From Candidatus Moraniibacteriota bacterium (GTDB lineage: Bacteria; Patescibacteriota; Minisyncoccia; Moranbacterales; UBA1568), in assembly GCA_030648835.1 (NCBI GenBank), contig JAUSGT010000002.1, positions 437,458 through 501,457 on the forward strand: a stretch of DNA of 64,000 nucleotides, in the 5' to 3' direction. Numbering within the stretch: position 1 is the first letter of the stretch; the number at the start of each line of letters is the position of its first letter. Below are positions 1 through 64,000 of the stretch, piece by piece. Under the pieces are notes generated by a model. The model saw nothing but the letters and a program-made list of their open reading frames with translations. It searched no databases and had not been told where the DNA came from. The position numbers and the translations under genes were made by a program.

Positions 1-215
1 GTTCCTTCGATGACAGTGCCATCAGTCGTGTCAACTTCCATTTTGCGTGGTCGACCCGATTTCTTTTTACCTTCAAGTTGCAGAAGCATCGCTTTGGCGC
101 CCTGGATAGTTTTTTCGGCGCTCATCACCATATCGCGGAGAGCCTGAATTTTCATCGTTTGTTCCTGCCCGCTCTCTTGCTTCGGATCAACTTCTGTATT
201 GTTATTCGGTGTCAT
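1..215 (-). CDS. Hypothetical protein, N-terminal fragment; the gene runs off the window start
   Basis: The reverse-complement frame is open from an ATG at 215-213 to position 1 (MTPNNNTEVDPKQESGQEQTMKIQALRDMVMSAEK...) with no stop. It is absent from the ORF track, probably because it is truncated. There is an alternative ATG at 155-153. No recognisable domain. Confidence 0.3.
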   Translation of the reverse strand, partial: MTPNNNTEVDPKQESGQEQTMKIQALRDMVMSAEKTIQGAKAMLLQLEGKKKSGRPRKMEVDTTDGTVIEG

Positions 216-647
216 ACTTTTGTTTTTGGACTATTCCACAAAAGAAAATATCTTCTGTGGGAGGTGCCCCTTTTTTTGTTTGTTTTGTGTCTCCAGTATA
301 GATGGTTTCGTAAATTTATGCAAATCCTTTTTGTGCCAAGAGAGGAGCGGTTTGCTATTGCATCGGCAATGTACAAGAGTGAAAAAAAATTAAGCGTTTT
401 GTCGAAAAGGGGGATTACCACAATCATGAAATGGACTATTTTTTCCAATAGTTTCGGGTACGTAATCAGGCTTGATGTGTTGTCTTTACGGCCATCGTTA
501 TTTCCGGGGCGATACGCAAAGCGGCTGAAACCCTTGACCCCAGCACCTATCTTTTTGGAGACTGGTGAAAACTTTTTATCAAAGCCGATAGGCGACTACG
601 TCTTACGCTGTTTGTAACAGATATTTTTGTCAGAGATAGGTGCGGGG

Positions 648-677
648 TTGACAAAAAGTAAGAATATGCGGTAATAT
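648..677 (+). promoter_or_regulatory. Sigma-70-like promoter (TTGACA-18-TAATAT) upstream of the HTH protein gene
   Basis: TTGACA at 648-653, an 18-nt spacer and TAATAT at 672-677, about 50 nt upstream of the ATG at 730. Confidence 0.4.
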
Positions 678-729
678 TAATCGATTCAATAAGGAAGCGA
701 ATCATAACCGATAGAGAGGCAAAAAGCAT

Positions 730-1803
730 ATGGTGCACAACAATTACATTTTACCGAAGACCGTCAAAACAAGCGCTGAAGAGCCTTTGTCTTTTGGGGC
801 TGCTTTGGAGCAATTCTTGGGTCGTTTGCCAGCTCGCTCTCGCGATATTGTCATGGCTCGTTTTGGTATAGATGATGGTCGCTCAAAAACATTGGAAGAA
901 ATCGGACGGATCTACCAGATTACGCGGGAACGCGTGCGGCAAGTGATCGCGAGCGCTCTCGGATTTCTTGCCGGTCTTCATGAACATCCGACGCTTCTCA
1001 AAATATCAGAGCGAATTCAATCGACGCTGGAAGAAAAAAATGGTATCATAAAGACAGACAAGTTGCTCGATATCTTGGCGCCGAAGGGCGGAAAGGAACG
1101 CGGGGCTTTACTTACCTTCATTGAATGTCTCCCCATCATCAAACACGAGAAAGCAACAGAGGAGTATGAGGAGATCTATAGGTTGAATGATTTCTCGTTT
1201 GCCGAATGGAAGAAGGTGAAGGATGTGGCCAAAGCGATTCTTGAAGAAACCAATCAGGCGCTTGAAGAAGAGGAACTTTTCGTTCGTTTTCAAAAAAAGA
1301 ACAGTACGATAAGCAAACAAGAACTGTTTGATTTTCTTACCGTCTCGAAGGATGTTTGTCAAAACGTGTTTGGGAAATGGGGGCTTTCCAATTGGAGTGA
1401 TATCAAGCCACGGGGAACACGTGAGAAAGCACATCTGGTCCTGAAAACGAAAGGTGTACCGCTTCATTTCCGTCAGATTGCCTCACTGATCGATAGTTAT
1501 GGTCTGAAGAACAGCAAGAAACCGGAGAGTCATCCGCAGACCGTGCACAATGAGCTTATCAAAGACAAACGGTTTGTACTTATTGGTCGCGGTATTTACG
1601 CGCTTTCCGAATGGGGGTACAAGAAAGGCACTGTCAAAGAAGTTTTGGAAGAAATTTTGCGTAAAGCTACTCAGCCATTGTCCCGTGAAGAAGTGCTTGC
1701 TCAGGTTCTCAAGGTTCGCCAAGTCAAAAAATCGACCGTCATTATCAACCTGAATGCTTTTTTCAGTCGCGTCGGCAAAAACGCCTACAGTTTCAAAAAA
1801 TAA
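730..1803 (+). CDS. Sigma-70 region-4-like HTH domain protein with a C-terminal extension
   Basis: The N-terminal motif SRDIVMARFGIDDGRSKTLEEIGRIYQITRERVRQV resembles sigma-70 region 4. The rest is unassigned. Confidence 0.55.
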   Translation: MVHNNYILPKTVKTSAEEPLSFGAALEQFLGRLPARSRDIVMARFGIDDGRSKTLEEIGRIYQITRERVRQVIASALGFLAGLHEHPTLLKISERIQSTLEEKNGIIKTDKLLDILAPKGGKERGALLTFIECLPIIKHEKATEEYEEIYRLNDFSFAEWKKVKDVAKAILEETNQALEEEELFVRFQKKNSTISKQELFDFLTVSKDVCQNVFGKWGLSNWSDIKPRGTREKAHLVLKTKGVPLHFRQIASLIDSYGLKNSKKPESHPQTVHNELIKDKRFVLIGRGIYALSEWGYKKGTVKEVLEEILRKATQPLSREEVLAQVLKVRQVKKSTVIINLNAFFSRVGKNAYSFKK

Positions 1804-1888
1804 CTGTTGAGATCGTATCCTATCGCAGAAGCAGATATATTTTCTATTGTTACCGAAGAGGTAACGGGGTCAACGAACCCATATCAAC

Positions 1889-3187
1889 ATGGACACCCTC
1901 TTTTCCAGTCTTGCAGACGCTTTCGCGAATTTGTGGAATGTTTTTTCCGCCGCCTTTGATGTGTGGTTTATTATTTTTCCGCCGCTTTTTTTCTTTCTTT
2001 TCAAAATCCTTTGGAAATTACATGTAGAGGATAAGTTTGGAGCTAAGCTTAAGTGGGTGTTGCTCGAACTCATCCCACCGCGGGATATAGAGAAGAGCCC
2101 GCTTCCCATGGAGTCCATTTTTGCCGGATTTGCCGGTGTTATCAAAACCGCGACTGCTGCTGAAGTGTGGATCAAAGGAGAATTTCCAACAGCCTTTTCT
2201 TTGGAAATCGCGAGTACCGAAGGCAATGTCCATATGTATGTAAGGACACACGCCGGTTTTCGCCATCTTATCGAAGCGAACTTTTACGCCCAGTATCCGA
2301 ATATCGAGATCGTCGAGGTGCCGGATTATGTTCATACCGTCCCCATAACGGTGCCAAACAAGGATTGGGAACTGTGGGGGTGTGACTTTGGGTTGGCGAA
2401 GGATGATTTGTACCCGATCAGGACATACAAATACTTTGAAGAGTCGGTGACGGGGAAGATGATTGACCCTCTTGGCGGGGTGATTGAAACCATGGGAAAA
2501 ATCGGCCCCGGTCAGCATATGTGGATTCAGTGGATCATTACACCGATCAAAGAGACTTGGTACGATATCGGCGCGACCACGGTTGATGAATTTTTGGGAA
2601 AAGTAGAAGAGAAAAAACTAGGAGTGTTTGGACGTGTCTTCCACGATTTGCTGGATGTTTTCAAGAACATTGGTGGCGGTCTTCTGGCTCGGGAAGTGAC
2701 ATTCACTTCACCCGAAGAGAAAGAAGAAAAAGAAGAAGCTCCGGTTGAATTTCGTCTCACACCGGGGGAAAAAGAAGTTTTGAAAGCTCTCCAAGCGAAT
2801 CTCGCCAAGCAGATGTTCAGGACACGAATGCGTTATGTGTATATAGCGCGTAATGAAGTTTTCGATAAGCCAACGGGGGTTTCCGCTTTCATCGGCAGCA
2901 TAAAACAATTCAACGATTTTAACTTGAACAGCTTTTCGGTAGATGATCTGTCAAAAACGTACGCGGATTACCTGTTTACGAAGGAGCGTTTGCGTTATCG
3001 TCAGCGGCGTCTGCTTCGTCGCTATATCAAGCGTGATTCCGATCCGCAGAATACTCGTTTTCTTCTGAGCACCGAGGAGTTGGCAACCGTTTTCCATATA
3101 CCGGATATGGCGGTTATTGCTCCGACCATGGTGCGTGTGGCTGCCAAACATGGGGGAGCCCCGGTCAATTTACCGATTCAAGAATAA
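1889..3187 (+). CDS. Membrane-anchored hypothetical protein, possibly a partner or membrane module of the downstream T4CP-like ATPase
   Basis: N-terminal hydrophobic segment (FIIFPPLFFFLFKILW) followed by a soluble domain. Its stop is 7 nt before the start of the ATPase gene. Confidence 0.5.
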   Translation: MDTLFSSLADAFANLWNVFSAAFDVWFIIFPPLFFFLFKILWKLHVEDKFGAKLKWVLLELIPPRDIEKSPLPMESIFAGFAGVIKTATAAEVWIKGEFPTAFSLEIASTEGNVHMYVRTHAGFRHLIEANFYAQYPNIEIVEVPDYVHTVPITVPNKDWELWGCDFGLAKDDLYPIRTYKYFEESVTGKMIDPLGGVIETMGKIGPGQHMWIQWIITPIKETWYDIGATTVDEFLGKVEEKKLGVFGRVFHDLLDVFKNIGGGLLAREVTFTSPEEKEEKEEAPVEFRLTPGEKEVLKALQANLAKQMFRTRMRYVYIARNEVFDKPTGVSAFIGSIKQFNDFNLNSFSVDDLSKTYADYLFTKERLRYRQRRLLRRYIKRDSDPQNTRFLLSTEELATVFHIPDMAVIAPTMVRVAAKHGGAPVNLPIQE

Positions 3188-3193
3188 ACTACT

Positions 3194-5203
3194 ATGCCAC
3201 GTCACATTCAAAACGATATCACATTTTTTGCCAAGACCAATTTCCGCAACCAGGAAAAGGTCTTTGGTATCAAGACTGATGATCGTCGCCGGCATATGTA
3301 TGTCATCGGCAAGACGGGTATGGGCAAGACAAACTTGCTTGAGAATTTGGCTATCCAGGATATCCAGAAGGGCCACGGCATCGCTTTTCTTGATCCGCAC
3401 GGCGATACTGCGGAAAAGCTTATCAAAGCCATTCCCGCCTCGCGTATCAACGATGTCATCTATCTTAATCCGTCTGATCAGGAGTTTCCGATTGCGTTCA
3501 ACGTGATGGAAAAAGTTGAGCCTGAGTATCGGCATCTGGTGTGTTCTGGACTTGTGGGTGTGTTCAAAAAAATCTGGGCGGACTCTTGGGGCCCACGTCT
3601 CGAATATATTTTGCGAAACGCCATCTTGGCGCTTCTTGAATATCCGGGGAGCACGCTTCTCGGCGTGACGCGTATCCTGGTGGACAAGTCATACCGGGCG
3701 CGGGTGGTGGAGAAAATCACCGATCCGGTGGTGCGCAGTTTCTGGGTGGATGAATTTTCTATGTGGAACGATCGCGTACTACAGGAAGTCATTTCTCCGA
3801 TTCAGAACAAAGTCGGGCAATTCCTTTCCAGTTCTCTCATCAGAAACATCGTCGGTCAGACAGTGTCGTCATTCAATATTCGGGAAGTGATGGATCAGAA
3901 AAAAATTCTTATCATCAACCTTTCCAAAGGGCGGATTGGCGAAGACAACGGAGCGCTGCTTGGGGCTATGATGATTACCAAAATCCAATTGGCCGCGATG
4001 GGACGGGTGGATATTCCCGAGGACGAACGCAAAGATTTTTATCTGTATGTCGATGAATTTCAGAATTTCGCGACGGAGTCATTCGCGAATATTCTCTCTG
4101 AAGCGCGCAAGTACCATCTGAACCTGATTCTCGCCAATCAGTACGTGACGCAAATCGCTGAGGAAGTGCGTGACGCCATCTTCGGTAACGCGGGGAGTAT
4201 CATCTCATTTCGGGTGGGAGCGATGGATGCGGAATTTTTGGAAAAAGAATTTGAACCGGTGTTCATGATGAACGATATCGTAAATCTTGAGAAGTATCAT
4301 ATTTATCTGAAACTGATGATTGACGGAATCGCGGGGGATGCCTTTAGTGCGACAACACTTCCGCCCATCAAACTTGAAGACGCCGGCAACGAAGCAAAGA
4401 TCATCAATAGTTCCCGTGAGCGCTACTCCTCGAGTAAAGTCGAGGTAGAAGACAAGATCCGCCGGTGGAGCGGGATGCTGACGTCGGAGGAACGCCAAGC
4501 CATCGTTGATGAAAAACAGATGAGCACACCGCAAGCGGTATCGCAGGTAGCAACATTGCCGGGTCAGTCGGCCCCACCGCGCAGACCGGCAGCCGAGAGA
4601 GGTCAGATTTCCAAGAAAAGTGAAGCCGTGGTCGGTGCGCCTGTCGCACATTTGCCGAAAGAACGGAAGGAAAAAATAGCGGTGGAAAAAGTTGTGTCGC
4701 CTCCTCGTCAGTCGGCATCAACGGTTGTTTCCGATGCATCTTGGGAAAAAGAAGTAGTACCTAAAAAAGAGGAAGAAAAAACTCCGGAGCAAACAGGCGT
4801 GGCAAAGACACCCGTTTTTGCAACAGAGGAAAAGAAATTGTACAAGGCGTTTTGCGCGACGTGCGGAGTTGAGATCCAGGTGCCTTTTGTGCCGGATGGC
4901 AAGCGTCCGACATTCTGCAAAGATTGCCTGCGTGATTATCAGCGTTCCGTGGCCAAGGTAAAAAATGAGGTGGATGCGAAAAATGCGGCAGCCACTCTTT
5001 CTCCAAAGCTTTCGGTTTTATCCACGCCAGCGCCACGGGAGCGTGTCGCTCAGCATAAAACCTATGTTTCGACGGATGTACCGATGTCACTTTCGCAGAT
5101 CCAGCACGTGGGGCCCAAGAAGTTCAAGCCACTCCGCAATCGTCCCTCGGTCAACCTTGACGAAGTCCGCGCCCTCATCGATGCCAATAGGAAAGAGAGC
5201 TAA
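3194..5203 (+). CDS. TraD/VirD4/TraG-type (type IV coupling protein-like) P-loop ATPase with a low-complexity linker and a C-terminal CxxC...CxxC zinc ribbon
   Basis: Walker A IGKTGMGKT; an LDPHGD motif; Walker B YLYVDEFQNF; LILANQ. A C-terminal S/P/E/K-rich region is followed by CATCGVEIQVPFVPDGKRPTFCKDC. Confidence 0.7.
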   Translation: MPRHIQNDITFFAKTNFRNQEKVFGIKTDDRRRHMYVIGKTGMGKTNLLENLAIQDIQKGHGIAFLDPHGDTAEKLIKAIPASRINDVIYLNPSDQEFPIAFNVMEKVEPEYRHLVCSGLVGVFKKIWADSWGPRLEYILRNAILALLEYPGSTLLGVTRILVDKSYRARVVEKITDPVVRSFWVDEFSMWNDRVLQEVISPIQNKVGQFLSSSLIRNIVGQTVSSFNIREVMDQKKILIINLSKGRIGEDNGALLGAMMITKIQLAAMGRVDIPEDERKDFYLYVDEFQNFATESFANILSEARKYHLNLILANQYVTQIAEEVRDAIFGNAGSIISFRVGAMDAEFLEKEFEPVFMMNDIVNLEKYHIYLKLMIDGIAGDAFSATTLPPIKLEDAGNEAKIINSSRERYSSSKVEVEDKIRRWSGMLTSEERQAIVDEKQMSTPQAVSQVATLPGQSAPPRRPAAERGQISKKSEAVVGAPVAHLPKERKEKIAVEKVVSPPRQSASTVVSDASWEKEVVPKKEEEKTPEQTGVAKTPVFATEEKKLYKAFCATCGVEIQVPFVPDGKRPTFCKDCLRDYQRSVAKVKNEVDAKNAAATLSPKLSVLSTPAPRERVAQHKTYVSTDVPMSLSQIQHVGPKKFKPLRNRPSVNLDEVRALIDANRKES

Positions 5204-5272
5204 TCTATCACTTTTCTTGTTTCAGGATGGTATTTTTGGTACTATAGGAAGACATTGATAACGATAAAAATA

Positions 5273-5380
5273 TGAGTTTCAAAAAATGGCACAAAAGAAT
5301 CTACAAGTGGTGGGTAATCATATCTATTTTTGTTGTGGTGTCCATGGTAGGGTTTTTGGTAGCCCCGTTCTTTCTTTATT
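5273..5380 (+). CDS. Possible small membrane peptide of 35 aa
   Basis: ATG at 5273 encodes MSFKKWHKRIYKWWVIISIFVVVSMVGFLVAPFFLY, a single hydrophobic helix. It is below the ORF-track size cutoff and upstream of ftsB-like. Confidence 0.2.
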
Positions 5381-5407
5381 AGCAAACAAAATTTCACTGA
5401 CCTCGGT

Positions 5408-5809
5408 ATGGCACAACGCAGATGGTGGCTCAGGATGGTGGTAGTGGCGGTTCTCATCCTTATCGGTTGGGTGCTCTATGTTTCTTCCAAGCAGGTCGAG
5501 AGAAACCGTCGTATTCAGGAAGAAATCGGGACACTGGAAACCGAAGCCGCCAAAATCAGCCGTGAGAATGAGACGCTTTCCGAAAGGATCAGTTATTTTG
5601 CTTCGGATGACTTTCGCGAACAGGAGGCCAAAAAAAAGCTCGGGCTGAAAAAAACGGAAGAAACAGTTGTGGAAGTGAAGCCGGCGCCGGGATACGAGAA
5701 TGGAGGAGAAGCTTCTCGGGGAGAGTCGCAAGTATCATCCAAAAACAGCGAGGATGAGAGCGCGGCGAATTATAAAAAATGGTGGAAAGTATTTTTTGGG
5801 GTCCGTTGA
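5408..5809 (+). CDS. ftsB: Septum formation initiator (FtsB/DivIC family)
   Basis: N-terminal TM helix, a coiled-coil region and a conserved DFREQEAKKKLGL-type motif. Confidence 0.6.
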   Translation: MAQRRWWLRMVVVAVLILIGWVLYVSSKQVERNRRIQEEIGTLETEAAKISRENETLSERISYFASDDFREQEAKKKLGLKKTEETVVEVKPAPGYENGGEASRGESQVSSKNSEDESAANYKKWWKVFFGVR

Positions 5810-5818
5810 GATATACAT

Positions 5819-6877
5819 ATGTCCGATACCATACAAAAACTTTTAAAAAAGGTGCATGTGAGTACACTCGTTTATGGGGGGCTCATTGTTCTTGTTTTCC
5901 TTCTTGCGACCAGCCTTATAGCGGTATATACCGTTTCCAAGTCGAATGTTTTTGTTGATCGTTTGAAAAGCGCCTTACCGTATCCGATAGCGATTGTCAG
6001 CTATCAGGATGGTATTACCTATCGGACCCTCTCCAAAAATATGGCCTCTGTCAAGCGTTTCTATGAAGCGCAGGATTTTGGGCAAATCGGTTTGCGCGTG
6101 GACTTTTCTACGGCAGAGGGGCAGAAGCGTTTCAAAGTACGTGAGAAAGAAGTGTTGAACAAGATGATCGAGGATGCCGCCATCAAGCGTTTGGCGAATG
6201 AGCGGGGCATAGAGGTGAGCCAAGACGAAGCGGTACAGGGTGTTTTACGGAAGCTGGAGGAGTACGGCAGTGGCGAAGAAGTAAAGAAAGATCTCCTGCG
6301 TTTGTATGGTTGGACACTTGCGGATTTTGAAGAAAAAGTCGTGATGCCGAGTCTCTATCAGGAGAAATTGCAAGAGAGTTTTGTCAAAGAAGTAGATGTC
6401 GCATCCAATGCAAAAGGCAAAATACGTTTGGCCCAGGATGCTCTTCGCACCAGTAAGCCGTTTGCCGATGTTGCCAAGCAGTATTCGGAGGGGCAGACGG
6501 GGGCAGAGGGAGGATCTTTGGGCTGGTTTGCGCTTGAAGATTTAACTCCGGAACTCCGCCCAAGTGTGATACTTCAGAAAGTCGGAGTGCCGGGAGACGT
6601 AGTCGAGAGTAATTTGGGATTTCACATTCTCTTGGTGGAAGAAATCAAGAAAGAAGACAGTCGGCAGTTGTACCGCTTGAGGCAGATTTTCACGCGTAAG
6701 ACGACTTTTGCCGATTTTCTTTCGGAAAAGATGCATGGATTATCGATACTCATTCTGTCTCCGGAATACCAGTGGGATGCAAGAGAAGCGCGCGTGGAAT
6801 TCAGAAGACAGGAATTGCGCGATTTTGAAAAAAATCTTTTTGAGAAGGCAGACGGAGATGCAGCCTTCTTCTTTTAA
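5819..6877 (+). CDS. Membrane-anchored parvulin-type peptidyl-prolyl cis-trans isomerase (PrsA/SurA-like)
   Basis: N-terminal TM helix and the PpiC signature GGSLGWFALEDL...VVESNLGFHILLVEE. Confidence 0.75.
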   Translation: MSDTIQKLLKKVHVSTLVYGGLIVLVFLLATSLIAVYTVSKSNVFVDRLKSALPYPIAIVSYQDGITYRTLSKNMASVKRFYEAQDFGQIGLRVDFSTAEGQKRFKVREKEVLNKMIEDAAIKRLANERGIEVSQDEAVQGVLRKLEEYGSGEEVKKDLLRLYGWTLADFEEKVVMPSLYQEKLQESFVKEVDVASNAKGKIRLAQDALRTSKPFADVAKQYSEGQTGAEGGSLGWFALEDLTPELRPSVILQKVGVPGDVVESNLGFHILLVEEIKKEDSRQLYRLRQIFTRKTTFADFLSEKMHGLSILILSPEYQWDAREARVEFRRQELRDFEKNLFEKADGDAAFFF

Positions 6878-6914
6878 GTTTAGGAAATGAAGCAAAGGCC
6901 AGGAGTCACATAAA

Positions 6915-6939
6915 AGAGGCTTTGATAAGCCTCTTTTTA
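6915..6939 (+). terminator. Rho-independent terminator after the PPIase gene
   Basis: AGAGGCTT-TGAT-AAGCCTCT hairpin followed by TTTTT. Confidence 0.6.
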
Positions 6940-7038
6940 GCATTAATTTTTTTGGTTCTCGCTTCATAATTTCTCATCCCAATTCTTTTTTGTAATATGT
7001 TATAGTAAACATATTAGATTTTCCAATTTTTTGAAGAT

Positions 7039-7794
7039 ATGATTTTTCATTTTACTGTTTTTTTCTGGAGCGTTATTTTTGCCTTTGGATTGGAAGCGAT
7101 TGCGGGGAATCCGATTTCCCTCTCATGGGGCTGGTATTTCTTTTCCATTCTGCCGCTCGTGATTATTTCGCTTGTTGCGAGTCGGCGGATTACCAAACGG
7201 TATGCGGACGCGTTTTTACCGGGTCTTCTTTCCTTCGTCGCGCCGATGCTCCTTTCTCTTATCGACAATTCGACTGAGCGGCAAGTGTTCATTGCCTTGA
7301 GCACGCTCATGTATTACTTCTCGCTTTTGGGGATTTACCGTCTGCGACACGCGCCGGCCGACAAAACCGCCAAGGCTTTTCTTTATTCCGCGACCATGGC
7401 GGCCATGTTCTTTTTTTATACCGGGGTGTACGGATTTTATCTTAACTTTTCCTTTCCCCTGTGGGGTTTGATGCTCATCTATTTTCTCGGTACGGCGCTG
7501 ACGAGCTATGAAACCTTTCTTGGCGTGGAACAACAGGAACACCGACGTATGCGTCTGTATAGCGTACTTCTCGGTCTTGTTATGGGGGAGATGGCCTGGG
7601 TCATGAGTTTCTGGCCATTTGGCTATCTGACGACCGGGGCGATGGATCTTATTTTCTTTTTTGTTATCTGGGATATCGCGCTTGATGGTTTTCGTCAGAG
7701 GCTTTCGCTCAAAAAAGCGGTCGTAAGAATTCTCTTTTTTTCCGTATTGATAGCGCTTTTGCTTTCCAGTACTCCCTGGCGTATTCTGGTGTAG
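7039..7794 (+). CDS. Polytopic membrane protein, hypothetical
   Basis: Several hydrophobic helices; no recognisable motif. Confidence 0.45.
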   Translation: MIFHFTVFFWSVIFAFGLEAIAGNPISLSWGWYFFSILPLVIISLVASRRITKRYADAFLPGLLSFVAPMLLSLIDNSTERQVFIALSTLMYYFSLLGIYRLRHAPADKTAKAFLYSATMAAMFFFYTGVYGFYLNFSFPLWGLMLIYFLGTALTSYETFLGVEQQEHRRMRLYSVLLGLVMGEMAWVMSFWPFGYLTTGAMDLIFFFVIWDIALDGFRQRLSLKKAVVRILFFSVLIALLLSSTPWRILV

Positions 7795-7853
7795 AAAGAG
7801 GGGCCGTAGGGTTGCCAAAAATGGGAATATGTGCCAGAATAAGGGGTAAAATT

Positions 7854-9011
7854 ATGGTTCAAAAATCGATTAAAAAATACTCCTTTATCGTGCTTTCGGC
7901 GGCAGGTGTTTTTGTGTTGGGCGGATTCGGCGGGGTAATTTTCGACCGCTACATTATTCCGGAGCTGAGCACGTATCCTTTTGTGACACGCTCGGGACTT
8001 TTCAAGAAACTGACCGAACGGGTCACCGTCATCAATAAGACAGAGCAAGTGGTGATACGCGAAGACGATACGGTGGAAAAAATTATTTCTCAACCGGCCA
8101 CGGCAGTGGTAAATATCATCGCGCTGACGGGTGAAAACAATACCGCTAAGAAGGAAAGAGCTTCGGCAACGGGGGTGCTCATTACCAACGATGGTCTGGT
8201 GGTTACGTACAGTGAAAACCCGTTCGGTAATGGTGACCTTCGGTATGCGGCGCTCTTGTTTGATGGTACGAGTAAGGGAATGGTTTTTGTGGGGTATGAT
8301 CCGTTGACAAATCTTTCCTTCTTTCGTCTGAATGATGCCGCCAATACGCCGGCGATTGCCTTGGCGAATTCCGATGACGCCCGCGTGGGAAAAAAACTGA
8401 TCGCTCTCGGCAACGGATTTGCACAGTATCAGAACCGTCTCGCGGTCAGCACGCTTGGCTCCGTCAATCGTATCTTCAATCTTTCCGGTAAGACCGTCGC
8501 TTCATCCGAAAAATGGGAAGGTGTTTTTGAAATAGATCTGGCCGCTCCGGAAAGTTTTATTGGTGGTCCGGCAGTGAGTATGAATGGGGAAATGGTTGGG
8601 CTGATTGGAACACTGACGATCGATAACGTGGTGCACACCTTTCTTATCCCGTCCAATGTCGTTCGCGAATCGTTTGATCACGCGGTGAACGGGACACTTG
8701 GAATGCGTCCGGTTTTTGGAGTCTATTATCTTTCCATCACCAAAGCACTCGCCCTTGAACAGGGACTCGCTCGTGATCATGGCGCGCTCGTTTATTCTCC
8801 TTCAGGTAAGACAGGGTTGGCAGTCCTCTTTGATTCTCCGGCTATGAAAGCCGGACTCTTGGCCGGAGACATTATCGAAGCGGTGAATGACAAGGAGATC
8901 ACCCTTGATCAGCCGCTTCCCGAAATACTCAGCGGTTTCAACAAGGGTGATTCGATAGAACTCCTTATTCTCCGGAATGGAGAAGAGAAAAAAATTTCTG
9001 TGACTCTCTAG
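7854..9011 (+). CDS. HtrA/DegP-like trypsin-fold protein with a C-terminal PDZ domain; the catalytic His and Ser appear to be substituted
   Basis: N-terminal TM helix, a trypsin-like core and a PDZ domain (GDIIEAVNDKEITL...IELLILRNGEEKKISV). ATGVLITNDGLVV replaces the TNxHVV motif. FIGGPAV replaces GNSGGPL. The ORF track starts at 7812; the ATG at 7854 is more likely. Confidence 0.6.
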   Translation: MVQKSIKKYSFIVLSAAGVFVLGGFGGVIFDRYIIPELSTYPFVTRSGLFKKLTERVTVINKTEQVVIREDDTVEKIISQPATAVVNIIALTGENNTAKKERASATGVLITNDGLVVTYSENPFGNGDLRYAALLFDGTSKGMVFVGYDPLTNLSFFRLNDAANTPAIALANSDDARVGKKLIALGNGFAQYQNRLAVSTLGSVNRIFNLSGKTVASSEKWEGVFEIDLAAPESFIGGPAVSMNGEMVGLIGTLTIDNVVHTFLIPSNVVRESFDHAVNGTLGMRPVFGVYYLSITKALALEQGLARDHGALVYSPSGKTGLAVLFDSPAMKAGLLAGDIIEAVNDKEITLDQPLPEILSGFNKGDSIELLILRNGEEKKISVTL

Positions 9012-9061
9012 ACGGGGAGTCTTTTTTTGGTTACAATGAAGCAAATTGTTACAAAATATAT

Positions 9062-10303
9062 ATGCGTCAGACACAACTTTTCACACGGACCAAAAAAGAA
9101 GCACCCAGGGATGAAGTAAGCAGGAATGCAGAGCTACTCATCCGTGCCGGTTTCGTACACAAGGAAATGGCCGGGGTGTATTCTTTCCTTCCGCTCGGTC
9201 TCAGGGTGTTGAACAAAGTGATCGGAATCATTCGCGAAGAAATGAATGTTATCGATGGGCAAGAAATATCAATGACAGCTTTGCAGGAAAAAGAATTGTG
9301 GCAAAAAACCGACCGTTGGGATGACAAAAATGTGGATGTTTGGTTCAAGACGGCTTTGAAAAACGGCACGGAATTGGGGTTGGGCTGGACGCATGAGGAA
9401 CCGCTGACACGGCTTTTGACACAGCATATTTCTTCTTATCGCGATTTACCGGTACTCGTCTATCAGTTTCAGACGAAGTTCCGCAATGAAACGCGCGCCA
9501 AATCAGGCATTATGCGTATGCGGGAGTTCCTTATGAAGGACTTGTATTCTTTTGCCCGGACACAGGGAGAACATGAAAAAATATATGCTTCGGTACGCGC
9601 AGCTTATAAGAAAATTTTCGAACGCGTCGGTTTGGGTGAACGGACATATCCTACGTTCGCATCGGGAGGAGCTTTCAGTAAATACTCCGAGGAATTTCAG
9701 ACAATCAGTGACGCGGGTGAAGATTTGATTTACATTGATGAAGCCAGCGGGCAAGCTTTGAACAAAGAAGTATTGAATGATGCGGTATTGGCCGATCTCG
9801 GATTGAAACGTGAAAATTTGGTGGAGAAAAAAGCGGTTGAAGTGGGGAACATCTTTACTCTGGGGACAAAGTTTTCAGAGCCACTCGGGCTCATATTCAA
9901 GGACGAAGAAGGAGGCGCCCAGTCGGTTGTCATGGGCTGTTATGGCATCGGGCCGGGGCGAGTGATGGGGACGATCGCGGAAGCGCTCTCTGATGAGGCC
10001 GGCTTGGTGTGGCCGGAATCCGTAGCGCCTTTCAGGGTACATCTGCTTTCCTTGGGTGCCGACGAAAAAGCCTTGGAAATCTATAGCGCGCTCACAGCCG
10101 CCGGTATCGAAACGCTTTATGATGATCGTGATGTATCGGCCGGGGAGAAATTCGCCGAGAGCGATCTCATCGGTATTCCGTATCGTGTCGTTATCGGGAA
10201 GCGGTCGCTCGAGTCGGGGAAAGCAGAAATAAAAAAACGCACTTCTTCCGATATCGAAACAGTCTCACTGGAGGAGATTGTTCGGTATTTTGAAAAACTT
10301 TGA
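9062..10303 (+). CDS. proS: Prolyl-tRNA synthetase, short form lacking the editing insertion
   Basis: Class II aaRS motifs. The N-terminus MRQTQLFTRTKKEAPRDEVSRNAELLIRAGF... is typical of ProRS, and a C-terminal anticodon-binding domain is present. Confidence 0.85.
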   Translation: MRQTQLFTRTKKEAPRDEVSRNAELLIRAGFVHKEMAGVYSFLPLGLRVLNKVIGIIREEMNVIDGQEISMTALQEKELWQKTDRWDDKNVDVWFKTALKNGTELGLGWTHEEPLTRLLTQHISSYRDLPVLVYQFQTKFRNETRAKSGIMRMREFLMKDLYSFARTQGEHEKIYASVRAAYKKIFERVGLGERTYPTFASGGAFSKYSEEFQTISDAGEDLIYIDEASGQALNKEVLNDAVLADLGLKRENLVEKKAVEVGNIFTLGTKFSEPLGLIFKDEEGGAQSVVMGCYGIGPGRVMGTIAEALSDEAGLVWPESVAPFRVHLLSLGADEKALEIYSALTAAGIETLYDDRDVSAGEKFAESDLIGIPYRVVIGKRSLESGKAEIKKRTSSDIETVSLEEIVRYFEKL

Positions 10304-10335
10304 GATTTTTCGCTGAAAGGTTTTTAATTAAGGAT

Positions 10336-10366
10336 TCTTGCTTCGCCCGAAGCAAGATATTGTTTT
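10336..10366 (+). terminator. Hairpin plus T-run after proS
   Basis: TCTTGCTTCG/CGAAGCAAGA perfect 10-bp inverted repeat followed by ATATTGTTTT. Confidence 0.5.
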
Positions 10367-10369
10367 GAA

Positions 10370-11086
10370 ATGACTGCCATTATGAAAATACGGAAATCGA
10401 AAGAACGCATGCTCATCTCTCTCGGCGGATCGCTCTTGGTCCCTGGGGAAATAGATTGGAAATTCGTGAAGCGGTTCAAGCAGTTCATTATCAAACATAT
10501 CCGCCAGGGGTATTCGTTCATTTTGGTGACCGGCGGTGGCAAGACCGCACGCAAGTATATCGAGGCGGCCAGTCAGGTGTCAAAGATCACCGATGATGAC
10601 AGTGATTGGCTCGGTATTCACGCGACACGTATGAACGCGCATTTCATCCGGACAGTGTTCCGTTCTTACGCTCATCCGCGCATCAATACCAACCCGCACA
10701 ATCTGGAGGATTTTTACGGCGTGAAAGAGCCGATTCTGGTGGCGGCCGGTTGGCGACCGGGATTTTCCACGGACTATGACGCGGTGCTTTTGGGGAAGTA
10801 CCTGGATGTGAAGCGCATCATCAATCTTTCCGATATCGATTATGTCTGCGATAAAGATCCTAAAAAGTACGCGGATGCCAAAAAAATCAAAAACATTTCT
10901 TGGAAAGAATTTCGCAAGATCGTTGGTGATACGTGGCAACCCGGTATGAGTGCCCCTTTTGACCCGGTGGCTTCGAAACTGGCTCAAGCCGAAGGGATGG
11001 AGGTGGCGATTATGAGTGGGCACAATCTGGAAAATATAAAGAACTATATCGCGCATGAAGATTTTATCGGGACAGTGATCAAATAA
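10370..11086 (+). CDS. pyrH: Amino-acid-kinase family protein, archaeal-type UMP kinase-like
   Basis: LISLGGSLL...LVTGGGKTARKYIEAA fits the aspartate/glutamate/uridylate kinase fold. The start may be the internal ATG at 10409. Confidence 0.55.
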   Translation: MTAIMKIRKSKERMLISLGGSLLVPGEIDWKFVKRFKQFIIKHIRQGYSFILVTGGGKTARKYIEAASQVSKITDDDSDWLGIHATRMNAHFIRTVFRSYAHPRINTNPHNLEDFYGVKEPILVAAGWRPGFSTDYDAVLLGKYLDVKRIINLSDIDYVCDKDPKKYADAKKIKNISWKEFRKIVGDTWQPGMSAPFDPVASKLAQAEGMEVAIMSGHNLENIKNYIAHEDFIGTVIK

Positions 11087-11096
11087 TGCGTGTTCT

Positions 11097-12053
11097 ATGG
11101 GAGCAACTTCCGTAAAAAAAGTGCTGTTGGCGGCGCCGCGCGGATTTTGCGCGGGCGTAGGGAGGGCTATCCAAGCGGTAGAGGATACATTGGAAATTTT
11201 CGGCTCGCCTATCTATGTGAAGCATGAAATCGTGCATAACAAGCATGTGGTGGCGGATCTCGCGGCCAAGGGAGTGATTACCATCGAGAACCTCTCGGAG
11301 GCTCCGGACGGGGCTGTCGTAGTGTTTTCGGCTCATGGATCATTGCCGGAACATTATACAGAGGCGAAGCGTCGGCACATGCGGCTGATTGATGCGACGT
11401 GTCCCTTGGTAACCAAGGTACATCTTGAGGTACAGCGCTTCTTGAAAGACGGCTATACGGTGGTCTATATCGGTCATCATGGACATGTCGAAGGGATCGG
11501 TGTCTTGGGTGAGGCGGGGAGTACAGTGATTCCATTGGTAGAGACAGCGGAGGAAGTGGAAAAATTGGAAATCGGCAACCCGGAGAAACTCATTTATCTT
11601 ACTCAGACGACACTCTCGGTCGATGATACGGCAGACGTCATTGCCGCTCTCAAGAAAAAATATCCCCAGATCGTGGCGCCACCACTTTCCGATATCTGTT
11701 TTGCCACGACCAACCGGCAGGAAGCGGTCAAGGCATTGGCCAAACTTTCCGATCTGATTCTGATTTTTGGTTCCAAAAATTCGTCGAATTCCACGCGTCT
11801 CAAAGAAACGGCGCGGGCAGCGGGCGTGCAAGCATATCTCATTGATGATATTTCAGAGCTTGATGAAAATTGGCTCATTGATGTGGAAACGGTTGGTATC
11901 AGCGCCGGGGCGAGCGTTCCGGAAAAATTGGTAGAGGAAGCTGTCGCCTATTTTGCCTCTCTCGGCGTGGTAGCGGAAGACTTCGTCGTCAAGCTGGAAA
12001 CAATGACTTTTTCTGAGCCTTTGGATCTGATGCAGTTGAAGAAAAATCGGTAG
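11097..12053 (+). CDS. ispH: 4-hydroxy-3-methylbut-2-enyl diphosphate reductase (IspH/LytB)
   Basis: LAAPRGFCAGVGRAI, conserved Cys positions and HN/SxN motifs. Confidence 0.85.
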   Translation: MGATSVKKVLLAAPRGFCAGVGRAIQAVEDTLEIFGSPIYVKHEIVHNKHVVADLAAKGVITIENLSEAPDGAVVVFSAHGSLPEHYTEAKRRHMRLIDATCPLVTKVHLEVQRFLKDGYTVVYIGHHGHVEGIGVLGEAGSTVIPLVETAEEVEKLEIGNPEKLIYLTQTTLSVDDTADVIAALKKKYPQIVAPPLSDICFATTNRQEAVKALAKLSDLILIFGSKNSSNSTRLKETARAAGVQAYLIDDISELDENWLIDVETVGISAGASVPEKLVEEAVAYFASLGVVAEDFVVKLETMTFSEPLDLMQLKKNR

Positions 12054-12071
12054 GAGGAGTATACTACGGGC

Positions 12072-14633
12072 ATGATTTTCATCAAAAATTTCAATGAAAT
12101 AGGAAAAGGGGATGCCGCTCTTGCGGGTGGCAAGGGTGCTTCTTTGGGAGAAATGACACAGACCGGTATCCCGGTGCCGCCGGGTTTCGTTGTTTTGGCC
12201 GATGCGTTTGAAAAGTTTCTCGATGAGACAGATCTCAATACTGAGATTGATACTATTCTTCATACAGTCAATACGGACGAGATGCGGAGTGTCGAACACG
12301 CCTCCGAAAGGATCCAGAAATTGATTCTTGAGGCCAAGATGCCGGCAGATATCGGGAAAGAGATACAGAAAAATTTTAAAGTTCTGGATGTACAGTATGT
12401 CGCAGTCCGCTCGAGCGCCACAGCCGAGGATAGCGATTCTGCGGCCTGGGCCGGCCAGCTAGATACCTTTTTGAATACTACAGAGGAAACCTTGCTCGAG
12501 AATGTACAGAAATGCTGGGCTTCCTTGTTCACGTCGCGAGCTGTTTTCTATCGCTTCGAGAAAGAATTGCATCAGCAGAAAATTTCCGTGGCGGTCGTAG
12601 TCCAAAAAATGATCCAGTCGGAAATTTCCGGCATCGCCTTTTCCGTCCATCCGGTGACCGAAGACAGAAACCAGCTCATCATCGAAGCCGGTTGGGGTCT
12701 CGGCGAAGCCATCGTTTCCGGACAAATCACGCCGGATAGCTATGTAGTGGAAAAAGATCCACGGCGGATTATCGATACGAATATTGCTATTCAGGAACGT
12801 GGAATTTACCGTTCTTCTTCTGTCATCCCGGGCTTGACCCGGGATCCAGAAAGTAAGAGTGAGACTTCTGCGAATGAATGGCGGGAAATTCCGGAAAATA
12901 AGAGGGAGAAACAGAAGCTTTCAGAAATGCAGATTCTGGAACTCGCGGAACTGGTGATAAAAATCGAAAAGCACTACGGCTTTCCCTGTGACATCGAATG
13001 GGCTCTTATGAGGGAAAAATTCTACATCACCCAGAGCCGGCCGATCACGACACTTTCTCCACAGTCGCCGGTTTCTGAAGACTCAAAAAAAAAATTAAAA
13101 TTTGAAAAAAATATCACCGATAAATTGGAAAAGAGAATCGCTCACTACTTATCCGAGCCGATGATAAAGATGGGGCAATGGTCACTGATGCCAGTTGATA
13201 TGGAGACATGGTATGTACAGGATGTGTCTAAATACTTTGAAGAATTCTTCGGTTTCCCTAAAGGCCATCCGAATTTTTATATTTCAAAAACAGATGTCAT
13301 ATCAAATTATGCTCCGGAATCATTCTTCCCGAAACTTTTTAGTTATATTCGCAATCTTACAGAACAAGACTTTAAAGGACTAGAAAAAAAGTTGAGTATT
13401 TTTTTAAAAATAAAAAAAGATACCAAAAAAGAACTTTCGTACCTTACTAGTGATAGTTTTCCAAATCTTTCCACTACTGAACTCATTGATCTTTACAAAA
13501 AGAATCGCGATCTTATTCATCGGATAGTGATATTCGATCATTTCGGCATGTATGCTGAGAATTATTGGCCGCCCCTCATGCACGAAATTCTTACCAAGAA
13601 GTTCGGACTTATTCCGGATACGCCAGAATATCACGAAGTTTTATTTACTTTGAGCAAACCAAAGGAAATTTCTATATCGCTAGAAGAGAAACGTGATGTC
13701 CTAGGGGAAGCCCTCCGAGTCAAGACGGGAGAAGAGAGTATGAAAGAAGCTGCAAAAAAGCTCGCCGAGGATTTTGGCTGGCTACCCGTTTTCACCTATG
13801 GTACGCCGTGGGATGAACGTCATTACGAGGTGGAGTTGGAGGAACTTTCCAAGCGGGATGTAGCTTTTTTGAAAGAAGAATATGAAAAACTCAAAAATTA
13901 TTCTGATTTGCGTGATCAAGATATACAAAAGTTAGTAAAAAAACATACTATTTTACCTTTAGATCTCCAAATTTTTGTTGATTTTGGTCTGGCAGTAGAT
14001 GTTCGGAACGAGGCGGAATTCGTCGTTTCTTTGGGCGGATATTATTTATTACCGATGTACAAGGAAATGGCACGGAGATTAAAAACTTCTGAAAAAGGGC
14101 TGCGTCTGCTTTTCGAAGAGGAAATCATTGCTTGTCTCGAGGGTCGAGCTGATTCGCAAGACCTTCTGAAAGGAAAAAAGAATATCGTCGCTTGGGGTTT
14201 CGATGAGAGCATGAGAAAGCGGATAAACTTTACCGAAGAAGAGGCGTGGGCATTGCATCATCATTTTGAAGCGCATGCCAAGATTTCCGGCCAAAGCGAA
14301 TCCGATGTCAAAAAGGGCGTCTGTGCCAGTTCCGGCAAAGCCCGAGGTGTAGCGCGTATTCTCAAAAGTCCGGCAGAAAACGCGTCAGTGAAATCGGGAG
14401 ATATCCTAATCAGCTATGCTACAACTGTCGACTATCTCTCGGCTATGAAGAATGCCGCTGCCATCGTTACCGAAACAGGCGGGTTGACGTGTCACGCAGC
14501 CGTTGTTTCGCGCGAGTTCGGTATCCCGTGTATCGTCGGGCTGAAAAACGCCATGTCCGATTTCCGAGACGGTGATCTCGTCGAGGTAGATGCGGATAAT
14601 GGAGTGGTGAAAATCCTTACTAAGAGAGTGTAG
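12072..14633 (+). CDS. P1: PEP-synthase/rifampin-phosphotransferase-like three-domain protein (N-terminal PPDK_N ATP-grasp, middle domain, C-terminal PEP-utilising phosphohistidine swivel domain)
   Basis: N-terminal GGKGASLGEMTQTGIPVPPGFVV...CDIEWAL (ATP-grasp/PPDK_N). C-terminal GGLTCHAAVVSREFGIPCIVG with the His codon at 14493-14495. At 853 aa it matches the RPH-like architecture. Confidence 0.8.
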   Translation: MIFIKNFNEIGKGDAALAGGKGASLGEMTQTGIPVPPGFVVLADAFEKFLDETDLNTEIDTILHTVNTDEMRSVEHASERIQKLILEAKMPADIGKEIQKNFKVLDVQYVAVRSSATAEDSDSAAWAGQLDTFLNTTEETLLENVQKCWASLFTSRAVFYRFEKELHQQKISVAVVVQKMIQSEISGIAFSVHPVTEDRNQLIIEAGWGLGEAIVSGQITPDSYVVEKDPRRIIDTNIAIQERGIYRSSSVIPGLTRDPESKSETSANEWREIPENKREKQKLSEMQILELAELVIKIEKHYGFPCDIEWALMREKFYITQSRPITTLSPQSPVSEDSKKKLKFEKNITDKLEKRIAHYLSEPMIKMGQWSLMPVDMETWYVQDVSKYFEEFFGFPKGHPNFYISKTDVISNYAPESFFPKLFSYIRNLTEQDFKGLEKKLSIFLKIKKDTKKELSYLTSDSFPNLSTTELIDLYKKNRDLIHRIVIFDHFGMYAENYWPPLMHEILTKKFGLIPDTPEYHEVLFTLSKPKEISISLEEKRDVLGEALRVKTGEESMKEAAKKLAEDFGWLPVFTYGTPWDERHYEVELEELSKRDVAFLKEEYEKLKNYSDLRDQDIQKLVKKHTILPLDLQIFVDFGLAVDVRNEAEFVVSLGGYYLLPMYKEMARRLKTSEKGLRLLFEEEIIACLEGRADSQDLLKGKKNIVAWGFDESMRKRINFTEEEAWALHHHFEAHAKISGQSESDVKKGVCASSGKARGVARILKSPAENASVKSGDILISYATTVDYLSAMKNAAAIVTETGGLTCHAAVVSREFGIPCIVGLKNAMSDFRDGDLVEVDADNGVVKILTKRV

Positions 14634-14637
14634 TTTT

Positions 14638-15675
14638 ATGTCCAAGTTAGAATGGAGAAAAAATTGGTCTGGGAGTTGGTCATTTCTTGAGTGTTTTTAT
14701 TACGGTAAGATTTACACTATCTTACTTGAAAAGACTCACGGTATTGGAATTTCAACTGCGGCATTTATATCAAAGCAAGGCAGAAGCGACTCGTATCTCA
14801 TTGAGGATGAAGTTGCACAGTTTGGGGAGGCTCTCGCAAAAAAACTTGAAGGAGATATAAATTTAGCGGAGCAATGGGGTCAATCTGCGAAAGAAATCGG
14901 AGATAGGATTTTGCAATTTATTGAATTTCATCAGGAGAAAGAAATAACCCCACAACTCTATAATGATTTATGGGATATTGTTGAGCAGTATGCCGTAGTA
15001 GCTCTTTCTATAAAAGTCGTTGGTGATTATCTGCCAACTCATCTTTCAAAAAAACTGCTCCCTTTATTTTCGGAGATTCGCGAGTACGGAGAACCGGTAT
15101 ATACTCAGTCGGCTCTCTTTATAAAAAAATTTGCCAACCAGGTCTCAGAAATAACTTCGATCCCAGCTCAGTATGTTCTCGCATCAACAGATTCTGAAAT
15201 TAATGAATATTTTGAAACTCAGAAACTTCCTGATGTGAAAGTTCTCGCCGCTCGTTATGAGTGTGCCTTTATTTATGTACAGGAAGGGGAAATCAAAGAA
15301 ATTACAGGAAAAGAAGGCGTGGATGCATTTGAGAAACAACTGAGAGTTGAGAGCGAGTACGTCCAGGGAGCCTGTGCTTTTCCAGGAAAAGTAAAAGGAA
15401 AAGTGAGGATAATTCTTGATCCTTCAGGGGTATCAAGTTTAGAAGCAGGAACGGTACTGGTAACTGGTATGACCAGGCCAGAGTACCTCCATCTTATGAA
15501 ACAAGCTATTGCCGTAGTTACCGATGGCGGTGGTGTTCTCTCACATGCTGCTATTACTGCCCGAGAATTGAAAAAACCTTGCATTATCGGTACCAAAATC
15601 GCCACGCAAGTCTTGAAAGATGGCGATATGGTAGAGGTGGATGCGGAACGGGGGATTATTACTATTATCAAATGA
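14638..15675 (+). CDS. P2: paralog with a divergent N-terminal domain and the C-terminal phosphohistidine swivel domain; no ATP-grasp domain
   Basis: C-terminal GGGVLSHAAITARELKKPCIIGTKIATQVLKDGDMVEVDAERG with the His codon at 15544-15546. Starts 5 nt after the P1 stop. Confidence 0.7.
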   Translation: MSKLEWRKNWSGSWSFLECFYYGKIYTILLEKTHGIGISTAAFISKQGRSDSYLIEDEVAQFGEALAKKLEGDINLAEQWGQSAKEIGDRILQFIEFHQEKEITPQLYNDLWDIVEQYAVVALSIKVVGDYLPTHLSKKLLPLFSEIREYGEPVYTQSALFIKKFANQVSEITSIPAQYVLASTDSEINEYFETQKLPDVKVLAARYECAFIYVQEGEIKEITGKEGVDAFEKQLRVESEYVQGACAFPGKVKGKVRIILDPSGVSSLEAGTVLVTGMTRPEYLHLMKQAIAVVTDGGGVLSHAAITARELKKPCIIGTKIATQVLKDGDMVEVDAERGIITIIK

Positions 15676-15728
15676 ACATTCTGATATTCTGCAGAATGTC
15701 AGAATGTTTGGTAAGTGCGTGAGACAAA

Positions 15729-17111
15729 GTGAAACATATGGTTGAGAAAAAATTCGAATTTATCGCAGACAGGAATTCCGGTATCGAGGGCAGCATATAT
15801 GGTCTTTCGATGTGTTTGGAGGTTATCTGGCAGAGTAATTTGCGTAACAGCGTGAAGTTTCCGTTTTATGCTCAGATAATCGATGATAAGAAACAGCAGT
15901 GTACGGAGTGGATTGATGCGGAAGCGTATAGGGTCAATGCTTTCAACTTTCTTCGCTATTCTGAGAAGAACGGGACAGACTATCTGAAAAGCGTCAGTAA
16001 GCAAGTAACCGAAGAAACTGCTGATTTTTTTACTTTATCGGCCACACTCCTGCCAACGCTCAGGAAACTTTCTGATTTCGATCTGGCCGAAGCCTACGGC
16101 ATATTTATGAACCGTTACAATGAGATATACGGATTGGGTGCTCTGACGTACGTTTACGAGCATGATCTGTCGGAACACTTATCCCAATCTTTTGGTAAGC
16201 GCGGTAAAAACGCCACAGCCTTTTTGAGTCAGATATTGAAAACGGATTACAAGAGCTTCGTCTTTGAGAGTGATGAGCTTTTACTTGCTATAAAGAGTGA
16301 AAAAAAGGCTATAGTAAAGCAAAAATTGATTAATAGCTATTTGAAGAGTTTTTATTTTATGAGAGCGACGTATTCCTCTGCTCCCATACTTGACTCCGAA
16401 GGAGTGTTACGAATGGCTGCCGAGAGAGAGGTGCAGGAAAAATTTGAAAAAGAGAAGAACCAAAAGCCGATCGAGCTTACAGTAGAAGAAAAAGTACTTG
16501 TCTCGATACTTCAGGAAACGGAAATAATCCGCGATCAGAGAAAAAAAGCCAATCTCATCGGAATGTATATGATGTTTCGCTTTCTCGACGAGCTGTGCAA
16601 GCGGTCAGGTATTTCTTCTGAAATAGCGAGGCGGATGTTTTGGTACGAATTCATAGATGGACTGTTTGATACAGAGCGACTGCTTGCTATTCTGAAAAAG
16701 CGTACGCAAGTCAGTATCGTTTTCGATGGATCAAATACGTATTATTTAGAATATGCCGCGATACGACCCCGTCAAATCAGGAAAAATGTCACGCAATTCA
16801 AAGGAACGCCGGCTTCCTCGGGAAAAGTATCGGCCAAAGTGCGAATTGTTCTTGGTTCGAATGATTTCGAGAAATTCAAGAGGGGCGAAGTCCTCGTGAC
16901 TCAGATGACTCGGCCGGCATTTTTGCCGCTTATGAAAATAGCTGCAGCTATCGTGACGGATGAAGGCGGGCTGACATGCCACGCAGCGATTATCGCGCGG
17001 GAGTTGCATATCCCGTGTATCGTCGGTACCAAAATCGCTACGCAAGTATTGAAAGATGGTGATCTCGTTGAAGTGGACGCGGAAAAGGGATTTGTGAGGA
17101 TTCTGCAGTAA
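15729..17111 (+). CDS. P3: paralog with a divergent N-terminal domain and the C-terminal phosphohistidine swivel domain
   Basis: C-terminal GGLTCHAAIIARELHIPCIVGTKIATQVLKDGDLVEVDAEKG. The track start at 15729 is GTG; the ATG at 15738 is more likely. Confidence 0.7.
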   Translation: MKHMVEKKFEFIADRNSGIEGSIYGLSMCLEVIWQSNLRNSVKFPFYAQIIDDKKQQCTEWIDAEAYRVNAFNFLRYSEKNGTDYLKSVSKQVTEETADFFTLSATLLPTLRKLSDFDLAEAYGIFMNRYNEIYGLGALTYVYEHDLSEHLSQSFGKRGKNATAFLSQILKTDYKSFVFESDELLLAIKSEKKAIVKQKLINSYLKSFYFMRATYSSAPILDSEGVLRMAAEREVQEKFEKEKNQKPIELTVEEKVLVSILQETEIIRDQRKKANLIGMYMMFRFLDELCKRSGISSEIARRMFWYEFIDGLFDTERLLAILKKRTQVSIVFDGSNTYYLEYAAIRPRQIRKNVTQFKGTPASSGKVSAKVRIVLGSNDFEKFKRGEVLVTQMTRPAFLPLMKIAAAIVTDEGGLTCHAAIIARELHIPCIVGTKIATQVLKDGDLVEVDAEKGFVRILQ

Positions 17112-17145
17112 TTTTGGTGTTTGAGGTAGGACTAAAAAAGATAAA

Positions 17146-17173
17146 GGGGGCATCGCGCGAATGCCTCCTTTTT
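17146..17173. terminator. Bidirectional hairpin terminator between convergent P3 and the LMW-PTP gene
   Basis: GGGGGCAT-CGCGCGA-ATGCCTCC hairpin flanked by an A-run and a T-run. Confidence 0.55.
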
Positions 17174-17197
17174 ATTTACCGATTGTGGTTGTTTTTC

Positions 17198-17662
17198 TCA
17201 GAGCCCCTCGAGCGCTTTGGGTAGAGCCTGTTTGATTATTGAGGCACACGCGCCGTAGGCTTCGTGTCCTCCTCCAATCGGGTCCGGTATCCCGTCGTTT
17301 TCACCATTCAGGATTACGATGCGGTTGATCGGCGCTCCTTCATTGATCAGAGCTCGCCTGACATGATGATCCACGACGATGATTCGATCGTAGCTTGAGA
17401 GATCAAATTTTGATACATGTCGCGGAGTGTGGCTGTCGAGGTCGAGGCCTGATTCTCTCGCTATCGCAATGCTGTGTCTGTTCGCGTTGGTGAATAGATT
17501 TACCCCAGGGAACAAACCGTGTCCGGGCAAAAGCTCGTCAAGTATGCCGCAACTTTCGACGATGGCATCAATACCGCGCTCGGCAAGCGCCTGTTGTGTG
17601 AAAACCATCATAAGCGGACTGCGGGCCATATTGCCCATGCATACGCACAAGACTCTCTTCAT
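17198..17662 (-). CDS. Low-molecular-weight protein tyrosine phosphatase / arsenate-reductase fold (LMW-PTP)
   Basis: P-loop CVCMGNMARSP (CX5R) at the N-terminus and a downstream DP motif (IPDPIGG). Confidence 0.8.
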   Translation of the reverse strand: MKRVLCVCMGNMARSPLMMVFTQQALAERGIDAIVESCGILDELLPGHGLFPGVNLFTNANRHSIAIARESGLDLDSHTPRHVSKFDLSSYDRIIVVDHHVRRALINEGAPINRIVILNGENDGIPDPIGGGHEAYGACASIIKQALPKALEGL

Positions 17663-17820
17663 TGGAGACCTCTTTGGGGAAAGAACGAAAAAATAGTATA
17701 GCCTGATATGATGATTTTGTCTAGTCCAATAGATGAGTGTACAATGAAAGAAATTGTGGTATTCGTATAAGTAAGAACCTCACATAGCAGGTAAAAGAAC
17801 AATTAACATACTCGAAGGAT

Positions 17821-18441
17821 ATGGACGAAAAAATTCTTAAGTCAATGAATCATATGAAAGTAGATACTGAACTTTTTGATAAAATTTTCATGAAGGTGAA
17901 ACCCCTGCTTCGTTCCGGGAGACCGGGAGATTATGCACATATCAAGAGCGTGTATCGGACGCTCGTTCGTCTCTGCGAAAAAGAAGACTATCCAATAAAT
18001 CCGCGCATCCTCGTTCCTGCCGGAATCCTGCATGACTGTGGTTTCGGTTTTCTCAAGAAGGAACATATGTATTATTTTACCGGGCAGAAAAAAGTGACTG
18101 CGATGAAAGAAGTGATCGGCGGCCTGACACTTGCCTATATTCCGGTGTGCCTTCAAGAATTCCAATTCTCCGATCAAGAAATAGAAGGCATAAAATATAT
18201 CGTGACATATTCCGATGAAAGCGTGCTTCCTATGGAAAATCCATCGCTTGAACTTCAGATTCTCCATGATCTCAATCTGTATGACCGTTTTCTGCCACAT
18301 CGGCTGAAGACCCTGAATACTCTTTATTCCGATCCCGTGAAAAGAAAGGCAGTTCTCGAAGATTCTTTGAGGTACATTATCTTGTCCACTTTCAAGAAAA
18401 AAGCGGAAAAACTGATGAAGAAGATAACGGAAAAATTTTGA
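17821..18441 (+). CDS. HD-domain metal-dependent phosphohydrolase
   Basis: H...HD...D pattern: AHIKSV, GILHDCG and LHDLNLYD. Confidence 0.55.
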   Translation: MDEKILKSMNHMKVDTELFDKIFMKVKPLLRSGRPGDYAHIKSVYRTLVRLCEKEDYPINPRILVPAGILHDCGFGFLKKEHMYYFTGQKKVTAMKEVIGGLTLAYIPVCLQEFQFSDQEIEGIKYIVTYSDESVLPMENPSLELQILHDLNLYDRFLPHRLKTLNTLYSDPVKRKAVLEDSLRYIILSTFKKKAEKLMKKITEKF

Positions 18442-18455
18442 CTTTTTGAAGTAAT

Positions 18456-20012
18456 ATGAATCTGAGACAAGTTTTGGACAGAAAGGGGATGTACATATAT
18501 CCCTGGTACATATCGGATATTGCGGTTACCAAAGATATCGCTTCCATCGCCCCGACCAATGTAAAGAAGGTTTTTGTCAGTATCAAAGACAACCTTTTGA
18601 CCATGTATTATGATACTGATGCTGTCGACAAGATTGCCATATACTTTTTGGATAAAATTCTTGTAAACGATATATTTTTTGATGAGGTTATCAAAAATAT
18701 TTATCACTGTGCCGATGATTTGCTTTCTTTTTGCAGAGAAAGCGCGGAGAAAAAAGTTGAAAAAATGTCAGATGAGGAGTTGCTGAGTATTTACCGGACG
18801 TATACGGAAAAATTACGCACTCTAAGGATATGGGGCTGGGTGCCTCCGATTCTGGACGGTATGACCGACCCGTTCTTGAGCCAGCATCTGCTTACGCGAT
18901 TCGGTGAATTTATGGTGACAAAAGGACTCTCTGATAAGGTGAGCGAGTATTATTCGACACTCAGTTCCAGCGAGAGAGAAAGCGAGGTACAAGGAGAAGA
19001 GATAGCTCGTTTGACACTGGCACAAAGTATTGTGGATAGCAGCCAGAGCGAAGAAATCATCCAGTGTATCAAGAATACCGATGAGGGTGCTTTACAGGAG
19101 AAATTTACATCGTTCTATGCACTTCTGGAAAAGCATACGCAAGCATTCGGCGCTCTCACCTATTCTTATAGTGGACCGGCGATGACCATCGCGTATCTGC
19201 TCAAGGCATTGGCCGATGATTTCGAACGAGGAGATATAAGGGGACAGAGAAAGAAAATTCAAGATCACTTCCGGAATATCAAAGAGGAAAAGAGAAAGAT
19301 TATCGAGGCGGTCGATTTGTCGGCAGATTTACAAAGGGAATTCCGAGTGTCGGCAGAACTGATGTATATCAAGGATTGGCGCAAGGGAGCCTATCAGAAA
19401 TCGTATCTCCTGATGGATGTTATTTTGCAAGAGTTAGCCAAGCGTTTGGATATATCTCTGAAAGAGATCAAGTTTCTTGTGTTTGACGAAGTGCGGGAAG
19501 CACTGACCGGAGGAAAGGGAACATACTATAAGGCTCTGCTTGAAGAGCGTCTGAAACACTGCTGCTATAGCGTGGAAAATGGTATTATTGTTGTTTCACA
19601 GGGTAAAGCTTGTGAAGTGTTGGAGGAAAAAATAAAGAAAGAAAGTGTGAGTATGGAACCGACGAAGATGCCAATAGGGGATATCCGCGAGATAAAAGGA
19701 TCTGTCGCGTACAGCGGGTATGCCAAGGGTATTGTGAAGATTGTGCTGACCGTAGAGGATACTGACAAGGTCAATGAAGGTGATATTCTCGTTTCTTCGG
19801 CGACCAATCCCGATCTGATGCTGGCGATGAGGAAGGCCGCCGCCTTCGTGACCGATACGGGAGGCATTATGTCGCATGCTTCTATCGTCTCGCGAGAAAT
19901 GAAAAAACCCTGCGTCGTTGGGACGAAAATAGCCACACATATATTCAAGGATGGTGATCTTGTGGAGGTAGATGCCAAGAACGGTGTAGTAAGGATTCTC
20001 AAAAAGAAATGA
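18456..20012 (+). CDS. P4: paralog with a divergent N-terminal domain and the C-terminal phosphohistidine swivel domain
   Basis: C-terminal GGIMSHASIVSREMKKPCVVGTKIATHIFKDGDLVEVDAKNG. Confidence 0.7.
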   Translation: MNLRQVLDRKGMYIYPWYISDIAVTKDIASIAPTNVKKVFVSIKDNLLTMYYDTDAVDKIAIYFLDKILVNDIFFDEVIKNIYHCADDLLSFCRESAEKKVEKMSDEELLSIYRTYTEKLRTLRIWGWVPPILDGMTDPFLSQHLLTRFGEFMVTKGLSDKVSEYYSTLSSSERESEVQGEEIARLTLAQSIVDSSQSEEIIQCIKNTDEGALQEKFTSFYALLEKHTQAFGALTYSYSGPAMTIAYLLKALADDFERGDIRGQRKKIQDHFRNIKEEKRKIIEAVDLSADLQREFRVSAELMYIKDWRKGAYQKSYLLMDVILQELAKRLDISLKEIKFLVFDEVREALTGGKGTYYKALLEERLKHCCYSVENGIIVVSQGKACEVLEEKIKKESVSMEPTKMPIGDIREIKGSVAYSGYAKGIVKIVLTVEDTDKVNEGDILVSSATNPDLMLAMRKAAAFVTDTGGIMSHASIVSREMKKPCVVGTKIATHIFKDGDLVEVDAKNGVVRILKKK

Positions 20013-21367
20013 ATATAAGTGATTTTCAAAATCGTAAATGGGTGGTGCTGGGAGCCAATTGTTACCCGCTGTATGCCGATTCTTTCGCGGAGCCGGTGAG
20101 CCAGGGGTACTACCGGACATATGGGATCCCCAATGAGGTGCTGGGGGTTTTCAACAAGGATTTTTTCGAATGGTTGTATGACAACTCACAACTCGTTGCA
20201 TTGTCAGAGAAATTATTGCCAGGTTTGTTGAGCACACCTTGGAATTACTATGATGAATGGCAAAAGAATGCGAAATCCTTTTCTGTTTTTCATGAATCAG
20301 TTATAGAAAAAGATTTTACAGCATTGTCCCATAAAGAGTTGGGTAAATTGGCAAAAGAATACCATCGTATTTTTTGGCTTCAGTTTGCTCCCAGTAATAT
20401 TATTGAGCCGCTTAGCTATTATTTTCAAAGCCGTTTCAAAAAAATGCTTACCCTCAAAGGTACGAAGGAAAATGAAATAGATCAGCTAATGGATTACTAT
20501 GGCCGATCCAAGTATCCAAACTATATTAAAGAATGTCTGGCTGAATACCGTTTGGCAAAAAATGAAGACGTCATACAAGCAGTTTTGAAGAAATATGCAT
20601 ACCTGGCGAACGATTACTTGGGGCCAAAAGTATTAACCAAAGCGTACCTGGATGAACTGTTAAAACAAGAAACGCATGAGCCGCATGTTGGCGCAGTCCC
20701 TGCTGTTTCTCCCGAAACGCAGTTGTTGCTAGAAGTTTTTCAGATGGTGGCTACTATCCAGGATGTCAGGAAAGCTTATAGCTTGATGATGATAGCTGGC
20801 GTACACAATTTTGCGATCGAATACGCCAAGCGGCTTAAACTGCCGGATACTCTTATATGGTATGCTCTCTGGAAAGAAATATATGCAGGCGATGTCAATG
20901 AAAAAAAGCTGGAAGAGCGTCGCGAACATAGCGTCATACTCTGGGGGAAAAAAGAAACGGTTGCTTGTGAAGGAATAGAGGCTGAGAAATTGGCAGCAGA
21001 TATCCATACGTTGGTTTTCGGCAGTACCAAAGATGTGAAAAAAGTGAAAGGCATATGTGCTTCTCCGGGAAAAGTCACGGGGCGAGCCGTCGTTGTGATG
21101 CATCCTGATGAATTCCACAAGGTGAAAAAAGGAGACGTGCTTTTTACTATGATGACGCGCCCGGAATATTTACCGGTTATGCAGCTGGCAGCCGCATTTG
21201 TCACTGATGAGGGAGGCATCACGTCGCACGCGGCGATTGTGGCGAGGGAAATGAAAAAACCATGTATCATAGCTACGAAAATAGGCACGAAAGTCGTGAA
21301 AGACGGTGATCTCGTCGAGGTAGACGCGGATAAGGGGATAGTGAGGATATTAGAAAAAAAGAAATAG
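20009..21367 (+). CDS. P5: paralog with a divergent N-terminal domain and the C-terminal phosphohistidine swivel domain
   Basis: C-terminal GGITSHAAIVAREMKKPCIIATKIGTKVVKDGDLVEVDADKG. Its start overlaps the P4 stop (ATGA). Confidence 0.7.
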   Translation: MNISDFQNRKWVVLGANCYPLYADSFAEPVSQGYYRTYGIPNEVLGVFNKDFFEWLYDNSQLVALSEKLLPGLLSTPWNYYDEWQKNAKSFSVFHESVIEKDFTALSHKELGKLAKEYHRIFWLQFAPSNIIEPLSYYFQSRFKKMLTLKGTKENEIDQLMDYYGRSKYPNYIKECLAEYRLAKNEDVIQAVLKKYAYLANDYLGPKVLTKAYLDELLKQETHEPHVGAVPAVSPETQLLLEVFQMVATIQDVRKAYSLMMIAGVHNFAIEYAKRLKLPDTLIWYALWKEIYAGDVNEKKLEERREHSVILWGKKETVACEGIEAEKLAADIHTLVFGSTKDVKKVKGICASPGKVTGRAVVVMHPDEFHKVKKGDVLFTMMTRPEYLPVMQLAAAFVTDEGGITSHAAIVAREMKKPCIIATKIGTKVVKDGDLVEVDADKGIVRILEKKK

Positions 21368-21432
21368 AAAAACTGCCAAAATTGGCAGTAGATAATAAGC
21401 ACGCTTTGCAATTATACACCTTTTTGGTGGTT

Positions 21433-21461
21433 TTGTCAATGTCAGACTTATCCTGTATTAT
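21433..21461 (+). promoter_or_regulatory. Candidate promoter TTGTCA-17-TATTAT upstream of the riboflavin kinase gene
   Basis: TTGTCA at 21433-21438, a 17-nt spacer and TATTAT at 21456-21461. Confidence 0.35.
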
Positions 21462-21520
21462 TGAAGAATCGGATGTAAGTAATACCGAATGCTTACGTCA
21501 AAAGAATATAGGTTAATCGT

Positions 21521-21895
21521 ATGTCAGGAACAAAACAGGTGCCTCTTTTGGTACAAAAAGGAAAAGTGGAGCGCGGAACGAAAATGGCCCGGAAGGTGGG
21601 ATATCCTACGGTGAATATTCACTATGATGATCCGGAAATTCTTACCGGTACGTATGCCGGGAAAGTAACGGTGGACAATACCGAATACCGTGCCGCGATC
21701 TATGTCAATCAAGAGCGGGAAGTATTGGAGGCGCATCTTTTGGATTTTTCGGGGGATTTGTATGGAAAAGAGATCACCGTTGTATTGCTGGAACGGTTGG
21801 TAGAAGCGAAAGAGTTCCGGGGAAGACTGGACGAACAAAGTTTCATTGATTGGGCAGTAAAAGAGGTACAGAAATACTTCAACATAAATTCCTAA
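21521..21895 (+). CDS. Stand-alone riboflavin kinase (flavokinase) domain
   Basis: ARKVGYPTVNIHY...GTYAGKV...YRAAIYV...EAHLLDF..DLYGKEITV matches the RibF C-terminal flavokinase domain. No adenylyltransferase domain is present. Confidence 0.75.
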   Translation: MSGTKQVPLLVQKGKVERGTKMARKVGYPTVNIHYDDPEILTGTYAGKVTVDNTEYRAAIYVNQEREVLEAHLLDFSGDLYGKEITVVLLERLVEAKEFRGRLDEQSFIDWAVKEVQKYFNINS

Positions 21896-21989
21896 TATCT
21901 AATTTCTAATTCCTAATAAAAAAGTAGAAATTATAAAATTAAAGATTTCATTAGATATTAGATATTGGTAATTAGAAATTTTTAAACGT
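21896..21989. promoter_or_regulatory. AT-rich island with reiterated palindromic motifs (AATATCTAAT/ATTAGATATT, TTCTAATT/AATTAGAA) between the riboflavin kinase gene and ribE
   Basis: Several copies of TAGATATT and AATTAGAA in both orientations within 94 nt. The base composition is far more AT-rich than the flanks. Confidence 0.4.
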
Positions 21990-22580
21990 ATGTTTACCGG
22001 CATTGTTCAAAAAATAGCGCCGCTTCTTTCTGCCACTCCCCAAGGGGAGTGTTTGCGGGTGCGGATCAAAAAGCCTCTTGGCTGGAAATTGACTCCGGGG
22101 CAAAGCGTGGCTGTGGATGGGGTGTGTTCCACGGTAGTTTTATGCAAGTCAGATTTTTTCGAAGTGGAGTATATGCAAGAGACGCTTATCAAAACAACAG
22201 TGAAAACATTTAAAAAAAACCAAGTTGTCAATCTCGAGCGATCTCTGACTCTCAAAGATTTTGTAGACGGAGGTTTGGTCCAGGGGCATGTGGATATGCG
22301 TGGCAAGGTAAAGAAGGTAGAAAAAACAGGGGAAATGGCCCTCCTTGAAATAACTCTTCCGGAAGCATTAAAGAAATATATCGCTCCTATCGGGTCTGTC
22401 ACAGTGAATGGTGTCAGTTTGACAGTGGCTCGGGTAAAGAAGGATACTTTCAGTATGGCACTTATCCCATACACGTTGGAACATACCAATCTCGGGCTTT
22501 TGAAAAAGGGTGACATGGTCAATGTAGAAGTGGATATTCTGGCGCGGTACATCGTCAATGCGCGAATAAAGGAAAGATAA
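21990..22580 (+). CDS. ribE: Riboflavin synthase alpha chain
   Basis: MFTGIVQ N-terminus and two lumazine-binding repeats (VAVDGVCSTV and VTVNGVSLTV). Confidence 0.85.
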   Translation: MFTGIVQKIAPLLSATPQGECLRVRIKKPLGWKLTPGQSVAVDGVCSTVVLCKSDFFEVEYMQETLIKTTVKTFKKNQVVNLERSLTLKDFVDGGLVQGHVDMRGKVKKVEKTGEMALLEITLPEALKKYIAPIGSVTVNGVSLTVARVKKDTFSMALIPYTLEHTNLGLLKKGDMVNVEVDILARYIVNARIKER

Positions 22581-22600
22581 TTCAGGTAACTTAGAGAAAT

Positions 22601-23068
22601 ATGCAAGTAAAAAACGCCGCCAAAAGAATAACAAAAAACGCTTCAGCGCTCCAGATCGGTATCGTGGTATCCAACTATTACGCCGATACGATTACCGGAA
22701 AACTTTTGCTTGGAGCAGAGGCTGTTCTGAAAGAATGGAAAGTGTTGCCAAAAAATATTACCGTGGTGCGTGTTCCGGGGTGTTTCGAAATTCCTTATGG
22801 CTGTATCACACTTCTAAAACAAAAAAAGTACGACGCTCTGATTACTTTGGGCTGCATTGTCAAAGGTGAGACGGAACACGATCGCTATATCGCTTCGGCG
22901 GTTTCGCAGGGCATTATGGATCTGACTTTGGCACACGGGGTGCCGATAGCGTTCGGCGTGCTTACCGTCAACAACTTGGCTCAGGCAAAAGCCCGTTCCA
23001 CGGGAAAAAATAACAAAGGAGTGGAAGCTGCTATCGCCGCGTTAGAGGCAACTTTCTTGAAAAAATGA
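22601..23068 (+). CDS. ribH: 6,7-dimethyl-8-ribityllumazine synthase
   Basis: Typical RibH motifs: IGIVVS..., VPGCFEIP, LGCIVKGETEHDRYI and GVLTV. Confidence 0.85.
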   Translation: MQVKNAAKRITKNASALQIGIVVSNYYADTITGKLLLGAEAVLKEWKVLPKNITVVRVPGCFEIPYGCITLLKQKKYDALITLGCIVKGETEHDRYIASAVSQGIMDLTLAHGVPIAFGVLTVNNLAQAKARSTGKNNKGVEAAIAALEATFLKK

Positions 23069-23997
23069 TAATACTGGGTGACTGTATGTTTGAAGAAATT
23101 CATAATAATGAAGCAAGCGAACAAGAAGAAGTAGTTTTGAAGGTGATTATTCAGAGACATGGGCCTAAACTGAGCGCTTCCGGAGAAAAAAACCAGCTGG
23201 CGACTTATTTTGCGGATTCAGTGAAACAAGGGTTTCAGGTAACCGGGATATCTGAGGGAGAGGGATTAGTTCATGTAAATTCAAGTCCTGTTACGAGGGC
23301 AGCAGACACGGCAAAGATTGATATTGCTGAACTTTCTCATACACAGCATCGTTTTAAAGATATGGTTGTAAAGAAAGAGGCACTTGCTGTTTTGTTTCAA
23401 CCGTTGGCCGATGCAGAAGATCCGCGGTTCGCGCGGGATTTGGAGAGGATAGTAAAAATGCAAAAAAAAATTGAGCCGGAAGTGCGCGAAGAAGTCCTTT
23501 TGGAGGAGTCAAATCTTGTGAGTGAAGAAAAAGAGGCGGAAATACGCAATGTCATCGATATGAGAGTTCTTACGGTATTGTTCAATGATGTGCATACTAA
23601 CAAGAAAACATTTGAAACGTCTTATACAGAACTAGCCGACAAGTTTGCGGAGAGATACAAGGGATTTTTGCAGCATATTGGTATGCTGAAGGAAAGAAAG
23701 CGCGAGGGAGGACGTCAGCCAGTAGACGAACCTTACGTGCAGGTAGATATTACCCATTCATTTCCTGTGATGTGTTTTTTGAAAAAATACCTGGTATTTG
23801 CAGATGGAGTGTCTGCAGAAAGCCTTTCCCCAGAAGATTTTTTTGAAAGAACAGGCGGGATTATCCGTGAGTCCGGTTTTATGGAAATGCTTTATATTTC
23901 CAACAGTAACAAGGATTTGAAAGAGGAAAAGATGGCCATAGCTATCCGCGGGTCTTTTGGTAAAGGGCAAGAATTTTCAGGGGAAGTTTCTTTTTAA
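23065..23997 (+). CDS. Hypothetical protein, possibly a histidine-phosphatase (PGAM/SixA-like) fold
   Basis: VIIQRHGPK near the N-terminus resembles the catalytic RHG motif. A later His lies in ITHSFPV. The assignment is weak. Confidence 0.35.
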   Translation: MIILGDCMFEEIHNNEASEQEEVVLKVIIQRHGPKLSASGEKNQLATYFADSVKQGFQVTGISEGEGLVHVNSSPVTRAADTAKIDIAELSHTQHRFKDMVVKKEALAVLFQPLADAEDPRFARDLERIVKMQKKIEPEVREEVLLEESNLVSEEKEAEIRNVIDMRVLTVLFNDVHTNKKTFETSYTELADKFAERYKGFLQHIGMLKERKREGGRQPVDEPYVQVDITHSFPVMCFLKKYLVFADGVSAESLSPEDFFERTGGIIRESGFMEMLYISNSNKDLKEEKMAIAIRGSFGKGQEFSGEVSF

Positions 23998-24007
23998 ATG
24001 ATTTTTT

Positions 24008-25588
24008 ATGCATGAAAAAATAAATTGGTTTTGGATGCATCGGAGAAATGCCAGTCTGCATCACTTCAGTTTTTTGATGACCGGTATGGCCAAGAGAGGA
24101 TGGTCGCCGGTGGTCGATTTTTGGTTTGATAACCAGGCAGTTGTCGGAGTACCAGGCAAAGGCTGTTATGTTTTTTATGATAAAGACCAGCTGAAAAGCG
24201 GGGTGAAGTATAAGAATATCCAAGACAGTATTGATAGTAATCCTGCCTTTGTAAAGGATTTTCAACGAAGAACGGATGAAATTTTTGGTGCGTTGTTTTT
24301 CAAATGCCTTGATATTGAAACAGACAATCTTTCTCTCCTGAGCGACAAGGAACTCCATAGGCTCTACCTCGGCTTCATAGATGCTATGACTGTTGGTCCG
24401 CTCATAACCGTACAACTTTTCGGTATTGAAGCTTGTTTTGATGAGAATTACCGGATCATACAATTTCTCAGGAAACGTTTGCAGGAGCTTGGCAAAGGAA
24501 AAGAATTTGAAACATATAAAGGTATTCTCTCGGTGAATATCGGAGAGACGGTGGCATTTACGGAAAAGAAAAATTTTTACCAGGTTGCGGCGGAAATGGC
24601 AAAAAATAAAGATATTTACGCGCTTTTTCAGAATGAGTCGTTGCAAGAAATAAGCGAGAAATTGAAAAAGTATCCTCGAGAGAACGCTCTTTTCGAGCGA
24701 CATACCAAGAAGTACGAGTGGGTGAATACCGAATACGTGAGCGGTGGCTGGTCTCGTGAGAAGTGGATTGGTGAATTCAAAACGGCGTTGACAGATGTTC
24801 TATTGCCGGATGAACAATTGAAGATTATTTTGCAGAGTTTTGAAGATCTCAATGCGGAAAGAAAAAAGACCATTGAAGAACTGGCTCCGCCCAAGGATGT
24901 TTTGCATGCTCTCAACTGTCTTTCTGAACTGATAGCGCAAAGAGATTGGACAAAAGGGTATTTTACGAAGGCTCTATTGAGCTACAATGTGCTTCTTGAT
25001 GAGATTGCCAGGAGGATCGGTAAAACACGAGAGGATATTCTGCTCTATTCTTATCATGAAATCGAAGCGTACTTTTTGGACGGAACGATTATTCCACAGG
25101 AAGAAATAGATGATCGGAAGAGCAACGGGTTTGTCATTCTCATCAAGCATGGGAGTTTCGAACTGGTTACCGGAAAAAAGAAAATACAGGAAGTTATTGA
25201 GAGTGAAAAAATTTCAGAACCGTTTGAAAAGGTGGCACATATTACCGAATTTAAGGGGCTGGGAGTTTCGCGGGGATGTATCCGGGGGAAGGTGCGGGTT
25301 TTGGAAGATGCCTCGAAGATTTCAGAGCTTGTAGAAGGAGAGATACTGGTCACCTACATGACGACAATCGAATTCATTCCTGCTTTTCGAAAAGCGGCGG
25401 CGGTAGTAACCGATGAAGGTGGAATGTCGTGTCATGCGGCGATCGTAAGTCGAGAATTCAAATTACCTTGTGTCGTCGGCACAAAAGTAGCGACACGCGT
25501 ATTGGAGACGGGCGATGAAGTCGAGGTAGACGCGGATAATGGAAAAGTAAAAATATTGACTAAACACTCATTTATTCAACAAACTTGA
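24008..25588 (+). CDS. P6: paralog with a divergent N-terminal domain and the C-terminal phosphohistidine swivel domain
   Basis: C-terminal GGMSCHAAIVSREFKLPCVVGTKVATRVLETGDEVEVDADNG. Confidence 0.7.
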   Translation: MHEKINWFWMHRRNASLHHFSFLMTGMAKRGWSPVVDFWFDNQAVVGVPGKGCYVFYDKDQLKSGVKYKNIQDSIDSNPAFVKDFQRRTDEIFGALFFKCLDIETDNLSLLSDKELHRLYLGFIDAMTVGPLITVQLFGIEACFDENYRIIQFLRKRLQELGKGKEFETYKGILSVNIGETVAFTEKKNFYQVAAEMAKNKDIYALFQNESLQEISEKLKKYPRENALFERHTKKYEWVNTEYVSGGWSREKWIGEFKTALTDVLLPDEQLKIILQSFEDLNAERKKTIEELAPPKDVLHALNCLSELIAQRDWTKGYFTKALLSYNVLLDEIARRIGKTREDILLYSYHEIEAYFLDGTIIPQEEIDDRKSNGFVILIKHGSFELVTGKKKIQEVIESEKISEPFEKVAHITEFKGLGVSRGCIRGKVRVLEDASKISELVEGEILVTYMTTIEFIPAFRKAAAVVTDEGGMSCHAAIVSREFKLPCVVGTKVATRVLETGDEVEVDADNGKVKILTKHSFIQQT

Positions 25589-25975
25589 TTTGTGTTTTTC
25601 CGGATGATGCGATCCGAGAAAAACGAAAGGGGTATGGAGTTTGGTGAGCTCTTTCGCTATCGCTTGCTGGTCGTGGCCGAGAAAAACTACGTTGGGAGCA
25701 TATTTTTTCAGGACGGTCCATTTACCCAACACTCTATCTCCTCGGACGACTGTGAGTTTTGGGTTGAAGTTTTGGATGGCGGTGATGCGTTCGTTTTGTC
25801 CGTAGCGGGGCAGGTGTCCTTTGAGCTGAAGGACCGCTTCTCCGGCTGTCACGGCTACGATAAGTTTTTCGCAGCGTTTGGCGGCTTCTGTCAGAAAGTA
25901 TTTGTGGCCTTTGTGCAGCCCATCAAAAACACCAAAAACTACGCCTGTTTTATAAAGAGACTTTTTTTGTAGCAT
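25568..25975 (-). CDS. Cytidylyltransferase-fold protein, probably FMN adenylyltransferase (FAD synthetase N-domain-like)
   Basis: GVVFGVFDGLHKGHKYFL carries the (H/T)xGH nucleotidyltransferase motif, as in the RibF N-terminus. The track ORF extends to 26059; the internal Met at 25975 is the more plausible start. Its 3' end overlaps P6 convergently. Confidence 0.6.
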   Translation of the reverse strand: MLQKKSLYKTGVVFGVFDGLHKGHKYFLTEAAKRCEKLIVAVTAGEAVLQLKGHLPRYGQNERITAIQNFNPKLTVVRGDRVLGKWTVLKKYAPNVVFLGHDQQAIAKELTKLHTPFVFLGSHHPEKHKSSLLNK

Positions 25976-26091
25976 AGAGGTGGATTGGTCTAAGAAGGTA
26001 TACATATATTTTAACACAACAGCGTACAGCTTGTATTCTTGGCGTGGACACCGTACCATAAGAGTGAAGATAAAAGATAAATGACCATAGT

Positions 26092-27288
26092 ATGCGGATA
26101 GCCGTACAAGCCAGTGATTTGGATAACGCGCGGATCGATGGAACGCGCGTGTATTTGAAAGAGTTGCTGAATCGTTTCGGAAAATTTTCGCCGGAGGCGG
26201 AATTTTTGCTGTATCATCAAAACGAATTCAATCCTGAGCTTGCGCCGTGGACGTTCGCCAATTATCGGATCAAAAAGTGTCCATTTCCTTGGGCGTGGAT
26301 GCAAACACGTTTCGCCTGGGAACTGTACAGACAGAGGCCGGAAAAACTTTTTTTGCCAATCCAGGCGGCTCCGCTTTTCGTTCCGAAGACGATAGAAGTG
26401 ACCGCAACCATTCATGATCTCGCCTTCAAGCGTTATCCGGAAACGTTTCCGAAAAAGCATTTACTGAAACTCAACTTTCTGCTCGATGTCGTTGTCCGGA
26501 GAGCAAACAAACTTATTGCCGTGTCGCAATCAACCAAAGATGATCTTTTGGAATTTTTTCCCAATCTTCCGGAGAATCGCGTGAAAGTCATTTACCATGG
26601 TTTCGACAGCGAGTTTTTCTCTACAAGACTTTCCTCTGATGAACTTTCTGAAAAGCTAAAAAGCTACAAGCTACAAGCTACGAGCTATATACTGTATGTC
26701 GGTGCTCTGCAGCCAAGGAAAAATCTGGTGCGTTTGATCGAGGCTTTCAATATTGTCAAACAAAAGTTAGAGGGTCATTCCGAACGAAGTGAGGAATCTC
26801 GAGTCCAGTATCATCAAACGGGATCCTTCGCTGATGCTCAGGATGACGGGCGAATGAAGCTGGTATTGGCAGGGGAACCGGCTTGGCTGGCAGAGGATAT
26901 CCTCGCTGCGCGGCAAAAAAGCGTTTACAAAGAAGATATTATCATGACAGGACGAGTGACATTCGATGAATTGCGTGTATTGTATCAAGGCGCGCGGTGT
27001 TTTGTCTTTCCTTCGCTCTATGAGGGTTTTGGCCTCCCAATTCTTGAAGCTATGGCTTCCCATATTCCGGTTTTGACAGCGGATAATTCCAGTTTGCGCG
27101 AAGTCGGTGGCGACGCGGCGCTCTACTGTGATGCCGAGAGCGTGGAGGATATAGCCGAAAAAATGAAACGTCTCTCAAGCGATGAGGGGTTGCGTTCGGA
27201 ACTTATCGTGAGAGGGGGAGAACAATTGAAAAAATTTTCCTGGGACAAATGCGCCCGAGAAACGCTGGAGTATATCCAGTTCAAATAG
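26092..27288 (+). CDS. Glycosyltransferase family 4 (GT-B, group 1)
   Basis: EGFGLPILEAMASHIPVLTADNSSLREVGGDAALYCD. It carries an in-frame ~26-aa insertion that coincides with repeat R1. Confidence 0.8.
   Translation: MRIAVQASDLDNARIDGTRVYLKELLNRFGKFSPEAEFLLYHQNEFNPELAPWTFANYRIKKCPFPWAWMQTRFAWELYRQRPEKLFLPIQAAPLFVPKTIEVTATIHDLAFKRYPETFPKKHLLKLNFLLDVVVRRANKLIAVSQSTKDDLLEFFPNLPENRVKVIYHGFDSEFFSTRLSSDELSEKLKSYKLQATSYILYVGALQPRKNLVRLIEAFNIVKQKLEGHSERSEESRVQYHQTGSFADAQDDGRMKLVLAGEPAWLAEDILAARQKSVYKEDIIMTGRVTFDELRVLYQGARCFVFPSLYEGFGLPILEAMASHIPVLTADNSSLREVGGDAALYCDAESVEDIAEKMKRLSSDEGLRSELIVRGGEQLKKFSWDKCARETLEYIQFK
26774..26847 (+). repeat. R1: copy of a ~70-nt imperfect hairpin repeat (GTCATTCCGAAC.GAGTGAGGAATCTCG...CGAGATCCTTCGCT...CTCAGGATGAC), in-frame within the GT4 gene
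   Basis: Near-identical arms to R2 at 57475-57541. The arms are self-complementary with G·U-compatible mismatches. Confidence 0.7.
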
Positions 27289-27295
27289 TTTGTCT

Positions 27296-27440
27296 CCCTT
27301 GTAAGCAACCTTCCCGGGGCGGGACACTTGCAGAGATGAGAATTTTGTGTCACAATACTTCTGCCGTTTAGCGGCTTTCGTGACTTTTTAGTCACGCCCT
27401 GAGTGAAGCTGGCTTCAGCTGGCGGAATCGAAGGGTCTTT
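27296..27440 (+). promoter_or_regulatory. Conserved leader-like module, A element (CTTGTAAGCAACCTTCCCGGGG) plus downstream GCCGTT...hairpins...TTTTTTTTGAT, upstream of the ABC-F gene
   Basis: The A element recurs at 49334-49360 upstream of the other ABC-F gene. The GCCGTT and T-run/GAT flanks also recur. Confidence 0.5.
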
Positions 27441-27486
27441 TTTTTGATATGAATTTGTACATTATGCGTAAGATTTAACGATAAAT

Positions 27487-28944
27487 ATGGCAAAGGATAA
27501 CGTCGTATTGCGATTTGATAGTGTGTCCTTCGAATACGGACACAAGAAACCCATCTTGGATGAGGTGAGTTTCAGTATGCGGCAAGGCTCCAAAATTACG
27601 CTCATGGGGCAGAATGGCGCCGGGAAAAGTTCGCTCTTCAAGCTCATCACCGGAGAAATGAAACCGCAGCATGGGCGTGTATCCGTCGACAAGGAAGCAA
27701 CGGTGGCTCTGGGGCGGCAGGTTATGCCGCGGGATCAGTTGGATGTTACCGTCAAGGATTTTTTTGCCCAATTTTTCAAAGGCAAAGAGTGGGAGCTTCC
27801 GATGCATATCAAAGAGGTACTCCAAGTAGTGAACTTGCCGCAGCCACCGCTTGAGAAAAAAATTCGGGAGTTTTCCGGTGGCCAGCAGGCGCGCCTGCTT
27901 CTTGCCTCGGCGCTTATTCAGGATCCGGATATTTTGCTTCTCGACGAGCCGACGAATAATTTGGACTACGCGGGCATTACGCATCTGACAGAATTTCTTA
28001 CTAATTATGAGAAAACCTGTATTGTTATTTCTCATGACGCGGAATTTTTGAACTCGTTTACGCATGGAGTTTTGTATCTCGATGTGTTCACGCACAAGAT
28101 AGAACAGTACACGGGTGACTATTATGACGTGGTGGAAGAAATTTCCAAAAGAATTGCCAAGGCGCAAAGCGAGAACGTCCGTTTGGAGCGAACCATCCAA
28201 GAAAAGAAAGATCAAGCCAATGTTTTTGCCAACAAGGGAGGCAAACTGCGCGCGGTGGCTAAGCGCATGCGCGATCTGGCTACGGAATTGGAAGAAAACA
28301 AAGTGGATGTACGCAAAGAGGATAAGACGTTGCCGGCGTTTGAGATACCGTGCCAAGAACCGGTCGGACCAATTGTCAATATCAAGACCGTCAAAGTACT
28401 GACGGATCTTGGTCAGGCTATCAAGAGGGTGGATCTGGTTCTGAAAAAGAACATGCATTTGCTCGTCTCGGGACCCAATGGTATCGGCAAGAGCACGTTT
28501 CTCGAGGCGTTGGCTTCAGGCGATGAAGAGCGAGCGCATATTACCCAAGGGATGAAAGTGGGGTACTATCGTCAGGATTTTTCGACGCTCGATTATAACA
28601 GTACGGTCATGGAAACGCTCCTTCTTGTAATGGAAGAAAAAAGCGAACAATTGGCGTATCAGATAGCCGCGAAATTTCTCATTCCGGGGGAATTGGTCCA
28701 GAACAAAGTGGAAAGTCTCTCAGAGGGGCAAAAGGGCCTACTTATGTTGGCTCAGCTTTACGCGGAAAAACCGGATCTGCTCATTTTGGACGAGCCGACC
28801 AATCACATCAATTTCCGCCATTTGCCGGTCATTGCGGAAGCTTTGGACAAATACAAGGGCGCGATGATTCTTGTTTCCCACGTACCGGACTTTGTCGCCC
28901 AAATCCGTATCGATGAGGTGTTGGACCTGGAATCTTTATCGTGA
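27487..28944 (+). CDS. ABC-F family ATPase (two tandem ABC domains, no TMD), short form
   Basis: Two Walker A motifs (GQNGAGKSS and GPNGIGKST), two signature motifs (FSGGQQARL and LSEGQKGLL), two Walker B motifs (LLLDEPTNNLD and LILDEPTNHIN) and an inter-domain linker. Confidence 0.8.
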   Translation: MAKDNVVLRFDSVSFEYGHKKPILDEVSFSMRQGSKITLMGQNGAGKSSLFKLITGEMKPQHGRVSVDKEATVALGRQVMPRDQLDVTVKDFFAQFFKGKEWELPMHIKEVLQVVNLPQPPLEKKIREFSGGQQARLLLASALIQDPDILLLDEPTNNLDYAGITHLTEFLTNYEKTCIVISHDAEFLNSFTHGVLYLDVFTHKIEQYTGDYYDVVEEISKRIAKAQSENVRLERTIQEKKDQANVFANKGGKLRAVAKRMRDLATELEENKVDVRKEDKTLPAFEIPCQEPVGPIVNIKTVKVLTDLGQAIKRVDLVLKKNMHLLVSGPNGIGKSTFLEALASGDEERAHITQGMKVGYYRQDFSTLDYNSTVMETLLLVMEEKSEQLAYQIAAKFLIPGELVQNKVESLSEGQKGLLMLAQLYAEKPDLLILDEPTNHINFRHLPVIAEALDKYKGAMILVSHVPDFVAQIRIDEVLDLESLS

Positions 28945-29367
28945 TTCTTCATCAAAAAGGATTTTCCAAAAGAGGTAGCCAATGGAAAAAAAGGCGAGGA
29001 TGATAATGGGGATGGTGAGGAGGGGGAACTTGTAGAGAGAAAGGATAAGGATGCCGAGTGTCCAGAGAAATCCGAGCCAGAGGAGCGGATTCTTTTTTGT
29101 TACCTTCCACTCGAAGTTCATATCGAGATAATGCCCGAGTGCCGTGAGGACGAAAGAGAAAAGGAAAAGGAAAAAGAAAAACTTTGTCAGACTGAAACGG
29201 ACGGAGACGAAAGTTGGGAGGAGCATCTCGATCGTAAAAAGCGCCATGAAGCCGAGATAGCCGATCATGAGTCCCTCCAGAAGGAGGGCATAACAAACGG
29301 CGAGGAATCCGTTTTGTTTCAGTTTCTTAAGATGTCGGATAAAATATTGGTTGAGTGCTTGCATAGC
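28936..29367 (-). CDS. Small polytopic membrane protein, hypothetical
   Basis: Four hydrophobic helices. The start was trimmed to an internal Met because the track ORF (to 29451) would overlap the upstream gene. Confidence 0.4.
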   Translation of the reverse strand, partial: AMQALNQYFIRHLKKLKQNGFLAVCYALLLEGLMIGYLGFMALFTIEMLLPTFVSVRFSLTKFFFFLFLFSFVLTALGHYLDMNFEWKVTKKNPLLWLGFLWTLGILILSLYKFPLLTIPIIILAFFSIGYLFWKILFDEESR

Positions 29368-29431
29368 AATTTTTTCTGGATCCCGGGTCCCTCCAAAGGC
29401 GGGCAGGCAGGCTCGGGATGACAGAGGGATG

Positions 29432-30589
29432 TTATTCGCTTGATAATCCAAAGCGTGTGAGGACGCGTTGTTTGATTTGCGAGAGAATGGAGAACATATT
29501 TTTGACGCTTTTTTCGGTGTTGAAGGAAACCTGGAGAGTATTGATATCGATATCCGTGTTGCCTCGACTTATGCTTATTTCGAAATCCGGACCGCTTTCG
29601 GGTGAAAGAGCGCCAAGGAGAGTGGTACACGAAAAGGTTTGTCCAAAGAACCCCGGTTCAAGGACGCAATCCGCGTGTTCTTTGCTCGTTTGGGAAGACA
29701 CAACAATGGGAGCTTGTTGTTTCAAAATGAAATTACGATACACCGGATTGAGTAAGGGACGTTTGAAACCGTGGTCTACCAGATAATACGTATTGGTAGC
29801 GCGGTCGAAGAGGAGCGTACCATCGGGGTGCTCCGCGCCGAGGAGAAATATGCGACCACGTTTATAAATGCCGATTTCTTCTTCGCTGGCCGGAAGAACA
29901 TCTTCGAAACGGTAACCGAGGGCGAGAAATATATCGGCGCTGCCTACCGGGCGCATTTCCGTGTCACTTACGATAAGAAACGCGCCATCCGCGAAAGAAA
30001 CGATTGACCCGACGCGGAAACCGATCCATTCTTCGGAAATGGGATACCGAGTCAGAAAATCATTACTTTCGGGTTGCGCAAATTCATCCGGATAGCGAGA
30101 GAGATAAGCGTTGTCGCTCACGAATGGATAGAGCGTGCCGTTACGGAGAGCATAGTACGTGTTATTGATTTTGTAGAGTGATTCTTCCGGGAAGCCGGTC
30201 ACCGGGAGACCGATGGGCAGAAAAAAACTGCGATAAGAACGCCGGACAGAAAATGTCAGATTGTCCGGAACGGCGGATTTTTTTTCCAACGTTACGGAAG
30301 TATCTATCTGAGAGAGATCTCCGACGACTCCGACATCCGTGATGAGTGTGCCGTTTGTTTCTATTTTACCGTTGGTACGCGGAGTATTGTCGGGCGCGCG
30401 CGGGTCAAGGAGGTTGTTTTTGCTCGAGCTGGGCGTTTTAAAGTTGAAAGAAAAAACGAGTGTCGGGAAAAGCGCTCGCAGGGCAAAAACGATGATGAAT
30501 GAAAGAGCTACCGCGTACAGGAGAGCGCGCAGTATACGATAGCGAGATTGCCATAGCGGCAAGATAGCGATGGGTGGGGCAAGGAACAT
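29432..30589 (-). CDS. Membrane-anchored extracytoplasmic hypothetical protein
   Basis: An N-terminal TM helix followed by a ~340-aa soluble region with no recognised motif. Confidence 0.45.
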   Translation of the reverse strand: MFLAPPIAILPLWQSRYRILRALLYAVALSFIIVFALRALFPTLVFSFNFKTPSSSKNNLLDPRAPDNTPRTNGKIETNGTLITDVGVVGDLSQIDTSVTLEKKSAVPDNLTFSVRRSYRSFFLPIGLPVTGFPEESLYKINNTYYALRNGTLYPFVSDNAYLSRYPDEFAQPESNDFLTRYPISEEWIGFRVGSIVSFADGAFLIVSDTEMRPVGSADIFLALGYRFEDVLPASEEEIGIYKRGRIFLLGAEHPDGTLLFDRATNTYYLVDHGFKRPLLNPVYRNFILKQQAPIVVSSQTSKEHADCVLEPGFFGQTFSCTTLLGALSPESGPDFEISISRGNTDIDINTLQVSFNTEKSVKNMFSILSQIKQRVLTRFGLSSE

Positions 30590-30595
30590 AGGGTT

Positions 30596-32392
30596 TTAGT
30601 ATATTTCAAAAAGGAGATTGCGTGTCGCCGTCGGAATCTTTTTTGGCAGATGAAGCGGTGATCCGTTCTCGAGAGAGACATTCTCAAACCGCTCACCGGA
30701 AAACGTTATCATTTTTTTTAAAACGAGACGGTTGCCAAAAACGGAAGCATAACGCCCCTGGTCTCCTTCGGGAACGAGCAAATACGTGTGCCGGAAAGGC
30801 GTCGTGTCGAGTTTTTCCAGATCGGATGGATTGAAAAAATAGGCCATATTTTTGCCAAAGAGGAATTGCGCCGGGCCGGAGAGCATGGAGAAACCGTCGC
30901 CTGTGGCGTTGCGATCGACGAGCACCAGATCGGTATCGGAAAATTCCTCACTGAAAGCGGCTGTTTGTTCGTACAGCGTACGATTTTCGGCGAAAGGAAT
31001 CCCGTAGCTCCAGGCCGGAAGTTGGAAGGCGATGAGGCCGAGGAAAAGGAAACTGACAAAAAACAGCCGTTTGCCTTGCGGTCGGCCGATGGGAAGAATT
31101 TTTTCTTGATCAAAAAGGAGCGCCAGGCCCACGGTGGCTGAGAAAAGAAGCGTTGGAAAAAGGGAAAAGAGGAAACGGCGGAGCATCCAGGGGTGATCAA
31201 GCGAGATATTGGGGTCGAAAAGGTAGAGAAATGTCGGGAGAGCGATAGCGGCCGGCAGAAGCAGCAAGGGACGCTTTTCCTTGATAAAAAGGAGAATCCC
31301 GAAGAATCCCGCCATAAAGAGGACAAGCAACCCATAGAGAAAAAAGACTGAGCCGAGAGGAAAGGAGCTGCCGGAATTGGCCAGGTCCGAGGCGATATCG
31401 CCGCCTCCCAATTGGTGCGAGAATTTGAGAAGCGCCTTGCCCATCATTTTGTAATAGGGAAGATTGATGAAAAAATCGCGCAGAAAAATGAAAATAAAAA
31501 AGAAACAGGGGAGGACGAGGCTCTTCCAGGGGGACGTTTTCCAAATGTTTCGTCCGTACTGACTGAAAGATATGATGACGAGTGTCAGGAGAAGAAAAGC
31601 GAATCCTTCGATGCGGGTAAAAGCGAGCAGTGAAGCCGACAACAAGACACTGACATAGGAAATGAACCCCCCTTCACGAAGAAAAAGGATGAGACTAAAG
31701 ATGAGGAAGGTGAAAAGGAAGACCGCCAAATTCTCGCTCAAAGTAATTTTGGCGAACCAGGTGGGAAGGAAGGAGAAGAGAGCCAGTCCCAGTCCGGCAA
31801 AGGCGTAGTAGGGATGGACAAATAAACGCAAAAGATTATAGAGTGTGAACAAAAAAAGAAAAAGAAGGATGACGTTTCCGATGGTCAGGCCGAGTAGACC
31901 GAAGAGGGAAATAAAACCGGCAAGCCAGGCGGTGTAGCCGAGTGGAAACTGCGTGATAAGATCGCCTGCTTTCGTGTACGCGAAGCCGGGGAAATTGAGC
32001 GCGGTACCAACGCCGTAGATTTGGAAAAAACTTTGGCTGACCTTTGTGGAGAAAGCCAGTTGGCCATTCTGGACGAGGTGGAAAGCGGCTTCAGTGATGG
32101 ATCCCTGGTCACGCCCGGTGAAAAGAGTCGGTTCAGAAAAATATCCGATGAACGCGGCGAAAAAAACCACAACAAGGAGGGCGACTTTACAATCGAGCGG
32201 TGCCTGGAGGAGAAGTTTTCCGCCAAGGAAAAGAATGATCACTCCTATGAGTCCGGTGCCGATAACAACCAGGGGAGAGAGAAAAAGCCCGAAGAGAGCG
32301 AGCAGAAAAACAAACCATCCGAAAACCACAAACGAAAGCCCGAAGAGAATGAGGAGCGTTTCGGTTTTTTGAATTTTTTGGAAGAATTCCAT
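30596..32392 (-). CDS. Large polytopic membrane protein, GT-C-like (ArnT/PMT-type) glycosyltransferase candidate
   Basis: About 12 or more TM helices followed by a C-terminal soluble domain. It sits in a glycosyltransferase-rich neighbourhood. Confidence 0.45.
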   Translation of the reverse strand: MEFFQKIQKTETLLILFGLSFVVFGWFVFLLALFGLFLSPLVVIGTGLIGVIILFLGGKLLLQAPLDCKVALLVVVFFAAFIGYFSEPTLFTGRDQGSITEAAFHLVQNGQLAFSTKVSQSFFQIYGVGTALNFPGFAYTKAGDLITQFPLGYTAWLAGFISLFGLLGLTIGNVILLFLFLFTLYNLLRLFVHPYYAFAGLGLALFSFLPTWFAKITLSENLAVFLFTFLIFSLILFLREGGFISYVSVLLSASLLAFTRIEGFAFLLLTLVIISFSQYGRNIWKTSPWKSLVLPCFFFIFIFLRDFFINLPYYKMMGKALLKFSHQLGGGDIASDLANSGSSFPLGSVFFLYGLLVLFMAGFFGILLFIKEKRPLLLLPAAIALPTFLYLFDPNISLDHPWMLRRFLFSLFPTLLFSATVGLALLFDQEKILPIGRPQGKRLFFVSFLFLGLIAFQLPAWSYGIPFAENRTLYEQTAAFSEEFSDTDLVLVDRNATGDGFSMLSGPAQFLFGKNMAYFFNPSDLEKLDTTPFRHTYLLVPEGDQGRYASVFGNRLVLKKMITFSGERFENVSLENGSPLHLPKKIPTATRNLLFEIY

Positions 32393-32614
32393 ACCCGGTC
32401 AGTGAAACTTCAACAATTTTTTATAAACTGTAGAAATAAAGTTAGTTTTGTTTTCTTGCTTGTGTTTGAGCAGTAACTACACCCACTAATATCCAGTCGA
32501 AGTTCTACTGCCGGACATATTGGTCTCATTATACCTTAAAGAGGCATATTCCCTCAATGTGTTGTCTTGGCGTTTGGTGAGTAAAAGGAAACCACTTATT
32601 CGATGGAACAAGGT

Positions 32615-32643
32615 TTGCCAAGCCTCTGGAATGCGGTTACAAT
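32615..32643 (+). promoter_or_regulatory. Candidate promoter TTGCCA-17-TACAAT upstream of the Clp-like ATPase gene
   Basis: TTGCCA at 32615-32620, a 17-nt spacer and TACAAT at 32638-32643. Confidence 0.4.
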
Positions 32644-32679
32644 GAGGAAAAAAGGGGACGACATCTGGCAATATCTATA

Positions 32680-35130
32680 ATGAACCAGTATTTTATTTTT
32701 TGGTATTACACACGCGGGCTACGCGGCGCAGTATTGCTTCTCGGCAATTATTTGCGGTTTGTGGTGCATCGCTTCTATATGGGTGGATTGCTCCGTACGT
32801 TTTTTTCGCCATGGAAGCGGGATGTTATCTTTCATACATGGGGAGGGTTTCATCCCATCCGTTCTTTGGAAGCCATGTTTCAGAATTTGCTTACTCGACT
32901 GTTGGGGATGTTCTTGCGGCTGATGCTGTTTATCATAGGGGTTTCGGTATGGTGCATAACGCTCGTTCTTGGTGTGGCTTTTTTCTTTTTTTACATCGGA
33001 GCCCCATTTTTTATCGTTTTTGGTTTTATAGTGTTGCCCCTTTCACCATCTTTCGGCATCGCGAGTCTGTTCATCGGAGTGATCAGTTTGGGGAGCGCGT
33101 TTTTCGGCTATGTTATGAGAAAAAAAGAAGAGCCGTTGACATTCGACATAGAGAAGTTGCGAAAGAAAAAATTTTTCAAACGGGTACTGGCGCGTCTTGG
33201 ACTCGAAAAAAAATCTGTCGAGAAAGAGGCGCTCAAAGACACAAAAACATTTCTCACCTTTCTCAAAACGCTGGGTATTGAAGAGGTTCTTTATGAACGA
33301 GCCGTTATAGTTGAGCGCGCTACGGCAGAAAAGAAGGCTCAGAAAAGCCGTTTTTGGTCATGGGAAAATCTCCACACGCAAAGACCGTTTGGCAAGGATT
33401 GGCACTATGCGTATACACCGCGCCTGGATCATTACTGTTTGGAACTTTCACGGTTTGATCCAACAGAGTATGGTCGGGCGGAACTCATCGGACGGCATGA
33501 CGAATTGCGCGTTGTGACGGTGGTGCTCGCGCGTGAAACGCAAAATAATGTCATTCTGGTAGGCGATCCGGGTATCGGGAAAAAAACATTTATCCATCAT
33601 TTGGCGCGACTCATTCGCGAGAATAGGTTCGGCGCGGAATACTTGGATGGAGCGCGAGTGCTCCTTTTTGACATCGGCCGGGCAGTCAGTGATGCCGCGA
33701 GTCAGGGTATTGCCGCGGATCACTATCTGCGGAGACTGTTCGTTGAGGCGACATACGCCGGCAATGTCATTCTCGCTGTTGAAAATGTCGACTTGTATCT
33801 TGGGAACGAGCATTCGCTTCCCAACCTAGCCGTACTCTTCAGTGAATTTCTCCAATTGCCGAATTTTCGCCTGATTGCGACCGCGCCGACCGGTCGGTAT
33901 CACGCGCTTGCCAAGGAAGATGAACAGACGTTGAAATTTTTTGAAGTAATTTATTTGCGGGAGACGACCAAGGAAGAGACGCTTTCCATTCTCATCCAGC
34001 ATTTTGAGAGGGCGGAGCGACGAAGAATAGCTTTTACCCTGAGAGGATTTGACGCGATTATCGAATCGGCTGGTCGGTATAACTGGGAAATGCCGTTTCC
34101 TGAGCGAGCGATTGATTTGGCCCAAGAAGTACTCGTCTATTGGAGCAAGAGTAGAAAAGGTTTCATCACGCAAGAGACAGTAGACGCATTTACTACGTTG
34201 AAGACTGGCGTGCCAACCGGCGCGCTGGGGGCCGGCGAGAAGGAAAAACTTTTGAAGCTCGAGGAGTTGCTCCATCTTCGGGTTATCGGGCAGAATGAAG
34301 CCGTGAAACAAGTTGCCGAGGCGATGCGTAAAGCGCGGGCCGGATTTGGTGATGATAAGCGTCCGTTGGGAAGCTTCATTTTTTTCGGACCGAGCGGAGT
34401 GGGGAAAACCGAAACGGTAAAAGCCTTCGCGGAAAGCTATTTCGGCAGCGAAGAGAGGATGATCCGTCTCGATATGAGTGAATTTCAGACGAGCGAGTCT
34501 ATTGACCGCCTGATCGGTTCACGCGCCATGGGAATACAAGGACAGCTTGTCGAAGCGGCGCGCGAAAAACCGTTTTCCATTCTTCTTTTGGATGAGATCG
34601 AGAAAGCCTATCCGCGCGCTCTTGATTTGTTTCTGCAGATTCTTGATGAGGGGTATGTGACGGATGGGTATGGTGAGAAAGTGAGTTTTCGCAATATGGT
34701 CATCATCGCCACTTCCAATGCCGGGGCGCCGCTTATCAAGGTACTGGTACGCGAGAAAGCATCAATGGCCGTGATACGTGAGCGGGTGCTCGATCATATT
34801 ATTGAAAACAATCTGTTCCGATTGGAATTTCTGAGTCGTTTTGACGGTATTATTTTCTTTGAACCGCTGAAACAGGGAGAGCTGGAAGCTGTCGCAAAAC
34901 TGAAGCTGAAAAAATTTGCCGATCGTCTGAAAAAAGAGAAAAATATCACTATCAGCTTTACTCCCGACGTTGTGCCGAAAATTGTCGAGAAAGGGTTCGA
35001 GCCGGAATTTGGCACGCGCTCTCTCAATCGTTTTATCGAGAATGCCATTGAGGACGCTGTCGTAAAAAAAATTATTGCAGGAGAGGTGAAAGAAGGCGGG
35101 GCACTCGTGGTTTCCGGTGATGAACTGTAA
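32680..35130 (+). CDS. Membrane-anchored Clp/Hsp100-type AAA+ ATPase (two nucleotide-binding domains) with an N-terminal TM region
   Basis: The first ~150 aa are hydrophobic helices. NBD1 reads ILVGDPGIGKKT. The sensor and NBD2 read VIGQNEAVKQVAEAMRKARAGF...FIFFGPSGVGKTE...LLLDEIEKA. Confidence 0.8.
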   Translation: MNQYFIFWYYTRGLRGAVLLLGNYLRFVVHRFYMGGLLRTFFSPWKRDVIFHTWGGFHPIRSLEAMFQNLLTRLLGMFLRLMLFIIGVSVWCITLVLGVAFFFFYIGAPFFIVFGFIVLPLSPSFGIASLFIGVISLGSAFFGYVMRKKEEPLTFDIEKLRKKKFFKRVLARLGLEKKSVEKEALKDTKTFLTFLKTLGIEEVLYERAVIVERATAEKKAQKSRFWSWENLHTQRPFGKDWHYAYTPRLDHYCLELSRFDPTEYGRAELIGRHDELRVVTVVLARETQNNVILVGDPGIGKKTFIHHLARLIRENRFGAEYLDGARVLLFDIGRAVSDAASQGIAADHYLRRLFVEATYAGNVILAVENVDLYLGNEHSLPNLAVLFSEFLQLPNFRLIATAPTGRYHALAKEDEQTLKFFEVIYLRETTKEETLSILIQHFERAERRRIAFTLRGFDAIIESAGRYNWEMPFPERAIDLAQEVLVYWSKSRKGFITQETVDAFTTLKTGVPTGALGAGEKEKLLKLEELLHLRVIGQNEAVKQVAEAMRKARAGFGDDKRPLGSFIFFGPSGVGKTETVKAFAESYFGSEERMIRLDMSEFQTSESIDRLIGSRAMGIQGQLVEAAREKPFSILLLDEIEKAYPRALDLFLQILDEGYVTDGYGEKVSFRNMVIIATSNAGAPLIKVLVREKASMAVIRERVLDHIIENNLFRLEFLSRFDGIIFFEPLKQGELEAVAKLKLKKFADRLKKEKNITISFTPDVVPKIVEKGFEPEFGTRSLNRFIENAIEDAVVKKIIAGEVKEGGALVVSGDEL

Positions 35131-35139
35131 TTATTTTTT

Positions 35140-36318
35140 ATGAAAATCCTTGTTGTTGCGCCGACACCATTTTTTTCCGATCGCGGTACGCATATCCGTA
35201 TTCTGGAAGAAGCGCTGGCGCTCGAAAAACGCGGAGCGGAGGTGACTATCGCGACGTATCATATCGGAGCCAAGCTTCCGCAACATTTAAACACGAAAAT
35301 AGACGTGCGGCGGATCAGACGTCTGCTTTTTTGGTACAAGAAGCTTGAGGCCGGACCCGATTGGCAGAAAATCATTCTCGACCTGATGCTTATCAAAAAA
35401 ACTTTCTTCCTCGCCCGTACTTGGAAACCGGACATCATTCACGGCCATTTGCATGAAGGCGCGCTCATCGGCTTCATCGTGCAGAAAGCGCTTTTTTGGA
35501 GAAAAATAAAACTGGTTGCGGATTTTCACGGCAGTCTTACCAAGGAAATGGCGTCGCATAGTTATTTGCGGGCGAGCGGACTCATGAAATTTTTTGAAAT
35601 GATTGAGCGTTTCATCGACACGTTGGGTGACGCGGCAGTCGCCAGTTCGTGGGACAACATCGCCAGGATAAACACGGCACGCAAGCATGATCCGGCGCGC
35701 ATTCTTTTGGATGGCACGCGACTCTCCATGTTCGAAGGTCAGCCGGAAGCTTCTCTCGCCCGAGCCGCTTACCGTATTCCACAGGAGAAAGTGGTCATCG
35801 TTTACACCGGTGCGCTTATCGCGAACAAAGGGATCAAGCTGTTGCTCGATGCCGTGCCGATCATATGCGCGCGGTACCAAGAGGCGCATTTTGTCATTGC
35901 CGGATTTCCGGTGGACCAAATCACGGAGTATGTGAAGCAAGCTATTTTCAAAACGCGGGTGACGATCATCAGTCCGCTTTCGTATTTTGAATTGCCAAAG
36001 ATTCTTTGTATGAGCGATATCGGTGTTGATCCCAAAGAATCGGATACGCGACAAGCCAGTGGAAAAATGCTTCAATATATGGGAGCGGGATTGCCGATTG
36101 CGTGTTTTGATACACAAAACAATCGCGAGTATTTGGCTGACGGCGGGATATATGCTGGGGAAACCACGCCCGAAGGTCTGGCGCTTGCCATAGGAGAGCT
36201 CATTTCTTCTCGAGAACTGCGCCAGGTAAAGGGATCAATCAACCGTCAGCGGGCGAAAATATTCAGTTGGGAGGCATCCGCGGAAAAATTGGAGAAGATT
36301 TACAATGATATTTCATAA
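35140..36318 (+). CDS. Glycosyltransferase family 1/4 (GT-B)
   Basis: GT-B fold with the C-terminal GAGLPIACFD motif region. Confidence 0.7.
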   Translation: MKILVVAPTPFFSDRGTHIRILEEALALEKRGAEVTIATYHIGAKLPQHLNTKIDVRRIRRLLFWYKKLEAGPDWQKIILDLMLIKKTFFLARTWKPDIIHGHLHEGALIGFIVQKALFWRKIKLVADFHGSLTKEMASHSYLRASGLMKFFEMIERFIDTLGDAAVASSWDNIARINTARKHDPARILLDGTRLSMFEGQPEASLARAAYRIPQEKVVIVYTGALIANKGIKLLLDAVPIICARYQEAHFVIAGFPVDQITEYVKQAIFKTRVTIISPLSYFELPKILCMSDIGVDPKESDTRQASGKMLQYMGAGLPIACFDTQNNREYLADGGIYAGETTPEGLALAIGELISSRELRQVKGSINRQRAKIFSWEASAEKLEKIYNDIS

Positions 36319-36329
36319 GGCACTTACTC

Positions 36330-37502
36330 ATGAAGCTTTTTCTTATCAAAATAGGTAAAGCCTGGAATGTGCTCAGGCGGGATGGAGCGTGGCGTGGCGG
36401 AAGGCGTGTCTATGGCGCATTTCTCGCTTTGTTCCGGCGTGTGCGGCCGGGCGATATATTGTTTATTACGAACGGTGTCGGAGACAGCGCGCGGTATCGT
36501 ACGACTCATATAGCGGAAGAACTTGAACAAAACGGATTCACAACAGCTCTTACGGTGCAAGATAATCCCTTTCTTCTCTCCTACGTAGATAAATTTTCTG
36601 TTTTTGTTTTTCATCGCGTATTGTTCACGGAAAAAGTCAAGCAGTTTATTGAGCTAATCAAAACACAAAAGAAAGAGATTATTTTTGAGGCTGATGATCT
36701 GGTATATGATCCGCAATTTTTGCAATATATGGCCGGTTATGATGACATGAATACGTTCGAACGTAAATTGTATGAAAACGGTCTGGGAGGGGAGATTATC
36801 AATGATCCGTATGTGAAAGCTTGCACTACCACGACGACGTTTCTTGCCGAACGATTGAACGAAAGAGGCAAGCAGGTCTTTGTCGTTCGCAATAAAGTTT
36901 CAAAAGATGATGTGGCATATGCTGAAAAGACACTACAAGAGGCACGCAGAGATTCTGGTTTTGTGCGTCTGTGTTATCTCTCGGGTACCGCAAGTCACAA
37001 TAAGGATTTTGCGACCATTACCGATGCGCTGCTTGTGCTTTTTGAAAAATATCCGGAGCTGCGTCTTGTTTTGGCCGGGCCGCTCCACACCGGGGACAAG
37101 CTGACTCCATTTAGAGACCGTATTGAGAAGGTACCATTTTTGTCACGGGAAAAATATTTCACCCTTGTGGCCCAAATGGATATCAATCTGGCGCCGCTTG
37201 AGATAGGCAATCCGTTTTGTGAATCCAAATCGGAACTGAAGTGGTTTGAGGCGGGACTGCTTTCCGTACCGACGGTGGCAGCCGGGACAAAAACGTTCAA
37301 AGAGGCTATTATAGATGGTGTGGATGGGTATGTGGCTACGACAAGCGAAGAATGGATCGTCAAGCTTTCCCGATTGATTGAGGACAGCGGGTTTCGGAAA
37401 CAGATGGGAGAGAGGGCGCGGGAAAAAGTTTTGGAGCGGTACACGACTCACACCGGAAAGAGCGAAGAATATTATAATTATTTACGATCAAAAATTGTAT
37501 GA
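36330..37502 (+). CDS. Glycosyltransferase group-1-like protein
   Basis: C-terminal ESKSELKWFEAGLLSVPTVAAG, analogous to the E..G..xxEAmA.G.PvV motif of GT-B enzymes. Confidence 0.5.
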   Translation: MKLFLIKIGKAWNVLRRDGAWRGGRRVYGAFLALFRRVRPGDILFITNGVGDSARYRTTHIAEELEQNGFTTALTVQDNPFLLSYVDKFSVFVFHRVLFTEKVKQFIELIKTQKKEIIFEADDLVYDPQFLQYMAGYDDMNTFERKLYENGLGGEIINDPYVKACTTTTTFLAERLNERGKQVFVVRNKVSKDDVAYAEKTLQEARRDSGFVRLCYLSGTASHNKDFATITDALLVLFEKYPELRLVLAGPLHTGDKLTPFRDRIEKVPFLSREKYFTLVAQMDINLAPLEIGNPFCESKSELKWFEAGLLSVPTVAAGTKTFKEAIIDGVDGYVATTSEEWIVKLSRLIEDSGFRKQMGERAREKVLERYTTHTGKSEEYYNYLRSKIV

Positions 37503-38473
37503 AGGTACTGATTACCGGTGGAGCGGGATTTATCGGGTCGGCGATAGCCAAGAAACTCATGGATCGGGGAGACAGAGTAATTCTGGTTGATAATTTCAAC
37601 GATTATTATGATCCGCAACTCAAGCATGACCGGATCAAGAAATTCTTGAAAGGCTACGAGAAACCTGCCCGCCAAGGAGGGAGTTTTCTGGTGTATACGG
37701 GTGATATCCGCGACGCGAAGTTTCTTGAGAAAGTTTTTAAGAAAGAAAAACCGGATAAAATCGTTCATCTGGCGGCGATGGCCGGAGTACGGAGTTCCCT
37801 CAGTGACCCTGCGCTGTATGTGGATGTGAATATACTTGGCACAACCAACCTTCTCGATAAGGCGGTGAAACATGGTGTAAAAAATTTCGTGTATGCTTCG
37901 ACATCATCGGTATACGGTAACAACAAAAAGCTTCCGTTTTCGGAAAAGGACAGTGTTGATACCCCGGTTTCGATTTATGCCGCGACCAAAAAAGCGGATG
38001 AGTTGATCGCTCATGTGTACAGTCACATCTACAAACTGCCGACGACAGGACTGCGTTTTTTTACGGTCTATGGCCCATGGGGACGTCCGGATATGGGTGT
38101 ATTTACATTCATCGAAAATATCATTCGCGGGAAAACGATTGACGTTTATAATTTCGGAAAAATGCGACGCAATTTTACGTACATTGATGATGTTGTTTCT
38201 GGGACGTTGGTTGTACTCGACGCTGATCTCCCGTGTGATGTGATGAATATCGGCGGTGATCGCGACGAGAAGCTTTTGGATTATATCGCAGCCGTAGAGC
38301 GTTGTTGCGGGAAAAAAGCAGAGATGAATATGTTGCCTTTGCAATCGGGGGATATGATTTCAACCGTGGCGGATATCAAAAAACTTCGCAAGTTGGGATG
38401 GAAGCCGACCACGCGCATCGATAAAGGAATCAAGAACTTTGTTCTGTGGTATCGTGAATACTACAAGGTGTAA
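37499..38473 (+). CDS. NAD-dependent nucleotide-sugar epimerase/dehydratase (UDP-glucuronate/UDP-glucose 4-epimerase-like)
   Basis: Rossmann GGAGFIGS, the catalytic YAATK (YxxxK) and ASTSSVYG. Confidence 0.85.
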   Translation: MKVLITGGAGFIGSAIAKKLMDRGDRVILVDNFNDYYDPQLKHDRIKKFLKGYEKPARQGGSFLVYTGDIRDAKFLEKVFKKEKPDKIVHLAAMAGVRSSLSDPALYVDVNILGTTNLLDKAVKHGVKNFVYASTSSVYGNNKKLPFSEKDSVDTPVSIYAATKKADELIAHVYSHIYKLPTTGLRFFTVYGPWGRPDMGVFTFIENIIRGKTIDVYNFGKMRRNFTYIDDVVSGTLVVLDADLPCDVMNIGGDRDEKLLDYIAAVERCCGKKAEMNMLPLQSGDMISTVADIKKLRKLGWKPTTRIDKGIKNFVLWYREYYKV

Positions 38474-38518
38474 TTCGCGCGGAGAGTCTCTACAAAAAAA
38501 CACAAACCAGAGGTACGT

Positions 38519-39589
38519 ATGAAATTCACAAGGCGGGAAATACTGGGTATTTTTTTGATATTGGTTGTCGGATTTTTCTCGCTCGCGTCATGGCAAGTGT
38601 TTTTTGGCGTGGTCATGACCCCCGGCGTATCCGATATTTGGCGACCGGTGCTGTGGTTTTCCGCTGTAGCGGTATTTTTCTTTCTGGGGACAATTCTCTG
38701 GACGAGTTTGCCTTTCAGAATAGCGGGAGCGGTATCCATTTTTCTCCCCGGACTTTTCTTCATGCGTTCATGGGAATATATCATAGCCGGCATCGTGTCC
38801 ACCATTTTTATTTTTTGGAGCAGTATGGTGATCGCGCGGGAAGCCAGGGAGCGCATCTATTTTCGTTTTTTCAAAAGCGCGCATGTGGGGCAGTTTCTTT
38901 TTGTTGTCGGTCTCTCGCTTTCCATTTCCGGCGGGTACTATGTTTTTTTAAAAGATGTCTCATGGGAAGAGTTGGTACCGCGGTTTCGGATTGGGCAGGA
39001 AGTGGCAGGAATTGTTTTCAAAGTCGCTGGCGCCATCAATCCGAGTTTTGCCAAATTGTCACAGGGGGATACGACCGTGGATGAATTTCTTTTGAGTCTC
39101 GAGGAAAGTGGTCCCGAGGGAGAACCTTCCTCTCAAGACAGTTTGGGAAAGAACATGAGCGTGTCGGACATTGCCGGTGCGTTCCTTCAGATGGAGCGGT
39201 TATCGAAAGGAAAGAATGAATCTCTTTTTTCCGGTGTTGATCAGGCAAAAATTGCCGAGCAATTGTTTCTTGAATCGGGGCGGGAACAGATAGCGACGCT
39301 CGTGGGGCGCAAGGTTTTGGGTAGTGAAAAAATATCCGATGTCCTTTCCCTGACTTTGCAAAACAAACTCATCACATTTTTGAGCGGGGGAAAAGAAACG
39401 CAACATATTCCTTCACAGGCAGTGCCATTTTTTCTTTCCCTTCTGCTTTTTTTGACACTCCTTTCGTTTACCTCGATTTTTATCCCCTTGTGTATTTTGG
39501 GCGCGGAACTCATTTTTATGTTTTTACTCCGGGTAGGATGGCTTACAATAGGCACATTTGTTGTTGAGCAGAAGAAACTAGTTGAGTGA
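38519..39589 (+). CDS. Polytopic membrane protein, hypothetical
   Basis: Several TM helices at both ends with a central soluble region. Confidence 0.45.
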   Translation: MKFTRREILGIFLILVVGFFSLASWQVFFGVVMTPGVSDIWRPVLWFSAVAVFFFLGTILWTSLPFRIAGAVSIFLPGLFFMRSWEYIIAGIVSTIFIFWSSMVIAREARERIYFRFFKSAHVGQFLFVVGLSLSISGGYYVFLKDVSWEELVPRFRIGQEVAGIVFKVAGAINPSFAKLSQGDTTVDEFLLSLEESGPEGEPSSQDSLGKNMSVSDIAGAFLQMERLSKGKNESLFSGVDQAKIAEQLFLESGREQIATLVGRKVLGSEKISDVLSLTLQNKLITFLSGGKETQHIPSQAVPFFLSLLLFLTLLSFTSIFIPLCILGAELIFMFLLRVGWLTIGTFVVEQKKLVE

Positions 39590-39667
39590 AAAAGCAGGGT
39601 CTTTATTTGGCACTCTCACATGGAGATTGCTAATTTTTTTGTTTTACGCTAGGATAAGAAGTGTTTG

Positions 39668-39843
39668 TTTTTACCGGCGTAGCCAACAACCTTTCAGAGA
39701 GACGCTCGTTCACCCAGCGGTTCTCTCACTTCTGAAATTTTTTCGATCCATCCCGCCAAGGCGGGACGGCACCCTGCCTACCGGCAGGCAGGCATGCTCG
39801 AAAAAAGTTCAAGCCTCTCTGGAAAGATTTTGGCTACGAAGGT
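39668..39843 (+). promoter_or_regulatory. Conserved leader-like module (diverged A plus B: CGTTC...GAAATTTTTTCGATCC, hairpin, GCACC, hairpin, ATGCTCGAAAAAAGTTCAAGCCTCTCTGGAAAGATTTTGGCTACGAAGGT) upstream of dnaJ
   Basis: It shares ordered blocks with 49334-49477. The hairpin between GATCC and CACC differs in sequence but keeps its pairing (CCCGCC/GGCGGG versus CCGTCTCT/AGAGACGG). Confidence 0.5.
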
Positions 39844-39875
39844 AAAGATGATATGCAATTACGAACAATGCAAAT

Positions 39876-40970
39876 ATGGCGAATTATTACGATCTATTGG
39901 GAGTTTCCAAGAGCGCTTCAGAAGATGAAATTAAGAAGGCTTTCCGTAAGCTGGCGCATAAGCACCATCCGGATAAGGGCGGTGGGGATGAGAAAAAATT
40001 CAAAGAGATCAATGAGGCGTACCAGGTGCTTTCCAATAAGGAAAAGCGTCATCAGTATGACCAATATGGGCAGACGTTCAGCGGCAACCCGGGTGCCGGG
40101 AGACAGGGGCAACATTCTGGCGGTTTTGATTTCAGCGGATTTTCGTCACAAGGTGGGCAAGGTTTTGATTTTTCCGGGACGGGATTCGAAGATATTTTTT
40201 CCGATATGTTCGGTGGAGGCGGACGTTCCCGTAGCCAGGCTCGTGCCGGCGCCGATATCGAAGTAGATGTGGAAATCACATTCGCGGAAATGGTAGAGGG
40301 GGTGAAAAAAGAGATTCATTTGCGCAAACTTTCAGAGTGCAGTGTCTGTCATGGAACGGGTGGAAAGCCAGGGGTGAAAGAAGAGACGTGCGGAGATTGT
40401 CAGGGCAAAGGACAAGTACAGCGTACGGTACAAACTATTTTTGGGACATTCGCGCAAGCGGTGCTTTGCGAGCGCTGCCATGGTCGGGGCAAGGTATACA
40501 GGGAAAAATGCGGAGATTGTCACGGGGCGGGACGCCTGCAGAAAGAAGAGCGGTTTTCTCTTGAAATTCCGGCTGGTGTGAATGATGGGCAGACGCTCTC
40601 CGTCCGGGGTGGTGGAGCGGCGGGAGAGGACGGCGCAAGAGCGGGCGACCTTTTTGTCAATATCCATATTCGACCGCACCCGTCATTCAAGCGGCGCGGA
40701 GACGATATCCTTTCACAACTGGAGATTACTTTCGCGCAGGCCGCTCTTGGCGATAAAGTGGAGGTGGGAACGATTGAAGGCGGCGTCACCATGAAGATTC
40801 CACAAGGGACACAGCCGGGAGAAGTTTTTCGCGTTCGTGGCAAAGGTATCCCGCACCTCGGGCATTTCGGACGCGGTGATCATCTCGTCACGGTTGTTTT
40901 GGCTGTCCCGAAGAAGCTTTCTCGCGAAGAAAAGGAACTTATCGAGAAACTGGGAAAACTCAAAGCCTAA
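39876..40970 (+). CDS. dnaJ: Chaperone DnaJ
   Basis: J domain with YYDLLGV and HPD. A Gly/Phe-rich region. Four CxxCxGxG zinc-finger repeats. A C-terminal domain. Confidence 0.9.
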
Positions 40971-41044
40971 TGTGCGTTTTGCCGCCTGGACTTTTCGAGT
41001 AGGTTCTCATACAATGAAGACACAATATTTTACAATATGTTTTT

Positions 41045-41599
41045 ATGGAAAGTGTAACCAAGATCATTGTTGTCGATGATGATGTGAATACTCGCAGTCT
41101 TTATGCCGATGCGTTCCGCGCGGTGAATTTCAATGTGCGTGAGGGGCAGGACGGACTGGATGGGTTGAAAATGGTCAATGAAGATATCCCGAATGTCATT
41201 GTCACGGGTATCATCATGCCACGAATGGATGGGTTTGCTTTTGTGGAGGAGCTCAAGAAGAACATAGCCACTGCCCATATTCCGGTCATATTCATTTCTC
41301 ACTTGGGTCGCGAGGAAGATGAAAAACGAGCCAAGGAACTTGGCGTGAAAGCTTTTTTGGTACGCGATATGACATCCCCCCGTGACATGATTGAGCGTGT
41401 CAATAATCTTCTCACATCCAAGGAATATATTCTGGCTCTTGATCCGTTCGGTTTTGACGCGTCGAAATTTGCCGATGATTTCAAACTGAATCCGGATTTT
41501 GTCTGCCCCGAAGAGAAGGCCGGTGGTCGGGTGGTACTCAAGTTGCGCAAGCGTGATGGGGATAACAAACATTTTGACGCGGAAATCACGTGCGCTTGA
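41045..41599 (+). CDS. Stand-alone response-regulator receiver (CheY-like) domain with an uncharacterised ~60-aa C-terminal tail
   Basis: KIIVVDDD... with conserved Asp positions (DD, D at the phospho-acceptor position in IIMPRMDG) and a conserved Lys. Confidence 0.7.
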   Translation: MESVTKIIVVDDDVNTRSLYADAFRAVNFNVREGQDGLDGLKMVNEDIPNVIVTGIIMPRMDGFAFVEELKKNIATAHIPVIFISHLGREEDEKRAKELGVKAFLVRDMTSPRDMIERVNNLLTSKEYILALDPFGFDASKFADDFKLNPDFVCPEEKAGGRVVLKLRKRDGDNKHFDAEITCA

Positions 41600-41640
41600 T
41601 GTTGTTTGCAAAACAGGCTTTGTAATTTTGATTTTCCATT

Positions 41641-43350
41641 ATGGCAGTATGGAAGCTTCGATCGGATACTCATTCGGGAATGGCAATGGATAAGAAGTAT
41701 CACCCGGTAGTTCTGGCACTTCTTGCTTCGCGTGGCTATGCGGATGAAGAGGCGTATGAGCGTTTTCTTTTTCCGAACTTCGATCGTGATATTCACGATC
41801 CTTTTTTGTTTCAAGAGATGGAGCGAGTCGTAGAGCGTATCGGCGCTGCCAAAGAAAAGAATGAATGTATCGGGATATTTGGCGATTACGACGCCGATGG
41901 GGTGACTTCTTCCGTCATTATCCGTGAAGCGCTCACGGCACTCGCTGTCCCCGTGGTGGTCTACATTCCGGAGAAATTGAGCGAGGGACACGGACTGAGT
42001 ATGGGAGCGGTCGATTTTTTCGAGCGCGAGGGAGTCAAACTTATTCTGACTCTTGATTGTGGTATGACGAACCATGAAGAGATCAGCGAGGCCAAACGCC
42101 GCGGTATCGCCACCGTTGTGATCGATCATCATCATGTTCCAAAAGTACTTCCGGAAGCTTTTGCCATCATCAATCCGCAATTGCCGAGCGAGACATACCC
42201 TTTTCGGGAACTGTGTGGCGCGGGGACCAGTTTCAAAGTGGCGCAGGCCCTGTATGTGCGCTATTTGCCGCAAGAGACCGACCAGTTGAAGTGGCTCTTG
42301 GATGTCGTGGCTGTCGGTACGGTGGCGGATGTGATGCCGCTCATTGGTGAGAATCGTGTCATTGTAAAATATGGCCTTATCGTTCTGGCGAAAACGCGCC
42401 GAGTGGGTTTTCAGGAAATGTTTTCCGTGGGCGGTATCAAAATCGATGAACATACCAAGCCGGACGCCCGGACCATCGGATTCCGTATCGCGCCGCGTAT
42501 CAACGCGGCCTCCCGGATGGCGCACGCGATGTTGGCGCATGAACTGCTCATGGAAAAGGATCAGGCTCACGCGCGAGTGTTGGCGCTCGAGCTGGATGCC
42601 CACAATGTAGCCCGTCAGAAAATAAGCGCCTCGATGACAGAAGAGATCAGAATCATCGCTTCGACAAAATACCGGGACAAAAAATTTATTTTCGCTGTGG
42701 GTGAGCATTTCCCGTATGGTATCGTCGGATTGGTGGCAGGAAAAATCGCGGGGGAATTTCATAAACCCACCTGTGTCCTGACACGAGGCGTCGAAACGAG
42801 TCAGGGATCGTTTCGGAGCATTCCGGAACTGAATATTATCGAGAATCTTGAGCAGTGCGGTGAACTGCTGATGAAATTCGGCGGGCATGCCCAGGCGGCG
42901 GGGATGACGATTTGGAATGAGAATCTGGAAAAGTTCTATGAGAAATTCAACGCGTTGGTGGAGAAAAAATTGGCGAGTATTGTTACCGAACCGGAATTAT
43001 GGATTGATCTCTGTCTCAAGCCGGAGCATATCACGCCGCAGCTTTGCCGCGACATCATGCTTTTCTCCCCATTTGGCGAAGGCAATCCGGAACCGATTTT
43101 TCTGCTCGAGAATATGCGTGTTGAGGAAGTTCGCCTGGTGGGGAACGGAAACAAGCATTTGAAACTGCGGCTGGTATCGCCTGACGGTACGAAACATTTT
43201 GACGCTATCGGATTTTCTTTGGGAGGGGCAGTGGCCGATTTGAAGAAGGATGAAGTGCTTGACGTAGTCTTTCAATTGAGCGAGAATACTTGGAACGGAA
43301 CTACCACGATTCAGCTGAAACTCATTGATATCAGGCGCAAGAGTTCCTAA
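41641..43350 (+). CDS. recJ: Single-stranded-DNA-specific exonuclease RecJ (DHH/DHHA1)
   Basis: IFGDYDADGVTS, the DHHH motif and a C-terminal DHHA1-like region. Confidence 0.85.
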   Translation: MAVWKLRSDTHSGMAMDKKYHPVVLALLASRGYADEEAYERFLFPNFDRDIHDPFLFQEMERVVERIGAAKEKNECIGIFGDYDADGVTSSVIIREALTALAVPVVVYIPEKLSEGHGLSMGAVDFFEREGVKLILTLDCGMTNHEEISEAKRRGIATVVIDHHHVPKVLPEAFAIINPQLPSETYPFRELCGAGTSFKVAQALYVRYLPQETDQLKWLLDVVAVGTVADVMPLIGENRVIVKYGLIVLAKTRRVGFQEMFSVGGIKIDEHTKPDARTIGFRIAPRINAASRMAHAMLAHELLMEKDQAHARVLALELDAHNVARQKISASMTEEIRIIASTKYRDKKFIFAVGEHFPYGIVGLVAGKIAGEFHKPTCVLTRGVETSQGSFRSIPELNIIENLEQCGELLMKFGGHAQAAGMTIWNENLEKFYEKFNALVEKKLASIVTEPELWIDLCLKPEHITPQLCRDIMLFSPFGEGNPEPIFLLENMRVEEVRLVGNGNKHLKLRLVSPDGTKHFDAIGFSLGGAVADLKKDEVLDVVFQLSENTWNGTTTIQLKLIDIRRKSS

Positions 43351-43381
43351 ACCAGCAGTTCTTTTGTAATGGAGGTGGGCG

Positions 43382-43810
43382 ATGAATGCACGTATACGCC
43401 ACGAAAACCCACCGACATTCAAGGTGGGGCAATTGGTGTGTTTCGAACTTCCGGGGAAAAAGGAGCCGTGGAACCGGTATTGGAATATTGGTGTGATTGT
43501 TTCTCTTTTGGCCAAGAAAAATAACGAAGCACAACTTTTCGAAGTGCGGCCATATGAGATACCGGAACCTCTCCATCCCTATGAACCGGAAGCAGAGTGG
43601 GCCTGTTTGGATCCTTTGCGAATCAGTCTCGACCGTGAAGTGTTCATACTCGACTTTTTGGACACCCAAACGCAGGTGGTGATAAAAAAAAGCTCAAAAA
43701 CCATTCAGGTGTCAGTCGCGGATCTTTGCCCGGCTCGGTATGACCGTTTTCGGCGGGCTTTGACGGAGGGAAAGACGCTTCCGTTCAGCGGGAAAAAGTC
43801 TTTTTGGTAA
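43382..43810 (+). CDS. Hypothetical protein
   Basis: Long ORF with no recognisable motif. Confidence 0.4.
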   Translation: MNARIRHENPPTFKVGQLVCFELPGKKEPWNRYWNIGVIVSLLAKKNNEAQLFEVRPYEIPEPLHPYEPEAEWACLDPLRISLDREVFILDFLDTQTQVVIKKSSKTIQVSVADLCPARYDRFRRALTEGKTLPFSGKKSFW

Positions 43811-43900
43811 ACGGCTGCAGGCACATTGTTTGGCAGCCGTTTTTTTGTATAAAAATCAAGAGATATGCTATCCTAAAAAAGATCCGGTTATATTTTTGTT

Positions 43901-44329
43901 ATGGAAAAGATTATCATGTATAGCGATGGAGGGTCGCGGGGCAATCCCGGACCGGCGGCTTTGGGCGTTCATATAGAGACGCTTGGTAAGAGTTATGGTG
44001 AATATTTGGGAGAAAAGACGAACAATGAGGCTGAATACGCGGCTATCGTCTTCGGTCTGAAGAAGATCAAGGCGCTTATCGGAAAGGCAAAAGCGAAACA
44101 AACGAGCGTTGAATGCCGGATGGATAGCGAACTGGCTTGCAAGCAATTGAATCACGAGTACAAGATAGAGAATGAGAAGCTGCAGCCGTTGTTTTTGGAA
44201 GTCTGGAATCTCAGCTTGGATTTTATGGCGGTGAAATTTGTTCACGTGCGACGGGAGTTGAATACGGTGGCGGATGCCTGTGCCAACAAGGCGATGGATG
44301 AAGCGGAAAAGAAGAGAGGGTTGTTTTGA
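43901..44329 (+). CDS. rnhA: Ribonuclease HI
   Basis: YSDGGSRGNPGPAALGV and the conserved DEDD-type residues. Confidence 0.8.
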   Translation: MEKIIMYSDGGSRGNPGPAALGVHIETLGKSYGEYLGEKTNNEAEYAAIVFGLKKIKALIGKAKAKQTSVECRMDSELACKQLNHEYKIENEKLQPLFLEVWNLSLDFMAVKFVHVRRELNTVADACANKAMDEAEKKRGLF

Positions 44330-44332
44330 TCT

Positions 44333-45352
44333 TTGTGTTTTCCTAAAATTATGTTCACCAGGAAAAAAATCATTATTAGCGGCATACTCATCGTGGCGGT
44401 AGGCGGTTTTTTATCCTATCGAAGCCGTACTGCAGTGGAAGTAGTCCAGACGGAAACCGTGAAGCGTGGTGATGTGGTGGAAACGGTGAGTGTGACCGGA
44501 GAACTGATGCCGGCGGAATACGCTGATCTTTCTTTTCCGGGAGCGGGAGTGATTGATCGGGTTTTTGTGAAAGAAGGAGATATGGTGGCGGTAGGCGGCA
44601 GAATTGCTTCTCTTGACCGGTCGGTCTTGTGGTCGCAACTGAAGGAATCCCGTATCGCGCTGGCTATTGTCGAAGAGAGTGAAAAATTGGCTCGTCGGCA
44701 TGGTTGGAAAAGTTTGAATGAAGAAGAACGGGCTGCCAAAAAACTTACTACGGAACAATCCAAAGAAAAAGTTCGTACCATCGAAGCAGAGATGCAAAAG
44801 GGTGTTCTTTTGTCGCCGCTGGGCGGCCAGGTGACGAAACTGGATGCCCGTCTGGGCGAAGTTGCCAGCTTGGGGGAAGTGGTGGCACATGTCGTCAAGG
44901 CCGGGGAGTTTGTCATCGAAGCTCGGGTGCCGGAATCGGATATAACCAAAATAACCATTGGTATGCGATCAAAAGTTACCTTTGACGCTTTCCGTGCCGA
45001 TGAGATTTTTGACGCCGAGGTGACGGAAATCAAGCCTGCCTCAACCGTTGTGCAGGATGTGGTTTCTTATAAGGTGAAGTTTCGTTTGGGAAATGTCGAC
45101 AGCCGTCTGAAAGAAGGGATGACGGCCAATATCGATATTGAAACCGCCAAGCGAGAACGCGTTCTTATGGTGCCGTCTCGAGTGTTTGTCAAAGAAGGAG
45201 GCAAGTCCTTTGTAGAGGTGAAACAGGCCAATGGCTCATTTGTGAAAACAGAGGTCACAACGGGGCTGGAAGGTGACGATGGCACGATTGAAATCACATC
45301 CGGTCTGAAAGAGGGGAATGAAGTTTCCACTTTGGCTACGCAAAAGAAATGA
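44333..45352 (+). CDS. Periplasmic adaptor subunit (HlyD/MacA family)
   Basis: N-terminal TM helix, then coiled-coil, lipoyl and beta-barrel-like segments. It is followed by an ABC ATPase and FtsX permeases. Confidence 0.7.
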   Translation: MCFPKIMFTRKKIIISGILIVAVGGFLSYRSRTAVEVVQTETVKRGDVVETVSVTGELMPAEYADLSFPGAGVIDRVFVKEGDMVAVGGRIASLDRSVLWSQLKESRIALAIVEESEKLARRHGWKSLNEEERAAKKLTTEQSKEKVRTIEAEMQKGVLLSPLGGQVTKLDARLGEVASLGEVVAHVVKAGEFVIEARVPESDITKITIGMRSKVTFDAFRADEIFDAEVTEIKPASTVVQDVVSYKVKFRLGNVDSRLKEGMTANIDIETAKRERVLMVPSRVFVKEGGKSFVEVKQANGSFVKTEVTTGLEGDDGTIEITSGLKEGNEVSTLATQKK

Positions 45353-46068
45353 GCCTGATCTCCGTCAAAAATCTGGAGAAGATATACGATAACGACGGGG
45401 TCAAGACCGGAGCGCTCCGCAATGCCACATTTGCCATAGAGAAAGGAGAATTCATCTCTATTATGGGGCCATCGGGATCGGGGAAATCGACGCTGATGCA
45501 AATCTTGGGACTGCTCGATCGCGCCACAGGCGGAGCGTATCTTTTGGATGGCAAAGATGTCTCTCAATTTTCTGACGATGAATTGGCACGTCTGCGGAAC
45601 AAAAAAATAGGCTTTGTATTTCAGGCATTCAACCTTTTGCCGAAAACAAATGTGTTTGAAAATGTCGAATTGCCTCTTCTCTACGATGATTTTCCGGTTG
45701 AGAGCAATGAAAAAAATGTTTTGGCCGCGCTCGAGGCGGTCGATATGCTTCATCGCAAGGGCTATTTGTCGAATCAGCTTTCCGGTGGCGAAAAGCAACG
45801 CGTGGCTATCGCGCGAGCGCTTGTCAACAACCCGGAAATTATTTTTGCCGATGAACCGACGGGGAATTTGGATTCCAAGTCCGGTCTTCAGGTGATGGCC
45901 ATTTTACAGAAATTGAACAATGCCGGGCATACTATCGTCTTGGTGACGCATGAGACATACACTGCCGAACATGCCAAGCGCGTTCTCCTCATGAAAGACG
46001 GACAGATTGTTGGTGACCACCCGGTCGTCAAGCGCCGCACTGCGGAAAGCGGAAACTTTTTGAAATGA
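45349..46068 (+). CDS. ABC transporter ATP-binding protein (MacB/LolD-type)
   Basis: Walker [10 protein letters not shown], signature [15 protein letters not shown] and Walker [13 protein letters not shown]. Confidence 0.85.
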
Positions 46069-47306
46069 AATTCTCTGACCCTCTTAAAATTTCTTATCGG
46101 ACACTCACGGCCTCGAAACTCAGGTTTTTTTTGACGGTGCTTGGTGTGGTCATCGGGGTGGCGGCGGTGATCATGGTGATGGCTATCGGAGCCAGTGCTC
46201 AGAAACTGGTATTGTCACAGGTAGAGAGTGTTGGGTCCAATTTGATAGGCGTGTTACCGGGGGCTTCGGAAGAGAAAGGCCCGCCCGCCGCGGCTCTCGG
46301 TATCGTCACAACGACATTTACCAATGATGATTTGAAAGCCATACGGGAACGGCGTAACGCGCCGCATCTTGTGGCGGTGTCGGGATATGTCACTGGCGCG
46401 GGCACGATCGAATCATCCGACAAATCTCTGGAAATCAGTTTTCAGGGTGTTTCACCGGATGTGACGGAGATAGAAAATATCACCGTGGCGAAAGGACGTT
46501 TCTTTTTTCCGGAAGAAGAGAGCGATCTTTCGCGCGTGGTGGTGCTCGGTGCCACGCGAGCCAAGGAACTTTTCCCCAATCGTGAGGCGCTCGGTGAAAC
46601 GGTGACGCTCAAAAATATTCCCTTCAAGGTGGTGGGTGTTTTGGAAGAGCGGGGAGCATCGGCTTTTTCCAATCCGGACACGATGGTGTATGTACCGCTT
46701 CAGACGGCGCAGAAACTTTTGCTCGGTATCAAGTATCTCAATTTCGCGCGTGGTAAAGTGGACACGGTGGAAAATATCGAACGTTCCATTGCCGATGTGA
46801 CGGCGCTGCTCCGTAAGCGTCACGATATCAAAGACAATCAGGAATTGGACTTTTCGATTCGGAGCACGGCCGCCGCGCTGGAAGTTTTGACGACCATCAC
46901 CAATGTGCTCACCTATTTCCTTATCGCCATCGCTTCCATCTCACTTCTGGTCGGAGGTATCGGTATCATGAATTCCATGCTCATTTCTGTCTCGCAACGA
47001 ATACGGGAAATCGGTTTGCGCAAGGCAGTCGGCGCGCGCAAGGCGCACATTATTTCCCAATTCCTCATCGAATCGTCTTTTGTCACGATTGTCGGCGGAG
47101 TGGTAGGAATTTTGTTCGGTATCGCGGTAACGTTTCTCGCGTCTATCATCATTGTCAAACTCGGATATACGTGGCAGTTTCTCGTCCCGCTGTCGTCGGT
47201 TATCATTGGTTTCTGTGTTTCTTTTGTTATCGGCATTGTCTTTGGTCTCTATCCGGCTGTCAAAGCTTCTCGGGTCAGTCCGATGGAAGCACTCAGATAC
47301 GAATAA
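46065..47306 (+). CDS. FtsX-like ABC permease (MacB-type, large extracytoplasmic domain)
   Basis: A TM helix, a ~230-aa periplasmic domain and three C-terminal TM helices with the FtsX motif. Confidence 0.75.
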   Translation: MKFSDPLKISYRTLTASKLRFFLTVLGVVIGVAAVIMVMAIGASAQKLVLSQVESVGSNLIGVLPGASEEKGPPAAALGIVTTTFTNDDLKAIRERRNAPHLVAVSGYVTGAGTIESSDKSLEISFQGVSPDVTEIENITVAKGRFFFPEEESDLSRVVVLGATRAKELFPNREALGETVTLKNIPFKVVGVLEERGASAFSNPDTMVYVPLQTAQKLLLGIKYLNFARGKVDTVENIERSIADVTALLRKRHDIKDNQELDFSIRSTAAALEVLTTITNVLTYFLIAIASISLLVGGIGIMNSMLISVSQRIREIGLRKAVGARKAHIISQFLIESSFVTIVGGVVGILFGIAVTFLASIIIVKLGYTWQFLVPLSSVIIGFCVSFVIGIVFGLYPAVKASRVSPMEALRYE

Positions 47307-47455
47307 CCAAGAACCAAAATCCAATGACCAAGAAGACCAAAATATCTCATTGTAACTGATGTGAATAGAGTTTTGAATTTTTGAAAGTTGATTACTTGAT
47401 CTTATTGTTTCTTGGAATTTGGTGATTGGTTATTGCTAAGGATACATTACAATAT

Positions 47456-48706
47456 ATGAAATACTTACAACCGTTACGTTTTGCCCTAAAAACGATTGTT
47501 ACCCATAAAACAAGGACTGCTTTGGCGCTCTTGGGCGTTGTCATTGGTGTTTTCGCGGTGGTAGTAGTGACGACGCTTGGCGACGGTGTGAAGGGATTTA
47601 TTTTGGGGCAAGTAGAAAGCTTCGGTACGGATTTGATCCAGGTGGAAGTAAAAATTCCCAGTACCGGGACAATGTCAAGCGAAAATGCCACCTCGCGCGC
47701 GCAGGGTACGCAAATTACGACGCTGACGGTCAAAGACGGAGAGGCGATGCGGAAAGTTCCCAATGTCAAAGCCGTTTATGCCGGGAGTATCGGTCAGGAA
47801 CGGGCGACATACGGCTCTGTCGGAAAACGGATTTTCTTACTCGGAGCCGGAGCCAATGCGGCGCTGGTGGATGAGAATATCAAACTGTCGAGCGGACGAT
47901 TCTTCACTCCGGATGAAGATGCCAGTTTGGCGCGAGTGGTCGTTTTGGGGTCGGAAACGAAAACTACTTTTTTTGGCGAGAGTGAAGCAGTGGGGGAATT
48001 CATCACGCTGAAAGGAGAAAAATACCGAGTGATCGGAGTATTGGCGCCACGTGGCACAGTCGGTTTTCTCAATTTTGATACTTTTACGTATGTGCCGATT
48101 CAGACATTGGAAAAGAAGATTCTTGGGGTCGAGTACGTGCAATTTGTTTCCGTCAAGCTGGCCAATTCCGCTTTGGAATCCGAAACCGTAGCCGACCTGG
48201 TGGCGCTTATGCGCAAGCGCCACGATATCGGAAGTCCCGATAAGGATGACTTTTCCGTCACCTCTACCAAAGAAGCCCAGAAGACATTGGCGAGCGTGCT
48301 TGGGTCAATCACTATCCTGCTTTTGGCGCTGACCTCCATTTCACTCGTCGTGGGCGGTGTGGGGATTATGAACGTGATGTACGTTTCGGTATCCGAACGG
48401 ACAAGTGAGATCGGTCTCCGCAAAGCGGTGGGGGCGACAGCCGCCGGCATCCTGCGGCAATTCTTATTTGAGGCGCTCATTATTACGTTTATGGGAGGTT
48501 TGATCGGGATCGGATTGGGGATGTTGCTTTCTTTCGGACTCAGTTTGCTTTTTTCATATCTCGGTTTCAATCTGCCACTGCATTTCTCGTTCTCCTCGTT
48601 TCTCTTGGGAGCGGGGTTCTCTATGGCGGTGGGGCTCATATTTGGTGTGGCTCCGGCTATCAGGGCGTCCAAACTTTCTCCGATGGAAGCCTTGCGGAAA
48701 GAGTAA
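47456..48706 (+). CDS. Second FtsX-like ABC permease (MacB-type)
   Basis: Same architecture as the previous permease. The track start at 47426 is a TTG; the ATG at 47456 (MKYLQPLRFALKTI...) is preferred. Confidence 0.75.
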   Translation: MKYLQPLRFALKTIVTHKTRTALALLGVVIGVFAVVVVTTLGDGVKGFILGQVESFGTDLIQVEVKIPSTGTMSSENATSRAQGTQITTLTVKDGEAMRKVPNVKAVYAGSIGQERATYGSVGKRIFLLGAGANAALVDENIKLSSGRFFTPDEDASLARVVVLGSETKTTFFGESEAVGEFITLKGEKYRVIGVLAPRGTVGFLNFDTFTYVPIQTLEKKILGVEYVQFVSVKLANSALESETVADLVALMRKRHDIGSPDKDDFSVTSTKEAQKTLASVLGSITILLLALTSISLVVGGVGIMNVMYVSVSERTSEIGLRKAVGATAAGILRQFLFEALIITFMGGLIGIGLGMLLSFGLSLLFSYLGFNLPLHFSFSSFLLGAGFSMAVGLIFGVAPAIRASKLSPMEALRKE

Positions 48707-48768
48707 CGAATTTTGTCGGCGTGGCCCTTTTGATGTATCCTGAAGAAGGATATTTTTTTACACAGTTT

Positions 48769-49281
48769 ATGTCTCTACCAGTTTTCAAACCGTTATACTT
48801 TTTGCTCAAAATTCTCGGTTTTCCCGTCATATGGGAAATTTCCGTCGGGGCGGTGGTGTTCTGCATAGAGGATAACAAGCGTCAGTACCTCTTGCTCCAT
48901 TATCCGAGCGGACATTTTGATTTCGCCAAGGGGCATATCGAAGAGGGAGAAACAGAGACGATGACCCTTACGCGCGAGACAGAGGAAGAAACCGGTATCC
49001 GCGATCTCAAGGTATTTCCGCAGCGCACCAACATCCGTTATTTCTATGTCGCCAAGGGGAATGAGCGTGAGAAGCGTCTGAAAAGCAATCATGGTATATG
49101 GATTTTTAAGCAGGTGCGTTTTTATCCGGCGCAAACGCAGATGCGAGACATCCGCATCTCTCATGAACATATCGGTTCGGTCTGGCTTCCCTATGAGGAA
49201 GCCCTCACCAAAGTGACATTCGGAAACGCCAAGCGCGTTCTCACGGAAGCGGAGATGTATCTCCGTTCGTGTGATTTGTAG
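48769..49281 (+). CDS. NUDIX hydrolase
   Basis: NUDIX box GHIEEGETETMTLTRETEEETGI. The start is set at an internal ATG; the track ORF begins at 48721. Confidence 0.65.
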   Translation: MSLPVFKPLYFLLKILGFPVIWEISVGAVVFCIEDNKRQYLLLHYPSGHFDFAKGHIEEGETETMTLTRETEEETGIRDLKVFPQRTNIRYFYVAKGNEREKRLKSNHGIWIFKQVRFYPAQTQMRDIRISHEHIGSVWLPYEEALTKVTFGNAKRVLTEAEMYLRSCDL

Positions 49282-49333
49282 CGGTCTTATCCAACAGGCT
49301 AAACAAAAGAATTTTTTCTCAATAAAATACCCT

Positions 49334-49477
49334 CCCTTGCAAGCAACCTCCCCGGGGGCCGTTCGTCCGACCAGCGTCGGACTTCTCTTATGAACTTTTT
49401 TTGATCCGTCTCTGAAGAGACGGCACCATGCTCAAAAAAACTTCAACTCTCCCGGGAAGATTCTTGCGGCGGAAGGT
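49334..49477 (+). promoter_or_regulatory. Composite conserved leader-like module (A: CTTGCAAGCAACCTCCCCGGGGG; B: GCCGTTC, hairpin, GAACTTTTTTTGATCC, hairpin CCGTCTCT/AGAGACGG, CACC, ATGCTCAAAAAAACTTCAACTCTCCCGGGAAGATTCTTGCGGCGGAAGGT) upstream of the ABC-F gene
   Basis: Ordered sequence blocks are shared with 27296-27440 and 39668-39843. Confidence 0.55.
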
Positions 49478-49569
49478 TTTCCTTATACTCTACTCATCCA
49501 AGAATCTTTTTGGAGAGTTTACAAAAGGCAGTTTTTGTTGTATTATTCTTTTTTGTTCTGGAAACTAAT

Positions 49570-49600
49570 AAGCTAGTGAAGCTAAAGAAGCCAAAAGCTA
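49570..49600 (+). repeat. AAGCTA-type short tandem repeat (AGCTAGTGAAGCTAAAGAAGCCAAAAGCTA) 8 nt upstream of the ABC-F start codon
   Basis: A near-identical copy lies at 60503-60542, directly upstream of the sugar-transferase start. A related heptamer run lies at 26640-26685. Confidence 0.6.
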
Positions 49601-49607
49601 TTTTCGT

Positions 49608-51308
49608 ATGTTGACCTTGAAGAATGTCAGGAAAACTTTCGGAACGGTGCGTGTCCTGGACAAGGTCTCTTTCTCGGTGGGCGAGGGGCAAAAAATCGCT
49701 CTGGTTGGACAGAACGGCGTGGGAAAGTCGACATTACTCAAAATAATCGCCGGTGAGGAAACTGCCGACAAAGGAGAGGTGATGAAACCCAATCGGATAC
49801 TGATTGGTTATTTGCCCCAGGAAGCTATTGCAGAATCGGATGAGACACTCATTCATTATTTGCGCCGGATGACGGGACTTGCGGATCTTGAAAAGGAAAT
49901 GGCCGGGTTGGAGTCGCGCCTGGATAAGCCGGAAGTTTTACAGCAGTATGAGCTTTTGCGGTCTGATTATGAGCGTTTGGGTGGAGACGATTTTACCCGC
50001 AAGGCCAAAGGTGTTTTGGAAGGGCTGATGCTTTCGAATATCAAAATGGAACGCATTGTCAATGAATTATCTGGGGGAGAGAAACGGAAAGCAGCTCTGG
50101 CGGGAGTGCTCCTCTCTGGTGTTGATGTGCTTTTGCTCGATGAACCGACCAACAATCTCGATCTGCCGGCTCTCTGTTGGCTGGAACGTTATCTCGAACG
50201 TTCTTCCGCCACCTGTATCATCGCTTCTCACGACCGGCGCTTTCTCGATAACATCGTAAAAAAAGTGCTTGAGATCGATTGGTACAAGCGTGATGTCGTG
50301 ATGTACACCGGAGGGTGGAGCGCCTTTGCTGAGATGAAAGCGCACGCGATTCGCAAACACAAAGAGAAATATCGGGCGCAGGAAGAAGAGCGGGAACGTC
50401 TGCTCGTTTCTATCGGAGAAAAAATGGATTGGGTGACGCGGGTGAAGAATCGCAAAGCGCCGGATCATGACAAACTTACTTCCAACTTCAAGAAAGAGCG
50501 CGCCACCAAAAAATTCACCACTTCAGCCAAAGCCATGGAAGAAAGGCAGCGGCGTTTGAACAAGGTGGAGCGGCCGCTCACTCGCGATCCGCTCATCATT
50601 CCGCTCGCGCCGCAGTCGGGTGCTACGAAAAACAGCATCATTCTCAAGAAAGTCTGTTTCGGTTACGAAGGCGGTTTTCAAGGAGGCCCAATTAACCTGA
50701 AGGTGACCTTTGGCAGTCGTCTGGTTATTCTCGGCAACAATGGCGCGGGCAAATCAACTCTTCTCAAAACTATAGCGGGAGAACTCCCGTTGCTTGCGGG
50801 TGTCAGAGTATGTGGAGAAAAATTGGTTTTCGGATATCTGATGCAGGAGCATGAAAATATATCTTTGGCAGTCACTCCCTATGAGCTTTTCAAAAGTCGT
50901 TTGGGTATCTTTGATCGCGATATTATAGCAGCGCATCTTTCTCAGTTTCAATTCGCGCCGGATGTTTTGAATGATAAAATTTCTTGGCTCAGTCCGGGAG
51001 AGCGGGTGCGTCTCGTCTTCGCGCTTCTTTCCGCGCTGGGAGCCAATGTGCTTTTGCTCGATGAACCGACGAATCATTTGGATCTTGAGGCTATTGAAGC
51101 GTTGGAAGAAGCGTTGGATGGATATGGTGGTACGATACTTCTCGTCACTCATGATCGACGTTTTTTGGAGCGGATCCGTCTGACACAGAATTTTATTCTG
51201 GAAAATGGCAAACTGACACCGATTGAGAGCTACGAGGCGTATGCCAAAAAAATGATGCCTCAGATAACACGTATCTTGAAGAGGTTGGAAGAGAAAAAAG
51301 GCTTTTAG
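49608..51308 (+). CDS. ABC-F family ATPase (two ABC domains, full length)
   Basis: GQNGVGKST and GNNGAGKST Walker A motifs; LSGGEKRKAALAG and LSPGERVRLVFAL signature motifs; a charged linker between the domains. Confidence 0.85.
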   Translation: MLTLKNVRKTFGTVRVLDKVSFSVGEGQKIALVGQNGVGKSTLLKIIAGEETADKGEVMKPNRILIGYLPQEAIAESDETLIHYLRRMTGLADLEKEMAGLESRLDKPEVLQQYELLRSDYERLGGDDFTRKAKGVLEGLMLSNIKMERIVNELSGGEKRKAALAGVLLSGVDVLLLDEPTNNLDLPALCWLERYLERSSATCIIASHDRRFLDNIVKKVLEIDWYKRDVVMYTGGWSAFAEMKAHAIRKHKEKYRAQEEERERLLVSIGEKMDWVTRVKNRKAPDHDKLTSNFKKERATKKFTTSAKAMEERQRRLNKVERPLTRDPLIIPLAPQSGATKNSIILKKVCFGYEGGFQGGPINLKVTFGSRLVILGNNGAGKSTLLKTIAGELPLLAGVRVCGEKLVFGYLMQEHENISLAVTPYELFKSRLGIFDRDIIAAHLSQFQFAPDVLNDKISWLSPGERVRLVFALLSALGANVLLLDEPTNHLDLEAIEALEEALDGYGGTILLVTHDRRFLERIRLTQNFILENGKLTPIESYEAYAKKMMPQITRILKRLEEKKGF

Positions 51309-51336
51309 TTGCCTTTCTGTACACTTTCCGATATAC

Positions 51337-51470
51337 TTTGAAATAGGACTTTCGCGTTTGGCGAACTTCTTTGTTGCGGAGCCTCTGTTCCGACTCCAGC
51401 GTAGCTAGTAGTACGCTTCCGTCGTCGATTTCTCCGCGCCTCGAATTTCACTCAAACGCGAAAGTCCTAA
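51337..51470 (+). promoter_or_regulatory. Long-range perfect 15-bp inverted repeat (GGACTTTCGCGTTTG ... CAAACGCGAAAGTCC) enclosing ~100 nt with internal hairpins, immediately upstream of secD
   Basis: Seen directly in the sequence. The downstream arm ends 8 nt before the secD ATG. Confidence 0.55.
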
Positions 51471-51477
51471 GAAAAAT

Positions 51478-53154
51478 ATGAGACAACACATAAAAAAACG
51501 CTTCCATTTTGCGGGAGTACTCTTGCTTGGCTTGATTTGCGCAATCATTGCCTATCCACAAGCGGTCAAATCCATTTCACCGCTTTTTCGTGTTGTGGAA
51601 AAAATGAAAATCAACGAAGGATTGGATTTGCAAGGGGGTATTCACTTGGAATACAAGGCGGATATGTCACAGGTTCCAAGTGAAAAGGTGGACGCCGCTC
51701 TTTCCGCCGCGGAAGCCGTGATCGAACGAAGAGTGAATGCTTTTGGTGTGGGTGAACCACTCGTGCAGCTTTCGCGGTCGGGGACGGAGAGGCGTATCAT
51801 TGTCGAATTGCCGGGTATCAAAGACATCGAACAAGCCAAGAAAATGATCAAAGAAACTCCGTTTCTTGAATTTCGTGAACCGGCCGGTCCGGAAGCGGAA
51901 AAGCAATTTGACGTTTTGAATCAAGAGACCAAAAGAGAGGCAGAAGCTATACTTGAGCTGGCGAAGAAGGGTGAAGATTTTGCCGCTCTGGCCAAAGAAT
52001 GGAGCGAAGATCCGGGATCCAAAGACAGGGGTGGCGATCTGGATTTTGCCAAGAAGGGTACATTCGTGCCTGAGTTTGATACGGTTATTTTCGATCCCAA
52101 TTTCAAATCGGGAGAAGTGAGTCCAAATCTTGTGGAGAGCCAATTCGGCTGGCATATCATCAAAAAAATCGAAGAACGCGGTGAAGGTAACAACAGGGAA
52201 GTCCGCTCCGCCCATATTCTTTTTACGAAACGCACGCTTGATCAGTACCCGGATTTGAAATGGGTGGTGACCGGTTTGACTGGCAAAAATTTGAAGAGCG
52301 CTACCGTTGATTATCAAAGTCAGGGAGTGGGCTCACCACAGGTAGCGCTTCAATTCGACAGTGAGGGGACAAAATTGTTTGCGGAAATTACTAAACGCAA
52401 TCTTGGCAAGCCGGTGGCCATACTTCTCGACAAGGAAATTATCAGCCAGCCAACTGTTCAAAACGAAATCGTGGGAGGCCAGGCAGTCATTACCGGCAAT
52501 TTCACAATGCAACAGGCAAATGATCTCGTGAAACGTCTCAACGAGGGTGCTCTCCCGGTCCCGATCACTTTGGTATCGCAACAGAGTGTGGATGCCAGTC
52601 TTGGCCAGAGTGCGCTCCAAAAGAGCTTGTTCGCGGGTCTCGTCGGTCTTGGGGCAGTGGCTGTATTTATGATTCTCTATTATCGTTTGCTCGGTGTCGT
52701 GGCAGTTGTGGCACTTCTTCTGTATACGGCGATGCTCCTCACTATTTTCAAACTCTCTGTCTTTACTCCCTTCGCGATTACGGTGACTTTACCGGGTATC
52801 GCCGGTTTCATCTTGTCGATCGGTATTGCCGTCGATGCCAACGTGCTTATTTTCGAGCGCACGCGCGAGGAACTTTCATACGGTAAAACTGTTATCAAAT
52901 CTTTGGTGGAAGGGTTTCGCCGGGCTTGGCCCAGTATTCGTGATGGGCATGTTTCGACGCTTATCACAACGGTAATCCTTATGGCTTTTGGTACCGGATT
53001 CGTAAAGGGATTCGCGGTTATTCTGGCCTTAGGTGTGCTCCTCTCGCTTTTCACCGCGGTGGTGTTGGTGCGAGTCTCGGTTATGTTTGTCGCCGGTGAT
53101 TGGATGGAGCGCCATCCGAAACTTTTGGTCTCACCAAAGAAATTGTTAGAATAA
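51478..53154 (+). CDS. secD: Protein translocase subunit SecD with an inserted parvulin-like PPIase signature in the first periplasmic domain
   Basis: SecD motifs GLDLQGGIHL and GIAVDANVLIFERTREEL with six C-terminal TM helices. Residues ~150-260 read EDFAALAKEWSEDPGSKDRGGDLDFAKKGTFVPEFDTVIFDP...GEVSPNLVESQFGWHIIKK. Confidence 0.85.
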   Translation: MRQHIKKRFHFAGVLLLGLICAIIAYPQAVKSISPLFRVVEKMKINEGLDLQGGIHLEYKADMSQVPSEKVDAALSAAEAVIERRVNAFGVGEPLVQLSRSGTERRIIVELPGIKDIEQAKKMIKETPFLEFREPAGPEAEKQFDVLNQETKREAEAILELAKKGEDFAALAKEWSEDPGSKDRGGDLDFAKKGTFVPEFDTVIFDPNFKSGEVSPNLVESQFGWHIIKKIEERGEGNNREVRSAHILFTKRTLDQYPDLKWVVTGLTGKNLKSATVDYQSQGVGSPQVALQFDSEGTKLFAEITKRNLGKPVAILLDKEIISQPTVQNEIVGGQAVITGNFTMQQANDLVKRLNEGALPVPITLVSQQSVDASLGQSALQKSLFAGLVGLGAVAVFMILYYRLLGVVAVVALLLYTAMLLTIFKLSVFTPFAITVTLPGIAGFILSIGIAVDANVLIFERTREELSYGKTVIKSLVEGFRRAWPSIRDGHVSTLITTVILMAFGTGFVKGFAVILALGVLLSLFTAVVLVRVSVMFVAGDWMERHPKLLVSPKKLLE

Positions 53155-53163
53155 AAATATGCC

Positions 53164-53282
53164 CGGTAGTAGAACTTTGAAAGTAAGAAAATGAGGTTAT
53201 ACTAAACGGGAGACAGCAGTAGGTGAGAGGAGTTTAGATAAGATGTATAGACGTTATAATAATTATTCAAAGTTTCACTACC
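53164..53282 (+). promoter_or_regulatory. Long-range ~20-bp inverted repeat (CCCGGTAGTAGAACTTTGAA ... TTCAAAGTTTCACTACCGGG, 2 mismatches) spanning the secD-secF intergenic region
   Basis: Seen directly. The downstream arm ends 4 nt before the secF ATG. Confidence 0.5.
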
Positions 53283-53286
53283 GGGT

Positions 53287-54183
53287 ATGTTACAGATTAT
53301 TCAGAAAAGAAAATATGCGTATCTGTTTTCCGGGATACTGACCACGGCGAGTGTGGTTTTGCTTCTGACCTGGGGGCTCAACTTCGGTATCGACTTCAAA
53401 GGAGGGACACTTATGGAAGTGCAATTCTCCCAAAATCCTGTACCGCGAGTGTCCGAAGTGGAAAAGTCTTTTGCGGATCTCTCGCTTCAGAGTCTGACCG
53501 TGCAGGCTACGGACAACCGCGGGATGTTGTTTCGTTATCTCGCGTCCGATGAGAATGCCAATGAACAGGTGCTCCAAAAATTGAAATCCTTTGATCCCAA
53601 TGTCGTGCAGTTGCGCACGGACTTTATCGGTGGCTCGGTCTCCGACCAGATCAAAAGGAATGCGTTGACCGGCATCGTACTTTCCGTGCTTTGCATCGCT
53701 CTCTATATTGCTTGGGCGTTTCGTCGTGTGTCCGGAGCGGTGACGTCATGGGAATACGGACTGGGGGCGGTTATCGCGCTGGCGCATGATATTCTTGTGG
53801 TCATCGGTATCTTTGTGCTTTTGGGAAGGTATTATAATATTGAGGTAGGGGTACCGTTTATCGCCGCGCTTTTGACCATCTTGGGTTACAGTGTGAATGA
53901 CACCATCGTCGTGTATGACCGGGTGCGCGAGAATCTGCTCCGCTCGCAGAGAAAAGAAGATTTTGAAATCACCGTCAATCGTTCGCTCAACGAAACACTC
54001 GGCCGTTCTATCAACACCTCGCTCACGGTTATTATCACTCTCTTCGCCATTACGATTTTCGGGGGAGACAGCATCCGTTACTTTGGTTTGGCGCTTCTCA
54101 TCGGAGTAATCTTTGGAACATACTCATCCATTTATATCGCGTCCGCTTTGCTCGTCACTCGCTATAGGATGAAGACAAAATGA
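53287..54183 (+). CDS. secF: Protein translocase subunit SecF
   Basis: GIDFKGGTLMEV motif and six TM helices with SecD/SecF family signatures. Confidence 0.85.
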   Translation: MLQIIQKRKYAYLFSGILTTASVVLLLTWGLNFGIDFKGGTLMEVQFSQNPVPRVSEVEKSFADLSLQSLTVQATDNRGMLFRYLASDENANEQVLQKLKSFDPNVVQLRTDFIGGSVSDQIKRNALTGIVLSVLCIALYIAWAFRRVSGAVTSWEYGLGAVIALAHDILVVIGIFVLLGRYYNIEVGVPFIAALLTILGYSVNDTIVVYDRVRENLLRSQRKEDFEITVNRSLNETLGRSINTSLTVIITLFAITIFGGDSIRYFGLALLIGVIFGTYSSIYIASALLVTRYRMKTK

Positions 54184-54274
54184 CGTATCAGGTATCATGT
54201 ATTGTGTATAAGGCAACTGCATATTAATGAATTGCATGATACATTATACTTAATACACTATACCTCTAAAGCTT

Positions 54275-54562
54275 ATGTGGAATCCATTCAACAAAAATAA
54301 GGACGATAAAAAAGAAGAACTGCCGTCCATTCCCGGCATGCCTGATATGAAGGGTATGAATATGTTCCAGCGTTTCGCGATGCGCCGCTTGATGAAAATG
54401 AGTCCGGCTGATCGCGAGAAGGCGATGAAAAAAGCCCTGACTCCCAAGAATATAGAGAAAAACAAGGGTGAAATTCTCTCGTCACTGGAAGCGATGCGTA
54501 AAGCCGGACAGATTTCCGATGACCAATATAGGCTTACCAAAGCCAAATTGGGACTCAAATGA
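54275..54562 (+). CDS. Small protein with a SHOCT-like C-terminal motif
   Basis: EILSSLEAMRKAGQISDDQYRLTKAKLGL resembles the SHOCT short C-terminal domain. Weak. Confidence 0.3.
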   Translation: MWNPFNKNKDDKKEELPSIPGMPDMKGMNMFQRFAMRRLMKMSPADREKAMKKALTPKNIEKNKGEILSSLEAMRKAGQISDDQYRLTKAKLGLK

Positions 54563-54604
54563 TAGCTGTCGATCGAAGAGGCAAAGGATCTTAAACAAAA
54601 AAAT

Positions 54605-55795
54605 ATGTCATCCAAAGAACAAAAAATTGAGGAGCTCTTGACGCGCGGTGTCGCGGAAGTGATTGACCGGACTCACCTGAAAGAGCGTTTGCTGGAAGGC
54701 ACTTCGCTTCGTATCAAACTTGGCATCGACCCGACCAGCTCGCACATTCATCTCGGTCGGGCGGTGGTGCTACTCAAGTTGCGTGATTTTCAGGAACTTG
54801 GGCATAAAATTGTCCTTATTGTCGGTGATTTTACCGGTGTGATCGGCGATGCTTCCGACAAGGAAAGTGAACGACCGATGCTTTCCACTCGGGAAGTTGA
54901 GAAAAATATGAAGACCTATACCGAACAGATAGGACGTATCATCGATCTTGACAAAGCCGAGGTGCGTTACAACTCTGTCTGGCTCACGGAGCTCGGGTAC
55001 GAAGAAATTGGCATGCAAGCCAACGCGTTTTCGCTGGCCGAATTTATCGGGAGGGAGAATATCAAAAAGCGTCTGGATGAAGGCAAGCGTGTGTCACTGC
55101 GTGAAGTATTGTATCCTTTGATGCAGGGGTATGACAGTATCGCCGTCAATGCCGATGTGGAGTTGGGTGGTACCGACCAACGTTTCAATTTGCTCTCCGG
55201 GCGGCGCCTTCAGGAAGCCCACGGCCAAAAAGCGCAGGATATTCTCATGACGGATCTTATTTTGGGCACGGATGGACGCAAGATGAGTTCGTCCTGGGGG
55301 AATACAATCAATCTCCTCGATACGCCTGATGATATGTTCGGCAAGGTGATGAGCATCCCCGATGAACTGATAGTGAGTTATTTTGTACACTGTACGCGTC
55401 TGGTAATCAGTGAAGTGAAGAAGATGGAAACAGCGCTTGCGGATGGCACCAACCCACGCGATGTCAAAGTGAAATTAGCCAAAGAAATAGTGGCGCTCTA
55501 TCACAGCGCCAAAGAAGCAGCCAAAGCGGAAACGTATTTTGTAGAAACATTTTCCAAGGGATATGTGCCACAGAATGTCCGTGAAGTCAGAACAAAGAAG
55601 GGTGTGAAGCTTGTTGATATGCTGACGGAGACTCATCTGGCAAAGAGTAAGTCGGACGCGCGGCGAAAGATCGAACAAGGCGGAGTGGAAATCGCCGATG
55701 AAAGAATCAGGGATGTGAACGCGAAAATGGAAGAGCGCTTTGATAAACAAGTGATGCGTGTCGGCAAAAAAGACTTCGTGAGAATCGTGTACTGA
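54605..55795 (+). CDS. tyrS: Tyrosyl-tRNA synthetase (class I, with a C-terminal S4-like domain)
   Basis: HIGH-like SHIHLGR, GGTDQ, a KMSSS (KMSKS) motif and a C-terminal S4-like RNA-binding segment (KSKSDARRKIEQGGVEI). Confidence 0.8.
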   Translation: MSSKEQKIEELLTRGVAEVIDRTHLKERLLEGTSLRIKLGIDPTSSHIHLGRAVVLLKLRDFQELGHKIVLIVGDFTGVIGDASDKESERPMLSTREVEKNMKTYTEQIGRIIDLDKAEVRYNSVWLTELGYEEIGMQANAFSLAEFIGRENIKKRLDEGKRVSLREVLYPLMQGYDSIAVNADVELGGTDQRFNLLSGRRLQEAHGQKAQDILMTDLILGTDGRKMSSSWGNTINLLDTPDDMFGKVMSIPDELIVSYFVHCTRLVISEVKKMETALADGTNPRDVKVKLAKEIVALYHSAKEAAKAETYFVETFSKGYVPQNVREVRTKKGVKLVDMLTETHLAKSKSDARRKIEQGGVEIADERIRDVNAKMEERFDKQVMRVGKKDFVRIVY

Positions 55796-55802
55796 CGAAC
55801 GT

Positions 55803-56375
55803 ATGCTCTTTTCCGATGCTACTATCCGGTCTTTGCGTGAAGGGAAGCTAACGGTCATCCCCACGGATACACTGTATGGCATTGTGTGTAGCGCGCGCGA
55901 TAAGGAAGCGGTAGAAAAACTTTACCGTATCCGCGGACGTGATACGACAAAACCGTGCATCATTCTTCTTGCGGATATTTCCGGACTCAGGGAGTTCGGT
56001 ATTGTTTTGAGCAAGACTGATGAAAAAGTTTTGAACGAACACTGGCCGGGGAAGGTCAGTGTTGTTTTTGATTGTGCTTTTGAATATGCCGAAGCATGGG
56101 CGTATTTGCACCGGGGGACCAAGACGCTGGCCTTCCGTGTTCCCGATGATGAAGAGTTACAGAGTCTCCTCCGTAGCATCGGACCGCTTTTGGCTCCCAG
56201 CGCCAATATGGAGGGACAGTCGCCCGCTCATACTGTCGCGGATGCGAAAGCTTTTTTCGGTGATCAAATCACGGTGTATGTGGATGGCGGATACCGTGAC
56301 AGTCTTCCGTCGACCGTGGCGCGTTTGCGAAACGGTGTTTGGGAAGTGTTGCGTGAAGGGGCTACAGAACTTTGA
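55803..56375 (+). CDS. tsaC: L-threonylcarbamoyladenylate synthase (YrdC/TsaC family)
   Basis: VIPTDTLYGIV...KPCIILL...SANMEGQSP are YrdC-family motifs. Confidence 0.8.
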   Translation: MLFSDATIRSLREGKLTVIPTDTLYGIVCSARDKEAVEKLYRIRGRDTTKPCIILLADISGLREFGIVLSKTDEKVLNEHWPGKVSVVFDCAFEYAEAWAYLHRGTKTLAFRVPDDEELQSLLRSIGPLLAPSANMEGQSPAHTVADAKAFFGDQITVYVDGGYRDSLPSTVARLRNGVWEVLREGATEL

Positions 56376-56426
56376 CCTTGAAGGCAATTTTCGCTACAAT
56401 GAAGCCATTACTGAAATAATCATCCT

Positions 56427-57467
56427 ATGCTGTCAGAAAAAATAATCGGCATTCAAAAAGAAGGTGAGAGAGCACTGTCATCCATCAAAACAATGGCGGA
56501 ATTAGAGATGTGGGAAGTGAAGTATCTTGGCCGAAAAAGCGAACTTTCCGAAATATTGAAGGGGCTGAAGGATCTCGCTTCGGAAGAGAAGCGTGTCGTG
56601 GGTCCGCTCGGCAACGCCGCCAAGGAATCTCTGATGAAGGCCTTTGAGGAGACCAAGGAAACACTTTTTGAAAACAGTATCGATTGGGAGAGAGAGCGTA
56701 TCGATGTGACAGCCCCCGGCACGGCAGTACCTCGTGGGCATTTGCATCCTATTACTCTTGTAGAACAGCAAATTGAAGATATTTTTGTCAGTTTGGGTTT
56801 TACGGTGGTGGATGGTCCGGAAGTGGATAAAGAGTGGTACAACTTTGACGCCTTGAACATCCCCAGAGATCATCCTGCGCGGGATATGCAGGATACTTTT
56901 TGGATTAAGGGTGAAGAAAAAAACAAAGATCGGTACTTGCCCCGTACGCATACATCCAATGTTCAAGTCAGGTATATGGAAGCGCATACACCGCCACTGC
57001 GCATCATTATTCCCGGACGTATTTTTCGCAATGAAGCCACCGACGCTTCCCATGAACACACTTTTCATCAATTCGAATGTCTGATGGTGGACAAAGAAGG
57101 AGTTGTCAGCGTAGCGACATTCAAGCATATCGCGGAAACGTTTTTCAGTCAGTTTTTCGGAAAGAAAGTACGCATCCGTTTGCGACCGAGTTTTTTCCCG
57201 TTTACCGAGCCTTCTTTCGAGTTTGATATCAACTGTATCCTCTGCGACGGCAAGGGCTGTCCGGTGTGCAAACAGGCGGGGTGGTTGGAAATCGGCGGCG
57301 CCGGTATGGTAAACCAAAAAGTGTTCGAAGCAGCCGGGTATCCGCGCGGGAAGTATCAGGGTTTCGCTTGGGGTTTCGGTGTGACGCGTCTGGCAATGAT
57401 GAAATACAAGATTACTGACATCCGCCTTATGATGAGCGGCGATTTGAGATTTATCAGACAGTTTTAG
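56427..57467 (+). CDS. pheS: Phenylalanyl-tRNA synthetase alpha subunit
   Basis: Class II motifs including NIPRDHPARDMQDTFWI and GAGMV. Confidence 0.9.
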   Translation: MLSEKIIGIQKEGERALSSIKTMAELEMWEVKYLGRKSELSEILKGLKDLASEEKRVVGPLGNAAKESLMKAFEETKETLFENSIDWERERIDVTAPGTAVPRGHLHPITLVEQQIEDIFVSLGFTVVDGPEVDKEWYNFDALNIPRDHPARDMQDTFWIKGEEKNKDRYLPRTHTSNVQVRYMEAHTPPLRIIIPGRIFRNEATDASHEHTFHQFECLMVDKEGVVSVATFKHIAETFFSQFFGKKVRIRLRPSFFPFTEPSFEFDINCILCDGKGCPVCKQAGWLEIGGAGMVNQKVFEAAGYPRGKYQGFAWGFGVTRLAMMKYKITDIRLMMSGDLRFIRQF

Positions 57468-57474
57468 CTCTTAT

Positions 57475-57541
57475 GTCATTCCGAACAGAGTGAGGAATCT
57501 CGTAAAATTTTGACGAGATCCTTCGCTCCACTCAGGATGAC
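57475..57541 (+). repeat. R2: copy of the ~70-nt imperfect hairpin repeat in the pheS-pheT intergenic region
   Basis: GTCATTCCGAACAGAGTGAGGAATCTCG, loop, CGAGATCCTTCGCTCCACTCAGGATGAC. The arms pair over ~28 positions, including G·U-compatible mismatches. Confidence 0.7.
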
Positions 57542-57551
57542 TGACAAAATT

Positions 57552-59939
57552 ATGAAATATTCCTACAATTGGCTGAAAGAATTATCCGGGACCAAGAAGT
57601 CGCCACAGCAGTTGGCGGAGCTTTTGATGACGCACGCGTTTGAGGTGGAGAGCATCGAGAAATTTCAACATGGACTGGACGGTGTGGTAGTCGGAAAAGT
57701 TATGACTCTTGTCAAACATCCCAACGCAGACAAATTGAGAGTGGCGGAAATCGAGATAAAGAAAAATGATATCCGTCAGATCGTGTGCGGCGCGCCCAAT
57801 GTGGCCGTCGGACAGAAAGTGGCGGTGGCCTTGCCTGGTGTGAAATTATCTGGGATGGAAATAAAAGCAGTGGAAATTCGCGGAGTGGAGTCGCGCGGTA
57901 TGATCTGTTCGGCGAAAGAATTGAATCTCGGTGATGATCATACCGGTATTCTCGTTCTATCGAGTGATACGCCGATTGGTGTTTCATTCGTAGAATATTT
58001 TGGTCTGGATGACAGTCTTATGGAAGTGAAGATTCTTCCGGATCGCGGATCGGATGCGCTCTCGTATCAAGGTTTAGCTCGTGAAATTGCCGCTCTGGAT
58101 GGAGTTTCTCCACGTTTTTTGAGTGAACGGTCAAAACCGATTAAAGCTTCTTCGTCCAATCGTGCTTCACAGGTAGTGATTGACGACAAGCGGGGGTGTC
58201 TACGGTATGTCGGTATCGCGTTTGAAAATATCGCCGTAGGAGAGTCACCGCTTTGGCTCAAAGTGCGACTGCTTCTTTCCGGTTTGCGTCCTATCAACAA
58301 TATCGTTGACGCGACCAACTACCTGATGCTCCTTACCGGTCAGCCGATGCACGCGTTTGATATGGATCAGTTAACCGGTAGCGTGACGATTCGCCGGGCG
58401 AAGAAAGATGAGCGATTGATGCTTCTCACGGGAGAAACCAAAACTCTTTCTCCGGAAGATCTCGTTATTGCCGATGAAAAAGGGCCAGTAGCGCTGGCCG
58501 GAGTGATGGGTGGAGCTGCTTCCTCCGTGACGGAAAAAACGAAAAATATATTTTTGGAAATCGCCACGTTTGATGCTACCGTGATTCGTCGCACAAAGAC
58601 GCGTTACAACCTCTTGACTGATGCCGGTTATCGTTTCGAGCGAGGCTTGGATCCAAACCTACCCGGAGTAGCGGCGCAGGAGGCAGCCTCTCTTGTCCAT
58701 TCTTTGACTGGTGGAATTATGCTTGGGATGCGTGATATATATCCGAAAGTAGCCAAAGAAGTGAAAATCAAGTTGTCGCTCCTTCGTGTGGAAAATGTTT
58801 TGGGGAGAGAGATCTCTATCGTGGAGGCGGGAAAATATCTTACACTTTTGGGATTGACGGTAAAGAAATCGGCCAATAAAAAAATTCTCGATGTGATCGT
58901 GCCGACGCGTCGTCCGGATCTCTGTGATGAGTGGGATTTGATTGAAGAGATCGGTCGGATGTACGGATACGAAAAAATTGTTTCGGTCGCTCCGCTTCTG
59001 CCACTTCTCCCGACTGACGAAAATATGGAGAAAAATTTTGAACGGCGCGCCAAAGAATATCTTGTGCACAGCGGTTTTGATGAAATAATGACGTACTCGT
59101 TTTATGGAGAGAAGGAAGTGCGAGGGGCATTCCTACCGCTCGTATCTCATTTGGAGCTTGCCAATCCTCTCAGCCCCGATCAGAAATTTTTGCGTATGAC
59201 GCTCTTGCCTCTTTTGCTTCAGAAAGCCAAGGAAAATCTGCGGTCGTTTAATGCTTTTAATTTCTTCGAATGGGGGAGTGTTTTTGTGAAAGGTAAGGCG
59301 GGTGTACCGATTGAATTTAAATCTCTTGGGCTATTGACCATGCTGCAAGAAAAGAATATTAAAGGAGAAGCGTTCTCTCTTATGAAAGGACGAGTGCTGG
59401 CATTTTTTGAATCTTTGCATATCGATCAGGGAAAAATTTCTTGGGGATTGCCAAAGATGTTTCCGGACATTCCGGTTCTGGGTATGCTTCATCCGACGCG
59501 GAGTGCTGTTTTCGCGTATGACGGACAACCTTTTGGCGTTATAGGTGAAATCCATCCGAGAACCTTGAAAGCCTTTGATCTTCCGCCACGCGTTGCCGTA
59601 GCCGGGTTTGTCGCCGAGGAACTCAGGAAACTTCAAAAAAAAGAAATTCTTTTTACTCCGCTTCAAAAATTCCCTTTTGCCGTGCGTGATATTTCTCTTA
59701 CCTTTCCTCGCAAAGTGACCGTAAGCGAAGTTGAGCAGCTGCTACGCGAAGCCGGAGCGCCGCTTTTACAAAAATTCGAACTTTTTGATATTTACGATCA
59801 CGGAGAAGAAAAAAGTCTTGCGTTTCATCTCTTTTTTGGAGCGCCGGATAGGACGCTTGAAAGTCTTGAGATGGATACTGCTTTCGATAGGATAGTGGCT
59901 TTGGCAAAAGAGCGTTTTGAGGCTCGATTAAGGGATTAA
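57552..59939 (+). CDS. pheT: Phenylalanyl-tRNA synthetase beta subunit
   Basis: MKYSYNWLKE N-terminus, then tRNA-binding, B3/B4, B5 and FDX-ACB-like regions. The track ORF begins at 57510; the ATG at 57552 matches the canonical start. Confidence 0.9.
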   Translation: MKYSYNWLKELSGTKKSPQQLAELLMTHAFEVESIEKFQHGLDGVVVGKVMTLVKHPNADKLRVAEIEIKKNDIRQIVCGAPNVAVGQKVAVALPGVKLSGMEIKAVEIRGVESRGMICSAKELNLGDDHTGILVLSSDTPIGVSFVEYFGLDDSLMEVKILPDRGSDALSYQGLAREIAALDGVSPRFLSERSKPIKASSSNRASQVVIDDKRGCLRYVGIAFENIAVGESPLWLKVRLLLSGLRPINNIVDATNYLMLLTGQPMHAFDMDQLTGSVTIRRAKKDERLMLLTGETKTLSPEDLVIADEKGPVALAGVMGGAASSVTEKTKNIFLEIATFDATVIRRTKTRYNLLTDAGYRFERGLDPNLPGVAAQEAASLVHSLTGGIMLGMRDIYPKVAKEVKIKLSLLRVENVLGREISIVEAGKYLTLLGLTVKKSANKKILDVIVPTRRPDLCDEWDLIEEIGRMYGYEKIVSVAPLLPLLPTDENMEKNFERRAKEYLVHSGFDEIMTYSFYGEKEVRGAFLPLVSHLELANPLSPDQKFLRMTLLPLLLQKAKENLRSFNAFNFFEWGSVFVKGKAGVPIEFKSLGLLTMLQEKNIKGEAFSLMKGRVLAFFESLHIDQGKISWGLPKMFPDIPVLGMLHPTRSAVFAYDGQPFGVIGEIHPRTLKAFDLPPRVAVAGFVAEELRKLQKKEILFTPLQKFPFAVRDISLTFPRKVTVSEVEQLLREAGAPLLQKFELFDIYDHGEEKSLAFHLFFGAPDRTLESLEMDTAFDRIVALAKERFEARLRD

Positions 59940-59981
59940 TGGCTAGTGAGTATTGATTTTTGTAGCGAAATGTGCTATAAA

Positions 59982-60048
59982 GTCATTCTGAGTGAAATGA
60001 AGAATCCCGATATATTTCAACGAGACTCTTCGCTGCGCTCGGAGCGAC
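59982..60048 (+). repeat. R3: degenerate copy of the hairpin repeat between pheT and rnpB
   Basis: GTCATTCTGAGTGAAATGAAGAATCCCG...CGAGACTCTTCGCTGCGCTCGGAGCGAC. The blocks are in the same order as R1 and R2 but the arm complementarity is weaker. Confidence 0.5.
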
Positions 60049-60077
60049 ACTGTGTGTCGGTTTCTCGTTCTTTCCCA

Positions 60078-60482
60078 AAACAGATCAGATTGTCGCGCGA
60101 CTGCCTCTTTTGAGAGGCGGAGTGAGGAAAGTCCGGACACTCGCCAATTTTGTCTGCTCTCTGCATTATATGGAGCTATAGGGGCTTTAGTGTTTGGAGC
60201 AGACAAAATTGGCAGCAGGGTAGTGGGTAATTCCCATCTCTCGCCTTTGGCGGGATGAGGTGCGAGCAGTGACGCCAATGTCGAAAGGCAAAGGATTCCT
60301 TCGGGAATAAGTCTGTCGAAAGGCAGAAGTGAAACGGCTAAATCCTTACTTGAGTGCAAGGTCGTGCCCCGAGCAATCGGGGAGAACCGCAAAGATTTTG
60401 TCGGTAACGGCGAAGCAAGAGAAATGACAGTCGCCCTGAGAGAAATCAAAGGGGACAGAATCCGGCTTATACATCTGTTTTG
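60078..60482 (+). ncRNA. rnpB: RNase P RNA (bacterial type A-like)
   Basis: The P4 5' strand GAGGAAAGTCCGGAC and the P4 3' strand GGGACAGAATCCGGCTTAT. P1 pairs AAAACAGAT (60078-60086) with ATCTGTTTT (60472-60480). The P2 strands GCGACTG and CAGTCGC. The length (~400 nt) fits. Confidence 0.85.
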
Positions 60483-60502
60483 GGAAAAGATTGGAAGCAT
60501 CC

Positions 60503-60542
60503 GCTAGTGAAGCTATAGAAGCTAAAAGCTAACGAAGCTATA
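60503..60542 (+). repeat. AAGCTA-type short tandem repeat (GCTAGTGAAGCTATAGAAGCTAAAAGCTAACGAAGCTATA) 4 nt upstream of the sugar-transferase start codon
   Basis: Four units of NNGAAGCTA. Matches 49570-49600 with two mismatches over 28 nt. Confidence 0.6.
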
Positions 60543-60545
60543 ACC

Positions 60546-61973
60546 ATGAAACGTTCAGAAATATTTTTTAGCGCCATCCAAGTCCCGGTTGATTTTATGA
60601 TGATTCTTTTGGCGGCTGCGACCGCTTATTTCTTGCGCGGAATGCCACAGTTTCAGGCGTATGTTTCCCGGGTATTCAATCTGTCGTTTGACGACTATAT
60701 CCGTTTCGCTCTGACGGTGGCTCCGTTTTTTCTCCTTATTTTGGCGGTGGAGGGACTCTACAGTATGCGCTCTACGCGACGTTTCTGGCAGGAAGCCTAT
60801 GGCGTGATGAAATCCATCACCTTTGGACTGATTATCCTCATCATTGCCGTGTTTCTCAATCGTGAATGGTTCTCTTCGCGCTTTGTCATCCTGGTCGGAT
60901 GGATGCTCGCGGTATTTTATGTCGTAGTAGCCCGTTATATCATTCAGCGTATCCAGAAGTGGCTTCTCATCCATAAGGGAACGGGCATACACCGCGTGCT
61001 TCTCATCGGATACAACGACAAGATGCAGAAAATGAAAAGTTTTCTTACGAGAAACAAAGAACTCGGTTATCGTGTGGTGGATCAGATTGATGACGCCAGC
61101 ATCTCGCATATCAAAAATATCCGTGAGGCCCGTGGCATCGATGAAATCATTATCGGCGATCCATCTATGACCGATGACGAGCAGGCCAAGCTGTTCGACT
61201 ACTGCCAGATAAACAATATTCTCTATCGCTATTTCCCGACTGCCCTACAGACCACGCATTTTTCGATGCAGATCTGGAATGGCGAACCAATTATTGAATT
61301 CGAGCACACGCCGCTTGACGGATGGGGTAGGGTGCTGAAGAGAATCTACGATCTCGTGGCCGGTTTTATTTTGACCGTGCTTTTTTCACCTATCATGCTT
61401 ATTATCGCGCTTTGTATCAAGTTTGAGGACTCGGACGGGCCGATTATCTACAAAAATGAGCGTATCGGCGAGAACGGCAAGAAATTTTTTGCTTACAAAT
61501 TCCGCTATATGCAGTGGAAATATTGTATTACCAAGGAAAATCCAAATTTGAAGGAAGCTATGCAATTTGAAAAAGAGCTTATCGAGGAGCGGAATGTTCG
61601 CAAGGGCGATATACTGTACAAAATCAAAGATGACCCGCGCAAAATGAAAATAGGCGCTCTTATTGAGCGTTTTTCCCTCGATGAATTGCCGCAGTTTTTC
61701 AACGTTCTGAAAGGCGAGATGAGTCTGGTGGGGCCGCGCCCGCATCAGGAGCGCGAAGTTGATCGTTACTCGGAATATCATCGTCGCTTGCTCACGATTC
61801 GCCCGGGTGTCACCGGGATGGCGCAGATTTCCGGACGTTCCGATCTGGCGTTCGAAGACGAATACCACTTGGATGTTTTCTATATCGAGAATTGGTCGCT
61901 GTGGTTGGATATCGTCATCTGTCTCAAGACCGCCAAAGTCCTGCTCCGCCGTCGCAAGAACAACGGAAAGTAA
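60546..61973 (+). CDS. Polyprenyl-phosphate glycosyl-1-phosphate transferase (bacterial sugar transferase, WbaP/WcaJ family)
   Basis: N-terminal TM helices and the C-terminal catalytic domain with VGPRPHQEREV and RPGVTGMAQISGRSDL motifs. Confidence 0.85.
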   Translation: MKRSEIFFSAIQVPVDFMMILLAAATAYFLRGMPQFQAYVSRVFNLSFDDYIRFALTVAPFFLLILAVEGLYSMRSTRRFWQEAYGVMKSITFGLIILIIAVFLNREWFSSRFVILVGWMLAVFYVVVARYIIQRIQKWLLIHKGTGIHRVLLIGYNDKMQKMKSFLTRNKELGYRVVDQIDDASISHIKNIREARGIDEIIIGDPSMTDDEQAKLFDYCQINNILYRYFPTALQTTHFSMQIWNGEPIIEFEHTPLDGWGRVLKRIYDLVAGFILTVLFSPIMLIIALCIKFEDSDGPIIYKNERIGENGKKFFAYKFRYMQWKYCITKENPNLKEAMQFEKELIEERNVRKGDILYKIKDDPRKMKIGALIERFSLDELPQFFNVLKGEMSLVGPRPHQEREVDRYSEYHRRLLTIRPGVTGMAQISGRSDLAFEDEYHLDVFYIENWSLWLDIVICLKTAKVLLRRRKNNGK

Positions 61974-62046
61974 AAATAGTTATATCTTACCTTACAGCGC
62001 TTTTACAGCGGTCCGACCGCTGTAAATATTAGGAAGACTCCCTGAA

Positions 62047-62075
62047 GTACAGGGAGTTTTTTTTATTTTTCTATT
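62047..62075 (+). terminator. Rho-independent terminator after the sugar-transferase gene
   Basis: ACTCCCTG-AAGTA-CAGGGAGT hairpin followed by a T8 run. It is preceded by another hairpin, ACAGCGGTC/GACCGCTGT. Confidence 0.65.
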
Positions 62076-62157
62076 TATTTTTTCTTGACAGAAAATCTTA
62101 TTTTTCTTTTTTATTTTTGGTATAATTCGAGAATAAGAAATTACTTATTACTTTTTT

Positions 62158-64000
62158 ATGTGGAGGGTAAAAAATATTACAAGGTTCAGTGCCTTGCTGT
62201 TTTTCGTATTTTTTTATTTCCTGTCATCTCCTTCTGCTTCCGCCACGACGACCGTTTCCGGGGTGCTCCTTGGCAGCGCTACGTGGACCAAAGCGAATGG
62301 ACCCTACCTTGTAAGAGAAGTCACCGTTCCCGTGGGAGCTACGCTTACTATCGAGCCAGGAACTGTCGTGAAGTTGAGTGGCGTCTCGGCGCTGTATGCT
62401 TTTGGCACTATTACGATAGGGGCGCCTGATGCCGAAAAAGTGATCATTACTTCATTTGCCGATGATACTGTCGGTGGAGATACGAATAATAATGGTTCTG
62501 CCACAGTCCCGACCCGGTTTGATTGGTGCAGTATCGGCGCTCATACGAAAGGGATTATCAATATCACGAATACCAGCATACGTTATGGCGGTTGCTCTGT
62601 GTATGGACAGGTATACAATTTTGGCGGCACCATCACTATTACCGATTCGCAGTTTTTGGACAGCGGACAATACGGCATTTTGAACGCCAGTGGAAAGCTT
62701 ACCCTTACTTCTTCTGAGGTCACTGGAGCGGAATATGGCGTCAGGTTCCATAGCGGTACCATAACCATGCGGGACAACAGTATCCATGACAACACGGCGT
62801 ATAGCCTCATCAATACTTCTCTCGCGCATACCGTCATCGACGCGACCAATAATTGGTGGGGTGACGCGACAGGTCCGTGGCATCTGACAAATATCAACGG
62901 TTTGGGAAACAAGGTTTCAAATTATGTCATATTCAATCCTTGGCTCGGGAGTGATCCGTCGCAGAAAATTGATCTTTGCGCCGAAAATTGTTTTTCCAGC
63001 GTGCTGTTTTTACCGGGATTGGAAGCCAGTCGCCTGTATACCGATGCTGGTCGAGTATGGGAACCACAGAGCGACACGGATGCCGAGAAATTGTATCTCG
63101 ATAGTGATGGGAAGAGCGTGCGCGGGGATATTTCCACAAAGGATGTCATTGACAACGCGTACGTACCGGTCAAGGGGAATATCTACCAATCATTTCTCGC
63201 CGATCTCGACCGTTGGAAGAACACCGATGGTCTCATAGCGGATTATGTTGTTGCCCCATACGATTGGCGGCTCTCTCTGGATGACATACTGAATAACGGC
63301 AAGAAAACAGGAGAAAATATTTCGTACACAGAGGCGACAGCATCCCCATATATTATAGAAGAATTGCGTCGTCTCGCGAGTACTTCGAAATCGGGCAAGG
63401 TCACCCTTATCGCGCATTCCAATGGAGGATTGGTAGCCAAGGCGCTCGTCAGCAAACTGGGAGCGGAAGCGGCCGAGCTTATCGATAAAATCGTTTTTGT
63501 GGCGGTACCGCAATCCGGAACGCCGCAAGCAATTGGCGCCATACTTCACGGATATGATCAGGGACTTCCCGTAAACTGGTTCCCTTTCGCCATGGCGCCG
63601 AAAACAGCGCGCACGTTGGCGCAGAATATGCCGAGCGTCTACAACCTCCTGCCATCGAGCGCGTATTTCTCGGGTAGCGGGAGCGGTACTACGACTCCGG
63701 TGGTTACTTTTGAAGATGGGGCGCTGACGGACACTTTCATCGGTAAATATGGCAAGAAGATCGATACCGCGTCCGAGCTGAACGATTTTCTCGTCGATAC
63801 TGATGGCAAGGTGGCGGCTGATTCCAGCGATACCGTCAGCCCGAGCAGGGTGAATCCCGGATTGCTTCTGGGTGGAAAAAATGCGCACCAGTCGCTGGAC
63901 GATTTGGTTATTCCGGCAGCCATCTCTGTGTACCAGATAGCCGGATTTGGAGAAGAAACGTTGGGGACGATCAAGTACTGGACCGGAAAAGAGTGTCTTC
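62158..64000 (+). CDS. Secreted protein with a signal peptide, parallel beta-helix repeats and a C-terminal alpha/beta-hydrolase (lipase/esterase-like, GxSxG) domain; 3' end beyond the window
   Basis: My own translation from the ATG at 62158 is open through 64000 with no stop: MWRVKNITRFSALLFFVFFYFLSSPSASA...; then TITITDSQFLDSGQYGILNASGKLTLTSSEV... and NNWWGDATGPW (beta-helix); then VTLIAHSNGGLVAKAL (nucleophile elbow). It is missing from the supplied ORF track, presumably because it has no in-window stop. Confidence 0.65.
   Translation, partial: MWRVKNITRFSALLFFVFFYFLSSPSASATTTVSGVLLGSATWTKANGPYLVREVTVPVGATLTIEPGTVVKLSGVSALYAFGTITIGAPDAEKVIITSFADDTVGGDTNNNGSATVPTRFDWCSIGAHTKGIINITNTSIRYGGCSVYGQVYNFGGTITITDSQFLDSGQYGILNASGKLTLTSSEVTGAEYGVRFHSGTITMRDNSIHDNTAYSLINTSLAHTVIDATNNWWGDATGPWHLTNINGLGNKVSNYVIFNPWLGSDPSQKIDLCAENCFSSVLFLPGLEASRLYTDAGRVWEPQSDTDAEKLYLDSDGKSVRGDISTKDVIDNAYVPVKGNIYQSFLADLDRWKNTDGLIADYVVAPYDWRLSLDDILNNGKKTGENISYTEATASPYIIEELRRLASTSKSGKVTLIAHSNGGLVAKALVSKLGAEAAELIDKIVFVAVPQSGTPQAIGAILHGYDQGLPVNWFPFAMAPKTARTLAQNMPSVYNLLPSSAYFSGSGSGTTTPVVTFEDGALTDTFIGKYGKKIDTASELNDFLVDTDGKVAADSSDTVSPSRVNPGLLLGGKNAHQSLDDLVIPAAISVYQIAGFGEETLGTIKYWTGKECL

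Follow-up and report, generated by a model that had tools for sequence, protein, structure and literature searches.

We report six rifampin phosphotransferase (RPH)-like kinase genes that lie side by side (P1–P6, Table 1) in Candidatus Moranbacteria, an ultra-small symbiotic bacterium. We consider it rather probable that this locus represents a hub-and-spoke form of the two-component small-molecule dikinases of the RPH and HpeHI type, where one ATP-loading module probably serves the phosphorylation of several small molecules.

The initial annotation of the window (the whole 64-kb stretch of DNA analysed here, part of a 635-kb contig) described six + strand ORFs sharing a C-terminal swivel domain with a conserved His, and the coordinates it gave match six real reading frames (P1, 12072–14633; P2–P6 as listed in Table 1). 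A domain profile search found the PF00391 PEP-utilizers domain at the C-terminus of all six proteins (E = 1e-22 to 2e-26), and the catalytic His of the GGxxxH motif is kept in each. Among the six, only P1 contains the ATP-grasp domain (PF01326, PPDK_N; E = 1e-96), as had been claimed, and a tblastn search with this domain detected no second P1-like ATP-grasp in the window. P1 has the RPH-like three-domain layout recognized earlier, and the other five proteins consist of a substrate domain followed by the His domain. In blastp alignments of about 105 aa, pairs of swivel domains share 43–58% identity; when only the final ~75 aligned columns are counted, identity ranges from 46% to 69% with a median of 58%, compared to the slightly generous original estimate of 55–70%. 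The intergenic distances needed similarly small corrections: the 4-nt overlap of P4 and P5 is real, but the P1–P2 gap is 4 nt rather than 5 and the P2–P3 gap 53 nt rather than 54.

Homology among the N-terminal substrate domains is invisible to blastp except between P4 and P6 (23% identity). In hhalign comparisons with the P4 profile, the values were 99.7% for the middle part of P1 and for P6, 98.2% for P5, 98.0% for P3 and 97.0% for P2, in agreement with the suggestion that the short proteins are related to the middle domain of P1. Judged at the profile level, the substrate domains of all six proteins are mutually homologous. P2 is missing ~190 residues from the middle of the helical domain, with hhalign values of 97% to the N-terminal part of P4 and 69% to the C-terminal part of P6; the LS..(E/D)L...Y block, earlier attributed to the whole family, is present in the other five proteins and the corresponding region is missing from P2. 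A family motif, K-D-x-R-K, aligns with the catalytic block of RPH, R666-E667-x-x-K670 (PMC4844700). Its versions in the window are KDWRK, RDQRK, RDWTK, QDVRK, VDVRN and REYGE, and in P1, P2 and P5 its conservation is partial. RPH is the only structure that matches both domains of the P4 AlphaFold model (pLDDT 94), and NCBIfam PRK08296-type models match the swivel part alone of P2–P6.

Table 1. Features of the array and its companion genes, in window positions. L-numbers denote other genomes or assemblies.
Feature	Coordinates	Strand	Evidence	Relatives and further details
P1 N-terminal ATP-grasp (PPDK_N)	12072..13106	+	PF01326 E 1e-96, profile positions 3-322 of 328	dN/dS 0.095 (vs L001)
P1 C-terminal substrate-binding + swivel-His module (S1)	13134..14633	+	PF00391 E 2e-24	
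P2 short substrate/swivel module, 345 aa	14638..15675	+	PF00391 E 1e-22	orthologues of 351-375 aa in L065, L010, L016; 27-29% identity
P3 substrate/swivel module, 460 aa, GTG start	15729..17111	+	PF00391 E 2e-26	79% identity to L001 orthologue over whole protein; dN/dS 0.094
Terminator-like hairpin + T-run, between P3 and convergent phosphatase gene	17143..17171	+	consensus match only	stem 11 bp, 5 GC pairs, then TTATTT
Low-molecular-weight phosphotyrosine-phosphatase (LMW-PTP)/ArsC-type phosphatase	17198..17662	-	PF01451 E 2e-15	position kept in L001 and L085
HD-domain phosphohydrolase, conserved P4 partner	17821..18441	+	invariant motif residues	dN/dS 0.071 (vs L001)
P4 substrate/swivel module, 518 aa	18456..20012	+	most widely conserved orthogroup	
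P5 substrate/swivel module, 452 aa	20009..21367	+	PF00391 E 7e-23	86% identity to L001 orthologue; dN/dS 0.132
Stand-alone riboflavin kinase	21521..21895	+	PF01687 E 9e-19	
Riboflavin synthase	21990..22580	+	PF00677 E 3e-46, two repeats	
Lumazine synthase	22601..23068	+	PF00885 E 9e-45	
Histidine-phosphatase-superfamily (RHG) protein, upstream of P6	23065..23997	+	invariant residues + profile search	
P6 substrate/swivel module, 526 aa	24008..25588	+	PF00391 E 9e-24	N-terminal domain 62% identical to L083 orthologue
Small (H/T)xGH nucleotidyltransferase (CTP_transf_like/FAD_syn-like), convergent with P6	25568..26059	-	PF01467 E 3e-9, TIGR00125	

The short ORFs superficially look like truncated copies of P1, and the initial annotation raised the possibility that they are decaying duplicates. 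Comparisons with the sister genome L001 yielded dN/dS values of 0.09–0.15 for P3, P4 and P5, equal to those of housekeeping genes (0.08–0.10 for IspH and RibH), full-length orthologues of the middle part of P1 and of P2, P4 and P6 occur in other genomes, and the catalytic His is intact throughout. For 96% of 282 substrate domains collected from related arrays, the nearest relative lies in a different genome and not in the same array, and within arrays all identities stay below 50%. The substrate domains are ancient, strongly diverged paralogues, and P3–P5 are under purifying selection. Nor did examination of related genomes uphold an assembly artefact: an independent Logan assembly (L085) has the same array, identical in sequence and gene order, with a 603-residue P1 call bridging the junction of grasp and module, L001 shares synteny with the window array, and more than 80 loci follow the same design. 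Given the low dN/dS, the orthologues, the intact motifs and the independent assembly, we reject decay and artefact alike as extremely improbable.

The statement that only the first member "keeps" the ATP-grasp implies loss from the others, but the history ran the other way. P1 is a fusion, because in L001 the grasp is a stand-alone protein of 349 aa, 79% identical to the P1 grasp by blastp and 87% when counted over aligned codon positions. Stand-alone array-terminal proteins of 312–330 aa in other CPR genomes are 50–69% identical to the P1 grasp. The fused module S1, joined to the grasp through a ~25-aa linker, shares 47–51% identity along its entire length with stand-alone proteins of 493–510 aa in L002, L010, L054 and L025; these proteins begin at a point corresponding to about residue 355 of P1. 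A separate gene is the usual state of the grasp.

We found 83 related loci, mostly in CPR bacteria and DPANN archaea, with 2–12 modules per array; the array is a widespread feature of these groups. Within the ~20 kb examined, exactly one grasp gene was present in 33 loci, two in one locus and none in 49. The grasp is stand-alone in 28 loci, including L001; identity to the P1 grasp is 44–69% for CPR-type copies and about 35% for three DPANN copies. As many as 10 modules occur with a single grasp, and array genes are almost always co-directional (310 of 311). Several natural fusions link the same parts, including P0136 and P0215 (each with one grasp and two swivels) and P0167 (a module with HAD). 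The single chain of P0143 contains one grasp and four swivels and, judging from this domain composition, shows that one grasp should be able to serve several modules. Swivel identity is 55% within arrays and 53% between them; since genome-specific co-adaptation is therefore not clear, the swivels give no independent confirmation that one grasp partner is shared.

Phosphatase and nucleotidyltransferase genes belong to the array; neither this membership nor the wide CPR/DPANN occurrence was mentioned in the initial annotation. Companions include phosphatases (HD, HAD, His-phosphatase, LMW-PTP), the small nucleotidyltransferase and flavin or nucleoside genes: the flavin enzymes are those in the window, and HAD, nucleoside kinase and SAM-cycle genes lie beside arrays in other genomes. 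The HD phosphohydrolase gene is located 3–15 nt from the P4 orthologue in every close case, and residues H40, H71-D72, H82, D132, H149-D150 and D155-R156 are invariant in eight orthologues. The RHG protein shares invariant R31-H32, R78 and H231 with four orthologues located in other arrays, and its profile search retrieved PGM/PhoE-type phosphatases at E = 4e-5 to 2e-3; L001 lacks both this gene and P6. Orthologues of the nucleotidyltransferase are directly upstream of arrays in L002, L004, L018 and L053; in L020 one follows just downstream of the only module, and L001 has one nearby.

The organization had been described as having no characterised counterpart, which is incorrect, because HpeHI (Rhodococcus), CreHI (Corynebacterium) and the phenylphosphate synthase PpsAB (Thauera/Aromatoleum) are characterised two-component small-molecule dikinases that share the split design. 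In these systems the ATP-grasp subunit (HpeI/CreI/PpsB; ~310–350 aa, as in L001 and most related arrays) is separate from a subunit with an RPH-like substrate-binding domain and a C-terminal swivel His domain (HpeH/CreH/PpsA; ~500–600 aa, the two-domain shape of P2–P6), and the His is charged in trans. HpeHI requires both components and the His, and its components do not form a stable complex (PMC12167813). The known systems are 1:1 gene pairs acting on phenolics in aromatic catabolic operons, whereas the window array combines one grasp with six very different substrate subunits, one of them fused to it, and CPR/DPANN arrays have no aromatic-catabolism context. RPH itself (PDB 5FBS/5FBT/5FBU/5HV1; PMC4844700) is only about 15–19% identical, and five of the six window proteins lack its grasp. 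PEP synthase and pyruvate phosphate dikinase have homologous ATP-grasp and swivel domains, with PEP synthases 8a8e and 9dae the top sequence matches of the P1 grasp, and the array may use the same beta-phosphate/phospho-His swivel chemistry. In contrast to these enzymes, the array swivel is C-terminal rather than central, scores fall short of the equivalog cut-offs (447 vs 598 bits), and the domain profile search found no PEP/pyruvate-binding TIM-barrel (PF02896) in the array proteins.

These comparisons, together with the Rosetta-stone fusions, lead us to infer that substrate-specific modules are charged in trans, the idea favoured in the initial annotation. Residues 1–345 of P1, a PEP-synthase/RPH-type ATP-grasp presumed to be the shared ATP-loading module, would bind ATP and pass the beta-phosphate to the conserved swivel His by way of a pyrophospho-His intermediate. 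The swivel of the fused module would be charged in cis and those of P2–P6 in trans, although the grasp tethered to one module might act mainly in cis in this genome. Each charged swivel would then return to its own helical RPH-like substrate-binding domain and phosphorylate a different small molecule (ATP + X + H2O -> AMP + X-P + Pi). As the six substrate domains are ancient and strongly diverged paralogues, six different substrates would be expected.

The same machinery could instead be defensive, a battery of RPH-like kinases each inactivating a different xenobiotic or antibiotic from hosts or competitors. The one relative with a solved structure phosphorylates an antibiotic, and resistance-like genes, rph matches among them, have been scored as abundant in CPR genomes (PMC8651080). 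Sister genomes ~80% identical differ by presence or absence of whole modules, a pattern common for accessory or arms-race genes, and the 282 substrate domains are extremely diverse, forming 120 clusters with 86 singletons. We nevertheless regard this role as unlikely. The P1 score for the RPH equivalog model is 353 bits, where the cut-off is 999, the P4 orthogroup shows a housekeeping-like pattern (40–54% full-length identity across many CPR lineages, always with the HD partner), the surrounding genes serve cofactor, nucleoside and SAM-cycle metabolism or encode phosphatases, with no efflux or resistance genes among them, and DPANN archaea carry the same arrays.

Two further possibilities concern the grasp. 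The grasp-less proteins might work independently of it, by transphosphorylation between small molecules or as ligand-sensing phospho-His regulators; HpeH alone moves phosphate from 4-phosphoacetophenone to acetovanillone (PMC12167813), and the 49 loci without a nearby grasp and the several phosphatases inside arrays would fit such a scheme. It appears quite unlikely, as every grasp seen (26 of 26) shares the direction of its array and occupies an end of it, fusions tie one grasp to 2–4 modules, the swivel His loop is conserved to the same degree as in ATP-charged enzymes, and domain searches of the array proteins found no output or DNA-binding domains on the modules. Alternatively, each module might have its own ATP-grasp partner elsewhere in the genome, as in the characterised pairs, with clustering incidental; the window covers about a tenth of the contig. 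We consider this very unlikely for genomes so small, given that no many-module locus has a second grasp within ~20 kb (the sole two-grasp locus carries two modules) and that P0143 serves as a one-chain counterexample.

Returning to the hub-and-spoke dikinase, the accompanying genes weakly suggest that its substrates may be cytosolic nucleoside-, cofactor- or sugar-like metabolites; the suggestion is weak because gene neighbours differ from lineage to lineage. The phosphorylated products may then be adenylylated, cytidylylated or dephosphorylated by the companion enzymes. A possible model for the nucleotidyltransferase beside the arrays is provided by Campylobacter Cj1418, a PEP-synthase/RPH-type grasp-plus-swivel dikinase. 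In the MeOPN pathway, Cj1418 acts as L-glutamine kinase and the neighbouring CTP:phosphoglutamine cytidylyltransferase Cj1416 converts the product to an NDP-derivative (Taylor et al. 2017, as cited in bioRxiv 10.1101/2024.11.05.622173). This is a lead by analogy; in contrast to the array, Cj1418 joins its parts in one enzyme and acts on one substrate. It is possible that the physiological role is a high-affinity, irreversible capture of host-derived metabolites. While the split of grasp and module was already known, the one-to-many layout is new, and it recurs in ultra-small CPR bacteria and DPANN archaea.

The six plus-strand open reading frames reported in the initial annotation were recovered exactly at the positions listed in the table below. 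In the Pfam search all six encoded proteins (P1–P6) end in a complete PEP-utilizers swivel domain (PF00391, E-values from 1e-22 to 2e-26), whereas a complete ATP-grasp domain (PF01326, PPDK_N; here "grasp") was detected in P1 (E = 1e-96) and is absent from P2–P6. As the grasp is in the same chain for only one of the six proteins, the other five would have to receive it, if at all, in trans. A tblastn search with the P1 grasp over the 64-kb window, about one tenth of the contig, found no further copy. The swivel domains share 43–58% identity over approximately 105 aa, rising to 46–69% (median 58%) over the last 75 columns, and the catalytic His of the GGxxxH loop is kept in all six and invariant in alignments A1 (the P4 family), A2 and A3. 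The genes are closely spaced, with 4 nt between P1 and P2, 53 nt between P2 and P3, and a 4-nt overlap of P4 and P5. The contig (635,596 bp) belongs to a metagenome-assembled genome (MAG) of Candidatus Moranbacteria (CPR/Patescibacteria), where the array proteins fall within MDO8566190-201 and are annotated merely as "PEP-utilizing enzyme".

Features of the array region, with positions in the window
Feature	Position	Strand	Length	Remark
P1	12072-14633	+	853 aa	
P2	14638-15675	+	345 aa	
P3	15729-17111	+	460 aa	
LMW-PTP-type phosphatase	17198-17662	convergent		array neighbour
HD phosphohydrolase	17821-18441			signature H...HD...H...D...HD...DR complete
P4	18456-20012	+	518 aa	
P5	20009-21367	+	452 aa	
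Riboflavin kinase, riboflavin synthase, lumazine synthase	21521-23068			the two synthase genes embedded among dikinase modules
His-phosphatase-superfamily-like protein			310 aa	RHG/R/H signature
P6	24008-25588	+	526 aa	
Small (H/T)xGH nucleotidyltransferase	25568-26059	-		21-nt overlap of its 3' end with the P6 stop

Compared by blastp, the six proteins have essentially unrelated N-terminal domains, the sole match being P4 with P6 at 23% identity. Profile–profile comparison with hhalign of the P4 family against the N-terminal domains alone gave probabilities of 99.7% for the P1 middle domain (E = 2e-25) and for P6, 98.2% for P5, 98.0% for P3 and 97.0% for P2, which bears out the earlier proposal that the N-terminal regions of the short paralogs are related to the middle domain of P1. 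In P2 the aligned part is the first ~105 residues, and the comparison with P6 aligns the last ~80; these matches at both ends indicate a natural short form without the central ~190 residues. Similarly short proteins (337–375 aa) were found again in many other arrays.

A highly confident AlphaFold2 model of P4 built from 42 orthologues (pLDDT 94.1, pTM 0.91) was compared with solved structures by Foldseek. The rifampin phosphotransferase (RPH) of Listeria was the only structure matched across both domains (E = 3e-13, TMq 0.57–0.62), whereas the matches to PPDK, Enzyme I and pyruvate kinase are confined to the swivel domain. The P4-family profile aligned to RPH residues 577–878 (E = 7e-23), placing RPH R666-E667-Y-P-K670 opposite the P4-family motif K306-D307-W-R309-K310. 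In the Listeria enzyme this Arg-Glu...Lys block (R666, E667, K670) is needed for phosphotransfer and is conserved throughout the superfamily (Stogios et al. 2016, PMC4844700). Conservative equivalents occur in P4 (KDWRK), P3 (RDQRK) and P6 (RDWTK), and partial ones in P5 (QDVRK), P1 (VDVRN) and P2 (REYGE). Judging from the profiles and the P4 model, all six proteins carry a predicted helical substrate-binding domain that is a homologue of the RIF-binding domain, and the match to RPH over both domains leads us to describe P2–P6 as RPH minus the ATP-grasp, that is, a substrate-binding domain joined to a phosphohistidine swivel (together, a "module").

Identification as rifampin phosphotransferase proper, or as PEP synthase or PPDK, was rejected, the scores lying far under the curated thresholds. 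For P1 the rifampin phosphotransferase equivalog model NF041857 gives 353 bits (cut-off 999) and NF000283 gives 239 (cut-off 1700), and P2–P6 match these two models by the swivel domain alone. The PEP synthase and PPDK models also fall short (NF005057, 447 bits, cut-off 598; TIGR01418, 426 bits, cut-off 740). In those enzymes the swivel is central and followed by a C-terminal TIM barrel, whereas in the array proteins the swivel itself is C-terminal, and Pfam found no PEP/pyruvate-binding TIM-barrel domain (PF02896) in any of the six. An anti-phage defence system was also considered, and the PADLOC models matched neither P1–P6 nor the HD or His-phosphatase-like proteins. Among characterised systems, the two-component small-molecule dikinases HpeHI, CreHI and PpsAB come closest; in them, as for P2–P6 and the grasp of the sister genome L001, the grasp and the substrate/swivel parts are separate polypeptides encoded by neighbouring genes. 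These systems differ from the array in having one grasp per substrate subunit, compared with a ratio of 1:6 in this array and at most 1:10 in others. HpeH, CreH and PpsA are ~45% identical to each other and occur in the context of phenolic catabolism, whereas no carboxylase or aromatic-catabolism genes were found in the 64-kb window.

The short paralogs are not decaying copies, as had been considered, nor is the array an assembly artefact; dN/dS ratios, orthologues and independent assemblies refute both. With L001 (~80% nucleotide identity) as the reference, the dN/dS ratios are 0.095 (grasp), 0.094 (P3), 0.146 (P4) and 0.132 (P5), compared with 0.078 and 0.104 for the housekeeping genes of IspH and lumazine synthase. 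P4 has more than 100 full-length orthologues (40–89% identity, ~100% coverage), nearly all in Patescibacteria; P2 has equally short orthologues at 27–29% identity, and P6 has one at 62%. In L085, an independent Logan assembly, sequence and gene order are identical, and a P1 call of 603 residues crosses the junction between grasp and module.

P1 itself is a fusion of the grasp with a module (S1), and the grasp is normally a separate gene. In L001 the grasp orthologue is a stand-alone protein of 349 aa (79% identical by blastp) that ends just past ...ITQSRPITTL and is followed directly by the P3 orthologue. Residues 1–328 of P1 are 50–69% identical to stand-alone proteins of 312–330 aa in many other arrays, and among related loci the grasp stands alone in 28, all but six cases. 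Conversely, the C-terminal 500 residues of P1 align end to end, at 47–51% identity, with stand-alone CPR proteins of 493–510 aa that begin at about P1 residue 355. Two blocks of the window are absent from L001, one (13005-15731) comprising the P1 module and P2 and the other (23072-25903) the His-phosphatase-like gene and P6, which indicates that modules are either present or lacking as whole units in close relatives, these cassettes sometimes including a phosphatase gene. The G+C content between 12000 and 26000 is 0.41–0.45, below that of both flanks (0.46–0.50). The low G+C of the array and its module-wise presence or absence relative to L001 may reflect lateral acquisition, or the G+C may follow simply from a Lys-rich composition.

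The HD gene is located 3–15 nt from every close P4 orthologue (L001, L002, L004, L006, L007, L008), preceding P4 in this lineage and following it in others, and the two constitute a conserved functional pair. The HD protein had no significant PDB match in a profile search (best E = 0.22). The His-phosphatase-like protein bears a weak likeness to PhoE/PGM-type phosphatases, and its hit to SixA, a phospho-His phosphatase, lacks significance (E = 0.044). The small nucleotidyltransferase gave weak, sub-threshold matches to RfaE domain II, PPAT, TagD, FAD synthetase and NMNAT, and its orthologues lie directly upstream of the first module in other CPR arrays; a plus-strand reading frame at 25592-25972 is without family match and probably spurious, the real gene being that of the minus-strand nucleotidyltransferase. 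Other arrays repeatedly contain HAD phosphatases (10 loci), His_Phos_1 proteins, a PfkB nucleoside-kinase-like gene, AdoHcy hydrolase and SAM synthetase. Consensus matches, namely a strong hairpin with a T-run 3' of P3 (17143-17171) and promoter-like sites 5' of the HD and riboflavin-kinase genes, suggest three co-directional transcription units in the array region.

Several further observations concern the surroundings. The riboflavin kinase is a stand-alone protein of 124 aa, encoded apart from a putative FMN adenylyltransferase-like gene on the opposite strand. The UMP kinase at 10370-11086 fits the archaeal-type model (TIGR02076, 185.6 bits with a cut-off of 158) much better than the bacterial one (49 bits). 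Upstream of the housekeeping block are genes for a protein with sigma-70 region 4 and HARE-HTH domains (730-1803) and for a TrwB/TraG-like coupling ATPase with a treble-clef zinc finger (3194-5203); these may be what is left of a mobile or DNA-uptake system.

Scanning a single genome for each species yielded at least 596 relatives, of which the best 80 (79 loci) were sorted by taxon: ~40 Patescibacteria MAGs and 25 DPANN archaea (Micrarchaeota, Woesearchaeota, Nanoarchaeota, Iainarchaeum and Pacearchaeota) are represented, and 14 more have other or unspecific labels, several on short MAG contigs. The loci were chosen by similarity to P4, and the predominance of CPR and DPANN is to be read within that sample. 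In 83 loci of ~20 kb each, open reading frames were called and searched with the swivel HMM and the P1 grasp. Arrays contain 2–12 swivel proteins within ~20 kb, and 310 of 311 array genes are co-directional. The largest are L008 from Candidatus Nealsonbacteria (12 swivel genes in 21.5 kb), L082 (10 and a grasp) and L067 from Woesearchaeota (9 and a grasp); with one of the largest arrays being archaeal, the same design is found in both prokaryotic domains, and it may have passed from one of CPR and DPANN to the other. Exactly one grasp was detected in 33 of the 83 loci and two in one locus. The grasp gene invariably takes a terminal position (last in 18, first in 8, internal in none), and where it is present the number of modules has a median of 4 and a maximum of 10.

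The 282 substrate domains from these loci form 120 clusters. Their median best identity is 20% within the array compared with 33% between genomes; for 96% of them the nearest relative is from a different genome, and identity inside an array stays below 50% throughout. Since the closest relatives lie mostly outside their own array, the arrays represent collected ancient paralogues and not recent tandem duplications. Swivels were compared within and between arrays for signs of co-adaptation to a shared grasp; identity differs by only 2 percentage points (55% vs. 53%), and swivels go with their N-terminal domains in orthology (71%). A search with just the N-terminal domain of P4 retrieved 709 clusters (50% identity) among 1.84 billion representatives. 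Proteins from this search include single chains with four swivels and one PPDK_N (P0143, 2309 aa), two swivels and one grasp (P0136, P0215) and three swivels (P0144, P0155), as well as a HAD phosphatase fused to a module (P0167).

HpeHI provides the nearest guide to mechanism. Its HpeI component is an ATP-grasp protein and a homologue of the grasp of RPH, and HpeH supplies substrate and swivel domains of the RPH type; neither component is dispensable, the His is essential, a stable complex is not formed, and the submicromolar Km is "consistent with a scavenging system" (PMC12167813). By homology, the first step would most likely be that the grasp charges the swivel His with the beta-phosphate from ATP, as happens in RPH (PMC4844700), after which the swivel would swing back to its own helical domain and the phosphate would pass to the bound small molecule. 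Such a course would amount to dikinase chemistry (ATP to AMP and Pi, with the beta-phosphate travelling via phospho-His). From the one-grasp/many-module pattern, the stand-alone grasp of L001 and the single chain with one grasp and four swivels, we infer that a single grasp serves all modules.

The main alternative for the role of the array is detoxification of the RPH type. The nearby phosphatases of four superfamilies, the nucleotidyltransferase and the flavin, nucleoside and SAM-cycle genes suggest instead that the putative substrates are cytosolic nucleoside-, cofactor- or sugar-like metabolites. For such a metabolic role, a dikinase with its high energetic drive would be well suited to the irreversible trapping of scarce host-derived compounds.

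The initial annotation held that no characterised system has this organisation. That does not apply to the two-component principle, which HpeHI, CreHI and PpsAB embody, and it stands for the one-to-many array. The enzymology is known; the novelty lies in the multi-adaptor organisation and in how strikingly it has expanded among ultra-small symbionts of both domains. Our literature searches found no account of such arrays, and no link of swivel, PEP-utilizing or RPH-type dikinases to CPR or DPANN beyond similarity-based "rph" counts. CPR and DPANN account for a large share of microbial diversity, with genomes of ~0.6–1 Mb and a poorly understood metabolism. Here ~9 kb of a 635-kb contig (~1.4%) is devoted to the P1–P6 family, and related genomes have up to 12 copies per locus. 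In surveys of the CPR resistome or metabolism, such genes should not be tallied as "rifampin resistance" or "PEP synthase". For biochemists, they offer a ready natural panel of highly diverged specificity domains on the common RPH scaffold.

These results lead us to a broader and still doubtful conjecture, that CPR and DPANN share a "one charger, many adaptors" mode of phosphorylation. In it, one conserved ATP-grasp subunit would pass phosphate to as many as a dozen interchangeable substrate-adaptors, which would together replace many conventional kinases and irreversibly trap or activate host-derived nucleosides, vitamins or sugars; the set of adaptors would change by gain, loss and fusion, and possibly by exchange between the two domains of life. 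Such a shared system would constitute a major, hitherto unrecognised component of ultra-small symbiont metabolism. If one grasp truly serves many modules, small-molecule kinases would have a new principle of organisation, a hub-and-spoke phosphotransfer analogous to E1/E2-like or PTS-like systems. The arrangement would also point to metabolites that the symbionts must phosphorylate, possibly taken from their hosts.

What the first reader, a model, noticed from the sequence alone, without database searches (positions are those of the whole stretch)
17198..18441. Candidate phosphatases embedded in the phosphohistidine-domain paralog array (LMW-PTP, HD, plus an RHG-motif protein at 23065-23997)
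An LMW-PTP with the CVCMGNMARSP P-loop lies on the - strand, convergent with P3 (17198-17662). An HD-domain phosphohydrolase (17821-18441) immediately precedes P4 and P5 in the same orientation. A 310-aa protein with a histidine-phosphatase-like RHG motif (VIIQRHGPK, 23065-23997) precedes P6 by 11 nt. Three different phosphoester or phospho-His hydrolase folds interleaved with six phospho-His carrier proteins suggests a coherent phosphorylation/dephosphorylation module rather than a chance neighbourhood.
Basis: inference. Interest (0 to 1): 0.65.

Follow-up and report, generated by a model that had tools for sequence, protein, structure and literature searches.

The report
Phosphatases paired with split dikinase paralogs
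In this Candidatus Moranbacteria genome piece, three real phosphatase-type genes sit inside a row of six ATP-driven small-molecule kinase paralogs, and comparison with related genomes shows that at least two of them are each locked to one particular kinase paralog, a pairing not found described in the literature searched.

Summary
All three genes exist as described and have the claimed folds. The LMW-PTP passes Pfam (57 bits) with an intact CX5RS loop and DP motif. The HD protein misses the Pfam cut-off (17.4 vs 22 bits), but its AF2 model matches HD proteins (YpgQ, TM 0.61-0.67) and H..HD..D is invariant. The 310-aa protein has no Pfam hit, yet its model (pLDDT 90.7) matches only histidine phosphatases and R31/H32/R78/H231 are invariant.

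The "phospho-His carriers" P1-P6 are components of split rifampin-phosphotransferase/HpeHI-type small-molecule dikinases. There is one ATP-grasp (in P1) and six divergent substrate domains, each with a C-terminal swivel His.

Synteny supports specific pairs, not one block:
- The 310-aa protein directly precedes a P6-type paralog in 10 of 10 loci, and both are absent together from a close relative.
- The HD protein abuts a P gene in 8 of 8 loci, a P4-type in 7.
- The LMW-PTP link is thinner: three close relatives plus one distant Parcubacterium.

Other arrays also carry HAD, Metallophos and further His_Phos genes.

Most likely each phosphatase hydrolyses the small-molecule phosphoester made by its partner dikinase, or a derivative of it, as HpeD does for HpeHI. 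Direct phospho-His dephosphorylation (SixA-like) remains open. Substrates are unknown.

The parts
12072..14633 (+). P1: single-chain RPH-like dikinase with an ATP-grasp (residues ~1-345), a middle domain, and a C-terminal swivel domain with His808 in GGLTCHAA. It carries the only ATP-grasp in the window.
   Evidence: Pfam PPDK_N 1.1e-96 and PEP-utilizers 2.1e-24. PDB sequence hits to RPH-Lm 5fbs/5hv1 show the same domain order. No other ATP-grasp or swivel hit elsewhere in the window. His position.
14638..15675 (+). P2: 345-aa HpeH-like paralog with a short N-domain and a swivel His303.
   Evidence: PEP-utilizers 1.1e-22; His position. It is absent from the close relative L013.
15729..17111 (+). 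P3 (N-domain group g2): 460-aa HpeH-like paralog with swivel His418. It is the convergent neighbour of the LMW-PTP.
   Evidence: PEP-utilizers 2.2e-26. Orthologues sit next to the LMW-PTP in L005 and L013, and next to a HAD gene in L007.
17143..17171 (.). Terminator-like hairpin (11-bp stem, T-runs on both strands) between the convergent P3 and LMW-PTP genes.
17198..17662 (-). LMW-PTP-family phosphatase, 154 aa, with P-loop C8-MGNMA-R14-S15 and D127-P128.
   Evidence: Pfam LMWPc 57.4 bits. Motifs invariant. PDB LMW-PTP sequence matches. A 50%-identical homologue is the convergent neighbour of a 1442-aa protein made of an ATP-grasp plus three swivel-His units in L012.
17663..17820 (.). 158-nt divergent intergenic region between the LMW-PTP and HD genes, with promoter-like sites on both strands (17723-17695 on the minus strand, 17717-17745 on the plus strand).
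   Evidence: These are consensus matches only.
17821..18441 (+). Divergent HD-domain metal-dependent phosphohydrolase, 206 aa, with H40, H71-D72, H149-D150 and D155 invariant.
   Evidence: It always lies inside P arrays and is directly adjacent to a P4-type paralog in 7 of 8 loci.
18456..20012 (+). P4 (N-domain group g1): 518-aa HpeH-like paralog with swivel His474. Partner of the HD protein.
   Evidence: PEP-utilizers 5.3e-24. An NCBIfam RPH-type model aligns over residues 111-517. The g1 members are found in exactly the HD-containing loci.
20009..21367 (+). P5 (group g3): 452-aa HpeH-like paralog with swivel His407. Its start overlaps the P4 stop by 4 nt.
23065..23997 (+). RHG310: a new long-insert member of the histidine-phosphatase superfamily. 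The probable CDS is 23086-23997 (303 aa). Catalytic set R31, H32, R78, H231, with a three-helix cap at residues ~120-214.
   Evidence: The family is tiny: 32 cluster representatives out of 1.84 billion.
24008..25588 (+). P6 (group g0): 526-aa HpeH-like paralog with swivel His476. Obligate downstream partner of RHG310.
   Evidence: PEP-utilizers 8.5e-24. The RedH model aligns over residues 180-517. A g0 orthologue lies directly after the RHG310 homologue in 10 of 10 loci.
21521..23068 (+). Interleaved context, not shown to belong to the system: riboflavin kinase (21521-21895), riboflavin synthase (21990-22580) and lumazine synthase (22601-23068). An FMN adenylyltransferase-like gene lies at 25568-26059 on the minus strand.
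   Evidence: Pfam. Flavin genes adjoin P arrays in Moranbacteria loci (L007, L009, L010, L013). They are absent beside the RHG310-P6 pair in L001, L003, L011, L024, L025 and L026.

Best explanation
The locus is an array of split rifampin-phosphotransferase (RPH)/HpeHI-type small-molecule dikinases with dedicated phosphohydrolase partners.

Proposed mechanism:
1. One ATP-grasp module (the N-terminus of P1; a stand-alone protein in relatives) uses ATP to phosphorylate the swivel histidine of P1-P6.
2. Each paralog's divergent N-terminal domain binds a different small molecule, which receives the phosphate.
3. Individual paralogs come with their own phosphatase: RHG310 with P6-type, HD with P4-type, and probably LMW-PTP with P3-type.
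4. The phosphatase most likely hydrolyses the phosphoester of that paralog's product, or of a derivative of it. This gives phosphorylate, then trap or transform, then dephosphorylate, as HpeD does after HpeHI.

Shown here: the folds, the intact catalytic residues, the domain architecture and the conserved one-to-one adjacency.

Inferred: charging of the paralogs in trans, small-molecule rather than protein substrates, and the direction and purpose of the cycle. The substrates are unknown.
For: Folds and catalytic residues:
- LMW-PTP.
- HD.
- RHG310. A profile-profile comparison links it to Pfam-validated ~300-aa His_Phos_1 proteins from other arrays (probability 79%, E 1.6e-5, with the RHG, SPxxRAxxTA and second-His motifs aligned).

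Architecture:
- P1 is PPDK_N plus a C-terminal PEP-utilizers domain with no PEP/pyruvate barrel, the same domain order as RPH-Lm.
- P2-P6 have the swivel domain only, each with GGxx[S/C]H.
- RPH/PigC-type NCBIfam models align into the N-domains of P4 and P6.
- 56 N-domains from 15 loci form just 4 BLAST-linked components at 1e-3, but 34 groups at 1e-30.

One ATP-grasp for many swivel units:
- The window has 1 ATP-grasp and 6 swivel domains.
- L013 and L026 have stand-alone ATP-grasp genes.
- L012 has a fusion of one ATP-grasp with three units.
- L020 has at least 11 paralogs.

Pairing:
- An RHG310 homologue is immediately followed by a g0 (P6-type) paralog in 10 of 10 loci. The spacing runs from a 20-nt overlap to a 71-nt gap, mostly under 15 nt.
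- Both genes are missing together in the close relative L013.
- HD directly abuts a g1 (P4-type) paralog in 7 loci, three of them with a 4-nt overlap, and another P gene in the eighth.
- No discordant locus was seen.

Other arrays carry further phosphoesterase folds that were not used as queries:
- HAD.
- His_Phos_1 at 27-30 bits.
- Metallophos at 32 bits.

Precedent:
- HpeHI, CreHI and PpsAB are two-component dikinases. HpeI is the ATP-grasp and HpeH is the RIF-binding-like domain plus swivel (PMC12167813).
- The Hpe cluster encodes the phosphatase HpeD, which acts on a downstream phosphorylated product (PMC9618137).

The cap of RHG310 holds invariant polar residues (D125, Q133, R161, N162, D165, R197). 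Its top structural hits include capped branch-2 acid phosphatases and phytases, which act on small molecules.
Against: - No substrate is identified. No intervening transforming enzyme is conserved next to the pairs. L003 and L025 hold only ATP-grasp/RHG310/P6 or RHG310/P6. A kinase plus a phosphatase acting on the same group would therefore be a futile cycle unless trapping, activation or regulation is the point.
- Histidine-phosphatase-superfamily members can dephosphorylate phospho-His proteins (SixA on NPr and Ndk: PMC7948535, PMC12934123).
- All loci were retrieved with the phosphatases as queries. The reverse question (does every P6-type or P4-type paralog have its phosphatase?) is untested.
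- LMW-PTP support rests on only 3 homologues, two of them over 90% identical.
- HD fold-match E-values are marginal (0.018), and Pfam is below its cut-off.
Confidence: 0.55

Rival explanations
1. Phospho-histidine protein phosphatases. RHG310, and perhaps HD and LMW-PTP, dephosphorylate the swivel phospho-His of their partner paralog. This would reset or throttle the dikinase, as SixA does for NPr and Ndk. It is the first reader's implied reading.
For: - RHG310 has the histidine-phosphatase fold and catalytic set.
- SixA, of the same superfamily, removes phosphate from the phospho-His of the PTS carrier NPr and of Ndk (PMC7948535, PMC6282199, PMC12934123).
- The swivel domain is homologous to the His domain of PTS enzyme I (NCBIfam PtsI hits).
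- Tight operon coupling, including 4-nt overlaps, would fit a protein-protein partnership.
- No transforming enzyme is conserved between kinase and phosphatase.
Against: - The swivel domains of the six paralogs are 42-61% identical to one another. A generic phospho-His phosphatase would therefore not need strict pairing with one N-domain type.
- Yet RHG310 tracks only g0 and HD tracks only g1.
- From general knowledge: HD, HAD and Metallophos enzymes have no known phospho-His protein phosphatase members, and LMW-PTPs act on aryl phosphates, phosphotyrosine or phosphoarginine.
- RHG310 has a ~130-residue cap, whereas SixA (about 160 aa) has almost none. This is an inference from the model's secondary structure.
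Confidence: 0.2
2. Phosphoryl relay. The phosphatase-fold proteins are not hydrolases here. They act as covalent phospho-acceptors (His32 in RHG310, Cys8 in the LMW-PTP, Asp in HAD). They take the phosphate from the swivel His and pass it to the final substrate, or act as mutases, in the way PTS EIIB cysteines and PGAM-type mutases do.
For: - Three of the associated folds (His_Phos, LMW-PTP, HAD) work through covalent phospho-enzyme intermediates (established enzymology).
- The LMW-PTP gives a faint PTS_IIB Pfam hit (E 0.046).
- HpeH alone catalyses phosphotransfer between substrates (PMC12167813), so the chemistry is reversible.
- The triad ATP-grasp - RHG310 - P6 forms a self-contained operon in L003, L004 and L009.
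Against: - HD and Metallophos enzymes do not form covalent intermediates, so the idea cannot cover all partners.
- P6 already has its own large, highly conserved N-domain (55-68% identity). In RPH and HpeH that domain is the acceptor-binding site.
- There is no direct evidence.
Confidence: 0.1
3. Unrelated neighbours. Some or all of the phosphatases are housekeeping genes that merely sit in a conserved Moranbacteria gene order. Examples would be RHG310 as a riboflavin-pathway phosphatase downstream of ribH, or the LMW-PTP as an independent protein phosphatase.
For: - The LMW-PTP is on the opposite strand, in its own transcription unit behind a terminator. Only 3 homologues were found, two of them from near-identical loci.
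- RHG310 follows ribH directly in the window and in L009.
- The histidine phosphatase RosC acts on a flavin phosphate and appears among the fold hits.
Against: - RHG310 keeps P6 but not ribH as its neighbour in L001, L003, L011, L023, L024, L025 and L026.
- HD lies inside P arrays in 8 of 8 loci with otherwise different gene content.
- The one distant LMW-PTP homologue (50% identity) is again the convergent neighbour of an ATP-grasp/swivel protein, in an unrelated context.
- Within the window the enrichment gives P = 0.0013.
Confidence: 0.1

Closest known systems
Two-component small-molecule dikinases HpeHI / CreHI / PpsAB with pathway phosphatases such as HpeD (PMC12167813, PMC9618137)
   Same: - The ATP-grasp component is separable from a component made of a RIF-binding-like domain plus a C-terminal swivel His with the GGxx[S/C]H motif.
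- There is no PEP/pyruvate barrel.
- A phosphatase is encoded in the same cluster.
   Different: - Here one ATP-grasp accompanies 6 swivel paralogs (up to 11 or more in relatives), with fast-diverging substrate domains.
- There are no carboxylase, P450 or dehydrogenase genes between kinase and phosphatase.
- The partners are LMW-PTP, HD and a new histidine-phosphatase subfamily rather than a NagD-type HAD.
- The host is a reduced CPR bacterium, not an aromatic-compound degrader.
- The substrates are unknown.
Rifampin phosphotransferase RPH (PMC4844700)
   Same: P1 has the same three-domain order: ATP-grasp, middle domain, C-terminal swivel His. Sequence matches to 5fbs/5hv1 cover both ends.
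   Different: P2-P6 lack the ATP-grasp. The middle domains are not detectably similar to the RIF-binding domain by pairwise search, only through family profiles. There is no evidence of an antibiotic substrate.
Histidine phosphatase superfamily: branch-1 enzymes (PGAM, CobC, TIGAR, RosC) and SixA
   Same: RHG310 has the RHG motif, a second Arg within SPxxRAxDTA, a second His after a beta-strand, and the alpha/beta core.
   Different: - No Pfam His_Phos_1 or His_Phos_2 hit.
- A cap of about 130 residues made of three long helices, plus a C-terminal beta extension.
- The family is confined to 32 cluster representatives.
- It is always encoded directly upstream of one dikinase paralog.
HD-domain phosphohydrolases such as B. 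subtilis YpgQ (5dqv)
   Same: All-helical fold (TM 0.61-0.67) with conserved H..HD..D metal ligands.
   Different: About 17% identity. Below the Pfam cut-off. Only 18 homologues were found, all inside P arrays.
Bacterial LMW-PTPs (Wzb, YfkJ)
   Same: Pfam LMWPc, a CX5R(S) P-loop and a DP acid loop.
   Different: No BY-kinase or capsule genes lie nearby. The P-loop reads CMGNMARS rather than CxGNICRS. There is an extra invariant Cys38 and a 10-residue insertion. Its neighbours are swivel-His dikinase genes.

Membership tests
LMW-PTP (Pfam PF01451) | Profile match above the curated cut-off | tested here: met
   57.4 bits against 23.2, E 2.4e-15, covering residues 4-149.
LMW-PTP (Pfam PF01451) | N-terminal C-X5-R-(S/T) phosphate-binding loop and a downstream D-P general-acid motif | tested here: met
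   C8-MGNMA-R14-S15 and D127-P128, invariant in 4 sequences and aligned to the Wzb and PTP motifs.
LMW-PTP (Pfam PF01451) | Phosphotyrosine-protein or aryl-phosphate hydrolase activity | not testable with these tools
   Needs an enzyme assay.
HD-domain phosphohydrolase superfamily (PF01966) | Profile match above the curated cut-off | tested here: not met
   17.4 bits against 22, E 0.0055, covering residues 38-77 only. A profile-versus-PDB sequence search found nothing.
HD-domain phosphohydrolase superfamily (PF01966) | Conserved H...HD...D metal-ligand pattern | tested here: met
   H40, H71-D72, H149-D150 and D155 are invariant in 18 sequences.
HD-domain phosphohydrolase superfamily (PF01966) | All-alpha HD fold | tested here: met
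Histidine phosphatase superfamily (PF00300 / PF00328) | Profile match above the curated cut-off | tested here: not met
   No Pfam or NCBIfam hit at E <= 0.1. A profile-versus-PDB sequence search found nothing.
Histidine phosphatase superfamily (PF00300 / PF00328) | Catalytic quartet: RHG (Arg plus nucleophilic His), a second Arg and a second His | tested here: met
   R31, H32, G33, R78 (within SPVxRAxDTA) and H231 (within DxSHSF) are invariant in 36 sequences.
Histidine phosphatase superfamily (PF00300 / PF00328) | Alpha/beta core fold of the superfamily | tested here: met
   AF2 pLDDT 90.7. All 32 Foldseek hits with E <= 1e-3 are superfamily members, best 4e-6, with TM (target-normalised) 0.5-0.56.
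Histidine phosphatase superfamily (PF00300 / PF00328) | Profile-level homology to validated members | tested here: inconclusive
   hhalign against ~300-aa array proteins, three of which pass Pfam His_Phos_1: probability 79%, E 1.6e-5, 242 columns, motifs in register.
Two-component RPH-family small-molecule dikinase (HpeHI-like) | ATP-grasp (PPDK_N) nucleotide-binding component | tested here: met
   P1 residues 17-338, E 1.1e-96. It is a stand-alone 313-349-aa protein in L003, L009, L010, L013 and L026.
Two-component RPH-family small-molecule dikinase (HpeHI-like) | A second component with a C-terminal swivel domain carrying the catalytic His in GGxx[S/C]H, and no PEP/pyruvate-binding barrel | tested here: met
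   PEP-utilizers at the extreme C-terminus of P1-P6. His808, 303, 418, 474, 407 and 476. No PEP-utilizers_C hit.
Two-component RPH-family small-molecule dikinase (HpeHI-like) | N-terminal domain homologous to the RIF-binding / HpeH substrate domain | tested here: inconclusive
   RPH/PigC-type NCBIfam models extend into the N-domains of P4 (111-517 aligned to 486-892) and P6 (180-517 aligned to RedH 532-878). Pairwise PDB search matches only the swivel part.
Two-component RPH-family small-molecule dikinase (HpeHI-like) | Trans-phosphorylation of the swivel His by the separate ATP-grasp, and transfer to a small molecule | not testable with these tools
   Needs biochemistry.

The most novel reading that the evidence does not exclude
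CPR bacteria run a PTS-like, ATP-driven branched phosphoryl network. One ATP-grasp charges a dozen swivel-His paralogs. Each paralog is coupled to a dedicated phosphatase-fold protein (His, Cys or Asp nucleophile). That protein acts as the terminal phosphoryl acceptor or transferase, or as a release valve. Together they would form a previously unrecognised system for capturing many host-derived metabolites by reversible phosphorylation.
Probability: 0.1. Interest if true: 0.85.

Novelty: new variant of a known kind. Interest (0 to 1): 0.6.

Why it matters
Two-component RPH-type dikinases were recognised only recently, and only in aromatic-compound catabolism. This work finds them in Parcubacteria-group CPR bacteria, including Moranbacteria, as arrays with one ATP-grasp and many substrate modules. 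It also shows that specific paralogs are hard-wired to specific phosphatases, one of which is a new histidine-phosphatase subfamily invisible to Pfam.

This gives concrete protein pairs (RHG310/P6, HD/P4) whose biochemistry can be tested. The results could show what small molecules these metabolically minimal, host-dependent bacteria phosphorylate, and whether phosphate serves as a trap, an activating group or a regulatory mark. It would also annotate several families currently labelled "hypothetical" or mislabelled "PEP synthase".

Tried and rejected
- Profile searches of the RHG310 and HD alignments against PDB sequences gave only noise. Fold assignment therefore had to come from AF2 plus Foldseek.
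- The genome-contig scan with the RHG310 profile gave only 4 loci. The metagenome scan with the HD profile gave 8.
- Viral-contig scans with the RHG310 and P6 profiles found nothing. There is therefore no evidence that these genes are phage cargo.
- Rfam found no riboswitch or other RNA in the window.
- Literature searches for these arrays in CPR or Patescibacteria found nothing.
- I considered RHG310 as a riboflavin-pathway phosphatase because it follows ribH. I rejected this as a general explanation because 7 of 10 loci have the RHG310-P6 pair without flavin genes nearby.
- I considered the LMW-PTP as an arsenate reductase or a YwlE-type arginine phosphatase. The DP motif is present and the P-loop lacks the YwlE Thr. 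No ars genes were seen among the window genes I annotated. This reasoning draws on general knowledge.
- I checked whether the 468-aa RHG310 homologue P0015 is a fusion with P6. Its C-terminal extension is unrelated.
- The L012 triple-unit protein could not be assigned to the P3-type group.
Full report
**Organism and gene map.** The 310-aa protein is 100% identical to a hypothetical protein of a Candidatus Moranbacteria MAG, so the window comes from a CPR bacterium. ORF listing with Pfam and NCBIfam gives this order:
- HtrA, ProRS, UMP kinase, IspH
- P1 (12072-14633), P2, P3
- LMW-PTP (minus strand)
- HD, P4, P5
- riboflavin kinase, riboflavin synthase, lumazine synthase
- the 310-aa protein (RHG310), P6
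- FMN adenylyltransferase-like gene (minus strand), glycosyltransferase, ABC-F

**Checking the observation.** All three candidate phosphatases are real.
- *LMW-PTP.* It passes Pfam (57.4 bits, cut-off 23.2). C8-X5-R14-S15 and D127-P128 are invariant, and it matches solved LMW-PTPs.
- *HD protein.* It is below the Pfam cut-off (17.4 vs 22 bits). Its 18 homologues keep H40, H71-D72, H149-D150 and D155. An AF2 model (pLDDT 86.6) matches HD proteins best (YpgQ, TM 0.61/0.67, probability 1.0), although the E-value is marginal at 0.018.
- *RHG310.* It has no Pfam or NCBIfam hit. In 36 homologues R31, H32, G33, R78 (within SPVxRAxDTA) and H231 (within DxSHSF) are invariant. The AF2 model is confident (pLDDT 90.7, pTM 0.90). 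Every significant Foldseek hit is a histidine-phosphatase-superfamily structure (phytase, CobC, TIGAR, PGAM, RosC), with a best E of 4e-6.
- *RHG310 and validated His_Phos_1 proteins.* A profile-profile comparison links RHG310 to ~300-aa proteins from other arrays, three of which pass Pfam His_Phos_1. Probability is 79% and E is 1.6e-5, with the motifs in register.
- *Start codon.* The likely start is M8 at 23086.
- *Family size.* The family is tiny: 32 cluster representatives among 1.84 billion.

**What the "phospho-His carriers" are.**
- P1 has an N-terminal PPDK_N ATP-grasp (E 1e-96) and a C-terminal PEP-utilizers swivel domain, with no PEP/pyruvate barrel. That is the domain order of rifampin phosphotransferase (PMC4844700).
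- P2-P6 have only the C-terminal swivel domain, each with GGxx[S/C]H, preceded by 230-410-residue N-domains.
- RPH/PigC-type family models align into the N-domains of P4 and P6.
- This matches the recently defined two-component dikinases HpeHI, CreHI and PpsAB. There HpeI is the ATP-grasp and HpeH is the RIF-binding-like domain plus swivel (PMC12167813).
- The window holds one ATP-grasp and six swivel domains.
- Relatives have stand-alone ATP-grasp proteins (L003, L009, L010, L013, L026), a 1442-aa fusion of one ATP-grasp with three units (L012), and at least 11 paralogs in a row (L020).
- Within the window the swivel domains are 42-61% identical. The N-domains are far more diverged.
- Across 15 loci, 56 N-domains fall into 34 groups at BLAST 1e-30 but only 4 linked components at 1e-3.

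**Synteny test.** I fetched loci through homologues of each phosphatase and annotated them by BLAST against the window proteins and by Pfam.
- *RHG310.*
  - A P6-type (group g0) paralog directly follows it in 10 of 10 non-redundant loci: the window, L001, L003, L009, L010, L011, L023, L024, L025 and L026.
  - Spacing runs from a 20-nt overlap to a 71-nt gap, mostly under 15 nt.
  - The flanking genes otherwise differ between loci.
  - P6 N-domains (55-68% identical) are better conserved than RHG310 itself (44-53%).
- *Close relative L013/L014.* Here the LMW-PTP is 94% identical. The order is IspH, ATP-grasp, P3, LMW-PTP, HD, P4, P5, RibK, RibE, RibH, FMNAT. RHG310 and P6 are therefore missing together.
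- *HD.* It lies inside a P array in 8 of 8 loci.
  - It directly abuts a P4-type (g1) paralog in 7 of them. That paralog is downstream in the window, L005 and L013. It is upstream in L007, L020 and L021 (4-nt overlap) and in L018 (86-nt gap).
  - The most distant HD homologue (L027) is followed by a P protein with an N-terminal HTH_17/MerR domain.
- *Discordance.* No locus has RHG310 without g0, g0 without RHG310, HD without a P neighbour, or g1 without HD.
- *LMW-PTP.* Only three homologues exist in the searchable database. Two come from close relatives with the same arrangement. The third (50% identity, a Parcubacterium, L012) is again the convergent neighbour of an ATP-grasp/swivel protein, in a quite different context next to Prim-Pol and recombinase genes.
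- *Other phosphoesterase genes in these arrays.* They also hold phosphoesterase genes that were not used as queries:
  - HAD in L005 and L007.
  - His_Phos_1 in L007, L018 and L020.
  - Metallophos in L024.
  - "RHS"-variant histidine-phosphatase-like proteins in L010 and L026, identified by eye.
  - Sources.
- *Within the window.* Three of the six non-P genes embedded in the array are phosphatase-fold, against none of about 40 annotated genes outside it. Fisher P = 0.0013, a post hoc test.

**Caveats.** All loci were retrieved with the phosphatases as queries. The reverse question, whether every P6-type or P4-type paralog carries its phosphatase, is untested. Several loci are close relatives of the window.

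**Local transcription signals.** A strong hairpin with T-runs on both sides (17143-17171) separates the convergent P3 and LMW-PTP genes. The 158-nt LMW-PTP/HD intergenic region holds promoter-like sites on both strands. These are pattern matches only.

**Interpretation.** The best-supported reading is a set of split RPH/HpeHI-type small-molecule dikinases, each of several paired with its own phosphohydrolase.
- *Precedent.* In the Hpe pathway the dikinase phosphorylates the substrate. A later enzyme needs the phosphate. The cluster-encoded phosphatase HpeD then removes it from the modified product (PMC9618137).
- *Arguments for small-molecule phosphatase substrates here.*
  - Strict pairing with one substrate-domain type, although the swivel domains are all alike.
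  - The variety of phosphatase folds.
  - The large cap of RHG310 with invariant polar residues (D125, Q133, R161, N162, D165, R197).
  - These are inferences, not demonstrations.
- *Main rival.* Direct phospho-His dephosphorylation, as by SixA of the same superfamily (PMC7948535, PMC6282199, PMC12934123). It gains weight because no transforming enzyme is conserved next to the RHG310-P6 pair (L003, L025).
- *Other readings.* A relay role for the covalent-intermediate folds is possible but cannot cover HD or Metallophos. Pure chance neighbourhood is effectively excluded for RHG310 and HD, but not fully for the LMW-PTP.
- *Riboflavin genes.* They adjoin arrays in several Moranbacteria loci but are absent beside most RHG310-P6 pairs, so a flavin link is not supported as general.

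**Novelty.** The component parts belong to known superfamilies, and the two-component dikinase concept is published. Three features were not found described in the literature searched: the one-ATP-grasp-to-many-paralog arrays in CPR genomes, the one-to-one coupling of paralogs to phosphatases, and the RHG310 subfamily itself. I rate the finding a new variant of a known kind, of moderate to high interest.

Noticed in passing
window 12072-25588; L020:2730-20582; L012:9367-13695: The array has one ATP-grasp for six swivel-His paralogs. A related metagenome locus (L020) has at least 11 paralogs in a row. A Parcubacterium (L012) fuses one ATP-grasp with three (X + swivel-His) units in a 1442-aa protein.
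   Followed up: partly
window 23065-25588 compared with L013:4440-5067: A close relative (GCA_030699645) has ribH followed directly by the FMNAT-like gene. RHG310 and P6 are therefore a two-gene insertion or deletion. P2 is also absent there, and P1 is only a 349-aa stand-alone ATP-grasp.
   Followed up: yes
window 21521-23068 and 25568-26059: Only late flavin genes are present in the window: riboflavin kinase, riboflavin synthase, lumazine synthase and an FMN adenylyltransferase-like gene. No ribA, ribB or ribD is seen. The same block adjoins P arrays in several Moranbacteria loci (L007, L009, L010, L013).
   Followed up: partly
L027:3653-5257: A 534-aa protein fuses an N-terminal HTH_17/MerR DNA-binding domain to a C-terminal swivel-His domain, next to the most distant HD homologue. 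This hints that some paralogs may be phospho-regulated transcription factors.
   Followed up: no
L001:1373-8682 and L012:14249-19291: In two loci the dikinase/phosphatase genes lie beside mobile-element-like genes (serine recombinase/resolvase, DnaG zinc ribbon or Prim-Pol, DUF5659). Scans of viral contigs with the RHG310 and P6 profiles found no relatives.
   Followed up: partly
window 51478-53154: The SecD-like protein carries a PpiC-type rotamase (PPIase) domain inserted between the SecD first domain and the P1 head. This is an unusual fusion.
   Followed up: no
window 3194-5203: A 669-aa TrwB/TraG-like type IV coupling-protein ATPase with a C-terminal treble-clef zinc finger. It is preceded by a protein with sigma-70 region 4 and HARE-HTH domains (730-1803).
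   Followed up: no
window 1-64000: GC skew is positive in every 2-kb bin and nearly all genes are on the + strand. The whole window therefore lies on one replichore's leading strand.
   Followed up: no
L010:14709-15641 and L026:9796-10659: About 300-aa proteins with an R-H-S (not R-H-G) motif and a late G-H motif sit in other arrays, next to a P paralog or an ATP-grasp gene. They have no Pfam hit and may be a further divergent histidine-phosphatase-like family.
   Followed up: no
window 62158-64000: A large protein that runs off the window end combines a right-handed beta-helix with an LCAT/PGAP1-like alpha/beta-hydrolase (lipase) domain.
   Followed up: no

Follow-up and report, generated by a model that had tools for sequence, protein, structure and literature searches.

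A tolerated, in-frame insertion of a REP/MITE-like hairpin repeat in a GT4 glycosyltransferase gene of Candidatus Moranbacteria

Results

A hairpin repeat lies in frame within a glycosyltransferase gene

The stretch of DNA that we analysed, a 64-kb contig segment hereafter called the window, carries a gene whose product (P0001) is 100% identical to a database protein from an NCBI metagenome-assembled genome (MAG) of Candidatus Moranbacteria, in which it lies on a contig of 635,596 bp. Both Pfam domains of this protein score above their gathering cut-offs, namely PF00534 (Glycos_transf_1; 97.4 bits against a cut-off of 26.4, E = 8.7e-28) and PF13439 (Glyco_transf_4; 37.1 bits against 28.5, E = 4e-09), and its predicted fold is of the two-Rossmann GT-B type, which places it in the GT4 family of glycosyltransferases. 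An original prediction, made from the letters of the window, had described a self-complementary element inside this gene; we found it at positions 26774–26847, in frame and with exactly the translation first proposed. The features at this locus are as follows.

26092–27288, + strand: GT4-family glycosyltransferase, the host gene; an unbroken open reading frame of 398 aa (basis: list of open reading frames and Pfam)
26774–26847, + strand: copy 1 of the hairpin repeat; 74 nt, covering codons G228–D252 in frame
26774–26801, + strand: left arm of copy 1; 28 nt, GTCATTCCGAACGAAGTGAGGAATCTCG
26802–26819, + strand: loop or spacer of copy 1; 18 nt, AGTCCAGTATCATCAAAC, against only 11 nt in each intergenic copy
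26820–26847, + strand: right arm of copy 1; 28 nt, GGGATCCTTCGCTGATGCTCAGGATGAC

The segment reads in frame as ...KQKLEGHSERSEESRVQYHQTGSFADAQDDGRMKLVLAGE... and, in the window allele, is flanked by the glycine codons GGT (5') and GGG (3'), whereas the 3' border codon is AAG in the alleles L004, L005, L216 and L002. Its arms form an imperfect hairpin, pairing with one another as had been expected, but the arm-against-arm fold (−25.1 kcal/mol) is no more stable than those of shuffled sequences (z = −0.79).

Two intergenic copies lie elsewhere in the window

Near-identical arms had been reported between two other genes of the window, at 57475–57541, and this intergenic copy is indeed present. 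The count of copies has to be raised, because a third, more diverged copy further downstream had been overlooked.

56427–57467, + strand: pheS, phenylalanine–tRNA ligase alpha subunit; upstream neighbour of copy 2
57475–57541, + strand: copy 2; 67 nt, in the 84-nt spacer between pheS and pheT
57475–57502 and 57514–57541, + strand: arms of copy 2, with the loop at 57503–57513
57552–59939, + strand: pheT, beta subunit; likely ATG start at 57552, aligned with the starts in L219, L220 and L221
59965–59981, + strand: conserved ATGTGCTATAAA block, common to L219 and L220; directly abuts copy 3
59982–60048, + strand: copy 3; 67 nt, diverged, with arms at 59982–60009 and 60021–60048
60077–60485, + strand: RNase P RNA (bacterial class A); begins 28 nt after copy 3

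The folds of both intergenic copies clearly surpass those of shuffled sequences (copy 2, −30.0 kcal/mol and z = −5.4; copy 3, z = −3.8), and comparison with the value for copy 1 suggests that the genic hairpin has already weakened. The TTG listed as the start of pheT, at 57510, falls within copy 2 and is probably spurious. The RNase P RNA matches RF00010 with 71.9 bits, which is below the gathering score of 100, at E = 3.7e-21. Copy 3 sits between the leader of this RNA and the ATGTGCTATAAA block, which contains a −10-like TATAAA with TTGATT 17 nt upstream and, judged by eye, is promoter-like; a consensus promoter scan passed over the block because the last base is A. All three copies are in the sense orientation and inside transcribed regions.

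The similarity between copies is far above chance and recurrent: the window contains the 28-nt left-arm pattern two times, none of 100 shuffled versions contains it, and three copies in 64 kb compare with a chance expectation of 0. The left arm of copy 1 shares 26 of its 28 nt with an intergenic copy and agrees with the consensus of the family described below. Relative to copy 2, the right arm of copy 1 contains one additional base, so that the reading frame changes between SFA and AQDD. A covariance model of the family gave copies 1, 2 and 3 scores of 67.0 (E = 3.4e-15), 67.8 and 54.9 bits, values that arise partly by construction since all three belong to the seed alignment of the model; it found no further match in the window below E = 0.1.

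The genic segment is an insertion

Alignment with orthologues bears out the proposal that the segment was inserted into the linker of the enzyme. In 105 of 111 close GT4 orthologues, the linker is only 4 residues long (for example SMPE), as against 30 in the window protein; the other six comprise four proteins with the full insert, one version with 13 codons deleted and one with a possible remnant. At the DNA level, an empty site is found in L001, a gene that is 81–86% identical in nucleotides to the window gene, where AAACAAAGTATGCCCGAAATGAAA stands in place of ...AAGTTAGAGG[74 nt]GGGCGAATGAAG. The intergenic copies have empty counterparts as well: the pheS/pheT spacer, 84 nt long in the window, is only 3 nt in L219, 4 nt in L220 and 11 nt in L221, and the site of copy 3 in the rnpB leader is empty in L220, so that related Moranbacteria provide empty sites for all three copies of the window. 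The genic segment is thus an insertion of the repeat, in frame and in a loop, for which empty sites exist.

The insertion was not a simple splitting of the linker, since the ancestral linker codons were replaced. Relative to its empty counterparts, the gene has gained 81 nt net (27 codons), made up of the 74-nt core and a further 7 nt, and each filled site has some 7 or more additional, unrelated bases beside the core, which makes the boundaries fuzzy. We also considered whether empty alleles might have arisen by precise excision and rejected this, because the empty sites have the ancestral SMPE-type linker, whereas loss of the core by excision would be expected to leave KLEG..R flanks.

If the segment were instead ancestral GT4 coding sequence that most lineages have lost, its likeness to the hairpin would be a coincidence. 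Its presence in several lineages, down to approximately 77% nucleotide identity, and the possible remnant at the same loop in P0070, a protein 67% identical to that of the window, would fit such a history. Against it stand the 26-of-28-nt match of the left arm to an intergenic copy, the 67-bit model score (even for a seed member), the presence of the same repeat at hundreds of unrelated intergenic sites, and the short linker, which is found in 105 of the 111 orthologues, all of the more distant ones among them. Arm statistics, covariance model and orthologue linkers together effectively refute ancestral coding sequence, which we regard as highly improbable.

An artefact of assembly or binning is still less credible. 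The sequence does come from a MAG, and it is well known that repeats can give rise to chimeric joins, but the same insertion at the same codon is present in independent assemblies of different projects and pipelines, from NCBI, Logan (SRR22388066 and SRR22388098), ENA (ERZ4903125 and ERZ27228609) and JGI (3300025308 and 3300009167), each copy with its own lineage-specific substitutions. These assemblies effectively refute a repeat-induced chimera, to which we attach almost no probability.

The insert is predicted to form a translated surface loop

The AlphaFold2 model of the host protein, in which strands and helices alternate, has a mean pLDDT of 88.6 that drops to only 51–54 across residues 231–250, and the insert falls between a helix (209–227) and a strand (256–260). 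A solved GT4 structure, 6tvp_A, aligns with the protein in two pieces, one on either side of the insert. The suggestion that the element is tolerated as a loop insertion is therefore supported: the model depicts a low-confidence, poorly ordered surface loop that the enzyme would tolerate.

The sense strand of the element is free of stop codons in two of the three frames, which explains how the gene stayed open. Frame has been kept in the alleles that we compared; the full insert of 81 nt and the L002/L003 derivative, which is shorter by 39 nt, are both stop-free multiples of 3. In lepA, an independent copy lengthens the G domain by 22 stop-free codons, which are read in another frame of the element, and in-frame copies occur in the RefSeq-annotated PglX of Planktothrix. 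That every genic copy examined is stop-free and a multiple of 3 argues for translation, and the insert is accordingly likely to be read as a loop of approximately 27 aa.

Inserts that are passed over in translation offer a precedent for a different outcome. T4 gene 60 and the 'byp' elements of Magnusiomyces mitochondria carry programmed translational bypass inserts, which need be neither in frame nor stop-free. Like these, the insert studied here is short, can form a hairpin and sits in a coding sequence whose gene still functions, and if it were skipped by the ribosome in the same style, or cut from the mRNA, the protein would be unchanged; a stable hairpin in a coding region and the glycine codons GGT and GGG that flank the window copy could be read in this way. 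Unlike bypass inserts, all genic copies (the 81-nt insert, its derivative with the 39-nt deletion and the 22 codons in lepA) are in frame and stop-free, a constraint for which there would be no reason unless the sequence were read. Moreover, no intron or ribozyme of Rfam matches the element, and in L216 the hairpin has decayed while the frame was kept. Bypass or splicing is accordingly very doubtful, and we favour a translated loop.

Insert-bearing alleles decay, shrink and recombine

The alleles that carry the insert have had different fates. In L216–L218, the insert has diverged from the window copy to the same degree as the gene around it (77–79% identity) and has lost the arm-against-arm fold while keeping the frame. 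L002 and L003 have an in-frame deletion of 39 nt (13 codons) within it. Insert-bearing alleles were monophyletic in none of 200 bootstraps; an empty allele, P0006, was nested among the insert-bearers in 194 of 200 and adjoins P0002 in the neighbour-joining tree. A sliding identity profile showed that the GT4 genes are mosaics, and recombination between such mosaic genes is the best explanation for the interleaving of filled and empty alleles among closely related Moranbacteria.

One observation would not be expected from simple neutral decay. Among the window allele, L004 and L005, the insert differs at only 1–2 of 78 nt, with 0–1 synonymous changes, whereas the 60-nt flanks on either side differ by 10–20% and contain 3–8 synonymous-only codons per 20-codon block. 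Given that recombination has made the gene a mosaic, its baseline divergence may be as low as 8–10%; against that baseline, the excess conservation of the insert has about P = 0.005–0.02, in a comparison of three sequences.

Such conservation would be accounted for if the insert had been exapted and were now selected as an mRNA hairpin that affects translation or stability, as a protein-binding DNA site or as a useful loop peptide. Other points could be taken in the same direction: the window copy has the consensus GGATGAC of the family at a point where every other allele reads GGACGAC; the insert-bearing P0121 allele is listed in 29 blocks of the assembly collection, of which we read 23 contigs; and the three copies of the window share the sense orientation in transcribed regions. 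However, the insert of the L216 clade diverges as fast as its gene and has no hairpin left, half of the insert is deleted in L002, and 105 of 111 orthologues work without it. Against the mosaic baseline, the excess has the P value given above, and copies across the family do not favour either direction with respect to the genes that flank them (18 run the same way and 27 the opposite way). We therefore consider a selected second function improbable, and tolerance of the inserted repeat the better account.

The repeat belongs to a family found in many phyla

The element had been taken for a miniature mobile or repeat element. That it is an interspersed repeat was confirmed, and the family is not confined to this genome: a strict arm pattern retrieved at least 120 DNA stretches from at least 14 bacterial phyla in a genome scan, and a metagenome scan yielded 82 copies. 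Almost all copies are intergenic, with only a few percent in genes. Members are 52–82 nt long and consist of two inverted, conserved arms of 26–28 nt around a variable spacer, the left arm being GTCATTCYGARYNNARYGARGAATC and the right arm GAYYCTTCGC(3-6 nt)CTCRGRATGAC, a pattern to which the window copies conform. In an alignment of 113 members, 27 columns are invariant and 97.9% of cells are paired; the first variable arm pair covaries (CG 38, UA 24, GC 10 and AU 9). Arms that are near-invariant over so many phyla are unusual for REP and MITE families, which are normally lineage-specific.

The ends of the core read T|GTCAT...ATGAC|A, with T at position −1 in 99 of 124 copies and A at position +1 in 90 of 124, and no direct (target-site) duplication flanks the core in any of the 124. 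In a Planctomycete lineage, the core is nested in a shell of approximately 135 nt that has 16-nt terminal repeats and a 3-bp duplication, and there it behaves as a passenger module. The median distances to the stop (82 nt) and the start (118 nt) of the neighbouring gene are uninformative. Planktothrix plasmids are the only plasmids with copies, and six IMG/VR contigs carry them; GenBank phages and E. coli genomes have none. A phage or plasmid vector was rejected on these distributions.

Searches for a known RNA or protein gave nothing specific. At the gathering score, no Rfam family matched the element in the window or in 18 loci from diverse phyla; with the limit set at E ≤ 10, one element drew only eukaryotic miRNA-precursor hairpins, which we regard as noise, and the two intergenic copies of the window were also unmatched by E-value. 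We therefore rejected a ribozyme (CUGA...GAA hints at a hammerhead), an SRP-like RNA, a riboswitch and an intron. No relation to tRNA or tmRNA was found in the window, and the translated arms contain no Pfam family. In the searchable literature, neither arm nucleotides nor arm peptides led to a paper describing the family, keyword searches yielding only general work on REP, MITE and Rickettsia palindromic elements (RPE).

Comparison with known repeats and a possible route of mobilisation

RPE (Ogata et al. 2000, 2002; summarised in PMC10969869) form families of approximately 100–150 bp that are confined to Rickettsia and very frequent in open reading frames. The element studied here resembles them in being a palindromic selfish repeat that occurs both between genes and in frame within conserved ones, yields a peptide that the fold tolerates and has no known linked transposase. 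It differs in its length (52–82 nt, 67–74 in the window), in having only a few percent of its copies in genes, in arms shared by at least 14 phyla and in its Moranbacteria host. The likeness is one of behaviour, namely in-frame insertion, and host and length set the two apart.

REP, BIME and REPIN sequences are moved by RAYT (TnpA-REP) tyrosine HUH transposases (PMC3733652, PMC6006769), and occasional in-frame genic copies of REP are on record (PMC3733652). Shared features are short imperfect palindromes, inverted dimers that make a longer hairpin, occasional clusters with partial units and the lack of target-site duplication. The present family nevertheless has no GTAG or CGTC foot tetranucleotide, ends in GTCAT...ATGAC and is not species- or genus-specific as REP are. 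No RAYT gene adjoins the copies at about 200 loci, a survey that could easily miss a single-copy RAYT elsewhere. In bacteria, MITEs that form in-frame fusions with genes (Coxiella QMITE, ERIC, Correia/NEMIS and Anabaena MITEs; PMC5896051, PMC10969869) are likewise small and non-autonomous, with inverted termini that form a hairpin, both inter- and intragenic locations and presence/absence polymorphism; in contrast to them, the core lacks a target-site duplication, and no IS that shares its terminal repeats, and so might be its parent, is present in the loci retrieved. We also considered integron attC sites, dif/Xer sites, CsrA-binding GGA hairpins, DGRs and retrons and dropped them, as sequence or anatomy did not fit.

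We also looked for a mobilising enzyme. Clustering of all open reading frames against each other at 120 genome loci (up to 8 kb each) revealed no protein family that recurs beside the repeat. The largest neighbour cluster, ABC transporters, covered 8 loci, and all clusters were of housekeeping proteins (ABC transporters, kinases and aminotransferases), so a linked transposase was rejected for these loci. Inverted arm pairs 300–4000 nt apart that flank an open reading frame were absent from every locus retrieved, by which an IS-like arrangement was rejected too. The 'CnGA-foot' structures of class 3 TnpA-Y1 (CnGAGCCGCGACCGTnAGGGAGCG; PMC6006769) share only a CnGAGC-like motif with the arms, which have CYGARC at positions 7–12 and otherwise differ from Table S1 of that article; no class 3 TnpA-Y1 gene was seen near the 120 loci, and the link is a lead only. 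The arms have fixed mismatches and a CnGA motif of the kind found beside class 3 TnpA-Y1 genes, and neither a target-site duplication nor a linked IS was seen; on these grounds we propose, as a tentative possibility, that a tyrosine HUH (IS200/RAYT-like) enzyme, and not a DDE transposase, could move the repeat in trans in the form of a folded single strand.

Discussion

The 74-nt segment in the GT4 gene is a genuine insertion of a REP/MITE-like element, in frame and tolerated. As an account of the whole, we think it very likely that a non-autonomous hairpin repeat was inserted in the GT4 linker and tolerated there, and that coding evolution and recombination between alleles followed. The repeat is an interspersed, hairpin-forming element akin to a REPIN or to a MITE of very small size. 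One copy would have entered, in the sense orientation, the linker between the first helix and the second strand of the C-terminal Rossmann domain; the reading frame would have stayed open, and the element would be read as a loop of about 27 aa. Thereafter, the copy would have evolved as coding sequence, its hairpin decaying in some sister lineages and part of it being deleted in frame in others, while recombination between mosaic genes would have shuffled filled and empty alleles.

A more ambitious proposal, which we consider unlikely, is that the repeat is no ordinary selfish repeat tied to a lineage but a conserved module common to most bacterial phyla, spread or kept by widely conserved machinery that reads its fixed T.G and A.C mismatches, with a role at the level of the nucleic acid even in genes. 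Such a module would span Patescibacteria, Planctomycetes, Bacillota, Cyanobacteria and Proteobacteria with nearly invariant 26-nt arms. If this were true, the near-identity of the insert across GT4 alleles that are approximately 15% diverged would reflect a dual-coding constraint or element-specific gene conversion.

The family has practical consequences, as it distorts and inflates protein predictions from MAGs in many phyla (through peptides such as VILSEAKNL, HSERSEES and ILRFAQDD) and creates false start codons, such as the TTG listed for pheT. Its most interesting loose end is that near-invariant arms recur across 14 or more phyla, and that neither transposase, target-site duplication, Rfam entry nor paper was found for it; a gene whose presence tracks the number of copies could point to a new mobilisation system. 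Rickettsia offers the best-known examples of palindromic selfish DNA that has colonised genes in frame, and isolated cases that involve REP or MITE sequences come from elsewhere. Here the same process is seen in a bacterium of the Candidate Phyla Radiation (CPR) with a reduced genome, where filled, empty, decayed and deleted alleles amount to a small natural experiment on how proteins gain loop insertions.

An in-frame hairpin repeat in a glycosyltransferase gene

The original prediction placed a hairpin repeat in frame inside a GT4 gene, with a second, intergenic copy at 57475-57541. The first statement agrees with the sequence, in which the element occupies codons G228-D252 of the GT4 ORF (peptide context ...KQKLEGHSERSEESRVQYHQTGSFADAQDDGRMKL...), and the second copy is present, the 28-nt left-arm pattern occurring twice in the window and in none of 100 shuffles. 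A repeat scan of the window revealed a third, diverged copy.

Hairpin copies and their surroundings in the window
26092-27288, + strand: host GT4/Glycos_transf_1 glycosyltransferase gene (ORF, 398 aa)
within 26774-26847, + strand: copy 1, left arm, GTCATTCCGAACGAAGTGAGGAATCTCG
within 26774-26847, + strand: copy 1, loop, AGTCCAGTATCATCAAAC
within 26774-26847, + strand: copy 1, right arm, GGGATCCTTCGCTGATGCTCAGGATGAC
57475-57541, + strand: copy 2, in the pheS|pheT spacer
59982-60048, + strand: copy 3, 5' of the RNase P RNA
60077-60485: RNase P RNA (Rfam RF00010, 71.9 bits against a gathering score of 100, E = 3.7e-21)

A covariance model of the family, with 113 seed members, scored copies 1-3 at 67.0, 67.8 and 54.9 bits, partly by construction as all three are in the seed; it placed all three on the + strand and found no further match with E < 0.1 in the window. 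A 34-nt near-perfect palindrome at 15675-15708 (AACATTCTGATATTCTGCAGAATGTCAGAATGTT), unrelated to the family, matched the model only marginally (13 bits, E = 0.42). The intergenic copies are strong hairpins: copy 2 folds at -30.0 kcal/mol (z = -5.4), copy 3 at -24.9 kcal/mol (z = -3.8). The folding of genic copy 1 was borne out in part: its arms still pair (-25.1 kcal/mol), but its stability does not exceed that of shuffles (z = -0.79).

The host ORF is 100% identical to a protein from a Candidatus Moranbacteria MAG (635,596-bp contig). In its AlphaFold2 model (mean pLDDT 88.6, pTM 0.86), low confidence (pLDDT 51-54) is limited to residues 231-250, in the stretch of the C-terminal Rossmann-like domain that joins helix 209-227 to strand 256-260. 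Alignment to the solved GT4 6tvp_A falls into two pieces (query 134-218 and 264-394), separated by 45 residues in the query versus 19 in the solved chain, and the conserved flanking motifs YVGALQPRKNL and KLVLAGE are intact. On the basis of this low-confidence loop, the split alignment and the intact motifs, the insert is an expansion of a surface loop.

The flavin/GT4 cluster is directly preceded by an array (14374-25588) in which five or six diverged paralogous genes follow one another in tandem; a PEP-utilising-enzyme mobile domain (PF00391) forms the end of the one member tested (24008-25588). The related contigs L001 and L216 have the same arrangement of array and cluster. In two other GT4 orthologues, P0077 (L212 4001-5182) and P0058, a hairpin repeat of a different type sits in frame some 25 aa before the insert site. 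P0077 has two units of it in tandem, ACTACCCCGCCTACGCCRAGKCTTCGGCGGGCAAGAAA, which are read as the peptide ...PAYAKSSAGKKLPRLRRGFGGQE...; we take this repeat type to be present in many metagenome proteins.

Filled, empty and decayed alleles

Comparison with orthologues confirmed that the segment is an insertion: where the window protein has 30 residues, 105 of 111 close orthologues have a linker of four (SMPE, RVPQ, SNPD and others). Four orthologues have the full insert, one (P0005) has the insert minus 13 codons, and one (P0070) has a 13-residue segment at the site (DNA GACCATTC...GTGCTCAGGGTGAC) that looks like a decayed remnant. The empty allele in L001 reads AAACAAAGTATGCCCGAAATGAAA and filled alleles read ...AAAAGTTAGAGG[GTCAT...ATGAC]GGGCGAATGAAG, a net gain of 81 nt, or 27 codons. 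In the contigs L002 and L003 the element has an in-frame internal deletion of 39 nt, which removed about half of the insert in L002. A further lineage (L216-L218; protein P0121, for which the assembly collection lists 29 blocks and 23 contigs were read) has kept 26 codons; its insert is 77-79% identical to the window copy, equal to the rest of the gene, and has lost the arm-to-arm fold.

In a neighbour-joining tree of the GT4 alleles, with the insert columns left out, insert-bearing alleles formed a clade in 0 of 200 bootstraps. Empty P0006 adjoins insert-bearing P0002, and 194 of 200 bootstraps nest it among insert-bearing alleles; insert-bearing P0004 pairs with empty P0010, and the sliding identity profile is mosaic. 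All filled alleles have the same flanks, TTAGAGG on one side and RRGCGA on the other, so there was a single insertion event, and empty alleles have the ancestral linker with no excision scar. Because of this one insertion and the ancestral linker, the interleaving is best explained by recombination reassorting filled and empty segments. Among the window and the contigs L004 and L005, only 1-2 of 78 nt of the insert differ; the 60-nt blocks on either side are 10-20% different, with several synonymous changes.

The pheS|pheT and RNase P RNA sites

Copies 2 and 3 are, judging from related loci, insertions as well. Three related Moranbacteria contigs have pheS|pheT spacers of 3, 4 and 11 nt, where the window has 84 nt. 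The pheT start given by the mechanical ORF list, a TTG at 57510, falls inside copy 2; by orthologue alignment the true start is the ATG at 57552. Gene calls can acquire false N-terminal extensions from elements of this family. Among Moranbacteria PheS proteins, several exceed the usual 344-346 aa by 8-35 residues (P0132; P0144, 368 aa; P0183, 380 aa; others 352-359 aa), which could reflect further in-frame insertions or read-through into adjacent repeats.

Copy 3 separates a conserved promoter-like box, GTGCTATAA(A/T), from the RNase P RNA leader with its conserved GTCG(G)TTTC. The site is empty in the contig L220 (about 5350-5380), and in L219 (about 8290-8415) it holds a different, unrelated palindrome of ~125 nt (CACCCTGTACCAATT...AATTGGTACAGGGT). 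In this region (window 59982-60485), the box/leader interval of rnpB looks like a hot spot for palindromic inserts, whose transcripts would form a 5' leader on the RNase P RNA. Since the RF00010 match is under the gathering score, a default Rfam scan of the window returns zero RNA genes; ARAGORN found no tRNA genes in the 64 kb.

In-frame copies in other genes

Copies on a metagenome contig and on Planktothrix plasmids
L200 (metagenome contig, 38% GC) 2545-2610, - strand: copy in lepA, within ORF 982-2841
L214 (Planktothrix plasmid) 1359-1643, 3001-3077, 4597-4724: copies
L215 (Planktothrix plasmid) 1279-1439, 3001-3128: copies

The LepA/EF4 of L200 carries a 22-codon copy in frame inside its G domain (...YIYKNN[VIPNEVRNLPGSEDPSLIAQDD]RGEGYTLNLIDTPGH...), which uses another reading frame of the element. 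The BREX protein PglX of Planktothrix agardhii (RefSeq WP_254034922.1; ...TVILSETKDLSGVVKDNRDSSQAQNDRNNAQND...) has in-frame copies with extra repeated half-arms (AQND...AQND), and on another Planktothrix plasmid a copy lies within an MmeI-type restriction-modification CDS (WP_254032727.1), by annotation rather than translation. Tandem clusters of the element also occur between genes on P. agardhii plasmids. All genic copies examined have lengths that are multiples of three and no stop codons, which favours translation over bypass.

Distribution of the family

A strict two-arm pattern matched at least 120 stretches of DNA in a species-representative genome collection. Among the matches listed are Bacteroidota, Ignavibacteriota, Planctomycetota, Verrucomicrobiota, Acidobacteriota, Alpha-, Beta- and Gammaproteobacteria, Myxococcota, Bacillota, Chloroflexota, Armatimonadota, Gemmatimonadota, Cyanobacteriota (including Melainabacteria), Hydrogenedentes and Patescibacteria; Mucilaginibacter sp. 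SG564 and Neglectibacter caecimuris M00184 are genome records without a MAG label. The consensus is T-GTCATTCTGAGCGNAGCGAAGAATCT-(0-35 nt)-AGATCCTTCGCTNCGCTCAGGATGAC-A, with a linked left-arm variant, TCCGAACGNAGTGAGGAATC, that is the type in the window; a metagenome scan found 82 more copies of this subtype. Some 72% of copies belong to an asymmetric type in which arm positions 6 and 22 show fixed T.G and A.C oppositions; the remainder are perfect palindromes. Most stem pairs are invariant and therefore uninformative on structure; covariation is seen at the first pair within the variable spacer (CG 38, UA 24, GC 10, AU 9).

Copies are overwhelmingly intergenic, with little positional bias and no orientation bias. 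Comparison of flanks revealed no target-site duplication at the core, the loci listed from genomes share no recurrent neighbouring gene, and those examined contain no IS-like distant arm pairs. In one Planctomycetaceae MAG (L019, L025, L058, L061, L071) and in L069, the core is nested in a palindromic element of ~135 nt whose terminal repeats are 16 nt long (TCAGTAGTTCCAAGTT) and whose target site seems duplicated over 3 bp; here a lineage-specific MITE seems to carry the cross-phylum core. Few viral contigs carry the element (6 IMG/VR matches); it is absent from the GenBank phages and E. coli genomes searched and, among the plasmids searched, present in Planktothrix only.

Mobility and relation to known elements

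A non-autonomous hairpin repeat entered a permissive loop of the GT4 and is carried as coding sequence. Its folded single strand might be handled, REP/REPIN-like, by a tyrosine HUH enzyme, which would fit better than DDE transposition because there is no target-site duplication or parent IS, the arm mismatches are fixed and partial arms are clustered; we put forward an HUH-type candidate mobilising enzyme only tentatively, as somewhat improbable. The arms contain CYGARC, recalling the CnGA foot of structures flanking class 3 TnpA-Y1 genes in Planctomycetes, Acidobacteria and Proteobacteria, but the remainder of the arm sequence differs, and no class 3 TnpA-Y1 gene was seen near family copies.

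The element lacks the GTAG/CGTC foot of REP/RAYT repeats and the target-site duplication of MITEs, and was assigned to neither. No Rfam family matches it and no Pfam family covers the translated arms. Searches with arm nucleotides and arm peptides gave no relevant match in the literature covered, which lay mostly outside subscription journals, so that an earlier description is possible. Taken as a whole, the original prediction is supported and the finding is real. The element behaves like Rickettsia palindromic elements, REPs inside genes and MITE-gene fusions (PMC10969869, PMC3733652, PMC5896051), and in-frame palindromic repeat insertion is a phenomenon of an already known type. Two features stand out: the presence of this family, its arms nearly invariant, in many phyla, and the genic copy's local conservation at the nucleotide level.
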